The position numbers were made by a program, and so were the translations under genes. This document shows, piece by piece, positions 1 through 64,000 of a DNA stretch of 64,000 bases. The DNA comes from Octopus vulgaris (Eukaryota). Under the pieces are notes generated by a model. It saw nothing but the letters and a program-made list of their open reading frames with translations. It ran no database searches and was not told where the DNA came from. Each line of letters starts with the position of its first letter. The stretch's first letter is position 1. The stretch lies in contig CATOCA020000020.1 of assembly GCA_951406725.2 (NCBI GenBank), forward strand, positions 9,001 to 73,000, in the 5' to 3' direction.

Positions 1-216
1 CGCAGTACCACCACCGCCCGCTCCCGGCCGACACGGAGATAGAAATATCTCGTATCCGCCGAAAAGGGCTGCGAGTTCCTGCGGGTCGGAGAGCCTGGTT
101 TCACTGATGGCTGCTATATCCACATCATGAAACCTCAGGTCGTTTAACAGGTGACCCTGTTTCCAAGGTGACCCGAGGCCTCTCACATTCAAGCAACCGA
201 TTCTAAGATTTGCCAT
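1..216 (-). CDS. ORF2 N-terminus (APE endonuclease), continues beyond window start
   Basis: ATG at 216 (plus 'cat' 214-216) begins MANLRIGCLNVRGL as in the intact copies. Confidence 0.9.
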   Translation of the reverse strand, partial: MANLRIGCLNVRGLGSPWKQGHLLNDLRFHDVDIAAISETRLSDPQELAALFGGYEIFLSPCRPGAGGGGTA

Positions 217-255
217 GTCTCAAGAATTAGGGAAAAAAAAAGGAGAAAAAAGGCT

Positions 256-2135
256 CTACTTACTGTTGTTGGTGGTGGGGGTGGCTCCCTTGTGCTTTTG
301 CACGGGTGCTTCAATAATATTTTTGTAAAGTTTCTGAGAGAAACTTTTCCCTAACGATCCCACATCGTTAGGGAATATTTGTTTTATTTCATTGTACACT
401 GTTTTGTTTATTTTTATTGTGAGAATGTGTGCTGGTGGTGTGTTGTGTGTAGGTATTATGAAATCTGTAATGTTTGTGCTTGTTTTGTTTTTCAAATACT
501 CAACCAGTTCCTGGTTTCTTGTATTCACTGCTGTAATCGTGTCTGTAATTGTGTCTGTGTTTGTTTGTGTCTGTGGTAGTGGCAGTAGTGGTGTCGAAAG
601 TGTTGTTGTTGTTGTTTGTTGTTGTGAGTGTGTGTTGTTGTTGATGTTGTTGTTGATGTTGGGAAGTACTATTTGTTCGTGCTTCCCCTGTAAAACTTTT
701 TGTTTTTTCCTCCTTTTCTTTTTTGGAGGTACTATATTCCATTCTCCTTTGTTGGAATCCGAGCTCGCACAATCCGAGATCTCTTCATCCGGCAAAGGAA
801 TGGTTGAGGGGTCTGCTTCAGTAGCAGGACGAAAAGTTTTAGGTTCCGCCGGTATCGGTGGTGCCGCTGCTCCTGTTACTGTTGATGTCGCTGCTGTCGA
901 CCTTCGAGGTACTGGTGTCGGTGTTGGTTTGGTGGTGGTTGTCGGTGTTGGTTTGGTGGTGGTTGTTGTTGTTGGAGGTGGTGTTGTTCGTCTTGGTGCT
1001 GGTGTTGGTGATGGTGTTGGTGGTGTGGCAGCCTTTGGTTTTTCTTGCTGTTTTTGTTGTTTCTGTTGTTGTTGCTTGTGTTGTTGTTGTTGTTGTTGTT
1101 GTTGCTGCTGCCTCTTGCTATACTCCTCCATTCTCTTTTTTTGAATGGGGCAGTCCCTTTTTAGGTGGCTTTCGCTACTGCAGAGGAAACATTTTGGCTT
1201 TCGCCCCTCTACAATAACATTTAGCCTGGTCCCATCCAGCAAGATGACAAAGTCAGGTATGGCATTGATGTTTTCCTGCTGGATCTGTACCAGCAGTTGA
1301 ATACCCATGCCTGACCAGTTCTTTTCTCGTACCCTCCGAACATTCAGAATAGTGGCAGTGTCCTCTATGCCATAGAGGACAGCCGCCACTAGCCATGAGA
1401 TTTTCTGTTCGGGGGTATTGTGCTTATGGTTATTTTTTGTACCTTACGCCCGAGGTACGTCGGGACGAGGAACAAATGTTCATTTTGCAAGGGCGAAATG
1501 GCGTTTGCCCTTGCAAGCTCCTCTGTTGGGAAGCGAACCTCCACGGTTCCAAATCGCTTCCCTCTTGTCACATAGCTCTTCTGGCCCCAAATGGGCTTCA
1601 GAGCCATCTCCAACTGTTGTGGTGTGGCGTTAAACAATCTTTTAGTTTTCTTTTCGAAGACTTTATAAAAGATTGTTCTTTTGCTTGTTTCTTGTGTGAG
1701 TTGTTGAGGTGTGTTGAGGAAAACACTGTTCCCCTCCTTTCTCAACAAATCTTGTGCCATTTTTATGTCCTCCATTGTAATTTCTACATCTTCCGAAATT
1801 TGCTTCGCAGCAGAAGCAAAATCGTTAGAAGCTTTTACAGTTTTTTGTTGGTTCTTGTCTGTGTTTGTGTCTGTTATAATTTTCTTTACCTCCCCCTTCG
1901 GTACAGCATCACTTGTTGAAGGCAGAGGGGGAAATCAAGAGTGACGTCGAACGCGACGTCCTGGCATGCATTCTCCTTTTGAACCGAGCGCGTGCTCTCC
2001 GGTTCGGAAGGAGGAGCTTTGTTGCCTTTTACGGCCTGAAATGGGTTGTACGTAACCCGTGACGTTATTTTTTTTGTTCTTGTAGGGGGGTGTTGCAAGA
2101 AGGAGGGAAGAGCCAGCAGCTCGTTTTAGTGCCAT
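256..2135 (-). CDS. ORF1 gag-like nucleic-acid-binding protein (~625 aa consensus), split by homopolymer frameshifts
   Basis: ATG MALKRAAG at 2135, TAG at 256-258. CCHC knuckle CFLCSSESHLKRDC, polyQ, P/T-rich linker and basic motif WNIVPPKKKRRKK. Fragments 1886-2098, 1389-1775 and 256-1389 join when compared with other copies. Confidence 0.85.
327..375 (-). other. Two adjacent perfect hairpins near the ORF1 3' end (recur in every unit)
   Basis: AAAGTTTCT-gag-AGAAACTTT (327-347) and TTCCCTAACGAT-cccac-ATCGTTAGGGAA (347-375). Confidence 0.8.
917..964 (-). repeat. 24-bp tandem duplication in ORF1 (TTTTKPTP x2)
   Basis: gtcggtgttggtttggtggtggtt at 917-940 and 941-964. Confidence 0.85.
1045..1110 (-). 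repeat. (CAA/CAG)n polyglutamine microsatellite in ORF1
   Basis: (ttg)n/(ctg)n on the plus strand; length differs between units (Q10 here, Q12 unit 5, Q13 unit 8). Confidence 0.9.
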
Positions 2136-2354
2136 TTTGTAATGTGTGTGTGCAAAAAATGTCAATTTCAAAAGGATAGACAGTAATTTCACCCCGAATG
2201 GGGCAAAATTTCGCCCAACCGACGAGCTCCGCAAGAAGCCGGTCGGTTTGGCTACAAAAATATTAAAAAATATTCAAGCTTATTAAAAAATTTCCAATAA
2301 AATTGGCACAAAACTCACAGAGCTGATTCACGTACGTCCATCGGCGTCGGAAGG
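2136..2354 (-). promoter_or_regulatory. 5'UTR, probable internal promoter, with two stem-loops
   Basis: 219 nt between the junction and the ORF1 ATG; hairpins at 2185-2210 and 2213-2252. Promoter function is inferred from LINE biology only. Confidence 0.55.
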
Positions 2355-2369
2355 AATAATAATAATAAT
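2355..2369 (-). repeat. (ATT)5 tail/junction tract (also 8219-8233, 14089-14103, 19957-19971, 25823-25837, 31694-31708, 43429-43443; (ATT)6 at 37563-37580 and 49307-49324)
   Basis: Lies directly between the 3' end of one unit and the first base of the next. Confidence 0.92.
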
Positions 2370-2378
2370 CAATTCTTT

Positions 2379-2384
2379 TTTATT
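2379..2384 (-). terminator. Polyadenylation signal AATAAA at the element 3' end (each unit)
   Basis: Plus 'tttatt', 9 nt before the (ATT)n tract, at the end of the ~280-nt 3'UTR. Confidence 0.7.
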
Positions 2385-2648
2385 GGCCACAAGGGCTGAC
2401 ACGCATGATTACATAAAGGGACAAGACAGGACGAAAGGTTACAAAGGGTTTTGTCCGTTTGTTAAAAAATCGTGTAAAAATCTTTAAACAATGATTATAA
2501 AAAACAATGAAAAACTCCCAAAAGGGGGAGACGTCTCGAAATGTTCCCGGTGGAAAAAACCCTACAAAAGCCAACGGGAGCCTGGTCAAAAAAAGGGGGT
2601 GTAGAGAGTCCCCTTTCTTCTCCTTTTACATTACCTTTTTCTTTGAAA

Positions 2649-5600
2649 TCACAGGCGAAACCTGAGAACTGGTCCATTTATACAGGCCAGTCTCGCACAA
2701 TTCACCCACCTTTCATAAAACTTGCTATCGGACAGCACTTTCCTCTCTAACCTCATCTTCCTTTTCAAGTGAAACTTGAAAAAGTTGATGAGGCCTTGAC
2801 CAAAGAGGAAAGTGTCTGACTTTAGCCCTTTCAAACGAGTCCACCACACGACTTCTTTCGCCACAGCCACAAGGCACAAGAAAACGGCCTCGCCCTCCTT
2901 GTTAAAGGAGGTCGGCGGGGCAATCTTCACTATGGATTCGGCCGATAGTCGGATCCGTCCTACACGTGACAGTAGCTGTTCGACATAAACCCATATTTCA
3001 GCAATACTCGGGCACTGGACGAGTGCGTGCAGAACGGTTTCGTCGTCCTGGCAACACCTCGGGCAGGCCCGGCTGACGGCACTTCCGTGCCGGTAGAGTT
3101 TATCTCGAACAGGCAGAGCCCCTCGGTAGCACTGCCAGGCGAGAGACCTCTGGAAATTATCCATCGGCCCCGGCCCGAAAGTCCTCCCGAACAGACCGCT
3201 CAGTTCGTCGTCTTCAACGCCTAGAGTTTCCCCGAGAACGTCGTCGCATTTTTCCTCCACTAACCCTCTATAGAACGCTAGAGTGGAGCTGTAACCGACC
3301 GCATTGCCCGCCTGGTGGAGGGCGGAGAGGGCTTGACGGCACTCGAGGTGCCAAGCGCCCTTTCTCGGTCTACGTTTGATCCAGGTCTGCAGCTCCGTCA
3401 AAGAGACGAGCTGCGGAAAATCGCGTCTGACAAAAGACGACCACACCTGTTCACCGTCTAGGAAGCGCTTGAGATGCCGCAGCCTGAGCGCATGTCTGCG
3501 CAACAGCAACCACGGCATTCCAAGGCCTCCGTTCAGCGGTCGTTGACAGCAGATGGATCGCCTGACCAGTGGCACCTGACCCTTCCACAAAAAGTCGAAG
3601 AGCAGACGTACCAGCTTGGCCAACCAGCGGTCGGGACAAGGGACGACGGTCAAGCGGTAATAGATGACGGATGCGATGTACGCATTCGCCACCTCCGCTC
3701 GACCTTTCAGGGACAGCTTCCTCTCGGCCCTGGGTGAGACGTGCCACCCTGCTCGTCACCTCTTCCCAGTTCTTATCCACCTGGAGGTCCGGACCGAACC
3801 AGACCCCGAGCAGTTTAACGGGTCCGTCTGTCCAGCGCCCTACGACGCTGTTGGACGGCATGGGCTTGCCTCTCCAGGTGCCCAGTTGCAAGCCCACAGA
3901 CTTTTCCGCGTTAATCTTTGCCCCTGTCACCGCTTCGTACTGGTTTAGCGTCTCGCCAATCAGGCCAATGTGCCTGTGGCTCGACACCACCACGGTGACG
4001 TCGTCGGCATAAGCAGACACGCTGTTTCCGCCTCCTAGATCGCGCGGGATGCCCCTCAAAGCCTCCAACTTGCGCAGTAATGGCTCGAGAGTCAAAATGT
4101 ACAAGAGGGAGGAGAGAGGGCATCCTTGGCGGACCGAACGCGAGATGTCGAACGGTTCCGAAAGGTGACCGTTCACCCGTATCACCGAGCAGATGTTGCT
4201 GTATAAAGCAGCGATCCACCCGCGGAAGACTGGACCGAAGCCGGCTGCCTTGAGGACAGCTGCCAGGTACCGATGGTCGACCCTATCGAAGGCTTTACTC
4301 TGATCCAAGTTGATCAAAGCCCCACCCGCGCCAGCGTCGTTACCCACCCTCTCTATGATGTAGCGCATGAGATGGAGGTTGTCGTGTATCGACCTGGTCG
4401 GCACGGCGCATGTCTGCGTCCCGCCGACCAGCTTGTCCACGACAAGCGCCAATCTCTTGGCTAGCACCTTGGCCAAAATCTTCAACTCTGCATTGAGCAG
4501 AGTGATGGGCCGGAAATTCCCTATAACGTCCCCCTTGTTTGGGTCCTTCTTTAGCAAAGCCACCACCCCTCGACAGACAAAAGCAGGAATTCTCCCGTTT
4601 TGCTGCCAGTTGCAGTAGACGTTTGCCAACAGGTCCGCAAACAAGTCTGGCATTGAAAAGTAAAGCTCGTAGGGCAGACCATCCAAACCCGGCGATCTAC
4701 CTCTCGTGCAACTCTTCATCGCTTCCTGTACTTCCCAGGCAGATATCGGTCCTTCGCAGCACTCTGCCTCGCTGTCCGAGAGTTGCGGCAGTCCGTCCAG
4801 GTACACACCGAAGTCTGTACCGTTGGTGTCCGTTCCACCGCTCGTCCCAAACAGTTGAGCAAAGTGCCGCTGAAGCACCGTACACATCTGCTTCGGTTGG
4901 GTAACCTCGCGCCCGTTCTGGTCCACCAAAGACCGAATGGTTGCTCTGTTGCCTCGCTTCGCCTCCGCCACGCGGGCCCATCGAGCGGCTCTAGTCCCCT
5001 CCCCGCTTAGCGAACGTGCCTTAGCTCTGACAACGCAGCCTTCGTGTTTGGCGTCGAAGTGTTGGTCGAGGGCCAACCTTGCCGCCAACACGTCGGTCGC
5101 GATGCCAGTGTCAAGAGCCTCGTCTAGTTTCTTAACTAAATCCCGCTCTCTCTTCCTACGTTCAATAGCTAGAGTCTTACTATACCTAATCGACTCTACT
5201 CTAATTGCTCTCTTGAGGGCAAACCACCAGTTGTTGTTGATGATTGCCCCCGTGAGCGCCCGCTTAACTAGTAAACTAATCCGGTCTCTGTAAGCTTTGC
5301 ACGCCGTTAACGACGCGTTCAGCTTCCAGTAGCCGGGTCCCTGTCTATGTAGCCTATCTAAGTCGACCGTACAGATCACTAATTTGTGGTCCGTATATTC
5401 GACTAGGTGGAATTGTGGACACCCTACGCTGTCCTTATCCGCTGGCCTACAAAACACTCTATCTAAGTACGATCTAGACGACCCGATGCGGTTTGTCCAA
5501 GTCCACATTGGCACATTCGGGTTGTCTAGTCGAAACCTGTCGGACAGCTGAAAGCGGCCGAGTAGGTTGGCGAGGCTCTTGCACCCTCCCCCTCTCCTAA

Positions 5601-6078
5601 CAGACGCTCCCCTGCCCACCCGATCGAAACGTTCGTCTAAGACAGCGTTCCAATCCCCAACTAGTACTAGAGTGCGTGACGTTCCCAGGAAAACTTCCAG
5701 ACGTTTGAAATAATCCGACTGCCCTGCTCCTGTCGGAGCGTAGGCAGCCAGCAGTCTGAAAGCACCGCCGTCACTACCGTCGACGTCGAGGACCACCAAC
5801 TTACCTTCCGGATCCAAGAAGACTGTCCTTATTTTCAGGTCCAGGCCCTTCCGAAACAACACCGCAGTACCACCACCGCCCGCTCCCGGCCGACACGGAG
5901 ATAGAAATATCTCGTATCCGCCGAAAAGGGCTGCGAGTTCCTGCGGGTCGGAGAGCCTGGTTTCACTGATGGCTGCTACATCCACATCATGAAACCTCAG
6001 GTCGTTTAACAGGTGACCCTGTTTCCAAGGTGACCCGAGGCCTCTCACATTCAAGCAACCGATTCTAAGATTTGCCAT
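2649..6078 (-). pseudogene. ORF2 (APE-RT), frameshifted by a 5-bp deletion near 3730
   Basis: ctctcggccc|tgggtg here versus ctctcggcccatttctgggtg in intact copies; ORFs 3451-6078 and 2649-3692. Confidence 0.85.
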
Positions 6079-6116
6079 GTCTCAAAAGTAGGGGGAAAAA
6101 AAGGAGAAAAAAGGCT

Positions 6117-6931
6117 CTACTTACTGTTGTTGGTGGTGGGGGTGGCTCCCTTGTGCTTTTGCACGGGTGCTTCAATAATATTTTTGTAAAGTTTCTGAGA
6201 GAAACTTTTCCCTAACGATCCCACATCGTTAGGGAATATTTGTTTTATTTCATTGTACTGTTTTGTTTATTTTTATTGTGAGAATGTGTGCTGGTGGTGT
6301 GTTTGTGTAGGTATGATGAAATCTGTAATGTTTGTGCTTGTTTTGTTTTTCAAATACTCAACCAGTTCCTGGTTTCTTGTATTCACTGCTGTAATCGTGT
6401 CTGTAATTGTGTCTGTGTTTGTTTGTGTCTGTGGTAGTGGCAGTAGTGGTGTCGAAAGTGTTGTTGTTGTTGTTTGTTGTTGTGAGTGTGTGTTGTTGTT
6501 GATGTTGTTGTTGATGTTGGGAAGTACTATTTGTTCGTGCTTCCCCTGTAAATCTTTTTGTTTTTTCCTCCTTTTCTTTTTGGAGGTACTATATTCCATT
6601 CTCCTTTGTTGGAATCCGAGCTCGCACAATCCGAGATCTCTTCATCCGGCAAAGGAATGGTTGAGGGGTCTGCTTCAGTAGCAGGACGAAAAGTTTTGGT
6701 TCCACCGGTATCGGTGGTGCCGCTGCTCCTGTTACTGTTGATGTCGCTGCTGTCGACCTTCGAGGTACTGGTGTCGGTGTTGGTTTGGTGGTGGTTGTCG
6801 GTGTTGGTTTGGTGGTGGTTGTTGTTGTTGGAGGTGGTGTTGTTCGTCTTGGTGCTGGTGTTGGTGATGGTGTTGGTGGTGTGGCAGCCTTTGGTTTTTC
6901 TTGCTGTTTTTGTTGTTTCTGTTGTTGTTGC

Positions 6932-6969
<38 letters not shown>

Positions 6970-7999
6970 GCTGCTGCCTCTTGCTATACTCCTCCATTCT
7001 CTTTTTTTGAATGGGGCAGTCCCTTTTTAGGTGGCTTTCGCTACTGCAGAGGAAACATTTTGGCTTTCGCCCCTCTACAATAACATTTAGCCTGGTCCCA
7101 TCCAGCAAGATGACGAAAGTCAGGGTATGGCATTGATGTTTTCCTGCTGGATCTGTACCAGCAGTTGAATACCCATGCCTGACCAGTTCTTTTTCGTACC
7201 CTCCGAACATTCAGAATAGTGGCAGTGTCCTCTATGCCATAGAGGACAGCCGCCACTAGCCATGAGATTTTCTGTTCAGGGGGGTATTGTGCTTATGTTA
7301 TTTTTTGTACCTTACGCCCGAGGTACGTCGGGACGAGGAACAAATGTTCATTTTGCAAGGGCGAAATGGCGTTCGCCCTTGCAAGCTCCTCTGTTGGGAA
7401 GCGAACCTCCACGGTTCCAAATCGCTTCCCTCTTGTTACATAGCTCTTCTGGCCCCAAATGGGCTTCAGAGCCATCTCCAACTGTTGTGGTGTGGCGTTA
7501 AACAATCTTTTAGTTTTCTTTTCGAAGACTTTATAAAAGATTGTTCTTTTGCTTTCAATTCTTGTGTGAGTTGTTGAGGTGTGTTGAGGAAAACACTGTT
7601 CCCCTCCTTTCTCAACAAATCTTGTGCCTTTTTATGTCCTCCATTGTAATTTCTACATCTTCCGAAATTTGCTTCGCAGCAGAAGCAAAATCGTTAGAAG
7701 TTTTACAGTTTTTTGTTGGTTCTTGTCTGTGTTTGTGTCTGTTATAATTTTCTTTACCTCCCCTTCGGTACAGCATCACTTGTTGAAGGCAGAGGGGGAA
7801 ATCAAGAGTGACGTCGAACGCGACGTCCTGGCATGCATTCTCCTTTTGAACCGAGCGCGTGCTCTCCGGTTCGGAAGGAGGAGCTTTGTTGCCTTTTACG
7901 GCCTGAAATGGGTTGTACGTAACCCGTGACGTTATTTTTTGTTCTTGTAGGGGGGTGTTGCAAGAAGGAGGAAGAGCCAGCAGCTCGTTTCAGTGCCAT
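6117..7999 (-). pseudogene. ORF1 copy with many small indels
   Basis: Homologous to 256-2135; several frameshifts, possibly consensus errors. Confidence 0.75.
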
Positions 8000-8512
8000 T
8001 TTGTAATGTGTGTGTGCAAAAAATGTCAATTTCAAAAGGATAGACAGTAATTTCACCCCGAATGGGGCAAAACTTCGCCCAACCGACGAGCTCCGCAAGA
8101 AGCCGGTCGGTTTGGCTACAAAAATATTAAAAAATATTCAAACCTATTAAAAGATTTCCAATGAAATTGGTGTCAAATTCACGGAGCTGATTCACGTACG
8201 TCCATCGGCGTCGGAAGGAATAATAATAATAATCAATTCTTTTTTATTGGCCACAAGGGCTGACACGCATGATTACATAAAGGGACAAGACAGGACGAAA
8301 GGTTACAAAGGGTTTTGCCGTTTTTTAAAACATCGAGTAAAAATCTTTATAACAACTTATAAAATTCAACAATGAAAAACTCCCAAAAGGGGGAGACGTC
8401 TCGAAATGTTCCTGGTGGAAAAAACCCTACAAAAGCCAACGGGAGCCTGGTCAAAAAAGGGGGTGTAGAGAGTCCCCTTTCTTCTCCTTTTACATTACCT
8501 TTTTCTTTGAAA

Positions 8513-11500
8513 TCACAGGCGAAACCTGAGAACTGGTCCATTTATACAGGCCAGTCTCGCACAATTCACCCACCTTTCATAAAACTTGCTATCGGACAGC
8601 ACTTTCCTCTCTAACCTCATCTTCCTTTTCAAGTGAAACTTGAAAAAGTTGATGAGGCCTTGACCAAAGAGGAAAGTGTCTGACTTTAGCCCTTTCAAAC
8701 GAGTCCACCACACGACTTCTTTCGCCACAGCCACAAGGCACAAGAAAACGGCCTCGCCCTCCTTGTTAAAGGAGGTCGGCGGGGCAATCTTCACTATGGA
8801 TTCGGCCGATAGTCGGATCCGTCCTACACGTGACAGTAGCTGTTCGACATAAACCCATATTTCAGCAATACTCGGGCACTGGACGAGTGCGTGCAGAACG
8901 GTTTCGTCGTCCTGGCAACACCTCGGGCAGGCCCGGCTGACGGCACTTCCGTGCCGGTAGAGTTTATCTCGAACAGGCAGAGCCCCTCGGTAGCACTGCC
9001 AGGCGAGAGACCTCTGGAAATTATCCATCGGCCCCGGCCCGAAAGTCCTCCCGAACAGACCGCTCAGTTCGTCGTCTTCAACGCCTAGAGTTTCCCCGAG
9101 AACGTCGTCGCATTTTTCCTCCACTAACCCTCTATAGAACGCTAGAGTGGAGCTGTAACCGACCGCATTGCCCGCCTGGTGGAGGGCGGAGAGGGCTTGA
9201 CGGCACTCGAGGTGCCAAGCGCCCTTTCTCGGTCTACGTTTGATCCAGGTCTGCAGCTCCGTCAAAGAGACGAGCTGCGGAAAATCGCGTCTGACAAAAG
9301 ACGACCACACCTGTTCACCGTCTAGGAAGCGCTTGAGATGCCGCAGCCTGAGCGCATGTCTGCGCAACAGCAACCACGGCATTCCAAGGCCTCCGTTCAG
9401 CGGTCGTTGACAGCAGATGGATCGCCTGACCAGTGGCACCTGACCCTTCCACAAAAAGTCGAAGAGCAGGTGTACCAGCTTGGCCAACCAGCGGTCGGGA
9501 CAAGGGACGACGGTCAAGCGGTAATAGATGACGGATGCGATGTACGCATTCGCCACCTCCGCTCGACCTTTCAGGGACAGCTTCCTCTCGGCCCATTTCT
9601 GGGTGAGACGTGCCACCCTGCTCGTCACCTCTTCCCAGTTCTTATCCACCTGGAGGTCCGGACCGAACCAGACCCCGAGCAGTTTAACGGGTCCGTCTGT
9701 CCAGCGCCCTACGACGCTGTTGGACGGCATGGGCTTGCCTCTCCAGGTGCCCAGTTGCAAGCCCACAGACTTTTCCGCGTTAATCTTTGCCCCTGTCACC
9801 GCTTCGTACTGGTTTAGCGTCTCGCCAATCAGGCCAATGTGCCTGTGGCTCGACACCACCACGGTGACGTCGTCGGCATAAGCAGACACGCTGTTTCCGC
9901 CTCCTAGATCGCGCGGGATGCCCCTCAAAGCCTCCAACTTGCGCAGTAATGGCTCGAGAGTCAAAATGTACAAGAGGGAGGAGAGAGGGCATCCTTGGCG
10001 GACCGAACGCGAGATGTCGAACGGTTCCGAAAGGTGACCGTTCACCCGTATCACCGAGCAGATGTTGCTGTATAAAGCAGCGATCCACCCGCGGAAGACT
10101 GGACCGAAGCCGGCTGCCTTGAGGACAGCTGCCAGGTACCGATGGTCGACCCTATCGAAGGCTTTACTCTGATCCAAGTTGATCAAAGCCCCACCCGCGC
10201 CAGCGTCGTTACCCACCCTCTCTATGATGTAGCGCATGAGATGGAGGTTGTCGTGTATCGACCTGGTCGGCACGGCGCATGTCTGCGTCCCGCCGACCAG
10301 CTTGTCCACGACAAGCGCCAATCTCTTGGCTAGCACCTTGGCCAAAATCTTCAACTCTGCATTGAGCAGAGTGATGGGCCGGAAATTGCCTATAACGTCC
10401 CCCTTGTTTGGGTCCTTCTTTAGCAAAGCCACCACCCCTCGACAGACAAAAGCAGGAATTCTCCCGTTTTGCTGCCAGTTGCAGTAGACGTTTGCCAACA
10501 GGTCCGCAAACAAGTCTGGCATTGAAAAGTAAAGCTCGTAGGGCAGACCATCCAAACCCGGCGATCTACCTCTCGTGCAACTCTTCATCGCTTCCTGTAC
10601 TTCCCAGGCAGATATCGGTCCTTCGCAGCACTCTGCCTCGCTGTCCGAGAGTTGCGGCAGTCCGTCCAGGTACACACCGAAGTCTGTACCGTTGGTGTCC
10701 GTTCCACCGCTCGTCCCAAACAGTTGAGCAAAGTGCCGCTGAAGTACCGTACACATCTGCTTCGGTTGGGTAACCTCGCGCCCGTTCTGGTCCACCAAAG
10801 ACCGAATGGTTGCTCTGTTGCCTCGCTTCGCCTCCGCCACGCGGGCCCATCGAGCGGCTCTAGTCCCCTCCCCGCTTAGCGAACGTGCCTTAGCTCTGAC
10901 AACGCAGCCTTCGTGTTTGGCGTCGAAGTGTTGGTCGAGGGCCAACCTTGCCGCCAACACGTCGGTCGCGATGCCAGTGTCAAGAGCCTCGTCTAGTTTC
11001 TTAACTAAATCCCGCTCTCTCTTCCTACGTTCAATAGCTAGAGTCTTACTATACCTAATCGACTCTACTCTAATTGCTCTCTTGAGGGCAAACCACCAGT
11101 TGTTGTTGATGATTGCCCCCGTGAGCGCCCGCTTAACTAGTAAACTAATCCGGTCTCTGTAAGCTTTGCACGCCGTTAACGACGCGTTCAGCTTCCAGTA
11201 GCCGGGTCCCTGTCTATGTAGCCTATCTAAGTCGACCGTACAGATCACTAATTTGTGGTCCGTATATTCGACTAGGTGGAATTGTGGACACCCTACGCTG
11301 TCCTTATCCGCTGGCCTACAAAACACTCTATCTAAGTACGATCTAGACGACCCGATGCGGTTTGTCCAAGTCCACATTGGCACATTCGGGTTGTCTAGTC
11401 GAAACCTGTCGGACAGCTGAAAGCGGCCGAGTAGGTTGGCGAGGCTCTTGCACCCACCCCCTCTCCTAACAGACGCTCCCCTGCCCACCCGATCGAAACG

Positions 11501-11947
11501 TTCGTCTAAGACAGCGTTCCAATCCCCAACTAGTACTAGAGTGCGTGACGTTCCCAGGAAAACTTCCAGACGTTTGAAATAATCCGACTGCCCTGCTCCT
11601 GTCGGAGCGTAGGCAGCCAGCAGTCTGAAAGCACCGCCGTCACTACCGTCCACGTCGAGGACCACCAACTTACCTTCCGGATCCAAGAAGACTGTTCTTA
11701 TTTTCAGGTCCAGGCCCTTCCGAAACAACACCGCAGTACCACCACCGCCCGCTCCCGGCCGACACGGAGATAGAAATATCTCGTATCCGCCGAAAAGGGC
11801 TGCGAGTTCCTGCGGGTCGGAGAGCCTGGTTTCACTGATGGCTGCTATATCCACATCATGAAACCTCAGGTCGTTTAACAGGTGACCCTGTTTCCAAGGT
11901 GACCCGAGGCCTCTCACATTCAAGCAACCGATTCTAAGATTTGCCAT
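8513..11947 (-). CDS. ORF2: AP-like endonuclease + reverse transcriptase + C-terminal Cys/His (zf-RVT-like) domain, 1144 aa, intact
   Basis: APE motifs CLNVRGL, AISET, AAYAP, VGDWN, YLDR and TDH. RT motifs SPGLDG, FRPITLLN, LDQSKAFDRVDH, VRQGCPLS, YADD and LLGV. GPGYWKLN and GGLG motifs are typical of Tx1/L1-group ORF2. C-terminal CPRC...H...C. Confidence 0.97.
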   Translation of the reverse strand: MANLRIGCLNVRGLGSPWKQGHLLNDLRFHDVDIAAISETRLSDPQELAALFGGYEIFLSPCRPGAGGGGTAVLFRKGLDLKIRTVFLDPEGKLVVLDVDGSDGGAFRLLAAYAPTGAGQSDYFKRLEVFLGTSRTLVLVGDWNAVLDERFDRVGRGASVRRGGGCKSLANLLGRFQLSDRFRLDNPNVPMWTWTNRIGSSRSYLDRVFCRPADKDSVGCPQFHLVEYTDHKLVICTVDLDRLHRQGPGYWKLNASLTACKAYRDRISLLVKRALTGAIINNNWWFALKRAIRVESIRYSKTLAIERRKRERDLVKKLDEALDTGIATDVLAARLALDQHFDAKHEGCVVRAKARSLSGEGTRAARWARVAEAKRGNRATIRSLVDQNGREVTQPKQMCTVLQRHFAQLFGTSGGTDTNGTDFGVYLDGLPQLSDSEAECCEGPISAWEVQEAMKSCTRGRSPGLDGLPYELYFSMPDLFADLLANVYCNWQQNGRIPAFVCRGVVALLKKDPNKGDVIGNFRPITLLNAELKILAKVLAKRLALVVDKLVGGTQTCAVPTRSIHDNLHLMRYIIERVGNDAGAGGALINLDQSKAFDRVDHRYLAAVLKAAGFGPVFRGWIAALYSNICSVIRVNGHLSEPFDISRSVRQGCPLSSLLYILTLEPLLRKLEALRGIPRDLGGGNSVSAYADDVTVVVSSHRHIGLIGETLNQYEAVTGAKINAEKSVGLQLGTWRGKPMPSNSVVGRWTDGPVKLLGVWFGPDLQVDKNWEEVTSRVARLTQKWAERKLSLKGRAEVANAYIASVIYYRLTVVPCPDRWLAKLVHLLFDFLWKGQVPLVRRSICCQRPLNGGLGMPWLLLRRHALRLRHLKRFLDGEQVWSSFVRRDFPQLVSLTELQTWIKRRPRKGAWHLECRQALSALHQAGNAVGYSSTLAFYRGLVEEKCDDVLGETLGVEDDELSGLFGRTFGPGPMDNFQRSLAWQCYRGALPVRDKLYRHGSAVSRACPRCCQDDETVLHALVQCPSIAEIWVYVEQLLSRVGRIRLSAESIVKIAPPTSFNKEGEAVFLCLVAVAKEVVWWTRLKGLKSDTFLFGQGLINFFKFHLKRKMRLERKVLSDSKFYERWVNCARLACINGPVLRFRL

Positions 11948-11986
11948 GTCTCAAGAATTAGGGAAAAAAAAAGGAGAAAAAAGGCT

Positions 11987-13869
11987 CTACTTACTGTTGT
12001 TGGTGGTGGGGGTGGCTCCCTTGTGCTTTTGCACGGGTGCTTCAATAATATTTTTGTAAAGTTTCTGAGAGAAACTTTTCCCTAACGATCCCACATCGTT
12101 AGGGAATATTTGTTTTATTTCATTGTACACTGTTTTGTTTATTTTTATTGTGAGAATGTGTGCTGGTGGTGTGTTGTGTGTAGGTATTATGAAATCTGTA
12201 ATGTTTGTGCTTGTTTTGTTTTTCAAATACTCAACCAGTTCCTGGTTTCTTGTATTCACTGCTGTAATCGTGTCTGTAATTGTGTCTGTGTTTGTTTGTG
12301 TCTGTGGTAGTGGCAGTAGTGGTGTCGAAAGTGTTGTTGTTGTTGTTTGTTGTTGTGAGTGTGTGTTGTTGTTGATGTTGTTGTTGATGTTGGGAAGTAC
12401 TATTTGTTCGTGCTTCCCCTGTAAAACTTTTTGTTTTTTCCTCCTTTTCTTTTTTGGAGGTACTATATTCCATTCTCCTTTGTTGGAATCCGAGCTCGCA
12501 CAATCCGAGATCTCTTCATCCGGCAAAGGAATGGTTGAGGGGTCTGCTTCAGTAGCAGGACGAAAAGTTTTAGGTTCCGCCGGTATCGGTGGTGCCGCTG
12601 CTCCTGTTACTGTTGATGTCGCTGCTGTCGACCTTCGAGGTACTGGTGTCGGTGTTGGTTTGGTGGTGGTTGTCGGTGTTGGTTTGGTGGTGGTTGTTGT
12701 TGTTGGAGGTGGTGTTGTTCGTCTTGGTGCTGGTGTTGGTGATGGTGTTGGTGGTGTGGCAGCCTTTGGTTTTTCTTGCTGTTTTTGTTGTTTCTGTTGT
12801 TGTTGCTTGTTGTTGTTGTTGTTGTTGTTGTTGTTGCTGCTGCCTCTTGCTATACTCCTCCATTCTCTTTTTTTGAATGGGGCAGTCCCTTTTTAGGTGG
12901 CTTTCGCTACTGCAGAGGAAACATTTTGGCTTTCGCCCCTCTACAATAACATTTAGCCTGGTCCCATCCAGCAAGATGACAAAGTCAGGTATGGCATTGA
13001 TGTTTTCCTGCTGGATCTGTACCAGCAGTTGAATACCCATGCCTGACCAGTTCTTTTCTCGTACCCTCCGAACATTCAGAATAGTGGCAGTGTCCTCTAT
13101 GCCATAGAGGACAGCCGCCACTAGCCATGAGATTTTCTGTTCGGGGGGTATTGTGCTTATGGTTATTTTTTGTACCTTACGCCCGAGGTACGTCGGGACG
13201 AGGAACAAATGTTCATTTTGCAAGGGCGAAATGGCGTTTGCCCTTGCAAGCTCCTCTGTTGGGAAGCGAACCTCCACGGTTCCAAATCGCTTCCCTCTTG
13301 TCACATAGCTCTTCTGGCCCCAAATGGGCTTCAGAGCCATCTCCAACTGTTGTGGTGTGGCGTTAAACAATCTTTTAGTTTTCTTTTCGAAGACTTTATA
13401 AAAGATTGTTCTTTTGCTTGTTTCTTGTGTGAGTTGTTGAGGTGTGTTGAGGAAAACACTGTTCCCCTCCTTTCTCAACAAATCTTGTGCCATTTTTATG
13501 TCCTCCATTGTAATTTCTACATCTTCCGAAATTTGCTTCGCAGCAGAAGCAAAATCGTTAGAAGCTTTTACAGTTTTTTGTTGGTTCTTGTCTGTGTTTG
13601 TGTCTGTTATAATTTTCTTTACCTCCCCCTTCGGTACAGCATCACTTGTTGAAGGCAGAGGGGGGAAATCAAGAGTGACGTCGAACGCGACGTCCTGGCA
13701 TGCATTCTCCTTTTGAACCGAGCGCGTGCTCTCCGGTTCGGAAGGAGGAGCTTTGTTGCCTTTTACGGCCTGAAATGGGTTGTACGTAACCCGTGACGTT
13801 ATTTTTTTTGTTCTTGTAGGGGGGTGTTGCAAGAAGGAGGGAAGAGCCAGCAGCTCGTTTTAGTGCCAT
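11987..13869 (-). CDS. ORF1 (frameshifts near the N-terminus and in the polyQ tract)
   Basis: ORFs 12570-13832 and 11987-12526; CCHC knuckle. Confidence 0.82.
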
Positions 13870-14383
13870 TTTGTAATGTGTGTGTGCAAAAAATGTCAAT
13901 TTCAAAAGGATAGACAGTAATTTCACCCCGAATGGGGCAAAATTTCGCCCAACCGACGAGCTCCGCAAGAAGCCGGTCGGTTTGGCTACAAAAATATTAA
14001 AAAATATTCAAGCTTATTAAAAAATTTCCAACAAAATTGGCACAAAACTCACAGAGCTGATTCACGTACGTCCATCGGCGTCGGAAGGAATAATAATAAT
14101 AATCAATTCTTTTTTATTGGCCACAAGGGCTGACACGCATGATTACATAAAGGGACAAGACAGGACGAAAGGTTACAAAGGGTTTTGCCGTTTTTTAAAA
14201 ACATCGAGTAAAAATCTTTATAACAACTTATAAAATTCAACAATGAAAAACTCCCAAAAGGGGGAGACGTCTCGAAAGGTTCCTGGTGGAAAAAACCCTA
14301 CAAAAGCCAACGGGAGCCTGGTCAAAAAAGGGGGTGTAGAGAGTCCCCTTTCTTCTCCTTTTACATTACCTTTTTCTTTGAAA

Positions 14384-17300
14384 TCACAGGCGAAACCTGA
14401 GAACTGGTCCATTTATACAGGCCAGTCTCGCACAATTCACCCACCTTTCATAAAACTTGCTATCGGACAGCACTTTCCTCTCTAACCTCATCTTCCTTTT
14501 CAAGTGAAACTTGAAAAAGTTGATGAGGCCTTGACCAAAGAGGAAAGTGTCTGACTTTAGCCCTTTCAAACGAGTCCACCACACGACTTCTTTCGCCACA
14601 GCCACAAGGCACAAGAAAACGGCCTCGCCCTCCTTGTTAAAGGAGGTCGGCGGGGCAATCTTCACTATGGATTCGGCCGATAGTCGGATCCGTCCTACAC
14701 GTGACAGTAGCTGTTCGACATAAACCCATATTTCAGCAATACTCGGGCACTGGACGAGTGCGTGCAGAACGGTTTCGTCGTCCTGGCAACACCTCGGGCA
14801 GGCCCGGCTGACGGCACTTCCGTGCCGGTAGAGTTTATCTCGAACAGGCAGAGCCCCTCGGTAGCACTGCCAGGCGAGAGACCTCTGGAAATTATCCATC
14901 GGCCCCGGCCCGAAAGTCCTCCCGAACAGACCGCTCAGTTCGTCGTCTTCAACGCCTAGAGTTTCCCCGAGAACGTCGTCGCATTTTTCCTCCACTAACC
15001 CTCTATAGAACGCTAGAGTGGAGCTGTAACCGACCGCATTGCCCGCCTGGTGGAGGGCGGAGAGGGCTTGACGGCACTCGAGGTGCCAAGCGCCCTTTCT
15101 CGGTCTACGTTTGATCCAGGTCTGCAGCTCCGTCAAAGAGACGAGCTGCGGAAAATCGCGTCTGACAAAAGACGACCACACCTGTTCACCGTCTAGGAAG
15201 CGCTTGAGATGCCGCAGCCTGAGCGCATGTCTGCGCAACAGCAACCACGGCATTCCAAGGCCTCCGTTCAGCGGTCGTTGACAGCAGATGGATCGCCTGA
15301 CCAGTGGCACCTGACCCTTCCACAAAAAGTCGAAGAGCAGGCGTACCAGCTTGGCCAACCAGCGGTCGGGACAAGGGACGACGGTCAAGCGGTAATAGAT
15401 GACGGATGCGATGTACGCATTCGCCACCTCCGCTCGACCTTTCAGGGACAGCTTCCTCTCGGCCCATTTCTGGGTGAGACGTGCCACCCTGCTCGTCACC
15501 TCTTCCCAGTTCTTATCCACCTGGAGGTCCGGACCGAACCAGACCCCGAGCAGTTTAACGGGTCCGTCTGTCCAGCGCCCTACGACGCTGTTGGACGGCA
15601 TGGGCTTGCCTCTCCAGGTGCCCAGTTGCAAGCCCACAGACTTTTCCGCGTTAATCTTTGCCCCTGTCACCGCTTCGTACTGGTTTAGCGTCTCGCCAAT
15701 CAGGCCAATGTGCCTGTGGCTCGACACCACCACGGTGACGTCGTCGGCATAAGCAGACACGCTGTTTCCGCCTCCTAGATCGCGCGGGATGCCCCTCAAA
15801 GCCTCCAACTTGCGCAGTAATGGCTCGAGAGTCAAAATGTACAAGAGGGAGGAGAGAGGGCATCCTTGGCGGACCGAACGCGAGATGTCGAACGGTTCCG
15901 AAAGGTGACCGTTCACCCGTATCACCGAGCAGATGTTGCTGTATAAAGCAGCGATCCACCCGCGGAAGACTGGACCGAAGCCGGCTGCCTTGAGGACAGC
16001 TGCCAGGTACCGATGGTCGACCCTATCGAAGGCTTTACTCTGATCCAAGTTGATCAAAGCCCCACCCGCGCCAGCGTCGTTACCCACCCTCTCTATGATG
16101 TAGCGCATGAGATGGAGGTTGTCGTGTATCGACCTGGTCGGCACGGCGCATGTCTGCGTCCCGCCGACCAGCTTGTCCACGACAAGCGCCAATCTCTTGG
16201 CTAGCACCTTGGCCAAAATCTTCAACTCTGCATTGAGCAGAGTGATGGGCCGGAAATTGCCTATAACGTCCCCCTTGTTTGGGTCCTTCTTTAGCAAAGC
16301 CACCACCCCTCGACAGACAAAAGCAGGAATTCTCCCGTTTTGCTGCCAGTTGCAGTAGACGTTTGCCAACAGGTCCGCAAACAAGTCTGGCATTGAAAAG
16401 TAAAGCTCGTAGGGCAGACCATCCAAACCCGGCGATCTACCTCTCGTGCAACTCTTCATCGCTTCCTGTACTTCCCAGGCAGATATCGGTCCTTCGCAGC
16501 ACTCTGCCTCGCTGTCCGAGAGTTGCGGCAGTCCGTCCAGGTACACACCGAAGTCTGTACCGTTGGTGTCCGTTCCACCGCTCGTCCCAAACAGTTGAGC
16601 AAAGTGCCGCTGAAGTACCGTACACATCTGCTTCGGTTGGGTAACCTCGCGCCCGTTCTGGTCCACCAAAGACCGAATGGTTGCTCTGTTGCCTCGCTTC
16701 GCCTCCGCCACGCGGGCCCATCGAGCGGCTCTAGTCCCCTCCCCGCTTAGCGAACGTGCCTTAGCTCTGACAACGCAGCCTTCGTGTTTGGCGTCGAAGT
16801 GTTGGTCGAGGGCCAACCTTGCCGCCAACACGTCGGTCGCGATGCCAGTGTCAAGAGCCTCGTCTAGTTTCTTAACTAAATCCCGCTCTCTCTTCCTACG
16901 TTCAATAGCTAGAGTCTTACTATACCTAATCGACTCTACTCTAATTGCTCTCTTGAGGGCAAACCACCAGTTGTTGTTGATGATTGCCCCCGTGAGCGCC
17001 CGCTTAACTAGTAAACTAATCCGGTCTCTGTAAGCTTTGCACGCCGTTAACGACGCGTTCAGCTTCCAGTAGCCGGGTCCCTGTCTATGTAGCCTATCTA
17101 AGTCGACCGTACAGATCACTAATTTGTGGTCCGTATATTCGACTAGGTGGAATTGTGGACACCCTACGCTGTCCTTATCCGCTGGCCTACAAAACACTCT
17201 ATCTAAGTACGATCTAGACGACCCGATGCGGTTTGTCCAAGTCCACATTGGCACATTCGGGTTGTCTAGTCGAAACCTGTCGGACAGCTGAAAGCGGCCG

Positions 17301-17817
17301 AGTAGGTTGGCGAGGCTCTTGCACCCCCCCCTCTCCTAACAGACGCTCCCCTGCCCACCCGATCGAAACGTTCGTCTAAGACAGCGTTCCAATCCCCAAC
17401 TAGTACTAGAGTGCGTGACGTTCCCAGGAAAACTTCCAGACGTTTGAAATAATCCGACTGCCCTGCTCCTGTCGGAGCGTAGGCAGCCAGCAGTCTGAAA
17501 GCACCGCCGTCACTACCGTCCACGTCGAGGACCACCAACTTACCTTCCGGATCCAAGAAGACTGTTCTTATTTTCAGGTCCAGGCCCTTCCGAAACAACA
17601 CCGCAGTACCACCACCGCCCGCTCCCGGCCGACACGGAGATAGAAATATCTCGTATCCGCCGAAAAGGGCTGCGAGTTCCTGCGGGTCGGAGAGCCTGGT
17701 TTCACTGATGGCTGCTACATCCACATCATGAAACCTCAGGTCGTTTAACAGGTGACCCTGTTTCCAAGGTGACCCGAGGCCTCTCACATTCAAGCAACCG
17801 ATTCTAAGATTTGCCAT
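14384..17817 (-). CDS. ORF2, one 1-bp frameshift in a C homopolymer at ~17325
   Basis: ORFs 17266-17817 and 14384-17254; otherwise near-identical to the intact copies. Confidence 0.85.
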
Positions 17818-17856
17818 GTCTCAAGAATTAGGGAAAAAAAAAGGAGAAAAAAGGCT

Positions 17857-19737
17857 CTACTTACTGTTGTTGGTGGTGGGGGTGGCTCCCTTGTGCTTTT
17901 GCACGGGTGCTTCAATAATATTTTTGTAAAGTTTCTGAGAGAAACTTTTCCCTAACGATCCCACATCGTTAGGGAATATTTGTTTTATTTCATTGTACAC
18001 TGTTTTGTTTATTTTTATTGTGAGAATGTGTGCTGGTGGTGTGTTGTGTGTAGGTATTATGAAATCTGTAATGTTTGTGCTTGTTTTGTTTTTCAAATAC
18101 TCAACCAGTTCCTGGTTTCTTGTATTCACTGCTGTAATCGTGTCTGTAATTGTGTCTGTGTTTGTTTGTGTCTGTGGTAGTGGCAGTAGTGGTGTCGAAA
18201 GTGTTGTTGTTGTTGTTTGTTGTTGTGAGTGTGTGTTGTTGTTGATGTTGTTGTTGATGTTGGGAAGTACTATTTGTTCGTGCTTCCCCTGTAAAACTTT
18301 TTGTTTTTTCCTCCTTTTCTTTTTTGGAGGTACTATATTCCATTCTCCTTTGTTGGAATCCGAGCTCGCACAATCCGAGATCTCTTCATCCGGCAAAGGA
18401 ATGGTTGAGGGGTCTGCTTCAGTAGCAGGACGAAAAGTTTTAGGTTCCGCCGGTATCGGTGGTGCCGCTGCTCCTGTTACTGTTGATGTCGCTGCTGTCG
18501 ACCTTCGAGGTACTGGTGTCGGTGTTGGTTTGGTGGTGGTTGTCGGTGTTGGTTTGGTGGTGGTTGTTGTTGTTGGAGGTGGTGTTGTTCGTCTTGGTGC
18601 TGGTGTTGGTGATGGTGTTGGTGGTGTGGCAGCCTTTGGTTTTTCTTGCTGTTTTTGTTGTTTCTGTTGTTGTTGCTTGTGTTGTTGTTGTTGTTGTTGT
18701 TGTTGCTGCTGCCTCTTGCTATACTCCTCCATTCTCTTTTTTTGAATGGGGCAGTCCCTTTTTAGGTGGCTTTCGCTACTGCAGAGGAAACATTTTGGCT
18801 TTCGCCCCTCTACAATAACATTTAGCCTGGTCCCATCCAGCAAGATGACAAAGTCAGGTATGGCATTGATGTTTTCCTGCTGGATCTGTACCAGCAGTTG
18901 AATACCCATGCCTGACCAGTTCTTTTCTCGTACCCTCCGAACATTCAGAATAGTGGCAGTGTCCTCTATGCCATAGAGGACAGCCGCCACTAGCCATGAG
19001 ATTTTCTGTTCGGGGGTATTGTGCTTATGGTTATTTTTTGTACCTTACGCCCGAGGTACGTCGGGACGAGGAACAAATGTTCATTTTGCAAGGGCGAAAT
19101 GGCGTTTGCCCTTGCAAGCTCCTCTGTTGGGAAGCGAACCTCCACGGTTCCAAATCGCTTCCCTCTTGTCACATAGCTCTTCTGGCCCCAAATGGGCTTC
19201 AGAGCCATCTCCAACTGTTGTGGTGTGGCGTTAAACAATCTTTTAGTTTTCTTTTCGAAGACTTTATAAAAGATTGTTCTTTTGCTTGTTTCTTGTGTGA
19301 GTTGTTGAGGTGTGTTGAGGAAAACACTGTTCCCCTCCTTTCTCAACAAATCTTGTGCCATTTTTATGTCCTCCATTGTAATTTCTACATCTTCCGAAAT
19401 TTGCTTCGCAGCAGAAGCAAAATCGTTAGAAGCTTTTACAGTTTTTTGTTGGTTCTTGTCTGTGTTTGTGTCTGTTATAATTTTCTTTACCTCCCCCTTC
19501 GGTACAGCATCACTTGTTGAAGGCAGAGGGGGAAATCAAGAGTGACGTCGAACGCGACGTCCTGGCATGCATTCTCCTTTTGAACCGAGCGCGTGCTCTC
19601 CGGTTCGGAAGGAGGAGCTTTGTTGCCTTTTACGGCCTGAAATGGGTTGTACGTAACCCGTGACGTTATTTTTTTTTGTTCTTGTAGGGGGGTGTTGCAA
19701 GAAGGAGGGAAGAGCCAGCAGCTCGTTTTAGTGCCAT
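17857..19737 (-). CDS. ORF1 (homopolymer frameshifts)
   Basis: ORFs 18990-19376 and 17857-18990. Confidence 0.82.
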
Positions 19738-20249
19738 TTTGTAATGTGTGTGTGCAAAAAATGTCAATTTCAAAAGGATAGACAGTAATTTCACCCCGAA
19801 TGGGGCAAAATTTCGCCCAACCGACGAGCTCCGCAAGAAGCCGGTCGGTTTGGCTACAAAAATATTAAAAAATATTCAAGCTTATTAAAAAATTTCCAAC
19901 AAAATTGGCACAAAACTCACAGAGCTGATTCACGTACGTCCATCGGCGTCGGAAGGAATAATAATAATAATCAATTCTTTTTTATTGGCCACAAGGGCTG
20001 ACACGCATGATTACATAAAGGGACAAGACAGGACGAAAGGTTACAAAGGGTTTTGTCCGTTTGTTAAAAAATCCGTGTAAAAATCTTTAAAACAATGATT
20101 ATTAAAACAATGAAAAACTCCCAAAAGGGGGAGACGTCTCGAAATGTTCCCGGTGGAAAAAACCCTACAAAAGCCAACGGGAGCCTGGTCAAAAAGGGGG
20201 TGTAGAGAGTCCCCTTTCTTCTCCTTTTACATTACCTTTTTCTTTGAAA

Positions 20250-23200
20250 TCACAGGCGAAACCTGAGAACTGGTCCATTTATACAGGCCAGTCTCGCACA
20301 ATTCACCCACCTTTCATAAAACTTGCTATCGGACAGCACTTTCCTCTCTAACCTCATCTTCCTTTTCAAGTGAAACTTGAAAAAGTTGATGAGGCCTTGA
20401 CCAAAGAGGAAAGTGTCTGACTTTAGCCCTTTCAAACGAGTCCACCACACGACTTCTTTCGCCACAGCCACAAGGCACAAGAAAACGGCCTCGCCCTCCT
20501 TGTTAAAGGAGGTCGGCGGGGCAATCTTCACTATGGATTCGGCCGATAGTCGGATCCGTCCTACACGTGACAGTAGCTGTTCGACATAAACCCATATTTC
20601 AGCAATACTCGGGCACTGGACGAGTGCGTGCAGAACGGTTTCGTCGTCCTGGCAACACCTCGGGCAGGCCCGGCTGACGGCACTTCCGTGCCGGTAGAGT
20701 TTATCTCGAACAGGCAGAGCCCCTCGGTAGCACTGCCAGGCGAGAGACCTCTGGAAATTATCCATCGGCCCCGGCCCGAAAGTCCTCCCGAACAGACCGC
20801 TCAGTTCGTCGTCTTCAACGCCTAGAGTTTCCCCGAGAACGTCGTCGCATTTTTCCTCCACTAACCCTCTATAGAACGCTAGAGTGGAGCTGTAACCGAC
20901 CGCATTGCCCGCCTGGTGGAGGGCGGAGAGGGCTTGACGGCACTCGAGGTGCCAAGCGCCCTTTCTCGGTCTACGTTTGATCCAGGTCTGCAGCTCCGTC
21001 AAAGAGACGAGCTGCGGAAAATCGCGTCTGACAAAAGACGACCACACCTGTTCACCGTCTAGGAAGCGCTTGAGATGCCGCAGCCTGAGCGCATGTCTGC
21101 GCAACAGCAACCACGGCATTCCAAGGCCTCCGTTCAGCGGTCGTTGACAGCAGATGGATCGCCTGACCAGTGGCACCTGACCCTTCCACAAAAAGTCGAA
21201 GAGCAGGTGTACCAGCTTGGCCAACCAGCGGTCGGGACAAGGGACGACGGTCAAGCGGTAATAGATGACGGATGCGATGTACGCATTCGCCACCTCCGCT
21301 CGACCTTTCAGGGACAGCTTCCTCTCGGCCCATTTCTGGGTGAGACGTGCCACCCTGCTCGTCACCTCTTCCCAGTTCTTATCCACCTGGAGGTCCGGAC
21401 CGAACCAGACCCCGAGCAGTTTAACGGGTCCGTCTGTCCAGCGCCCTACGACGCTGTTGGACGGCATGGGCTTGCCTCTCCAGGTGCCCAGTTGCAAGCC
21501 CACAGACTTTTCCGCGTTAATCTTTGCCCCTGTCACCGCTTCGTACTGGTTTAGCGTCTCGCCAATCAGGCCAATGTGCCTGTGGCTCGACACCACCACG
21601 GTGACGTCGTCGGCATAAGCAGACACGCTGTTTCCGCCTCCTAGATCGCGCGGGATGCCCCTCAAAGCCTCCAACTTGCGCAGTAATGGCTCGAGAGTCA
21701 AAATGTACAAGAGGGAGGAGAGAGGGCATCCTTGGCGGACCGAACGCGAGATGTCGAACGGTTCCGAAAGGTGACCGTTCACCCGTATCACCGAGCAGAT
21801 GTTGCTGTATAAAGCAGCGATCCACCCGCGGAAGACTGGACCGAAGCCGGCTGCCTTGAGGACAGCTGCCAGGTACCGATGGTCGACCCTATCGAAGGCT
21901 TTACTCTGATCCAAGTTGATCAAAGCCCCACCCGCGCCAGCGTCGTTACCCACCCTCTCTATGATGTAGCGCATGAGATGGAGGTTGTCGTGTATCGACC
22001 TGGTCGGCACGGCGCATGTCTGCGTCCCGCCGACCAGCTTGTCCACGACAAGCGCCAATCTCTTGGCTAGCACCTTGGCCAAAATCTTCAACTCTGCATT
22101 GAGCAGAGTGATGGGCCGGAAATTGCCTATAACGTCCCCCTTGTTTGGGTCCTTCTTTAGCAAAGCCACCACCCCTCGACAGACAAAAGCAGGAATTCTC
22201 CCGTTTTGCTGCCAGTTGCAGTAGACGTTTGCCAACAGGTCCGCAAACAAGTCTGGCATTGAAAAGTAAAGCTCGTAGGGCAGACCATCCAAACCCGGCG
22301 ATCTACCTCTCGTGCAACTCTTCATCGCTTCCTGTACTTCCCAGGCAGATATCGGTCCTTCGCAGCACTCTGCCTCGCTGTCCGAGAGTTGCGGCAGTCC
22401 GTCCAGGTACACACCGAAGTCTGTACCGTTGGTGTCCGTTCCACCGCTCGTCCCAAACAGTTGAGCAAAGTGCCGCTGAAGTACCGTACACATCTGCTTC
22501 GGTTGGGTAACCTCGCGCCCGTTCTGGTCCACCAAAGACCGAATGGTTGCTCTGTTGCCTCGCTTCGCCTCCGCCACGCGGGCCCATCGAGCGGCTCTAG
22601 TCCCCTCCCCGCTTAGCGAACGTGCCTTAGCTCTGACAACGCAGCCTTCGTGTTTGGCGTCGAAGTGTTGGTCGAGGGCCAACCTTGCCGCCAACACGTC
22701 GGTCGCGATGCCAGTGTCAAGAGCCTCGTCTAGTTTCTTAACTAAATCCCGCTCTCTCTTCCTACGTTCAATAGCTAGAGTCTTACTATACCTAATCGAC
22801 TCTACTCTAATTGCTCTCTTGAGGGCAAACCACCAGTTGTTGTTGATGATTGCCCCCGTGAGCGCCCGCTTAACTAGTAAACTAATCCGGTCTCTGTAAG
22901 CTTTGCACGCCGTTAACGACGCGTTCAGCTTCCAGTAGCCGGGTCCCTGTCTATGTAGCCTATCTAAGTCGACCGTACAGATCACTAATTTGTGGTCCGT
23001 ATATTCGACTAGGTGGAATTGTGGACACCCTACGCTGTCCTTATCCGCTGGCCTACAAAACACTCTATCTAAGTACGATCTAGACGACCCGATGCGGTTT
23101 GTCCAAGTCCACATTGGCACATTCGGGTTGTCTAGTCGAAACCTGTCGGACAGCTGAAAGCGGCCGAGTAGGTTGGCGAGGCTCTTGCACCCACCCCCTC

Positions 23201-23684
23201 TCCTAACAGACGCTCCCCTGCCCACCCGATCGAAACGTTCGTCTAAGACAGCGTTCCAATCCCCAACTAGTACTAGAGTGCGTGACGTTCCCAGGAAAAC
23301 TTCCAGACGTTTGAAATAATCCGACTGCCCTGCTCCTGTCGGAGCGTAGGCAGCCAGCAGTCTGAAAGCACCGCCGTCACTACCGTCCACGTCGAGGACC
23401 ACCAACTTACCTTCCGGATCCAAGAAGACTGTTCTTATTTTCAGGTCCAGGCCCTTCCGAAACAACACCGCAGTACCACCACCGCCCGCTCCCGGCCGAC
23501 ACGGAGATAGAAATATCTCGTATCCGCCGAAAAGGGCTGCGAGTTCCTGCGGGTCGGAGAGCCTGGTTTCACTGATGGCTGCTATATCCACATCATGAAA
23601 CCTCAGGTCGTTTAACAGGTGACCCTGTTTCCAAGGTGACCCGAGGCCTCTCACATTCAAGCAACCGATTCTAAGATTTGCCAT
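20250..23684 (-). CDS. ORF2 APE-RT, 1144 aa, intact
   Basis: Same protein as 8513-11947. Confidence 0.97.
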   Translation of the reverse strand: MANLRIGCLNVRGLGSPWKQGHLLNDLRFHDVDIAAISETRLSDPQELAALFGGYEIFLSPCRPGAGGGGTAVLFRKGLDLKIRTVFLDPEGKLVVLDVDGSDGGAFRLLAAYAPTGAGQSDYFKRLEVFLGTSRTLVLVGDWNAVLDERFDRVGRGASVRRGGGCKSLANLLGRFQLSDRFRLDNPNVPMWTWTNRIGSSRSYLDRVFCRPADKDSVGCPQFHLVEYTDHKLVICTVDLDRLHRQGPGYWKLNASLTACKAYRDRISLLVKRALTGAIINNNWWFALKRAIRVESIRYSKTLAIERRKRERDLVKKLDEALDTGIATDVLAARLALDQHFDAKHEGCVVRAKARSLSGEGTRAARWARVAEAKRGNRATIRSLVDQNGREVTQPKQMCTVLQRHFAQLFGTSGGTDTNGTDFGVYLDGLPQLSDSEAECCEGPISAWEVQEAMKSCTRGRSPGLDGLPYELYFSMPDLFADLLANVYCNWQQNGRIPAFVCRGVVALLKKDPNKGDVIGNFRPITLLNAELKILAKVLAKRLALVVDKLVGGTQTCAVPTRSIHDNLHLMRYIIERVGNDAGAGGALINLDQSKAFDRVDHRYLAAVLKAAGFGPVFRGWIAALYSNICSVIRVNGHLSEPFDISRSVRQGCPLSSLLYILTLEPLLRKLEALRGIPRDLGGGNSVSAYADDVTVVVSSHRHIGLIGETLNQYEAVTGAKINAEKSVGLQLGTWRGKPMPSNSVVGRWTDGPVKLLGVWFGPDLQVDKNWEEVTSRVARLTQKWAERKLSLKGRAEVANAYIASVIYYRLTVVPCPDRWLAKLVHLLFDFLWKGQVPLVRRSICCQRPLNGGLGMPWLLLRRHALRLRHLKRFLDGEQVWSSFVRRDFPQLVSLTELQTWIKRRPRKGAWHLECRQALSALHQAGNAVGYSSTLAFYRGLVEEKCDDVLGETLGVEDDELSGLFGRTFGPGPMDNFQRSLAWQCYRGALPVRDKLYRHGSAVSRACPRCCQDDETVLHALVQCPSIAEIWVYVEQLLSRVGRIRLSAESIVKIAPPTSFNKEGEAVFLCLVAVAKEVVWWTRLKGLKSDTFLFGQGLINFFKFHLKRKMRLERKVLSDSKFYERWVNCARLACINGPVLRFRL

Positions 23685-23723
23685 GTCTCAAGAATTAGGG
23701 GAAAAAAAAGGAGAAAAAAGGCT

Positions 23724-25603
23724 CTACTTACTGTTGTTGGTGGTGGGGGTGGCTCCCTTGTGCTTTTGCACGGGTGCTTCAATAATATTTTTGTAAAGTT
23801 TCTGAGAGAAACTTTTCCCTAACGATCCCACATCGTTAGGGAATATTTGTTTTATTTCATTGTACACTGTTTTGTTTATTTTTATTGTGAGAATGTGTGC
23901 TGGTGGTGTGTTGTGTGTAGGTATTATGAAATCTGTAATGTTTGTGCTTGTTTTGTTTTTCAAATACTCAACCAGTTCCTGGTTTCTTGTATTCACTGCT
24001 GTAATCGTGTCTGTAATTGTGTCTGTGTTTGTTTGTGTCTGTGGTAGTGGCAGTAGTGGTGTCGAAAGTGTTGTTGTTGTTGTTTGTTGTTGTGAGTGTG
24101 TGTTGTTGTTGATGTTGTTGTTGATGTTGGGAAGTACTATTTGTTCGTGCTTCCCCTGTAAAACTTTTTGTTTTTCCTCCTTTTCTTTTTGGAGGTACTA
24201 TATTCCATTCTCCTTTGTTGGAATCCGAGCTCGCACAATCCGAGATCTCTTCATCCGGCAAAGGAATGGTTGAGGGGTCTGCTTCAGTAGCAGGACGAAA
24301 AGTTTTAGGTTCCGCCGGTATCGGTGGTGCCGCTGCTCCTGTTACTGTTGATGTCGCTGCTGTCGACCTTCGAGGTACTGGTGTCGGTGTTGGTTTGGTG
24401 GTGGTTGTCGGTGTTGGTTTGGTGGTGGTTGTTGTTGTTGGAGGTGGTGTTGTTCGTCTTGGTGCTGGTGTTGGTGATGGTGTTGGTGGTGTGGCAGCCT
24501 TTGGTTTTTCTTGCTGTTTTTGTTGTTTCTGTTGTTGTTGCTTGTTGTTGTTGTTGTTGTTGTTGTTGTTGCTGCTGCCTCTTGCTATACTCCTCCATTC
24601 TCTTTTTTTGAATGGGGCAGTCCCTTTTTAGGTGGCTTTCGCTACTGCAGAGGAAACATTTTGGCTTTCGCCCCTCTACAATAACATTTAGCCTGGTCCC
24701 ATCCAGCAAGATGACAAAGTCAGGTATGGCATTGATGTTTTCCTGCTGGATCTGTACCAGCAGTTGAATACCCATGCCTGACCAGTTCTTTTCTCGTACC
24801 CTCCGAACATTCAGAATAGTGGCAGTGTCCTCTATGCCATAGAGGACAGCCGCCACTAGCCATGAGATTTTCTGTTCGGGGGGTATTGTGCTTATGGTTA
24901 TTTTTTGTACCTTACGCCCGAGGTACGTCGGGACGAGGAACAAATGTTCATTTTGCAAGGGCGAAATGGCGTTCGCCCTTGCAAGCTCCTCTGTTGGGAA
25001 GCGAACCTCCACGGTTCCAAATCGCTTCCCTCTTGTCACATAGCTCTTCTGGCCCCAAATGGGCTTCAGAGCCATCTCCAACTGTTGTGGTGTGGCGTTA
25101 AACAATCTTTTAGTTTTCTTTTCGAAGACTTTATAAAAGATTGTTCTTTTGCTTGTTTCTTGTGTGAGTTGTTGAGGTGTGTTGAGGAAAACACTGTTCC
25201 CCTCCTTTCTCAACAAATCTTGTGCCATTTTTATGTCCTCCATTGTAATTTCTACATCTTCCGAAATTTGCTTCGCAGCAGAAGCAAAATCGTTAGAAGC
25301 TTTTACAGTTTTTTGTTGGTTCTTGTCTGTGTTTGTGTCTGTTATAATTTTCTTTACCTCCCCCTTCGGTACAGCATCACTTGTTGAAGGCAGAGGGGGG
25401 AAATCAAGAGTGACGTCGAACGCGACGTCCTGGCATGCATTCTCCTTTTGAACCGAGCGCGTGCTCTCCGGTTCGGAAGGAGGAGCTTTGTTGCCTTTTA
25501 CGGCCTGAAATGGGTTGTACGTAACCCGTGACGTTATTTTTTTTGTTCTTGTAGGGGGGTGTTGCAAGAAGGAGGAAGAGCCAGCAGCTCGTTTCAGTGC
25601 CAT
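23724..25603 (-). CDS. ORF1; N-terminal part in frame from the ATG through the CCHC knuckle, frameshifts downstream
   Basis: ORF 24305-25702 contains MALKRAAG...CFLCSSESHLKRDC continuously, which defines the consensus frame. Confidence 0.85.
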
Positions 25604-26117
25604 TTTGTAATGTGTGTGTGCAAAAAATGTCAATTTCAAAAGGATAGACAGTAATTTCACCCCGAATGGGGCAAAATTTCGCCCAACCGACGAGCTCCGC
25701 AAGAAGCCGGTCGGTTTGGCTACAAAAATATTAAAAAATATTCAAGCTTATTAAAAAATTTCCAATAAAATTGGCACAAAACTCACAGAGCTGATTCACG
25801 TACGTCCATCGGCGTCGGAAGGAATAATAATAATAATCAATTCTTTTTTATTGGCCACAAGGGCTGACACGCATGATTACATAAAGGGACAAGACAGGAC
25901 GAAAGGTTACAAAGGGTTTTGTCCGTTTTTTAAAAACATCGAGTAAAAATCTTTATAACAACTTATAAAATTCAACAATGAAAAACTCCCAAAAGGGGGA
26001 GACGTCTCGAAATGTTCCCGGTGGAAAAAACCCTACAAAAGCCAACGGGAGCCTGGTCAAAAAGGGGGTGTAGAGAGTCCCCTTTCTTCTCCTTTTACAT
26101 TACCTTTTTCTTTGAAA

Positions 26118-29100
26118 TCACAGGCGAAACCTGAGAACTGGTCCATTTATACAGGCCAGTCTCGCACAATTCACCCACCTTTCATAAAACTTGCTATCGG
26201 ACAGCACTTTCCTCTCTAACCTCATCTTCCTTTTCAAGTGAAACTTGAAAAAGTTGATGAGGCCTTGACCAAAGAGGAAAGTGTCTGACTTTAGCCCTTT
26301 CAAACGAGTCCACCACACGACTTCTTTCGCCACAGCCACAAGGCACAAGAAAACGGCCTCGCCCTCCTTGTTAAAGGAGGTCGGCGGGGCAATCTTCACT
26401 ATGGATTCGGCCGATAGTCGGATCCGTCCTACACGTGACAGTAGCTGTTCGACATAAACCCATATTTCAGCAATACTCGGGCACTGGACGAGTGCGTGCA
26501 GAACGGTTTCGTCGTCCTGGCAACACCTCGGGCAGGCCCGGCTGACGGCACTTCCGTGCCGGTAGAGTTTATCTCGAACAGGCAGAGCCCCTCGGTAGCA
26601 CTGCCAGGCGAGAGACCTCTGGAAATTATCCATCGGCCCCGGCCCGAAAGTCCTCCCGAACAGACCGCTCAGTTCGTCGTCTTCAACGCCTAGAGTTTCC
26701 CCGAGAACGTCGTCGCATTTTTCCTCCACTAACCCTCTATAGAACGCTAGAGTGGAGCTGTAACCGACCGCATTGCCCGCCTGGTGGAGGGCGGAGAGGG
26801 CTTGACGGCACTCGAGGTGCCAAGCGCCCTTTCTCGGTCTACGTTTGATCCAGGTCTGCAGCTCCGTCAAAGAGACGAGCTGCGGAAAATCGCGTCTGAC
26901 AAAAGACGACCACACCTGTTCACCGTCTAGGAAGCGCTTGAGATGCCGCAGCCTGAGCGCATGTCTGCGCAACAGCAACCACGGCATTCCAAGGCCTCCG
27001 TTCAGCGGTCGTTGACAGCAGATGGATCGCCTGACCAGTGGCACCTGACCCTTCCACAAAAAGTCGAAGAGCAGGTGTACCAGCTTGGCCAACCAGCGGT
27101 CGGGACAAGGGACGACGGTCAAGCGGTAATAGATGACGGATGCGATGTACGCATTCGCCACCTCCGCTCGACCTTTCAGGGACAGCTTCCTCTCGGCCCA
27201 TTTCTGGGTGAGACGTGCCACCCTGCTCGTCACCTCTTCCCAGTTCTTATCCACCTGGAGGTCCGGACCGAACCAGACCCCGAGCAGTTTAACGGGTCCG
27301 TCTGTCCAGCGCCCTACGACGCTGTTGGACGGCATGGGCTTGCCTCTCCAGGTGCCCAGTTGCAAGCCCACAGACTTTTCCGCGTTAATCTTTGCCCCTG
27401 TCACCGCTTCGTACTGGTTTAGCGTCTCGCCAATCAGGCCAATGTGCCTGTGGCTCGACACCACCACGGTGACGTCGTCGGCATAAGCAGACACGCTGTT
27501 TCCGCCTCCTAGATCGCGCGGGATGCCCCTCAAAGCCTCCAACTTGCGCAGTAATGGCTCGAGAGTCAAAATGTACAAGAGGGAGGAGAGAGGGCATCCT
27601 TGGCGGACCGAACGCGAGATGTCGAACGGTTCCGAAAGGTGACCGTTCACCCGTATCACCGAGCAGATGTTGCTGTATAAAGCAGCGATCCACCCGCGGA
27701 AGACTGGACCGAAGCCGGCTGCCTTGAGGACAGCTGCCAGGTACCGATGGTCGACCCTATCGAAGGCTTTACTCTGATCCAAGTTGATCAAAGCCCCACC
27801 CGCGCCAGCGTCGTTACCCACCCTCTCTATGATGTAGCGCATGAGATGGAGGTTGTCGTGTATCGACCTGGTCGGCACGGCGCATGTCTGCGTCCCGCCG
27901 ACCAGCTTGTCCACGACAAGCGCCAATCTCTTGGCTAGCACCTTGGCCAAAATCTTCAACTCTGCATTGAGCAGAGTGATGGGCCGGAAATTGCCTATAA
28001 CGTCCCCCTTGTTTGGGTCCTTCTTTAGCAAAGCCACCACCCCTCGACAGACAAAAGCAGGAATTCTCCCGTTTTGCTGCCAGTTGCAGTAGACGTTTGC
28101 CAACAGGTCCGCAAACAAGTCTGGCATTGAAAAGTAAAGCTCGTAGGGCAGACCATCCAAACCCGGCGATCTACCTCTCGTGCAACTCTTCATCGCTTCC
28201 TGTACTTCCCAGGCAGATATCGGTCCTTCGCAGCACTCTGCCTCGCTGTCCGAGAGTTGCGGCAGTCCGTCCAGGTACACACCGAAGTCTGTACCGTTGG
28301 TGTCCGTTCCACCGCTCGTCCCAAACAGTTGAGCAAAGTGCCGCTGAAGTACCGTACACATCTGCTTCGGTTGGGTAACCTCGCGCCCGTTCTGGTCCAC
28401 CAAAGACCGAATGGTTGCTCTGTTGCCTCGCTTCGCCTCCGCCACGCGGGCCCATCGAGCGGCTCTAGTCCCCTCCCCGCTTAGCGAACGTGCCTTAGCT
28501 CTGACAACGCAGCCTTCGTGTTTGGCGTCGAAGTGTTGGTCGAGGGCCAACCTTGCCGCCAACACGTCGGTCGCGATGCCAGTGTCAAGAGCCTCGTCTA
28601 GTTTCTTAACTAAATCCCGCTCTCTCTTCCTACGTTCAATAGCTAGAGTCTTACTATACCTAATCGACTCTACTCTAATTGCTCTCTTGAGGGCAAACCA
28701 CCAGTTGTTGTTGATGATTGCCCCCGTGAGCGCCCGCTTAACTAGTAAACTAATCCGGTCTCTGTAAGCTTTGCACGCCGTTAACGACGCGTTCAGCTTC
28801 CAGTAGCCGGGTCCCTGTCTATGTAGCCTATCTAAGTCGACCGTACAGATCACTAATTTGTGGTCCGTATATTCGACTAGGTGGAATTGTGGACACCCTA
28901 CGCTGTCCTTATCCGCTGGCCTACAAAACACTCTATCTAAGTACGATCTAGACGACCCGATGCGGTTTGTCCAAGTCCACATTGGCACATTCGGGTTGTC
29001 TAGTCGAAACCTGTCGGACAGCTGAAAGCGGCCGAGTAGGTTGGCGAGGCTCTTGCACCCACCCCCTCTCCTAACAGACGCTCCCCTGCCCACCCGATCG

Positions 29101-29552
29101 AAACGTTCGTCTAAGACAGCGTTCCAATCCCCAACTAGTACTAGAGTGCGTGACGTTCCCAGGAAAACTTCCAGACGTTTGAAATAATCCGACTGCCCTG
29201 CTCCTGTCGGAGCGTAGGCAGCCAGCAGTCTGAAAGCACCGCCGTCACTACCGTCCACGTCGAGGACCACCAACTTACCTTCCGGATCCAAGAAGACTGT
29301 TCTTATTTTCAGGTCCAGGCCCTTCCGAAACAACACCGCAGTACCACCACCGCCCGCTCCCGGCCGACACGGAGATAGAAATATCTCGTATCCGCCGAAA
29401 AGGGCTGCGAGTTCCTGCGGGTCGGAGAGCCTGGTTTCACTGATGGCTGCTATATCCACATCATGAAACCTCAGGTCGTTTAACAGGTGACCCTGTTTCC
29501 AAGGTGACCCGAGGCCTCTCACATTCAAGCAACCGATTCTAAGATTTGCCAT
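26118..29552 (-). CDS. ORF2 APE-RT, 1144 aa, intact
   Basis: Same motifs as above. Confidence 0.97.
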   Translation of the reverse strand: MANLRIGCLNVRGLGSPWKQGHLLNDLRFHDVDIAAISETRLSDPQELAALFGGYEIFLSPCRPGAGGGGTAVLFRKGLDLKIRTVFLDPEGKLVVLDVDGSDGGAFRLLAAYAPTGAGQSDYFKRLEVFLGTSRTLVLVGDWNAVLDERFDRVGRGASVRRGGGCKSLANLLGRFQLSDRFRLDNPNVPMWTWTNRIGSSRSYLDRVFCRPADKDSVGCPQFHLVEYTDHKLVICTVDLDRLHRQGPGYWKLNASLTACKAYRDRISLLVKRALTGAIINNNWWFALKRAIRVESIRYSKTLAIERRKRERDLVKKLDEALDTGIATDVLAARLALDQHFDAKHEGCVVRAKARSLSGEGTRAARWARVAEAKRGNRATIRSLVDQNGREVTQPKQMCTVLQRHFAQLFGTSGGTDTNGTDFGVYLDGLPQLSDSEAECCEGPISAWEVQEAMKSCTRGRSPGLDGLPYELYFSMPDLFADLLANVYCNWQQNGRIPAFVCRGVVALLKKDPNKGDVIGNFRPITLLNAELKILAKVLAKRLALVVDKLVGGTQTCAVPTRSIHDNLHLMRYIIERVGNDAGAGGALINLDQSKAFDRVDHRYLAAVLKAAGFGPVFRGWIAALYSNICSVIRVNGHLSEPFDISRSVRQGCPLSSLLYILTLEPLLRKLEALRGIPRDLGGGNSVSAYADDVTVVVSSHRHIGLIGETLNQYEAVTGAKINAEKSVGLQLGTWRGKPMPSNSVVGRWTDGPVKLLGVWFGPDLQVDKNWEEVTSRVARLTQKWAERKLSLKGRAEVANAYIASVIYYRLTVVPCPDRWLAKLVHLLFDFLWKGQVPLVRRSICCQRPLNGGLGMPWLLLRRHALRLRHLKRFLDGEQVWSSFVRRDFPQLVSLTELQTWIKRRPRKGAWHLECRQALSALHQAGNAVGYSSTLAFYRGLVEEKCDDVLGETLGVEDDELSGLFGRTFGPGPMDNFQRSLAWQCYRGALPVRDKLYRHGSAVSRACPRCCQDDETVLHALVQCPSIAEIWVYVEQLLSRVGRIRLSAESIVKIAPPTSFNKEGEAVFLCLVAVAKEVVWWTRLKGLKSDTFLFGQGLINFFKFHLKRKMRLERKVLSDSKFYERWVNCARLACINGPVLRFRL

Positions 29553-29590
29553 GTCTCAAGAATTAGGGAAAAAAAAGGAGAAAAAAGGCT

Positions 29591-30412
29591 CTACTTACTG
29601 TTGTTGGTGGTGGGGGTGGCTCCCTTGTGCTTTTGCACGGGTGCTTCAATAATATTTTTGTAAAGTTTCTGAGAGAAACTTTTCCCTAACGATCCCACAT
29701 CGTTAGGGAATATTTGTTTTATTTCATTGTACACTGTTTTGTTTATTTTTATTGTGAGAATGTGTGCTGGTGGTGTGTTGTGTGTAGGTATTATGAAATC
29801 TGTAATGTTTGTGCTTGTTTTGTTTTTCAAATACTCAACCAGTTCCTGGTTTCTTGTATTCACTGCTGTAATCGTGTCTGTAATTGTGTCTGTGTTTGTT
29901 TGTGTCTGTGGTAGTGGCAGTAGTGGTGTCGAAAGTGTTGTTGTTGTTGTTTGTTGTTGTGAGTGTGTGTTGTTGTTGATGTTGTTGTTGATGTTGGGAA
30001 GTACTATTTGTTCGTGCTTCCCCTGTAAAACTTTTTGTTTTTTCCTCCTTTTCTTTTTTGGAGGTACTATATTCCATTCTCCTTTGTTGGAATCCGAGCT
30101 CGCACAATCCGAGATCTCTTCATCCGGCAAAGGAATGGTTGAGGGTCTGCTTCAGTAGCAGGACGAAAAGTTTTAGGTTCCGCCGGTATCGGTGGTGCCG
30201 CTGCTCCTGTTACTGTTGATGTCGCTGCTGTCGACCTTCGAGGTACTGGTGTCGGTGTTGGTTTGGTGGTGGTTGTCGGTGTTGGTTTGGTGGTGGTTGT
30301 TGTTGTTGGAGGTGGTGTTGTTCGTCTTGGTGCTGGTGTTGGTGATGGTGTTGGTGGTGTGGCAGCCTTTGGTTTTTCTTGCTGTTTTTGTTGTTTCTGT
30401 TGTTGTTGCTTG

Positions 30413-30443
<31 letters not shown>

Positions 30444-31474
30444 GCTGCTGCCTCTTGCTATACTCCTCCATTCTCTTTTTTTGAATGGGGCAGTCCCTTT
30501 TTAGGTGGCTTTCGCTACTGCAGAGGAAACATTTTGGCTTTCGCCCCTCTACAATAACATTTAGCCTGGTCCCATCCAGCAAGATGACAAAGTCAGGTAT
30601 GGCATTGATGTTTTCCTGCTGGATCTGTACCAGCAGTTGAATACCCATGCCTGACCAGTTCTTTTCTCGTACCCTCCGAACATTCAGAATAGTGGCAGTG
30701 TCCTCTATGCCATAGAGGACAGCCGCCACTAGCCATGAGATTTTCTGTTCGGGGGTATTGTGCTTATAGTTATTTTTTGTACCTTACGCCCGAGGTACGT
30801 CGGGACGAGGAACAAATGTTCATTTTGCAAGGGCGAAATGGCGTTTGCCCTTGCAAGCTCCTCTGTTGGGAAGCGAACCTCCACGGTTCCAAATCGCTTC
30901 CCTCTTGTCACATAGCTCTTCTGGCCCCAAATGGGCTTCAGAGCCATCTCCAACTGTTGTGGTGTGGCGTTAAACAATCTTTTAGTTTTCTTTTCGAAGA
31001 CTTTATAAAAGATTGTTCTTTTGCTTGTTTCTTGTGTGAGTTGTTGAGGTGTGTTGAGGAAAACACTGTTCCCCTCCTTTCTCAACAAATCTTGTGCCAT
31101 TTTTATGTCCTCCATTGTAATTTCTACATCTTCCGAAATTTGCTTCGCAGCAGAAGCAAAATCGTTAGAAGCTTTTACAGTTTTTTGTTGGTTCTTGTCT
31201 GTGTTTGTGTCTGTTATAATTTTCTTTACCTCCCCCTTCGGTACAGCATCACTTGTTGAAGGCAGAGGGGGAAATCAAGAGTGACGTCGAACGCGACGTC
31301 CTGGCATGCATTCTCCTTTTGAACCGAGCGCGTGCTCTCCGGTTCGGAAGGAGGAGCTTTGTTGCCTTTTACGGCCTGAAATGGGTTGTACGTAACCCGT
31401 GACGTTATTTTTTTTGTTCTTGTAGGGGGTGTTGCAAGAAGGAGGGAAGAGCCAGCAGCTCGTTTTAGTGCCAT
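29591..31474 (-). CDS. ORF1 (homopolymer frameshifts)
   Basis: ORFs 31226-31573, 30729-31115, 30067-30729 and 29591-30130. Confidence 0.8.
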
Positions 31475-31992
31475 TTTGTAATGTGTGTGTGCAAAAAATG
31501 TCAATTTCAAAAGGATAGACAGTAATTTCACCCCGAATGGGGCAAAATTTCGCCCAACCGACGAGCTCCGCAAGAAGCCGGTCGGTTTGGCTACAAAAAT
31601 ATTAAAAAATATTCAAGCTTATTAAAAAATTTCCAACAAAATTGGCACAAAACTCACGGAGCTGATTCACGTACGTCCATCGGCGTCGGAAGGAATAATA
31701 ATAATAATCAATTCTTTTTTATTGGCCACAAGGGCTGACACGCATGATTACATAAAGGGACAAGACAGGACGAAAGGTTACAAAGGGTTTTGTCCGTTTT
31801 TTAAAAACATCCGAGTAAAAATCTTTATAACAATGATTATTAAAATTCAACAATGAAAAACTCCCAAAAGGGGGAGACGTCTCGAAATGTTCCCGGTGGA
31901 AAAAACCCTACAAAAGCCAACGGGAGCCTGGTCAAAAAGGGGGTGTAGAGAGTCCCCTTTCTTCTCCTTTTACATTACCTTTTTCTTTGAAA

Positions 31993-34900
31993 TCACAGGC
32001 GAAACCTGAGAACTGGTCCATTTATACAGGCCAGTCTCGCACAATTCACCCACCTTTCATAAAACTTGCTATCGGACAGCACTTTCCTCTCTAACCTCAT
32101 CTTCCTTTTCAAGTGAAACTTGAAAAAGTTGATGAGGCCTTGACCAAAGAGGAAAGTGTCTGACTTTAGCCCTTTCAAACGAGTCCACCACACGACTTCT
32201 TTCGCCACAGCCACAAGGCACAAGAAAACGGCCTCGCCCTCCTTGTTAAAGGAGGTCGGCGGGGCAATCTTCACTATGGATTCGGCCGATAGTCGGATCC
32301 GTCCTACACGTGACAGTAGCTGTTCGACATAAACCCATATTTCAGCAATACTCGGGCACTGGACGAGTGCGTGCAGAACGGTTTCGTCGTCCTGGCAACA
32401 CCTCGGGCAGGCCCGGCTGACGGCACTTCCGTGCCGGTAGAGTTTATCTCGAACAGGCAGAGCCCCTCGGTAGCACTGCCAGGCGAGAGACCTCTGGAAA
32501 TTATCCATCGGCCCCGGCCCGAAAGTCCTCCCGAACAGACCGCTCAGTTCGTCGTCTTCAACGCCTAGAGTTTCCCCGAGAACGTCGTCGCATTTTTCCT
32601 CCACTAACCCTCTATAGAACGCTAGAGTGGAGCTGTAACCGACCGCATTGCCCGCCTGGTGGAGGGCGGAGAGGGCTTGACGGCACTCGAGGTGCCAAGC
32701 GCCCTTTCTCGGTCTACGTTTGATCCAGGTCTGCAGCTCCGTCAAAGAGACGAGCTGCGGAAAATCGCGTCTGACAAAAGACGACCACACCTGTTCACCG
32801 TCTAGGAAGCGCTTGAGATGCCGCAGCCTGAGCGCATGTCTGCGCAACAGCAACCACGGCATTCCAAGGCCTCCGTTCAGCGGTCGTTGACAGCAGATGG
32901 ATCGCCTGACCAGTGGCACCTGACCCTTCCACAAAAAGTCGAAGAGCAGGTGTACCAGCTTGGCCAACCAGCGGTCGGGACAAGGGACGACGGTCAAGCG
33001 GTAATAGATGACGGATGCGATGTACGCATTCGCCACCTCCGCTCGACCTTTCAGGGACAGCTTCCTCTCGGCCCATTTCTGGGTGAGACGTGCCACCCTG
33101 CTCGTCACCTCTTCCCAGTTCTTATCCACCTGGAGGTCCGGACCGAACCAGACCCCGAGCAGTTTAACGGGTCCGTCTGTCCAGCGCCCTACGACGCTGT
33201 TGGACGGCATGGGCTTGCCTCTCCAGGTGCCCAGTTGCAAGCCCACAGACTTTTCCGCGTTAATCTTTGCCCCTGTCACCGCTTCGTACTGGTTTAGCGT
33301 CTCGCCAATCAGGCCAATGTGCCTGTGGCTCGACACCACCACGGTGACGTCGTCGGCATAAGCAGACACGCTGTTTCCGCCTCCTAGATCGCGCGGGATG
33401 CCCCTCAAAGCCTCCAACTTGCGCAGTAATGGCTCGAGAGTCAAAATGTACAAGAGGGAGGAGAGAGGGCATCCTTGGCGGACCGAACGCGAGATGTCGA
33501 ACGGTTCCGAAAGGTGACCGTTCACCCGTATCACCGAGCAGATGTTGCTGTATAAAGCAGCGATCCACCCGCGGAAGACTGGACCGAAGCCGGCTGCCTT
33601 GAGGACAGCTGCCAGGTACCGATGGTCGACCCTATCGAAGGCTTTACTCTGATCCAAGTTGATCAAAGCCCCACCCGCGCCAGCGTCGTTACCCACCCTC
33701 TCTATGATGTAGCGCATGAGATGGAGGTTGTCGTGTATCGACCTGGTCGGCACGGCGCATGTCTGCGTCCCGCCGACCAGCTTGTCCACGACAAGCGCCA
33801 ATCTCTTGGCTAGCACCTTGGCCAAAATCTTCAACTCTGCATTGAGCAGAGTGATGGGCCGGAAATTGCCTATAACGTCCCCCTTGTTTGGGTCCTTCTT
33901 TAGCAAAGCCACCACCCCTCGACAGACAAAAGCAGGAATTCTCCCGTTTTGCTGCCAGTTGCAGTAGACGTTTGCCAACAGGTCCGCAAACAAGTCTGGC
34001 ATTGAAAAGTAAAGCTCGTAGGGCAGACCATCCAAACCCGGCGATCTACCTCTCGTGCAACTCTTCATCGCTTCCTGTACTTCCCAGGCAGATATCGGTC
34101 CTTCGCAGCACTCTGCCTCGCTGTCCGAGAGTTGCGGCAGTCCGTCCAGGTACACACCGAAGTCTGTACCGTTGGTGTCCGTTCCACCGCTCGTCCCAAA
34201 CAGTTGAGCAAAGTGCCGCTGAAGTACCGTACACATCTGCTTCGGTTGGGTAACCTCGCGCCCGTTCTGGTCCACCAAAGACCGAATGGTTGCTCTGTTG
34301 CCTCGCTTCGCCTCCGCCACGCGGGCCCATCGAGCGGCTCTAGTCCCCTCCCCGCTTAGCGAACGTGCCTTAGCTCTGACAACGCAGCCTTCGTGTTTGG
34401 CGTCGAAGTGTTGGTCGAGGGCCAACCTTGCCGCCAACACGTCGGTCGCGATGCCAGTGTCAAGAGCCTCGTCTAGTTTCTTAACTAAATCCCGCTCTCT
34501 CTTCCTACGTTCAATAGCTAGAGTCTTACTATACCTAATCGACTCTACTCTAATTGCTCTCTTGAGGGCAAACCACCAGTTGTTGTTGATGATTGCCCCC
34601 GTGAGCGCCCGCTTAACTAGTAAACTAATCCGGTCTCTGTAAGCTTTGCACGCCGTTAACGACGCGTTCAGCTTCCAGTAGCCGGGTCCCTGTCTATGTA
34701 GCCTATCTAAGTCGACCGTACAGATCACTAATTTGTGGTCCGTATATTCGACTAGGTGGAATTGTGGACACCCTACGCTGTCCTTATCCGCTGGCCTACA
34801 AAACACTCTATCTAAGTACGATCTAGACGACCCGATGCGGTTTGTCCAAGTCCACATTGGCACATTCGGGTTGTCTAGTCGAAACCTGTCGGACAGCTGA

Positions 34901-35427
34901 AAGCGGCCGAGTAGGTTGGCGAGGCTCTTGCACCCACCCCCTCTCCTAACAGACGCTCCCCTGCCCACCCGATCGAAACGTTCGTCTAAGACAGCGTTCC
35001 AATCCCCAACTAGTACTAGAGTGCGTGACGTTCCCAGGAAAACTTCCAGACGTTTGAAATAATCCGACTGCCCTGCTCCTGTCGGAGCGTAGGCAGCCAG
35101 CAGTCTGAAAGCACCGCCGTCACTACCGTCCACGTCGAGGACCACCAACTTACCTTCCGGATCCAAGAAGACTGTTCTTATTTTCAGGTCCAGGCCCTTC
35201 CGAAACAACACCGCAGTACCACCACCGCCCGCTCCCGGCCGACACGGAGATAGAAATATCTCGTATCCGCCGAAAAGGGCTGCGAGTTCCTGCGGGTCGG
35301 AGAGCCTGGTTTCACTGATGGCTGCTACATCCACATCATGAAACCTCAGGTCGTTTAACAGGTGACCCTGTTTCCAAGGTGACCCGAGGCCTCTCACATT
35401 CAAGCAACCGATTCTAAGATTTGCCAT
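31993..35427 (-). CDS. ORF2 APE-RT, 1144 aa, intact
   Basis: Same motifs; DVDV variant at residue 34. Confidence 0.97.
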   Translation of the reverse strand: MANLRIGCLNVRGLGSPWKQGHLLNDLRFHDVDVAAISETRLSDPQELAALFGGYEIFLSPCRPGAGGGGTAVLFRKGLDLKIRTVFLDPEGKLVVLDVDGSDGGAFRLLAAYAPTGAGQSDYFKRLEVFLGTSRTLVLVGDWNAVLDERFDRVGRGASVRRGGGCKSLANLLGRFQLSDRFRLDNPNVPMWTWTNRIGSSRSYLDRVFCRPADKDSVGCPQFHLVEYTDHKLVICTVDLDRLHRQGPGYWKLNASLTACKAYRDRISLLVKRALTGAIINNNWWFALKRAIRVESIRYSKTLAIERRKRERDLVKKLDEALDTGIATDVLAARLALDQHFDAKHEGCVVRAKARSLSGEGTRAARWARVAEAKRGNRATIRSLVDQNGREVTQPKQMCTVLQRHFAQLFGTSGGTDTNGTDFGVYLDGLPQLSDSEAECCEGPISAWEVQEAMKSCTRGRSPGLDGLPYELYFSMPDLFADLLANVYCNWQQNGRIPAFVCRGVVALLKKDPNKGDVIGNFRPITLLNAELKILAKVLAKRLALVVDKLVGGTQTCAVPTRSIHDNLHLMRYIIERVGNDAGAGGALINLDQSKAFDRVDHRYLAAVLKAAGFGPVFRGWIAALYSNICSVIRVNGHLSEPFDISRSVRQGCPLSSLLYILTLEPLLRKLEALRGIPRDLGGGNSVSAYADDVTVVVSSHRHIGLIGETLNQYEAVTGAKINAEKSVGLQLGTWRGKPMPSNSVVGRWTDGPVKLLGVWFGPDLQVDKNWEEVTSRVARLTQKWAERKLSLKGRAEVANAYIASVIYYRLTVVPCPDRWLAKLVHLLFDFLWKGQVPLVRRSICCQRPLNGGLGMPWLLLRRHALRLRHLKRFLDGEQVWSSFVRRDFPQLVSLTELQTWIKRRPRKGAWHLECRQALSALHQAGNAVGYSSTLAFYRGLVEEKCDDVLGETLGVEDDELSGLFGRTFGPGPMDNFQRSLAWQCYRGALPVRDKLYRHGSAVSRACPRCCQDDETVLHALVQCPSIAEIWVYVEQLLSRVGRIRLSAESIVKIAPPTSFNKEGEAVFLCLVAVAKEVVWWTRLKGLKSDTFLFGQGLINFFKFHLKRKMRLERKVLSDSKFYERWVNCARLACINGPVLRFRL

Positions 35428-35465
35428 GTCTCAAGAATTAGGGAAAAAAAAGGAGAAAAAAGGCT

Positions 35466-37344
35466 CTACTTACTGTTGTTGGTGGTGGGGGTGGCTCCCT
35501 TGTGCTTTTGCACGGGTGCTTCAATAATATTTTTGTAAAGTTTCTGAGAGAAACTTTTCCCTAACGATCCCACATCGTTAGGGAATATTTGTTTTATTTC
35601 ATTGTACACTGTTTTGTTTATTTTTATTGTGAGAATGTGTGCTGGTGGTGTGTTGTGTGTAGGTATTATGAAATCTGTAATGTTTGTGCTTGTTTTGTTT
35701 TTCAAATACTCAACCAGTTCCTGGTTTCTTGTATTCACTGCTGTAATCGTGTCTGTAATTGTGTCTGTGTTTGTTTGTGTCTGTGGTAGTGGCAGTAGTG
35801 GTGTCGAAAGTGTTGTTGTTGTTGTTTGTTGTTGTGAGTGTGTGTTGTTGTTGATGTTGTTGTTGATGTTGGGAAGTACTATTTGTTCGTGCTTCCCCTG
35901 TAAAACTTTTTGTTTTTTCCTCCTTTTCTTTTTTGGAGGTACTATATTCCATTCTCCTTTGTTGGAATCCGAGCTCGCACAATCCGAGATCTCTTCATCC
36001 GGCAAAGGAATGGTTGAGGGTCTGCTTCAGTAGCAGGACGAAAAGTTTTAGGTTCCGCCGGTATCGGTGGTGCCGCTGCTCCTGTTACTGTTGATGTCGC
36101 TGCTGTCGACCTTCGAGGTACTGGTGTCGGTGTTGGTTTGGTGGTGGTTGTCGGTGTTGGTTTGGTGGTGGTTGTTGTTGTTGGAGGTGGTGTTGTTCGT
36201 CTTGGTGCTGGTGTTGGTGATGGTGTTGGTGGTGTGGCAGCCTTTGGTTTTTCTTGCTGTTTTTGTTGTTTCTGTTGTTGTTGCTTGTGTTGTTGTTGTT
36301 GTTGTTGTTGTTGCTGCTGCCTCTTGCTATACTCCTCCATTCTCTTTTTTTGAATGGGGCAGTCCCTTTTAGGTGGCTTTCGCTACTGCAGAGGAAACAT
36401 TTTGGCTTTCGCCCCTCTACAATAACATTTAGCCTGGTCCCATCCAGCAAGATGACAAAGTCAGGTATGGCATTGATGTTTTCCTGCTGGATCTGTACCA
36501 GCAGTTGAATACCCATGCCTGACCAGTTCTTTTCTCGTACCCTCCGAACATTCAGAATAGTGGCAGTGTCCTCTATGCCATAGAGGACAGCCGCCACTAG
36601 CCATGAGATTTTCTGTTCGGGGGGTATTGTGCTTATGGTTATTTTTTGTACCTTACGCCCGAGGTACGTCGGGACGAGGAACAAATGTTCATTTTGCAAG
36701 GGCGAAATGGCGTTCGCCCTTGCAAGCTCCTCTGTTGGGAAGCGAACCTCCACGGTTCCAAATCGCTTCCCTCTTGTCACATAGCTCTTCTGGCCCCAAA
36801 TGGGCTTCAGAGCCATCTCCAACTGTTGTGGTGTGGCGTTAAACAATCTTTTAGTTTTCTTTTCGAAGACTTTATAAAAGATTGTTCTTTTGCTTGTTTC
36901 TTGTGTGAGTTGTTGAGGTGTGTTGAGGAAAACACTGTTCCCCTCCTTTCTCAACAAATCTTGTGCCATTTTTATGTCCTCCATTGTAATTTCTACATCT
37001 TCCGAAATTTGCTTCGCAGCAGAAGCAAAATCGTTAGAAGCTTTTACAGTTTTTTGTTGGTTCTTGTCTGTGTTTGTGTCTGTTATAATTTTCTTTACCT
37101 CCCCCTTCGGTACAGCATCACTTGTTGAAGGCAGAGGGGGAAATCAAGAGTGACGTCGAACGCGACGTCCTGGCATGCATTCTCCTTTTGAACCGAGCGC
37201 GTGCTCTCCGGTTCGGAAGGAGGAGCTTTGTTGCCTTTTACGGCCTGAAATGGGTTGTACGTAACCCGTGACGTTATTTTTTTGTTCTTGTAGGGGGGGT
37301 GTTGCAAGAAGGAGGGAAGAGCCAGCAGCTCGTTTTAGTGCCAT
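35466..37344 (-). CDS. ORF1 (homopolymer frameshifts)
   Basis: ORFs 36085-36984, 35942-36340 and 35466-36005. Confidence 0.8.
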
Positions 37345-37860
37345 TTTGTAATGTGTGTGTGCAAAAAATGTCAATTTCAAAAGGATAGACAGTAATTTCA
37401 CCCCGAATGGGGCAAAATTTCGCCCAACCGACGAGCTCCGCAAGAAGCCGGTCGGTTTGGCTACAAAAATATTAAAAAATATTCAAACTTATCAAATGAT
37501 TTCCAATGAAATTGGCACAAATTCACGGAGCTGATTCACGTACGTCCATCGGCGTCGGAAGGAATAATAATAATAATAATCAATTCTTTTTTATTGGCCA
37601 CAAGGGCTGACACGCATGATTACATAAAGGGACAAGACAGGACGAAAGGTTACAAAGGGTTTTGTCCGTTTGTTAAAACATCGAGTAAAAATCTTTATAA
37701 CAACTTATAAAATTCAACAATGAAAAACTCCCAAAAGGGGGAGACGTCTCGAAATGTTCCCGGTGGAAAAAACCCTACAAAAGCCAACGGGAGCCTGGTC
37801 AAAAAAGGGGGTGTAGAGAGTCCCCTTTCTTCTCCTTTTACATTACCTTTTTCTTTGAAA

Positions 37861-40800
37861 TCACAGGCGAAACCTGAGAACTGGTCCATTTATACAGGCC
37901 AGTCTCGCACAATTCACCCACCTTTCATAAAACTTGCTATCGGACAGCACTTTCCTCTCTAACCTCATCTTCCTTTTCAAGTGAAACTTGAAAAAGTTGA
38001 TGAGGCCTTGACCAAAGAGGAAAGTGTCTGACTTTAGCCCTTTCAAACGAGTCCACCACACGACTTCTTTCGCCACAGCCACAAGGCACAAGAAAACGGC
38101 CTCGCCCTCCTTGTTAAAGGAGGTCGGCGGGGCAATCTTCACTATGGATTCGGCCGATAGTCGGATCCGTCCTACACGTGACAGTAGCTGTTCGACATAA
38201 ACCCATATTTCAGCAATACTCGGGCACTGGACGAGTGCGTGCAGAACGGTTTCGTCGTCCTGGCAACACCTCGGGCAGGCCCGGCTGACGGCACTTCCGT
38301 GCCGGTAGAGTTTATCTCGAACAGGCAGAGCCCCTCGGTAGCACTGCCAGGCGAGAGACCTCTGGAAATTATCCATCGGCCCCGGCCCGAAAGTCCTCCC
38401 GAACAGACCGCTCAGTTCGTCGTCTTCAACGCCTAGAGTTTCCCCGAGAACGTCGTCGCATTTTTCCTCCACTAACCCTCTATAGAACGCTAGAGTGGAG
38501 CTGTAACCGACCGCATTGCCCGCCTGGTGGAGGGCGGAGAGGGCTTGACGGCACTCGAGGTGCCAAGCGCCCTTTCTCGGTCTACGTTTGATCCAGGTCT
38601 GCAGCTCCGTCAAAGAGACGAGCTGCGGAAAATCGCGTCTGACAAAAGACGACCACACCTGTTCACCGTCTAGGAAGCGCTTGAGATGCCGCAGCCTGAG
38701 CGCATGTCTGCGCAACAGCAACCACGGCATTCCAAGGCCTCCGTTCAGCGGTCGTTGACAGCAGATGGATCGCCTGACCAGTGGCACCTGACCCTTCCAC
38801 AAAAAGTCGAAGAGCAGGTGTACCAGCTTGGCCAACCAGCGGTCGGGACAAGGGACGACGGTCAAGCGGTAATAGATGACGGATGCGATGTACGCATTCG
38901 CCACCTCCGCTCGACCTTTCAGGGACAGCTTCCTCTCGGCCCATTTCTGGGTGAGACGTGCCACCCTGCTCGTCACCTCTTCCCAGTTCTTATCCACCTG
39001 GAGGTCCGGACCGAACCAGACCCCGAGCAGTTTAACGGGTCCGTCTGTCCAGCGCCCTACGACGCTGTTGGACGGCATGGGCTTGCCTCTCCAGGTGCCC
39101 AGTTGCAAGCCCACAGACTTTTCCGCGTTAATCTTTGCCCCTGTCACCGCTTCGTACTGGTTTAGCGTCTCGCCAATCAGGCCAATGTGCCTGTGGCTCG
39201 ACACCACCACGGTGACGTCGTCGGCATAAGCAGACACGCTGTTTCCGCCTCCTAGATCGCGCGGGATGCCCCTCAAAGCCTCCAACTTGCGCAGTAATGG
39301 CTCGAGAGTCAAAATGTACAAGAGGGAGGAGAGGGCATCCTTGGCGGACCGAACGCGAGATGTCGAACGGTTCCGAAAGGTGACCGTTCACCCGTATCAC
39401 CGAGCAGATGTTGCTGTATAAAGCAGCGATCCACCCGCGGAAGACTGGACCGAAGCCGGCTGCCTTGAGGACAGCTGCCAGGTACCGATGGTCGACCCTA
39501 TCGAAGGCTTTACTCTGATCCAAGTTGATCAAAGCCCCACCCGCGCCAGCGTCGTTACCCACCCTCTCTATGATGTAGCGCATGAGATGGAGGTTGTCGT
39601 GTATCGACCTGGTCGGCACGGCGCATGTCTGCGTCCCGCCGACCAGCTTGTCCACGACAAGCGCCAATCTCTTGGCTAGCACCTTGGCCAAAATCTTCAA
39701 CTCTGCATTGAGCAGAGTGATGGGCCGGAAATTGCCTATAACGTCCCCCTTGTTTGGGTCCTTCTTTAGCAAAGCCACCACCCCTCGACAGACAAAAGCA
39801 GGAATTCTCCCGTTTTGCTGCCAGTTGCAGTAGACGTTTGCCAACAGGTCCGCAAACAAGTCTGGCATTGAAAAGTAAAGCTCGTAGGGCAGACCATCCA
39901 AACCCGGCGATCTACCTCTCGTGCAACTCTTCATCGCTTCCTGTACTTCCCAGGCAGATATCGGTCCTTCGCAGCACTCTGCCTCGCTGTCCGAGAGTTG
40001 CGGCAGTCCGTCCAGGTACACACCGAAGTCTGTACCGTTGGTGTCCGTTCCACCGCTCGTCCCAAACAGTTGAGCAAAGTGCCGCTGAAGTACCGTACAC
40101 ATCTGCTTCGGTTGGGTAACCTCGCGCCCGTTCTGGTCCACCAAAGACCGAATGGTTGCTCTGTTGCCTCGCTTCGCCTCCGCCACGCGGGCCCATCGAG
40201 CGGCTCTAGTCCCCTCCCCGCTTAGCGAACGTGCCTTAGCTCTGACAACGCAGCCTTCGTGTTTGGCGTCGAAGTGTTGGTCGAGGGCCAACCTTGCCGC
40301 CAACACGTCGGTCGCGATGCCAGTGTCAAGAGCCTCGTCTAGTTTCTTAACTAAATCCCGCTCTCTCTTCCTACGTTCAATAGCTAGAGTCTTACTATAC
40401 CTAATCGACTCTACTCTAATTGCTCTCTTGAGGGCAAACCACCAGTTGTTGTTGATGATTGCCCCCGTGAGCGCCCGCTTAACTAGTAAACTAATCCGGT
40501 CTCTGTAAGCTTTGCACGCCGTTAACGACGCGTTCAGCTTCCAGTAGCCGGGTCCCTGTCTATGTAGCCTATCTAAGTCGACCGTACAGATCACTAATTT
40601 GTGGTCCGTATATTCGACTAGGTGGAATTGTGGACACCCTACGCTGTCCTTATCCGCTGGCCTACAAAACACTCTATCTAAGTACGATCTAGACGACCCG
40701 ATGCGGTTTGTCCAAGTCCACATTGGCACATTCGGGTTGTCTAGTCGAAACCTGTCGGACAGCTGAAAGCGGCCGAGTAGGTTGGCGAGGCTCTTGCACC

Positions 40801-41293
40801 CCCCCCCTCTCCTAACAGACGCTCCCCTGCCCACCCGATCGAAACGTTCGTCTAAGACAGCGTTCCAATCCCCAACTAGTACTAGAGTGCGTGACGTTCC
40901 CAGGAAAACTTCCAGACGTTTGAAATAATCCGACTGCCCTGCTCCTGTCGGAGCGTAGGCAGCCAGCAGTCTGAAAGCACCGCCGTCACTACCGTCCACG
41001 TCGAGGACCACCAACTTACCTTCCGGATCCAAGAAGACTGTCCTTATTTTCAGGTCCAGGCCCTTCCGAAACAACACCGCAGTACCACCACCGCCCGCTC
41101 CCGGCCGACACGGAGATAGAAATATCTCGTATCCGCCGAAAAGGGCTGCGAGTTCCTGCGGGTCGGAGAGCCTGGTTTCACTGATGGCTGCTACATCCAC
41201 ATCATGAAACCTCAGGTCGTTTAACAGGTGACCCTGTTTCCAAGGTGACCCGAGGCCTCTCACATTCAAGCAACCGATTCTAAGCTTTGCCAT
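37861..41293 (-). CDS. ORF2 with a 2-bp deletion in an (AG)n run at ~39330
   Basis: ORFs 39128-41293 and 37861-39321. Confidence 0.85.
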
Positions 41294-41331
41294 GTCTCAA
41301 GAATTAGGGAAAAAAAAGGAGAAAAAAGGCT

Positions 41332-43208
41332 CTACTTACTGTTGTTGGTGGTGGGGGTGGCTCCCTTGTGCTTTTGCACGGGTGCTTCAAATATTTTTGT
41401 AAAGTTTCTGAGAGAAACTTTTCCCTAACGATCCCACATCGTTAGGGAATATTTGTTTTATTTCATTGTACACTGTTTTGTTTATTTTTATTGTGAGAAT
41501 GTGTGCTGGTGGTGTGTTGTGTGTAGGTATTATGAAATCTGTAATGTTTGTGCTTGTTTTGTTTTTCAAATACTCAACCAGTTCCTGGTTTCTTGTATTC
41601 ACTGCTGTAATCGTGTCTGTAATTGTGTCTGTGTTTGTTTGTGTCTGTGGTAGTGGCAGTAGTGGTGTCGAAAGTGTTGTTGTTGTTGTTTGTTGTTGTG
41701 AGTGTGTGTTGTTGTTGATGTTGTTGTTGATGTTGGGAAGTACTATTTGTTCGTGCTTCCCCTGTAAATCTTTTTGTTTTTCCTCCTTTTCTTTTTTGGA
41801 GGTACTATATTCCATTCTCCTTTGTTGGAATCCGAGCTCGCACAATCCGAGATCTCTTCATCCGGCAAAGGAATGGTTGAGGGGTCTGCTTCAGTAGCAG
41901 GACGAAAAGTTTCTGGTTCCGCCGGTATCGGTGGTGCCGCTGCTCCTGTTACTGTTGATGTCGCTGCTGTCGACCTTCGAGGTACTGGTGTCGGTGTTGG
42001 TTTGGTGGTGGTTGTCGGTGTTGGTTTGGTGGTGGTTGTTGTTGTTGGAGGTGGTGTTGTTCGTCTTGGTGCTGGTGTTGGTGATGGTGTTGGTGGTGTG
42101 GCAGCCTTTGGTTTTTCTTGCTGTTTTTGTTGTTTCTGTTGTTGTTGCTTGTGTTGTTGTTGTTGTTGTTGTTGTTGTGCTGCTGCCTCTTGCTATACTC
42201 CTCCATTCTCTTTTTTTGAATGGGGCAGTCCCTTTTTAGGTGGCTTTCGCTACTGCAGAGGAAACATTTTGGCTTTCGCCCCTCTACAATAACATTTAGC
42301 CTGGTCCCATCCAGCAAGATGACAAAGTCAGGTATGGCATTGATGTTTTCCTGCTGGATCTGTACCAGCAGTTGAATACCCATGCCTGACCAGTTCTTTT
42401 CTCGTACCCTCCGAACATTCAGAATAGTGGCAGTGTCCTCTATGCCATAGAGGACAGCCGCCACTAGCCATGAGATTTTCTGTTCGGGGGGTATTGTGCT
42501 TATGGTTATTTTTTGTACCTTACGCCCGAGGTACGTCGGGACGAGGAACAAATGTTCATTTTGCAAGGGCGAAATGGCGTTTGCCCTTGCAAGCTCCTCT
42601 GTTGGGAAGCGAACCTCCACGGTTCCAAATCGCTTCCCTCTTGTCACATAGCTCTTCTGGCCCCAAATGGGCTTCAGAGCCATCTCCAACTGTTGTGGTG
42701 TGGCGTTAAACAATCTTTTAGTTTTCTTTTCGAAGACTTTATAAAAGATTGTTCTTTTGCTTGTTTCTTGTGTGAGTTGTTGAGGTGTGTTGAGGAAAAC
42801 ACTGTTCCCCTCCTTTCTCAACAAATCTTGTGCCATTTTTATGTCCTCCATTGTAATTTCTACATCTTCCGAAATTTGCTTCGCAGCAGAAGCAAAATCG
42901 TTAGAAGCTTTTACAGTTTTTTGTTGGTTCTTGTCTGTGTTTGTGTCTGTTATAATTTTCTTTACCTCCCCCTTCGGTACAGCATCACTTGTTGAAGGCA
43001 GAGGGGGAAATCAAGAGTGACGTCGAACGCGACGTCCTGGCATGCATTCTCCTTTTGAACCGAGCGCGTGCTCTCCGGTTCGGAAGGAGGAGCTTTGTTG
43101 CCTTTTACGGCCTGAAATGGGTTGTACGTAACCCGTGACGTTATTTTTTTGTTCTTGTAGGGGGTGTTGCAAGAAGGAGGAAGAGCCAGCAGCTCGTTTC
43201 AGTGCCAT
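41332..43208 (-). CDS. ORF1 (frameshifts)
   Basis: ORFs 41949-42851 and 41387-41845. Confidence 0.8.
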
Positions 43209-43728
43209 TTTGTAATGTGTGTGTGCAAAAAATGTCAATTTCAAAAGGATAGACAGTAATTTCACCCCGAATGGGGCAAAATTTCGCCCAACCGACGAGC
43301 TCCGCAAGAAGCCGGTCGGTTTGGCTACAAAAATATTAAAAAATATTCAAACCTTATTAATAGATTTCCAATGAAATTGGTGTCAAATTCACGGAGCTGA
43401 TTCACGTACGTCCATCGGCGTCGGAAGGAATAATAATAATAATCAATTCTTTTTTATTGGCCACAAGGGCTGACACGCATGATTACATAAAGGGACAAGA
43501 CAGGACGAAAGGTTACAAAGGGTTTTGTCCGTTTTTTTAAAAACATCGAGTAAAAATCTTTATAACAATGATTATAAAATTCAACAATGAAAAACTCCCA
43601 AAAGGGGGAGACGTCTCGAAATGTTCCCGGTGGAAAAAACCCTACAAAAGCCAACGGGAGCCTGGTCAAAAAAAGGGGGTGTAGAGAGTCCCCTTTCTTC
43701 TCCTTTTACATTACCTTTTTCTTTGAAA

Positions 43729-46700
43729 TCACAGGCGAAACCTGAGAACTGGTCCATTTATACAGGCCAGTCTCGCACAATTCACCCACCTTTCATAAAA
43801 CTTGCTATCGGACAGCACTTTCCTCTCTAACCTCATCTTCCTTTTCAAGTGAAACTTGAAAAAGTTGATGAGGCCTTGACCAAAGAGGAAAGTGTCTGAC
43901 TTTAGCCCTTTCAAACGAGTCCACCACACGACTTCTTTCGCCACAGCCACAAGGCACAAGAAAACGGCCTCGCCCTCCTTGTTAAAGGAGGTCGGCGGGG
44001 CAATCTTCACTATGGATTCGGCCGATAGTCGGATCCGTCCTACACGTGACAGTAGCTGTTCGACATAAACCCATATTTCAGCAATACTCGGGCACTGGAC
44101 GAGTGCGTGCAGAACGGTTTCGTCGTCCTGGCAACACCTCGGGCAGGCCCGGCTGACGGCACTTCCGTGCCGGTAGAGTTTATCTCGAACAGGCAGAGCC
44201 CCTCGGTAGCACTGCCAGGCGAGAGACCTCTGGAAATTATCCATCGGCCCCGGCCCGAAAGTCCTCCCGAACAGACCGCTCAGTTCGTCGTCTTCAACGC
44301 CTAGAGTTTCCCCGAGAACGTCGTCGCATTTTTCCTCCACTAACCCTCTATAGAACGCTAGAGTGGAGCTGTAACCGACCGCATTGCCCGCCTGGTGGAG
44401 GGCGGAGAGGGCTTGACGGCACTCGAGGTGCCAAGCGCCCTTTCTCGGTCTACGTTTGATCCAGGTCTGCAGCTCCGTCAAAGAGACGAGCTGCGGAAAA
44501 TCGCGTCTGACAAAAGACGACCACACCTGTTCACCGTCTAGGAAGCGCTTGAGATGCCGCAGCCTGAGCGCATGTCTGCGCAACAGCAACCACGGCATTC
44601 CAAGGCCTCCGTTCAGCGGTCGTTGACAGCAGATGGATCGCCTGACCAGTGGCACCTGACCCTTCCACAAAAAGTCGAAGAGCAGGTGTACCAGCTTGGC
44701 CAACCAGCGGTCGGGACAAGGGACGACGGTCAAGCGGTAATAGATGACGGATGCGATGTACGCATTCGCCACCTCCGCTCGACCTTTCAGGGACAGCTTC
44801 CTCTCGGCCCATTTCTGGGTGAGACGTGCCACCCTGCTCGTCACCTCTTCCCAGTTCTTATCCACCTGGAGGTCCGGACCGAACCAGACCCCGAGCAGTT
44901 TAACGGGTCCGTCTGTCCAGCGCCCTACGACGCTGTTGGACGGCATGGGCTTGCCTCTCCAGGTGCCCAGTTGCAAGCCCACAGACTTTTCCGCGTTAAT
45001 CTTTGCCCCTGTCACCGCTTCGTACTGGTTTAGCGTCTCGCCAATCAGGCCAATGTGCCTGTGGCTCGACACCACCACGGTGACGTCGTCGGCATAAGCA
45101 GACACGCTGTTTCCGCCTCCTAGATCGCGCGGGATGCCCCTCAAAGCCTCCAACTTGCGCAGTAATGGCTCGAGAGTCAAAATGTACAAGAGGGAGGAGA
45201 GAGGGCATCCTTGGCGGACCGAACGCGAGATGTCGAACGGTTCCGAAAGGTGACCGTTCACCCGTATCACCGAGCAGATGTTGCTGTATAAAGCAGCGAT
45301 CCACCCGCGGAAGACTGGACCGAAGCCGGCTGCCTTGAGGACAGCTGCCAGGTACCGATGGTCGACCCTATCGAAGGCTTTACTCTGATCCAAGTTGATC
45401 AAAGCCCCACCCGCGCCAGCGTCGTTACCCACCCTCTCTATGATGTAGCGCATGAGATGGAGGTTGTCGTGTATCGACCTGGTCGGCACGGCGCATGTCT
45501 GCGTCCCGCCGACCAGCTTGTCCACGACAAGCGCCAATCTCTTGGCTAACACCTTGGCCAAAATCTTCAACTCTGCATTGAGCAGAGTGATGGGCCGGAA
45601 ATTGCCTATAACGTCCCCCTTGTTTGGGTCCTTCTTTAGCAAAGCCACCACCCCTCGACAGACAAAAGCAGGAATTCTCCCGTTTTGCTGCCAGTTGCAG
45701 TAGACGTTTGCCAACAGGTCCGCAAACAAGTCTGGCATTGAAAAGTAAAGCTCGTAGGGCAGACCATCCAAACCCGGCGATCTACCTCTCGTGCAACTCT
45801 TCATCGCTTCCTGTACTTCCCAGGCAGATATCGGTCCTTCGCAGCACTCTGCCTCGCTGTCCGAGAGTTGCGGCAGTCCGTCCAGGTACACACCGAAGTC
45901 TGTACCGTTGGTGTCCGTTCCACCGCTCGTCCCAAACAGTTGAGCAAAGTGCCGCTGAAGTACCGTACACATCTGCTTCGGTTGGGTAACCTCGCGCCCG
46001 TTCTGGTCCACCAAAGACCGAATGGTTGCTCTGTTGCCTCGCTTCGCCTCCGCCACGCGGGCCCATCGAGCGGCTCTAGTCCCCTCCCCGCTTAGCGAAC
46101 GTGCCTTAGCTCTGACAACGCAGCCTTCGTGTTTGGCGTCGAAGTGTTGGTCGAGGGCCAACCTTGCCGCCAACACGTCGGTCGCGATGCCAGTGTCAAG
46201 AGCCTCGTCTAGTTTCTTAACTAAATCCCGCTCTCTCTTCCTACGTTCAATAGCTAGAGTCTTACTATACCTAATCGACTCTACTCTAATTGCTCTCTTG
46301 AGGGCAAACCACCAGTTGTTGTTGATGATTGCCCCCGTGAGCGCCCGCTTAACTAGTAAACTAATCCGGTCTCTGTAAGCTTTGCACGCCGTTAACGACG
46401 CGTTCAGCTTCCAGTAGCCGGGTCCCTGTCTATGTAGCCTATCTAAGTCGACCGTACAGATCACTAATTTGTGGTCCGTATATTCGACTAGGTGGAATTG
46501 TGGACACCCTACGCTGTCCTTATCCGCTGGCCTACAAAACACTCTATCTAAGTACGATCTAGACGACCCGATGCGGTTTGTCCAAGTCCACATTGGCACA
46601 TTCGGGTTGTCTAGTCGAAACCTGTCGGACAGCTGAAAGCGGCCGAGTAGGTTGGCGAGGCTCTTGCACCCTCCCCCTCTCCTAACAGACGCTCCCCTGC

Positions 46701-47163
46701 CCACCCGATCGAAACGTTCGTCTAAGACAGCGTTCCAATCCCCAACTAGTACTAGAGTGCGTGACGTTCCCAGGAAAACTTCCAGACGTTTGAAATAATC
46801 CGACTGCCCTGCTCCTGTCGGAGCGTAGGCAGCCAGCAGTCTGAAAGCACCGCCGTCACTACCGTCCACGTCGAGGACCACCAACTTACCTTCCGGATCC
46901 AAGAAGACTGTTCTTATTTTCAGGTCCAGGCCCTTCCGAAACAACACCGCAGTACCACCACCGCCCGCTCCCGGCCGACACGGAGATAGAAATATCTCGT
47001 ATCCGCCGAAAAGGGCTGCGAGTTCCTGCGGGTCGGAGAGCCTGGTTTCACTGATGGCTGCTATATCCACATCATGAAACCTCAGGTCGTTTAACAGGTG
47101 ACCCTGTTTCCAAGGTGACCCGAGGCCTCTCACATTCAAGCAACCGATTCTAAGATTTGCCAT
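43729..47163 (-). CDS. ORF2 APE-RT, 1144 aa, intact
   Basis: Same motifs as above. Confidence 0.97.
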   Translation of the reverse strand: MANLRIGCLNVRGLGSPWKQGHLLNDLRFHDVDIAAISETRLSDPQELAALFGGYEIFLSPCRPGAGGGGTAVLFRKGLDLKIRTVFLDPEGKLVVLDVDGSDGGAFRLLAAYAPTGAGQSDYFKRLEVFLGTSRTLVLVGDWNAVLDERFDRVGRGASVRRGGGCKSLANLLGRFQLSDRFRLDNPNVPMWTWTNRIGSSRSYLDRVFCRPADKDSVGCPQFHLVEYTDHKLVICTVDLDRLHRQGPGYWKLNASLTACKAYRDRISLLVKRALTGAIINNNWWFALKRAIRVESIRYSKTLAIERRKRERDLVKKLDEALDTGIATDVLAARLALDQHFDAKHEGCVVRAKARSLSGEGTRAARWARVAEAKRGNRATIRSLVDQNGREVTQPKQMCTVLQRHFAQLFGTSGGTDTNGTDFGVYLDGLPQLSDSEAECCEGPISAWEVQEAMKSCTRGRSPGLDGLPYELYFSMPDLFADLLANVYCNWQQNGRIPAFVCRGVVALLKKDPNKGDVIGNFRPITLLNAELKILAKVLAKRLALVVDKLVGGTQTCAVPTRSIHDNLHLMRYIIERVGNDAGAGGALINLDQSKAFDRVDHRYLAAVLKAAGFGPVFRGWIAALYSNICSVIRVNGHLSEPFDISRSVRQGCPLSSLLYILTLEPLLRKLEALRGIPRDLGGGNSVSAYADDVTVVVSSHRHIGLIGETLNQYEAVTGAKINAEKSVGLQLGTWRGKPMPSNSVVGRWTDGPVKLLGVWFGPDLQVDKNWEEVTSRVARLTQKWAERKLSLKGRAEVANAYIASVIYYRLTVVPCPDRWLAKLVHLLFDFLWKGQVPLVRRSICCQRPLNGGLGMPWLLLRRHALRLRHLKRFLDGEQVWSSFVRRDFPQLVSLTELQTWIKRRPRKGAWHLECRQALSALHQAGNAVGYSSTLAFYRGLVEEKCDDVLGETLGVEDDELSGLFGRTFGPGPMDNFQRSLAWQCYRGALPVRDKLYRHGSAVSRACPRCCQDDETVLHALVQCPSIAEIWVYVEQLLSRVGRIRLSAESIVKIAPPTSFNKEGEAVFLCLVAVAKEVVWWTRLKGLKSDTFLFGQGLINFFKFHLKRKMRLERKVLSDSKFYERWVNCARLACINGPVLRFRL

Positions 47164-47202
47164 GTCTCAAAATTAGGGGAAAAAAAAAGGAGAAAAAAGG
47201 CT

Positions 47203-48024
47203 CTACTTACTGTTGTTGGTGGTGGGGGTGGCTCCCTTGTGCTTTTGCACGGGTGCTTCAATAATATTTTTGTAAAGTTTCTGAGAGAAACTTTTCCCTA
47301 ACGATCCCACATCGTTAGGGAATATTTGTTTTATTTCATTGTACACTGTTTTGTTTATTTTTATTGTGAGAATGTGTGCTGGTGGTGTGTTGTGTGTAGG
47401 TATTATGAAATCTGTAATGTTTGTGCTTGTTTTGTTTTTCAAATACTCAACCAGTTCCTGGTTTCTTGTATTCACTGCTGTAATCGTGTCTGTAATTGTG
47501 TCTGTGTTTGTTTGTGTCTGTGGTAGTGGCAGTAGTGGTGTCGAAAGTGTTGTTGTTGTTGTTTGTTGTTGTGAGTGTGTGTTGTTGTTGATGTTGTTGT
47601 TGATGTTGGGAAGTACTATTTGTTCGTGCTTCCCCTGTAAAACTTTTTGTTTTTTCCTCCTTTTCTTTTTTGGAGGTACTATATTCCATTCTCCTTTGTT
47701 GGAATCCGAGCTCGCACAATCCGAGATCTCTTCATCCGGCAAAGGAATGGTTGAGGGTCTGCTTCAGTAGCAGGACGAAAAGTTTCTGGTTCCACCGGTA
47801 TCGGTGGTGCCGCTGCTCCTGTTACTGTTGATGTCGCTGCTGTCGACCTTCGAGGTACTGGTGTCGGTGTTGGTTTGGTGGTGGTTGTCGGTGTTGGTTT
47901 GGTGGTGGTTGTTGTTGTTGGAGGTGGTGTTGTTCGTCTTGGTGCTGGTGTTGGTGATGGTGTTGGTGGTGTGGCAGCCTTTGGTTTTTCTTGCTGTTTT
48001 TGTTGTTTCTGTTGTTGTTGCTTG

Positions 48025-48055
<31 letters not shown>

Positions 48056-49087
48056 GCTGCTGCTGCCTCTTGCTATACTCCTCCATTCTCTTTTTTTGAA
48101 TGGGGCAGTCCCTTTTTAGGTGGCTTTCGCTACTGCAGAGGAAACATTTTGGCTTTCGCCCCTCTACAATAACATTTAGCCTGGTCCCATCCAGCAAGAT
48201 GACAAAGTCAGGTATGGCATTGATGTTTTCCTGCTGGATCTGTACCAGCAGTTGAATACCCATGCCTGACCAGTTCTTTTCTCGTACCCTCCGAACATTC
48301 AGAATAGTGGCAGTGTCCTCTATGCCATAGAGGACAGCCGCCACTAGCCATGAGATTTTCTGTTCGGGGGGTATTGTGCTTATAGTTATTTTTTGTACCT
48401 TACGCCCGAGGTACGTCGGGACGAGGAACAAATGTTCATTTTGCAAGGGCGAAATGGCGTTCGCCCTTGCAAGCTCCTCTGTTGGGAAGCGAACCTCCAC
48501 GGTTCCAAATCGCTTCCCTCTTGTCACATAGCTCTTCTGGCCCCAAATGGGCTTCAGAGCCATCTCCAACTGTTGTGGTGTGGCGTTAAACAATCTTTTA
48601 GTTTTCTTTTCGAAGACTTTATAAAAGATTGTTCTTTTGCTTGTTTCTTGTGTGAGTTGTTGAGGTGTGTTGAGGAAAACACTGTTCCCCTCCTTTCTCA
48701 ACAAATCTTGTGCCATTTTTATGTCCTCCATTGTAATTTCTACATCTTCCGAAATTTGCTTCGCAGCAGAAGCAAAATCGTTAGAAGCTTTTACAGTTTT
48801 TTGTTGGTTCTTGTCTGTGTTTGTGTCTGTTATAATTTTCTTTACCTCCCCCTTCGGTACAGCATCACTTGTTGAAGGCAGAGGGGGAAATCAAGAGTGA
48901 CGTCGAACGCGACGTCCTGGCATGCATTCTCCTTTTGAACCGAGCGCGTGCTCTCCGGTTCGGAAGGAGGAGCTTTGTTGCCTTTTACGGCCTGAAATGG
49001 GTTGTACGTAACCCGTGACGTTATTTTTTGTTCTTGTAGGGGGTGTTGCAAGAAGGAGGAAGAGCCAGCAGCTCGTTTCAGTGCCAT
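47203..49087 (-). CDS. ORF1 (homopolymer frameshifts)
   Basis: ORFs 48842-49186, 47679-48731 and 47203-47742. Confidence 0.82.
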
Positions 49088-49606
49088 TTTGTAATGTGTG
49101 TGTGCAAAAAATGTCAATTTCAAAAGGATAGACAGTAATTTCACCCCGAATGGGGCAAAATTTCGCCCAACCGACGAGCTCCGCAAGAAGCCGGTCGGTT
49201 TGGCTACAAAAATATTAAAAAATATTCAAGCTTATTAAAAAATTTCCAATAAAATTGGCACAAAACTCACAGAGCTGATTCACGTACGTCCATCGGCGTC
49301 GGAAGGAATAATAATAATAATAATCAATTCTTTTTTATTGGCCACAAGGGCTGACACGCATGATTACATAAAGGGACAAGACAGGACGAAAGGTTACAAA
49401 GGGTTTTGTCCGTTTGTTAAAAACATCCGAGTAAAAATCTTTATAACAATGATTATAAAATTCAACAATGAAAAACTCCCAAAAGGGGAGACGTCTCGAA
49501 ATGTTCCCGGTGGAAAAAACCCTACAAAAGCCAACGGGAGCCTGGTCAAAAAGGGGGTGTAGAGAGTCCCCTTTCTTCTCCTTTTACATTACCTTTTTCT
49601 TTGAAA

Positions 49607-52600
49607 TCACAGGCGAAACCTGAGAACTGGTCCATTTATACAGGCCAGTCTCGCACAATTCACCCACCTTTCATAAAACTTGCTATCGGACAGCACTTTC
49701 CTCTCTAACCTCATCTTCCTTTTCAAGTGAAACTTGAAAAAGTTGATGAGGCCTTGACCAAAGAGGAAAGTGTCTGACTTTAGCCCTTTCAAACGAGTCC
49801 ACCACACGACTTCTTTCGCCACAGCCACAAGGCACAAGAAAACGGCCTCGCCCTCCTTGTTAAAGGAGGTCGGCGGGGCAATCTTCACTATGGATTCGGC
49901 CGATAGTCGGATCCGTCCTACACGTGACAGTAGCTGTTCGACATAAACCCATATTTCAGCAATACTCGGGCACTGGACGAGTGCGTGCAGAACGGTTTCG
50001 TCGTCCTGGCAACACCTCGGGCAGGCCCGGCTGACGGCACTTCCGTGCCGGTAGAGTTTATCTCGAACAGGCAGAGCCCCTCGGTAGCACTGCCAGGCGA
50101 GAGACCTCTGGAAATTATCCATCGGCCCCGGCCCGAAAGTCCTCCCGAACAGACCGCTCAGTTCGTCGTCTTCAACGCCTAGAGTTTCCCCGAGAACGTC
50201 GTCGCATTTTTCCTCCACTAACCCTCTATAGAACGCTAGAGTGGAGCTGTAACCGACCGCATTGCCCGCCTGGTGGAGGGCGGAGAGGGGCTTGACGGCA
50301 CTCGAGGTGCCAAGCGCCCTTTCTCGGTCTACGTTTGATCCAGGTCTGCAGCTCCGTCAAAGAGACGAGCTGCGGAAAATCGCGTCTGACAAAAGACGAC
50401 CACACCTGTTCACCGTCTAGGAAGCGCTTGAGATGCCGCAGCCTGAGCGCATGTCTGCGCAACAGCAACCACGGCATTCCAAGGCCTCCGTTCAGCGGTC
50501 GTTGACAGCAGATGGATCGCCTGACCAGTGGCACCTGACCCTTCCACAAAAAGTCGAAGAGCAGGTGTACCAGCTTGGCCAACCAGCGGTCGGGACAAGG
50601 GACGACGGTCAAGCGGTAATAGATGACGGATGCGATGTACGCATTCGCCACCTCCGCTCGACCTTTCAGGGACAGCTTCCTCTCGGCCCATTTCTGGGTG
50701 AGACGTGCCACCCTGCTCGTCACCTCTTCCCAGTTCTTATCCACCTGGAGGTCCGGACCGAACCAGACCCCGAGCAGTTTAACGGGTCCGTCTGTCCAGC
50801 GCCCTACGACGCTGTTGGACGGCATGGGCTTGCCTCTCCAGGTGCCCAGTTGCAAGCCCACAGACTTTTCCGCGTTAATCTTTGCCCCTGTCACCGCTTC
50901 GTACTGGTTTAGCGTCTCGCCAATCAGGCCAATGTGCCTGTGGCTCGACACCACCACGGTGACGTCGTCGGCATAAGCAGACACGCTGTTTCCGCCTCCT
51001 AGATCGCGCGGGATGCCCCTCAAAGCCTCCAACTTGCGCAGTAATGGCTCGAGAGTCAAAATGTACAAGAGGGAGGAGAGAGGGCATCCTTGGCGGACCG
51101 AACGCGAGATGTCGAACGGTTCCGAAAGGTGACCGTTCACCCGTATCACCGAGCAGATGTTGCTGTATAAAGCAGCGATCCACCCGCGGAAGACTGGACC
51201 GAAGCCGGCTGCCTTGAGGACAGCTGCCAGGTACCGATGGTCGACCCTATCGAAGGCTTTACTCTGATCCAAGTTGATCAAAGCCCCACCCGCGCCAGCG
51301 TCGTTACCCACCCTCTCTATGATGTAGCGCATGAGATGGAGGTTGTCGTGTATCGACCTGGTCGGCACGGCGCATGTCTGCGTCCCGCCGACCAGCTTGT
51401 CCACGACAAGCGCCAATCTCTTGGCTAGCACCTTGGCCAAAATCTTCAACTCTGCATTGAGCAGAGTGATGGGCCGGAAATTGCCTATAACGTCCCCCTT
51501 GTTTGGGTCCTTCTTTAGCAAAGCCACCACCCCTCGACAGACAAAAGCAGGAATTCTCCCGTTTTGCTGCCAGTTGCAGTAGACGTTTGCCAACAGGTCC
51601 GCAAACAAGTCTGGCATTGAAAAGTAAAGCTCGTAGGGCAGACCATCCAAACCCGGCGATCTACCTCTCGTGCAACTCTTCATCGCTTCCTGTACTTCCC
51701 AGGCAGATATCGGTCCTTCGCAGCACTCTGCCTCGCTGTCCGAGAGTTGCGGCAGTCCGTCCAGGTACACACCGAAGTCTGTACCGTTGGTGTCCGTTCC
51801 ACCGCTCGTCCCAAACAGTTGAGCAAAGTGCCGCTGAAGTACCGTACACATCTGCTTCGGTTGGGTAACCTCGCGCCCGTTCTGGTCCACCAAAGACCGA
51901 ATGGTTGCTCTGTTGCCTCGCTTCGCCTCCGCCACGCGGGCCCATCGAGCGGCTCTAGTCCCCTCCCCGCTTAGCGAACGTGCCTTAGCTCTGACAACGC
52001 AGCCTTCGTGTTTGGCGTCGAAGTGTTGGTCGAGGGCCAACCTTGCCGCCAACACGTCGGTCGCGATGCCAGTGTCAAGAGCCTCGTCTAGTTTCTTAAC
52101 TAAATCCCGCTCTCTCTTCCTACGTTCAATAGCTAGAGTCTTACTATACCTAATCGACTCTACTCTAATTGCTCTCTTGAGGGCAAACCACCAGTTGTTG
52201 TTGATGATTGCCCCCGTGAGCGCCCGCTTAACTAGTAAACTAATCCGGTCTCTGTAAGCTTTGCACGCCGTTAACGACGCGTTCAGCTTCCAGTAGCCGG
52301 GTCCCTGTCTATGTAGCCTATCTAAGTCGACCGTACAGATCACTAATTTGTGGTCCGTATATTCGACTAGGTGGAATTGTGGACACCCTACGCTGTCCTT
52401 ATCCGCTGGCCTACAAAACACTCTATCTAAGTACGATCTAGACGACCCGATGCGGTTTGTCCAAGTCCACATTGGCACATTCGGGTTGTCTAGTCGAAAC
52501 CTGTCGGACAGCTGAAAGCGGCCGAGTAGGTTGGCGAGCTCTTGCACCCACCCCCTCTCCTATCAGACGCTCCCCTGCCCACCCGATCGAAACGTTCGTC

Positions 52601-53041
52601 TAAGACAGCGTTCCAATCCCCAACTAGTACTAGAGTGCGTGACGTTCCCAGGAAAACTTCCAGACGTTTGAAATAATCCGACTGCCCTGCTCCTGTCGGA
52701 GCGTAGGCAGCCAGCAGTCTGAAAGCACCGCCGTCACTACCGTCGACGTCGAGGACCACCAACTTACCTTCCGGATCCAAGAAGACTGTCCTTATTTTCA
52801 GGTCCAGGCCCTTCCGAAACAACACCGCAGTACCACCACCGCCCGCTCCCGGCCGACACGGAGATAGAAATATCTCGTATCCGCCGAAAAGGGCTGCGAG
52901 TTCCTGCGGGTCGGAGAGCCTGGTTTCACTGATGGCTGCTACATCCACATCATGAAACCTCAGGTCGTTTAACAGGTGACCCTGTTTCCAAGGTGACCCG
53001 AGGCCTCTCACATTCAAGCAACCGATTCTAAGATTTGCCAT
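49607..53041 (-). CDS. ORF2 with two 1-bp frameshifts (~50288, ~52538)
   Basis: ORFs 52490-53041, 50226-52547 and 49607-50218. Confidence 0.82.
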
Positions 53042-53082
53042 GTCTCAAAATTAGGGGGAAAAAAAGGAGAAAAAAAAAGGCT

Positions 53083-53908
53083 CTACTTACTGTTGTTGGT
53101 GGTGGGGGTGGCTCCCTTGTGCTTTTGCACGGGTGCTTCCACAATGTTTTTGTAAAGTTTCTTCGAGAAACTTTTCCTAGCGATCCCACATCGTTAGGGA
53201 ATATTTGTTTGATTTCATTGTACATATGTTTTGCATTTATTTTTATTGTGAGAATGTGTGCTGGTGGTGTGTTTTGTGTTGGTATTATGAAATCTGTTAT
53301 ATTTGTGCTTGTTTTGTTTTTCAAGTACTCAACCAGTTCCTGGTTTCTTGTATTCACTGCTGTAATCGTGTCTGTAATTGTGTCTGTGTGTGTTTGTGTC
53401 TGTGGTAGTGGCAGTAGTGGTGTCGAAAGTGTTGTTGTTGTTGTTTGTTGTTGTGAGTGTGTGTTGTTGTTGATGTTGTTGTTGATGTTGGGAAGCACTA
53501 TTTGTTCGTGCTTCCCCTGTAAAATCTTTTTGTTTTCTTCCTCCTTTTCTTTTTGGAGGTACTATATTCCATTCTCCTTTGTTGGAATCAGAGCTCGCAC
53601 AATCAAAGAGATCTCTTCATCCGGCAAAGGAATGGTTGAGGTCTTCTTCAGTAGCAGGACGAAAAGTTTCTGGTTCCACCGGTATCGGTGGTGCCGCTGC
53701 TCCTGTTACTGTTGATGTCGCTGCTGTCGACCTTCGAGGTACTGGTGTCGGTGTTGGTTTGGTGGTGGTTGTCGGTGTTGGTTTGGTGGTGGTTGTTGTT
53801 GTTGGAGGTGGTGTTGTTCGTCTTGGTGCTGGTGTTGGTGATGGTGTTGGTGGTGTGGCAGCCTTTGGTTTTTCTTGCTGTTTTTGTTGTTTCTGTTGTT
53901 GTTGCTTG

Positions 53909-53948
<40 letters not shown>

Positions 53949-53969
53949 GCTATGCTGCTGCCTCTTGCT
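53083..53969 (-). pseudogene. C-terminal half of ORF1, divergent variant
   Basis: ORF 53028-53498 has private changes (KINAKHMYNE, QTHTD, PTQNT). Confidence 0.7.
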
Positions 53970-56332
53970 GGCTTCTCCATCACCAACACCTTTTAGGTGG
54001 CACCAAGACGAGCAACATTTTGGCCTCAACAACAACAACCACCACCAAACCAGCACCTGACAACCACCACCAAGCCAACACCGACACCAGGTACCTCGAA
54101 GGTCGACAGCAGCGATCATCAGCAGTTGAATACCCAGGAGCAGCGGCACCAGTTCTTTTCTCGATACCGGTGGAACCATTCAGAATACTTTTCGTCCTGC
54201 TACTGCCGCTCAGACCCGCAGAACCATTCCTTTGCCAGTCGGGGAAGAGATCTCGGATTGTGCGAGCTATGATTCCAACAAGGAAAATGTGATACCTTAG
54301 TGCCTCAAGAAAAAGGTACGTCGAAGAAACAAAAAGAGGTTTACAGTTCATTTTGCACGAAGGGCGAAATAGTGCGTTCGCCAACATGCAACAAGCAACA
54401 ACAACAAGCACACACTCACACAACAACAAATCAACAACAACAACACTTGTCGACACCACTACTGCCACTGGCCACACACACAAATGGGCACACACAGACA
54501 CAATTACATCAATAAACACAAACTGAACCAAAAACCCCAGTGGAGTACTTAAAAAACAAAATCTAGTACAAGACTTTATAGATTGTTCTTTTGCTTGTTT
54601 CTTGTGAGTTGTTGGTGTGTTGACCAACACAAAACACACAAGTTCACACATTCTCACAATAAAAATAAATGCAAAATCATATGATGAAATCAAACAAATT
54701 TATGTCCCTAACGATGTGGGATCGCTAGGGAAAAGTTTCTCGAAGAAACTTTGCTATAAAAACAATGAAGCACCCGTGCAAAAGCACAGAGGCCACCCCA
54801 CCACCAACAACAGTAAGTAGAGCCTTTTACAGTTTCTCCTTTGTTGGTCCCCTACTTTGAGACATGTGTCTGTTATAATCTTAGAATCGGTTGCTTGAAT
54901 GTGAGAGGCCTCAGGTCACCTTCAGAAACAGGGTCACCTGTTAAACGACCTGAGGGGGTTTCAAGATGTGGATGTAGCAGCCATCAGTGAAACCCAGGCT
55001 CTCCTGACCCGCAGGAACTGCAGCCCTTTTGAACCGAGCAGATACGAGATATTTCTATCCACGTGTCGGCGGAGGAGCGGGCGGTGGTGGTACTGCGGTG
55101 TTGGAAGAGGCCTGGACCTGAAAATAAGGACAGTCTTCTTGGATCCGTGAAGGTAAGTTGGTGGTCCTCGACGTCGACAGTAGTGACGGCGGTGCTTTGC
55201 AAGAAGGCCTACGCTCCGACAGGAGCCAGGGCAGCTCGGATTATTTCAAACGTCTGGAAGTTTTCCTGGGAACGTCACGCACTCTAGTACTGGTGGGGAT
55301 TGGAACGCTGTCAATTTCAAAAGGACGAACGATAATTTCACCCCAGATAGGGCAGGGAGCGTCTGATAGGAGGGTGCAAGAGCCTCGCCAACCCTCGGCC
55401 GATTTCAGCTGTCCGGCTACGGTTTTCGACTAGACAACCCGAATGTGCCAATGTGGACTTGGACAAGCCGCATCGGGTCGTCTAGATCGTACTTAGATGC
55501 GTGTTTTCACGTAGGCCAGCGGATAAGGACAGCGTAGGGTGTCCACAATTCCACCTAGTCGAATAATACGGACCACAAATTAGTGATCTGTACGGTCGAC
55601 TTGATGAGCTAAGACAGGGACGGCTACTGGATAGCTGAATGTCCTGATGCAGTATCAAGCTTACAGAGACTGGCTCTAGTTTACTAGCTTAAGCAGTCTT
55701 AGCTGATTGGCCAGTATCATCAACAACAACTGGTGGTTTGCCCTCAAGATGGTCAATTACAGTAGAGTATTCGATTAGGTAATACCGTAGGACTCTAGCT
55801 CAGTTGAACGTGGACCAGAGAGAGCGGGATTGGTGGCTGACGAAACTAGACGGGCATCTTGACACTGGCATTATCGCGCAACCGACGTGTTGGCGGCAAG
55901 GTTGGCCTCGACCAACACTGACGCCAAGCCTGAAAGGAATTCTTTGCGTTGTCAGAGCTATAGGCATTCGCCTTCGCTAAGCGAGGAGGGACTAGAGTGT
56001 TTCGATGGGCCCCGCGTGGCGGAGGCGAAGCAGGCAATTCAGAGCAACCATCTCGGTCTTTTGCGGGATAGGCCCATTGAACGGGCGCGGGTTACCCAGA
56101 AAAAAATTCCAACTGGGCCCGGTACTAAGATCATGCGCTGTTTGTCTAGATTAAGATCAACCATGTTTGGGACAGGCGGTGGAACGGATACCAGCAGTTG
56201 CAGACATGTCGGTGGTGTACCCTTGGACGGACTGCCGACGGGTAGTCACTCTCGGACAGCGAGGCAGACCTTCGTATATTTTACCCCAGTGGGAAGCATG
56301 CACATGAAGAGTTGCACGAGGGTAGATCGCCG

Positions 56333-56334
<2 letters not shown>

Positions 56335-56373
<39 letters not shown>
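56335..56373. repeat. (TAA)13 microsatellite, not part of the element consensus
   Basis: Interrupts the degraded ORF2 at the SPG motif. Confidence 0.9.
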
Positions 56374-56374
<1 letters not shown>

Positions 56375-56513
56375 TAATTTCAATGCCAGACTTGATGATG
56401 ACCTGTTGGCAAACGTCATAATAACTGGCAGCAAAATCAGTGGCGTTGCTGTTTGTTGATGAAAATAGCAATTGGTCGATGAAAATGTTAATTGTGACGA
56501 TAACAGAAGGATG

Positions 56514-56542
56514 CACACACATACACACACACACACACACAC
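56514..56542. repeat. (CA)n microsatellite
   Basis: cacacacatacacacacacacacacacac; absent from clean units. Confidence 0.85.
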
Positions 56543-57211
56543 TAACATACGATGGACTCACATATCCGGCACACATCACTCTGCTCAATAGCAGGAACAG
56601 TCATAGGGTGTGGAGTGCCTCTAGCCAAGAGAGGCGCGCGCGCGCGTGTCTACGTGGACAAGCTGTGTGCATGTGGGCATGTGCTTAGCAGACATGCGCC
56701 GTGCCGACCAGGTCGATACACAGCAACCTCTTGCATGCAACTGACATCATAGTTCCAGAGGGTGGGTAACGACCGCACTTGTCACTCAACTTGGATCAGA
56801 GTAAACGTGTGTATGTTGTGAACGTCGACCATCGGTACCTGGCAGCTGTCCTCAAGGCAGCCGGCTTCTGATCCAGTGTGGAGTGTGTTCGTGCGATCGC
56901 TGCTTTACTGCAGCAACATCCCTCGGTGGTACTGTGAACGGTCACCTTTCCGAACCGTTTTACATATCGCGTTCGGTCCGCCAAGGATGCACTCTCTCCT
57001 CCCTCTTGTACATGTGTTTGTGACTCTCGAGTTTACGCAAGTTGGACGGCTTTGAAGGGCAAAAGGGTCCTACATGTTGCATTTGGTGAAGTATAGCGTG
57101 TCTGCTTTATTGCCGACGACAAGGTCACCGTGCTAAGCCACAGATATGACAAACAATTGGCCTGATTGGCGGACGCTAAACCAGTACGAAGCGGATGACA
57201 GAAATTAACGC

Positions 57212-57348
57212 GTCGATTAAAGTCTGACCCCAGTGCATAACTGGAGAGGCAAGCCCAATTTATCGTAGGGCGCTGGACCCCGAACGGATGAAAGCCTGCA
57301 AAAAGATCGACCTCGGCAGAGGTGGATTTGAACTCAGAACTGGGTAAC
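57212..57348. mobile_element. Remnant of a SINE-like interspersed repeat (octopus-type by recollection)
   Basis: Ordered words gtcgatta...gaccccagtgcataactgg...gaccccgaacggatgaaag...tcgacctcggc...gatttgaactcagaac are absent from the element. They match my recollection of an abundant Octopus repeat; not verified by search. Confidence 0.55.
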
Positions 57349-58236
57349 GGCAGGTGACGCAGGGTGGCACGGCTACCTATTTCGAAATGGGCCCAGCGAG
57401 AGGAAGCTGTCCGATATCTCAGAAAGCATCACAATGAGGGTGGCGAACTGCGTACATCGAATGTTTCATCTTTTACCCTTGACCGTCCCTGAAATTGCCC
57501 GACCGCTGAATGGCCAAGCTCGTAATAACTCTCTCATTCCCTTACATGCCTTTGTGGAAGATGTGCCACTGGTCTAGGCGATCCATACAATGCCTTCGGC
57601 GACGCTGAACGGAGGCCTTGGAATGCCGTGGTTTGCTTGTTGCGCATGACATGCGATAAACCTGCGGCATATGTACGCTTCTAGACGGTGAAACAGGTGT
57701 GGTCGTCTTTTGTCAGACGCGATTAATTCCGCAGCTCATAAAAATTCCATGACCTGAATCAATACGGTAATTAGGGTTGTTTTACTGGTTTTGATATTTA
57801 GTGATTGGCACCTCCGTAACCCTCTGGTGCGGCGGGCAATGCGGTCGGTTACAAGGCTTCTACTCTAGCGTTCTATAGAGGGTTAGTGGAGGAAAAATGC
57901 GACGACGTTCTCGGGAAACTCTAGGCGTTAAAGACGAGCTGAACTGTGCGGTCTGAAACTTCTGGGAGGACTTTCCGGGCCGAGGCCGATGGATAGTATT
58001 CAGAGGTCTCTCGCCTGCCCGGTGCTACCGGGGGGCTCTGCCTGTTCGAGATAAATACCGGCACAGTGCCGTCAGCCAGGCCTGCCCGAGGTGTTGCCAT
58101 GTGACGATAGCACTCGTCCAGTGCCCGAGTATGAAATCGTTAATGTCGATACAGCAAGTGTAGAACGGAAGACGAATCCATAGTGAAGATTGCCCCGCCG
58201 ATGTTTGGGTAACAAGGAGGGCGAGGCCGTTTTATT

Positions 58237-58464
58237 GTGGTTGTGGCTGTGGCGAAAGAAGTCGTGTGGTGGACTCGTTTGAAAGGGCTAAAGTCAGACA
58301 CTTTCCTCTTTGGTCAAGGCCTCATCAACTTTTTCAAGTTTCACTTGAAAAGGAAGATGAGGTTAGAGAGGAAAGTGCTGTCCGATAGCAAGTTTTATGA
58401 AAGGTGGGTGAATTGTGCGAGACTGGCCTGTATAAATGGACCAGTTCTCAGGTTTCGCCTGTGA
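58237..58464 (+). CDS. ORF2 C-terminus of the inverted unit
   Basis: VAVAKEVVWW...GPVLRFRL* matches the ORF2 end. Confidence 0.85.
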   Translation: MVVAVAKEVVWWTRLKGLKSDTFLFGQGLINFFKFHLKRKMRLERKVLSDSKFYERWVNCARLACINGPVLRFRL

Positions 58465-58735
58465 TTTCAAAGAAAAAGGTAATGTAAAAGGAGAAGAAAG
58501 GGGACTCTCTACACCCCCTTTTTTTGACCAGGCTCCCGTTGGCTTTTGTAGGGTTTTTTCCACCGGGAACATTTCGAGACGTCTCCCCCTTTTGGGAGTT
58601 TTTCATTGTTGAATTTTAATAATCATTGTTATAAAGATTTTTACTCGATGTTTTTAAAAAAACGGACAAAACCCTTTGTAACCTTTCGTCCTGTCTTGTC
58701 CCTTTATGTAATCATGCGTGTCAGCCCTTGTGGCC

Positions 58736-58769
58736 AATAAAAAAAGAATTGATTATTATTATTATTATT
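58736..58769 (+). terminator. AATAAA + (ATT)6 3' end/junction on the plus strand
   Basis: aataaaaaaagaattg(att)6 followed by ccttccgacg. Confidence 0.8.
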
Positions 58770-58993
58770 CCTTCCGACGCCGATGGACGTACGTGAATCA
58801 GCTCTGTGAGTTTTGTGCCAATTTTTGTTGGAAATTTTTTAATAAGCTTGAATATTTTTTAATATTTTTGTAGCCAAACCGACCGGCTTCTTGCGGAGCT
58901 CGTCGGTTGGGCGAAATTTTGCCCCATTCGGGGTGAAATTACTGTCTATCCTTTTGAAATTGACATTTTTTTTGCAAATACACACATTACAAA

Positions 58994-60880
58994 ATGGCAC
59001 CTAAAACGAGCTGCTGGCTCTTCCTCCTTCTTGCAACACCCCCCCTACAAGAACAAAAAAAAATAACGTCACGGGTTACGTACAACCATTTCAGGCCGTA
59101 AAAGGCAACAAAGCTCTCCTCCTTCCGAACCGGAGAGCACGCGCTCGGTTCAAAAGGAGAATGCATGCCAGGACGTCGCGTTCGACGTCACTCTTGATTT
59201 CCCCCCTCTGCCTTCAACAAGTGATGCTGTACCGAAGGGGGAGGTAAAGAAAATTATAACAGACACAAACACAGACAAGAACCAACAAAAAACTGTAAAA
59301 GCTTCTAACGATTTTGCTTCTGCTGCGAAGCAAATTTCGGAAGATGTAGAAATTACAATGGAGGACATAAAAATGGCACAAGATTTGTTGAGAAAGGAGG
59401 GGAACAGTGTTTTCCTCAACACACCTCAACAACTCACACAGAAACAAGCAAAAGAACAATCTTTTATAAAGTCTTCGAAAAAGAAAACTAAAGATTGTTT
59501 AACGCCACACCACAACAGTTGGAGATGGCTCTGAAGCCCATTTGGGGCCAGAAGAGCTATGTGACAAGAGGGAAGCGATTTGGAACCGTGGAGGTTCGCT
59601 TCCCAACAGAGGAGCTTGCAAGGGCAAACGCCATTTCGCCCTTGCAAAATGAACATTTGTTCCTCGTCCCGACGTACCTCGGGCGTAAGGTACAAAAAAT
59701 AACCATAAGCACAATACCCCCCGAACAGAAAATCTCATGGCTAGTGGCGGCTGTCCTCTATGGCATAGAGGACACTGCCACTATTCTGAATGTTCGGAGG
59801 GTACGAGAAAAGAACTGGTCAGGCATGGGTATTCAACTGCTGGTACAGATCCAGCAGGAAAACATCAATGCCATACCTGACTTTGTCATCTTGCTGGATG
59901 GGACCAGGCTAAATGTTATTGTAGAGGGCGAAAGCCAAAATGTTTCCTCTGCAGTAGCGAAAGCCACCTAAAAGGGACTGCCCCATTCAAAAAAAAAAGA
60001 GAATGGAGGAGTATAGCAAGAGGCAGCAGCAACAACAACAACAACAACAACAACACAAGCAACAACAACAGAAACAACAAAAACAGCAAGAAAAACCAAA
60101 GGCTGCCACACCACCAACACCATCACCAACACCAGCACCAAGACGAACAACACCACCTCCAACAACAACAACCACCACCAAACCAACACCGACAACCACC
60201 ACCAAACCAACACCGACACCAGTACCTCGAAGGTCGACAGCAGCGACATCAACAGTAACAGGAGCAGCGGCACCACAGATACCGGCGGAACCAGAAACTT
60301 TTCGTCCTGCTACTGAAGCAGACCCCTCAACCATTCCTTTGCCGGATGAAGAGATCTCGGATTGTGCGAGCTCGGATTCCAACAAAGGAGAATGGAATAT
60401 AGTACCTCCAAAAAAAGAAAAGGAGGAAAAAAACAAAAAGTTTTACAGGGGAAGCACGAACAAATAGTACTTCCCAACATCAACAACAACATCAACAACA
60501 ACACACACTCACAACAACAAACAACAACAACAACACTTTCGACACCACTACTGCCACTACCACAGACACAAACAAACACAGACACAATTACAGACACGAT
60601 TACAGCAGTGAATACAAGAAACCAGGAACTGGTTGAGTATTTGAAAAACAAAACAAGCACAAACATTACAGATTTCATAATACCTACACACAACACACCA
60701 CCAGCACACATTCTCACAATAAAAATAAACAAAACAGTGTACAATGAAATAAAACAAATATTCCCTAACGATGTGGGATCGTTAGGGAAAAGTTTCTCTC
60801 AGAAACTTTACAAAAATATTATTGAAGCACCCGTGCAAAAGCACAAGGGAGCCACCCCCACCACCAACAACAGTAAGTAG
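58994..60880 (+). CDS. ORF1 (multiple frameshifts)
   Basis: ATG at 58994; ORFs 59495-59971, 60003-60467 and 60362-60880. Confidence 0.78.
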
Positions 60881-60922
60881 AGCCTTTTTCTCCTTTTTTT
60901 TTTTTCCCCTAATTCTTGAGAC

Positions 60923-63900
60923 ATGGCAAATCTTAGAATCGGTTGCTTGAATGTGAGAGGCCTCGGGTCACCTTGGAAACAGGGTCACCTGTTAAACGAC
61001 CTGAGGTTTCATGATGTGGATATAGCAGCCATCAGTGAAACAGGCTCTCCGACCCGCAGGAACTCGCAGCCCTTTTCGGCGGATACGAGATATTTCTATC
61101 TCCGTGTCGGCCGGGAGCAGGGCGGTGGTGGTACTGCGGTGTTGTTTCGGAAGGGCCTGGACCTGAAAATAGAACAGTCTTCTTGGATCCGGAAGGTAAG
61201 TTGGTGGTCCTCGACGTGGACGGTAGTGACGGCGGTGCTTTCAGACTGCTGGCTGCCTACGCTCCGACAGGAGCAGGGCAGTCGGATTATTTCAAACGTC
61301 TGGAAGTTTTCCTGGGAACGTCACGCACTCTAGTACTAGTTGGGGATTGGAACGCTGTCTTAGACGAACGTTTCGATCGGGTGGGCAGGGGAGCGTCTGT
61401 TAGGAGAGGGGGTGGGTGCAAGAGCCTCGCCAACCTACTCGGCCGCTTTCAGCTGTCCGACAGGTTTCGACTAGACAACCCGAATGTGCCAATGTGGACT
61501 TGGACAAACCGCATCGGGTCGTCTAGATCGTACTTAGATAGAGTGTTTTGTAGGCCAGCGGATAAGGACAGCGTAGGGTGTCCACAATTCCACCTAGTCG
61601 AATATACGGACCACAAATTAGTGATCTGTACGGTCGACTTAGATAGGCTACATAGACAGGGACCCGGCTACTGGAAGCTGAACGCGTCGTTAACGGCGTG
61701 CAAAGCTTACAGAGACCGGATTAGTTTACTAGTTAAGCGGGCGCTCACGGGGGCAATCATCAACAACAACTGGTGGTTTGCCCTCAAGAGAGCAATTAGA
61801 GTAGAGTCGATTAGGTATAGTAAGACTCTAGCTATTGAACGTAGGAAGAGAGAGCGGGATTTAGTTAAGAAACTAGACGAGGCTCTTGACACTGGCATCG
61901 CGACCGACGTGTTGGCGGCAAGGTTGGCCCTCGACCAACACTTCGACGCCAAACACGAAGGCTGCGTTGTCAGAGCTAAGGCACGTTCGCTAAGCGGGGA
62001 GGGGACTAGAGCCGCTCGATGGGCCCGCGTGGCGGAGGCGAAGCGAGGCAACAGAGCAACCATTCGGTCTTTGGTGGACCAGAACGGGCGCGAGGTTACC
62101 CAACCGAAGCAGATGTGTACGGTGCTTCAGCGGCACTTTGCTCAACTGTTTGGGACGAGCGGTGGAACGGACACCAACGGTACAGACTTCGGTGTGTACC
62201 TGGACGGACTGCCGCAACTCTCGGACAGCGAGGCAGAGTGCTGCGAAGGACCGATATCTGCCTGGGAAGTACAGGAAGCGATGAAGAGTTGCACGAGAGG
62301 TAGATCGCCGGGTTTGGATGGTCTGCCCTACGAGCTTTACTTTTCAATGCCAGACTTGTTTGCGGACCTGTTGGCAAACGTCTACTGCAACTGGCAGCAA
62401 AACGGGAGAATTCCTGCTTTTGTCTGTCGAGGGGTGGTGGCTTTGCTAAAGAAGGACCCAAACAAGGGGGACGTTATAGGCAATTTCCGGCCCATCACTC
62501 TGCTCAATGCAGAGTTGAAGATTTTGGCCAAGGTGCTAGCCAAGAGATTGGCGCTTGTCGTGGACAAGCTGGTCGGCGGGACGCAGACATGCGCCGTGCC
62601 GACCAGGTCGATACACGACAACCTCCATCTCATGCGCTACATCATAGAGAGGGTGGGTAACGACGCTGGCGCGGGTGGGGCTTTGATCAACTTGGATCAG
62701 AGTAAAGCCTTCGATAGGGTCGACCATCGGTACCTGGCAGCTGTCCTCAAGGCAGCCGGCTTCGGTCCAGTCTTCCGCGGGTGGATCGCTGCTTTATACA
62801 GCAACATCTGCTCGGTGATACGGGTGAACGGTCACCTTTCGGAACCGTTCGACATCTCGCGTTCGGTCCGCCAAGGATGCCCTCTCTCCTCCCTCTTGTA
62901 CATTTTGACTCTCGAGCCATTACTGCGCAAGTTGGAGGCTTTGAGGGGCATCCCGCGCGATCTAGGAGGCGGAAACAGCGTGTCTGCTTATGCCGACGAC
63001 GTCACCGTGGTGGTGTCGAGCCACAGGCACATTGGCCTGATTGGCGAGACGCTAAACCAGTACGAAGCGGTGACAGGGGCAAAGATTAACGCGGAAAAGT
63101 CTGTGGGCTTGCAACTGGGCACCTGGAGAGGCAAGCCCATGCCGTCCAACAGCGTCGTAGGGCGCTGGACAGACGGACCCGTTAAACTGCTCGGGGTCTG
63201 GTTCGGTCCGGACCTCCAGGTGGATAAGAACTGGGAGAGAGGTGACGAGCAGGGTGGCACGTCTCACCCAGAAATGGGCCGAGAGGAAGCTGTCCCTGAA
63301 GGTCGGCGGAGGTGGCGAATGCGTACATCGCATCCGTCATCTATTACCGCTTGACCGTCGTCCCTTGTCCCGACCGCTGGTTGGCCAAGCTGGTACACCT
63401 GCTCTTCGACTTTTTGTGGAAGGGTCAGGTGCCACTGGTCAGGCGATCCATCTGCTGTCAACGACCGCTGAACGGAGGCCTTGGAATGCCGTGGTTGCTG
63501 TTGCGCAGACATGCGCTCAGGCTGCGGCATCTCAAGCGCTTCCTAGACGGTGAACAGGTGTGGTCGTCTTTTGTCAGACGCGATTTTCCGCAGCTCGTCT
63601 CTTTGACGGAGCTGCAGACCTGGATCAAACGTAGACCGAGAAAGGGCGCTTGGCACCTCGAGTGCCGTCAAGCCCTCTCCGCCCTCCACCAGGCGGGCAA
63701 TGCGGTCGGTTACAGCTCCACTCTAGCGTTCTATAGAGGGTTAGTGGAGGAAAAATGCGACGACGTTCTCGGGGAAACTCTAGGCGTTGAAGACGACGAA
63801 CTGAGCGGTCTGTTCGGGAGGACTTTCGGGCCGGGGCCGATGGATAATTTCCAGAGGTCTCTCGCCTGGCAGTGCTACCGAGGGGCTCTGCCTGTTCGAG

Positions 63901-64000
63901 ATAAACTCTACCGGCACGGAAGTGCCGTCAGCCGGGCCTGCCCGAGGTGTTGCCAGGACGACGAAACCGTTCTGCACGCACTCGTCCAGTGCCCGAGTAT
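60923..64000 (+). CDS. ORF2 APE-RT (several frameshifts), truncated by window end
   Basis: ORFs 60923-61333 and 61183-63354, plus downstream homology to the C-terminal region. Confidence 0.85.

Follow-up and report, generated by a model that had tools for sequence, protein, structure and literature searches.

An (ATT)n-resident LINE of Octopus vulgaris, probably Tx1-type, whose tandem arrays appear to grow in front of older intact heads

Introduction

A contig of the Octopus vulgaris genome of which nearly the whole extent is made up by tandemly arranged copies of one retrotransposon raises the question of how such an array is built, i.e., what the short (ATT)n tract between neighbouring copies represents and at which side of an existing copy a new one is added. 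The window, meaning the whole stretch of 64,000 nucleotides analysed here (G000:C50:9001-73000), lies on this 73-kb contig, C50, of a 2.8-Gb genome. In a sequence-only reading of the window it was suggested that the (ATT)5-6 tract is encoded tail and target at once, and that an ATT-specific cut within the tail of the previous copy lets the array grow at its 3' side. The junctions of the window, the flanks of dispersed copies, the age order within arrays and the frequency of tandems were considered, each of which bears on a different part of this suggestion.

Results

Array and junctions in the window

The following features describe the array and one of its junctions:

2355..53969, minus strand: head-to-tail array of eight complete units and the 3' part of a ninth
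2355, 8219, 14089, 19957, 25823, 31694 and 43429, minus strand: (ATT)5 junction tracts
37563 and 49307, minus strand: (ATT)6 junction tracts
53970..58750: garbled centre, apparently a mixture of a plus-strand copy and the 5' part of the minus-strand copy
58752..64000, plus strand: (ATT)6 junction tract at 58752, followed by a copy that runs to the contig end
2370..2384, minus strand: 3'-terminal bases of the upstream copy (AATAAA at 2379-2384, AAA, GAATTG at 2370-2375)
2355..2369, minus strand: (ATT)5 junction tract, read as the TSD separating two copies
2345..2354, minus strand: head of the downstream copy with its first bases CCTTCCGACG
2185..2252, minus strand: two conserved hairpins in the 5'UTR, located between about +103 and +170 (approximate coordinates, transferred by offset from an aligned unit)

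The ten invariant junctions described earlier were recovered when the sequence was read again directly, nine of them on the minus strand and one on the plus strand, all with the order AATAAA-A3-GAATTG-(ATT)n-CCTTCCGACG except for an A4 variant which is confined to the plus-strand junction. Neither poly(A) nor direct repeats other than (ATT)n were found at the junctions of the window. The units measure 5864-5878 bp and are 98.7-99.0% identical to the unit 2355-8218, and the minus-strand array extends leftward beyond position 2355 of the window as far as the contig start. The same first bases also start dispersed full-length copies, and 29 tandems outside the window possess junction tracts of 3-12 units with a peak at 5-6 (14/29), next to one imperfect tract of 84 nt. 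In the first of the two 5'UTR hairpins, two pairs show changes in both partners in 3 of 10 sequences, which is weak evidence as these sequences are related to each other; both hairpins are kept across subfamilies (alignment A2 columns 127-194), with some compensatory changes.

The centre of the window (53970-58750) matches the unit to only about 78%, with the 5' part of a minus-strand copy interleaved in register, and is likely to be a consensus blend and as such an assembly artefact. As the plus-strand junction borders this garbled stretch, the inversion itself is unreliable. An origin of the plus arm as a fold-back mirror was considered and rejected, since the plus copy is without the variants of the unit it would mirror and is the sole carrier of A4. 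The garbled centre also holds (AAT)12 at 56336 and (CA)n at 56514, which may be flank DNA, and a comparable garbled copy (L079) is found upstream of the array on C4.

Coding content and classification

Two coding regions were assigned on the minus strand:

8513..11950, minus strand: ORF2, 1145 aa, with APE (11-232), RT (515-760) and zf-RVT (981-1032)
17857..19535, minus strand: ORF1 region, split by frameshift in the window

The ORF2 frame is intact in five units of the window, and its closest solved structure is that of human L1 ORF2p (176 bits, as compared to 82 bits for R2). With its N-terminal APE and its RT the element is a non-LTR retrotransposon of the L1/Tx1 group. When compared with a fish protein carrying PF23057/PF23058, two domains which we take to mark Tx1 ORF1, ORF2 scores 378 bits versus 176 bits for human L1; on these proxy scores the element is probably a young APE-RT LINE family of Tx1 type.

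For ORF1, a frame of 610 aa is present in the dispersed copy L071, and a search for zf-CCHC gave one weak knuckle with E-values of 0.05-0.085, i.e., below the cut-off. ORF1 is split in the window and in 8 of 9 copies checked, the youngest included, whereas an intact ORF2 is frequent. These splits are likely to be caused by homopolymer errors, a genuine frameshift in ORF1 being a conceivable alternative. Five copies (L069, L094, L132, L140, L253) combine an intact head and tail with large internal deletions and possibly are non-autonomous derivatives. A metagenome scan carried out with a relative returned zero loci, protein-cluster look-ups yielded names without information, and Rfam, applied to one junction, returned two weak matches far under the gathering score and no ribozyme.

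Residence in (ATT)n microsatellites

The exact 3' end of the young family has 153 matches genome-wide, and flanks were examined in 37 stretches from the top matches and in 60 from the pattern list, whereby 11 nt or more in phase with ATT at the 5' junction were counted as (ATT)n flank. From the truncated set, 7 of 50 rows had been removed beforehand (L079 as garbled, L137 as mis-called, L167 and L141 for an unclear boundary, L171 twice as palindrome and L086 as tandem). Such a flank was found in 33 of 35 full-length dispersed copies, none of which is preceded by another copy, and in 22 of 43 truncated ones, compared with a background of 0.67%, determined at 280,000 positions from 14 arbitrarily picked stretches of 10 kb each. 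In all 33 positive full-length copies the upstream run is at least 18 nt long, and downstream of the copies ATT always lies on the sense strand. Furthermore, eight copies (L092, L095, L136, L146, L147, L156, L164, L188) have empty sites in paralogues of the host repeat, where an ATT tract lies between identical flanks; in this comparison L155 and L161 turned out to be self-matches and L178 gave no information. Both the flanks and the empty paralogous sites bear out the (ATT)n target specificity that the sequence-only reading had proposed, including its expectation that solitary copies carry (ATT)n on either side. They support that the copies lie inside (ATT)n microsatellites, with (ATT)n as putative target. 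For LINEs to be called microsatellite-specific, the accessible part of one source gives a threshold of >20% (PMC4494074), and here one repeat class flanks independent copies, truncated ones included. The older subfamily has 161 exact 3' ends, the first 30 of which were read and proved to be similarly flanked, and 22 of 30 of its truncated or undecided ends could be placed, many of them with the same ATT flanks (both informal counts).

In the 21 of 43 truncated copies that are without at least 11 nt of ATT upstream, the missing tract could reflect target-site deletion. Two of the 35 full-length copies (L066 and L093) have (CTT)n instead of (ATT)n upstream. Their heads start with CTTTCC, and the repeat, (CTT)15-32, is in phase with the first CTT of the head. 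Reiterative synthesis at the 5' junction is a possible origin, and the tract fits a 5' leader, stutter or a compound repeat (2/262 free tracts).

The junction tract as target-site duplication

Four copies which reside in imperfect repeats have an odd base on both sides and hence document duplications of 18-21 nt (L067 18 nt, L154 20 nt, L164 18 nt, L184 21 nt). Counted from GAATTG, this marker base is found at position 3 in L184 and at position 6 in L154, so that the RNA supplied at most 2-5 nt there. In six further copies (L070, L087, L135, L136, L138, L172) odd bases near the junction are unduplicated. Of the double role that had been ascribed to the tract, that of a TSD is upheld by the marker duplications, whereas that of a substantial encoded tail is not, given the maximum of 2-5 nt. 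The (ATT)5-6 which separates stacked copies is likely a TSD of 15-21 nt, with a few tail bases at most.

The upstream tract is longer in full-length than in truncated copies (median 39 nt versus 11 nt), while the downstream one is not (24 versus 24); homology joining, a 5' leader or stutter may explain the longer upstream tracts. None of the listed records that contain the sequence is registered as RNA. Contigs from seven sequencing runs guessed to be RNA gave no record bridging a junction under a 31-base rule and, among the matches listed, no loose end in poly(A). On C1 (G000:C1:202325101 and 202336942) an imperfect (ATT/GTT) tract of 69 nt precedes copy 1 and again copy 3, which would reflect either a TSD of exceptional length or template jumping. 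Duplication of a dimer at this locus (C1:202.3 Mb) was rejected, as copies 1-2 differ from copies 3-4.

Age order within arrays

As a measure of age, substitutions to the youngest type were counted across 3.3 kb of ORF2, a distance which dates the subfamily and not strictly the insertion. Among pairs of neighbours the upstream copy was younger in 16, older in 2 and of tied age in 16; of the 18 resolvable pairs, 16 thus have the younger copy upstream, and in 14 of 15 arrays it comes first. Three upstream copies were left out of this count, namely the garbled copy on C4, a copy with a deletion on C13 and, on C14, a rearranged copy of older type, the last of which lies upstream of a young head (C14:24.18 Mb) and is contrary to the rule. 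The order indicates that new copies are likely to enter the tract before the old head and not the old tail, and hence lends no support to the idea that the tail of the previous copy is cut. In mixed tandems the ORF2 sequences of the copies diverge by as much as about 5%, with private changes of about 1.5% in the older one; such tandems consequently document sequential insertions, beyond simple duplication.

Within the window 7 of 10 pairs are tied in age. Across the 3.3 kb the ten units differ from the youngest type by 0-7 substitutions (by zero in three units) and display eight patterns at nine shared sites, the commonest of which is also found in copies on other contigs. These patterns fit repeated insertion from few sources, with unequal exchange or polishing noise as alternative.

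Excess of tandems in front of heads

The genome holds at least 211,572 (ATT)5 starts that follow C or G, and by extrapolation from a density of 40 per 140 kb, provided that this is representative, the tracts would number about 800,000. Taking the number of heads as 500 at most (an assumption; 159 candidates are listed), uniform tract use would place 0.06-0.24% of the insertions in front of a head. Of the 100 3' ends listed, 98 were read, and 27 of these 98 adjoin the intact head of another copy (16 of 81 loci). A 3' end directly precedes 23 of the 55 young heads that were read, as compared to 0 of 43 truncated 5' ends. With no more than 500 heads assumed, tandems are therefore about 80- to 400-fold commoner than predicted by uniform tract use. 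As more than 211,000 ATT tracts are free, ATT specificity alone predicts hardly any tandems, and the earlier derivation of array growth from this specificity alone is at variance with the excess.

The boundary sequence between tract and head was considered next to the tract itself. Sites of the form (ATT)5CYTTC number 697 genome-wide, of which 40 consecutive ones on C1 were read, known heads of the family being left out. None of the 40 had a copy of the young or the older subfamily in front, which renders the five-base boundary insufficient; 29 lie in two other repeat families, two are old heads and two carry the 3' end of a more distant relative. Old-type heads have a young copy in front in 3 of 7 cases. 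Tail-to-truncated junctions do occur, as in L086 (unplaced contig) and L236 (older subfamily). CpG beside solitary insertions was not raised (medians 7 versus 8), hence promoters do not show up as a general target.

Two abundant repeats (L267-L305), which account for 21 and 8 of the 40 sites, terminate in (AAT)n on the opposite strand and occupy the same ATT niche in opposite orientation; their translated pieces resemble the C-terminal nuclease region of R4/Dong-type elements. In front of one such repeat (2/21) lie L284 and L302, relatives at a greater distance that end in AATAAA-(ATT)n and may represent an ATT-targeting lineage of deeper origin, possibly one that prefers certain boundaries. 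Inverted pairs of short 3' ends were encountered as well (L171 at C9:111.57 Mb and L192 at C13:22.91 Mb).

Discussion

The findings are best explained by a young APE-RT LINE which resides in (ATT)n, whose junction tracts are TSDs and whose arrays grow before older intact heads, a reading to which we assign a probability of roughly 0.8. The mechanism suggested assumes that TPRT is primed by a nick in the (AAT)n strand, whereby the RNA would encode few tail bases at most. The second cut would occur 15-21 nt further on, at the 3' edge of the tract or at the head, and a cut at this boundary would keep the long part of the tract upstream and available to the next insertion. New full-length copies would in this way insert directly before the intact head of an older copy. 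Some of the near-identical neighbours in the youngest arrays may stem from unequal exchange.

For the attraction of the machinery by heads, a cause can be suggested tentatively. The heads are rich in pyrimidines, in which they resemble a TCT initiator. It is possible, at a little less than even odds, that heads attract the machinery as open or factor-bound promoters, and among the candidate causes this idea is favoured, as for TRE5-A in the accessible part of PMC5911963. Placed just short of an even chance as well is a two-part address, in which the endonuclease would read (ATT)n and the machinery would home to the heads of the element's own copies, either via the promoter or via the 5'UTR hairpins. 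If true, each full-length insertion would become the hottest landing pad of the element, giving age-ordered chains at internal sites, much like telomeric retrotransposons minus the telomere.

That the long near-identical arrays, the window included, arose mainly by amplification at the DNA level (unequal exchange or circles) after a seed dimer, or by expansion in the assembly, is rather unlikely. The window units, being 0-7 substitutions from the youngest type, their uniform junctions and the garbled centre in C50 are in line with this explanation, as are the intact heads of 23 of 24 resolvable upstream members (hand count), and the R1 array, for which double insertion followed by unequal exchange is described in the accessible part of PMC5932611, constitutes a precedent. 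However, mixed-subfamily tandems are left unexplained by it, and eight patterns at nine sites, the commonest shared across contigs, argue against it, with the reservation that polishing could scramble patterns.

Guidance by read-through RNA is to be judged unlikely. Here, transcripts of array copies would continue across (AUU)n as far as the following head and pair with sites at which (ATT)n meets a head, so that priming is steered to heads and arrays become autocatalytic. This would account for the polarity and for junctions of 5-6 units, and 13 of 17 of the youngest chromosomal copies do lie before another copy (hand count). Yet old heads, whose first 20 nt are different, are targeted as often (3/7) as young ones (23/55), which weighs against a long RNA guide, and short 3' transductions of a head were absent from the loci read.

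The encoded tail with growth at the 3' side, from which the analysis started, is largely refuted as main route and very unlikely. Its ATT specificity is real, the two reverse pairs and the C14 case agree with it, the tied pairs being unorderable, and the subfamily ends GAATTG and GAATTA include one ATT-like unit; nevertheless the markers cap the coded tail at 2-5 nt, the polarity is opposite by 16 to 2, and more than 211,000 free tracts are in competition with the tail. Finally, the most improbable view that target specificity is absent and that the flanks derive from a tail of encoded (ATT)n combined with slippage or with a leader of (AUU)n at the 5' end is contradicted by truncated copies, which are incapable of a 5' leader but have the tract in 22 of 43 cases, by empty paralogues containing the tract and by duplicated markers, while the longer upstream tracts of full-length copies (median 39 versus 11 nt) and the in-phase (CTT)n of L066 and L093 indicate that leader or stutter may contribute.

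The stacking of copies before heads thus being the preferred reading, it remains to compare the element with known systems. R4/Dong elements possess a C-terminal restriction-like nuclease in place of an APE. The octopus ORF2, with its N-terminal APE (11-232) and its place in the L1 group, consequently falls outside Dong/R4, yet targets the same repeat class as Dong, which the accessible parts of the sources describe as TAA-repeat specific (PMC3812793) and class as Dong-R4 (PMC13282606). Microsatellite-specific Tx1 families are Kibi in (TC)n, Koshi in (TTC)n and the crocodilian families in (TTCC)n/(TTTC)n, as far as the available text of PMC4494074 and PMC3812793 goes. Like the octopus element these are APE-RT LINEs using one microsatellite class, (ATT)n being the class in question here instead of (TC)n or (TTC)n; polar stacking before own heads is strong in the octopus element and unmentioned for these families in the parts of the sources at hand. 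An annotation of the octopus genome comprises 13 recently active L1-Tx1 and five Dong-R4 families, with targets unstated in its accessible part (PMC13282606), and PMC7265360 and PMC3747384 contributed nothing specific. In the literature passages covered by the search, neither an (ATT)n-specific Tx1 family nor head-directed stacking was encountered. An (ATT)n-specific APE element would widen the target repertoire of Tx1 and be convergent on the niche of Dong.

Head-to-tail copies with a single TSD in between, as in the octopus array, are shared with the R1 tandem array and TE dimers, reported to arise by double insertion (PMC5932611, accessible part), and with tandem SINEU-3, reported to be arranged around a TSD (PMC4494074, accessible part). 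The R1 site is, however, one position in rDNA units, whereas the octopus element has more than 211,000 equivalent tracts, so that, unlike for R1, re-use of a site needs an extra cause. Drosophila non-LTR tandems are mostly tail-to-truncated according to the part of PMC5932611 available, while those of octopus are tail-to-intact head. LINE arrays on own copies are likewise described, within the accessible text, for Cnl1 of Cryptococcus (PMC9942834) and for Drosophila HeT-A/TART (PMC5932611). Cnl1 nests within itself near telomeres (PMC9942834, same limitation), in contrast to which octopus copies are left intact, depend on an ATT tract and have their junctions at heads and at internal positions, e.g., at 93.8 of 176.7 Mb on C4. 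As a model for attraction by heads, TRE5-A of Dictyostelium may serve, an APE element of the L1 group which is directed to a position upstream of a promoter via contact of ORF1p with TFIIIB (PMC5911963, accessible part); the octopus site is instead defined by sequence, and the orientation is the same. Sequence specificity and re-use of a site, which are confounded in rDNA-type elements, become separable in the octopus element, whose 80- to 400-fold excess before own heads, in the presence of hundreds of thousands of equal tracts, points to a second layer of targeting. Its arrays offer a measurable path from a LINE to a satellite-like array, in which age-ordered chains record the succession of subfamilies.
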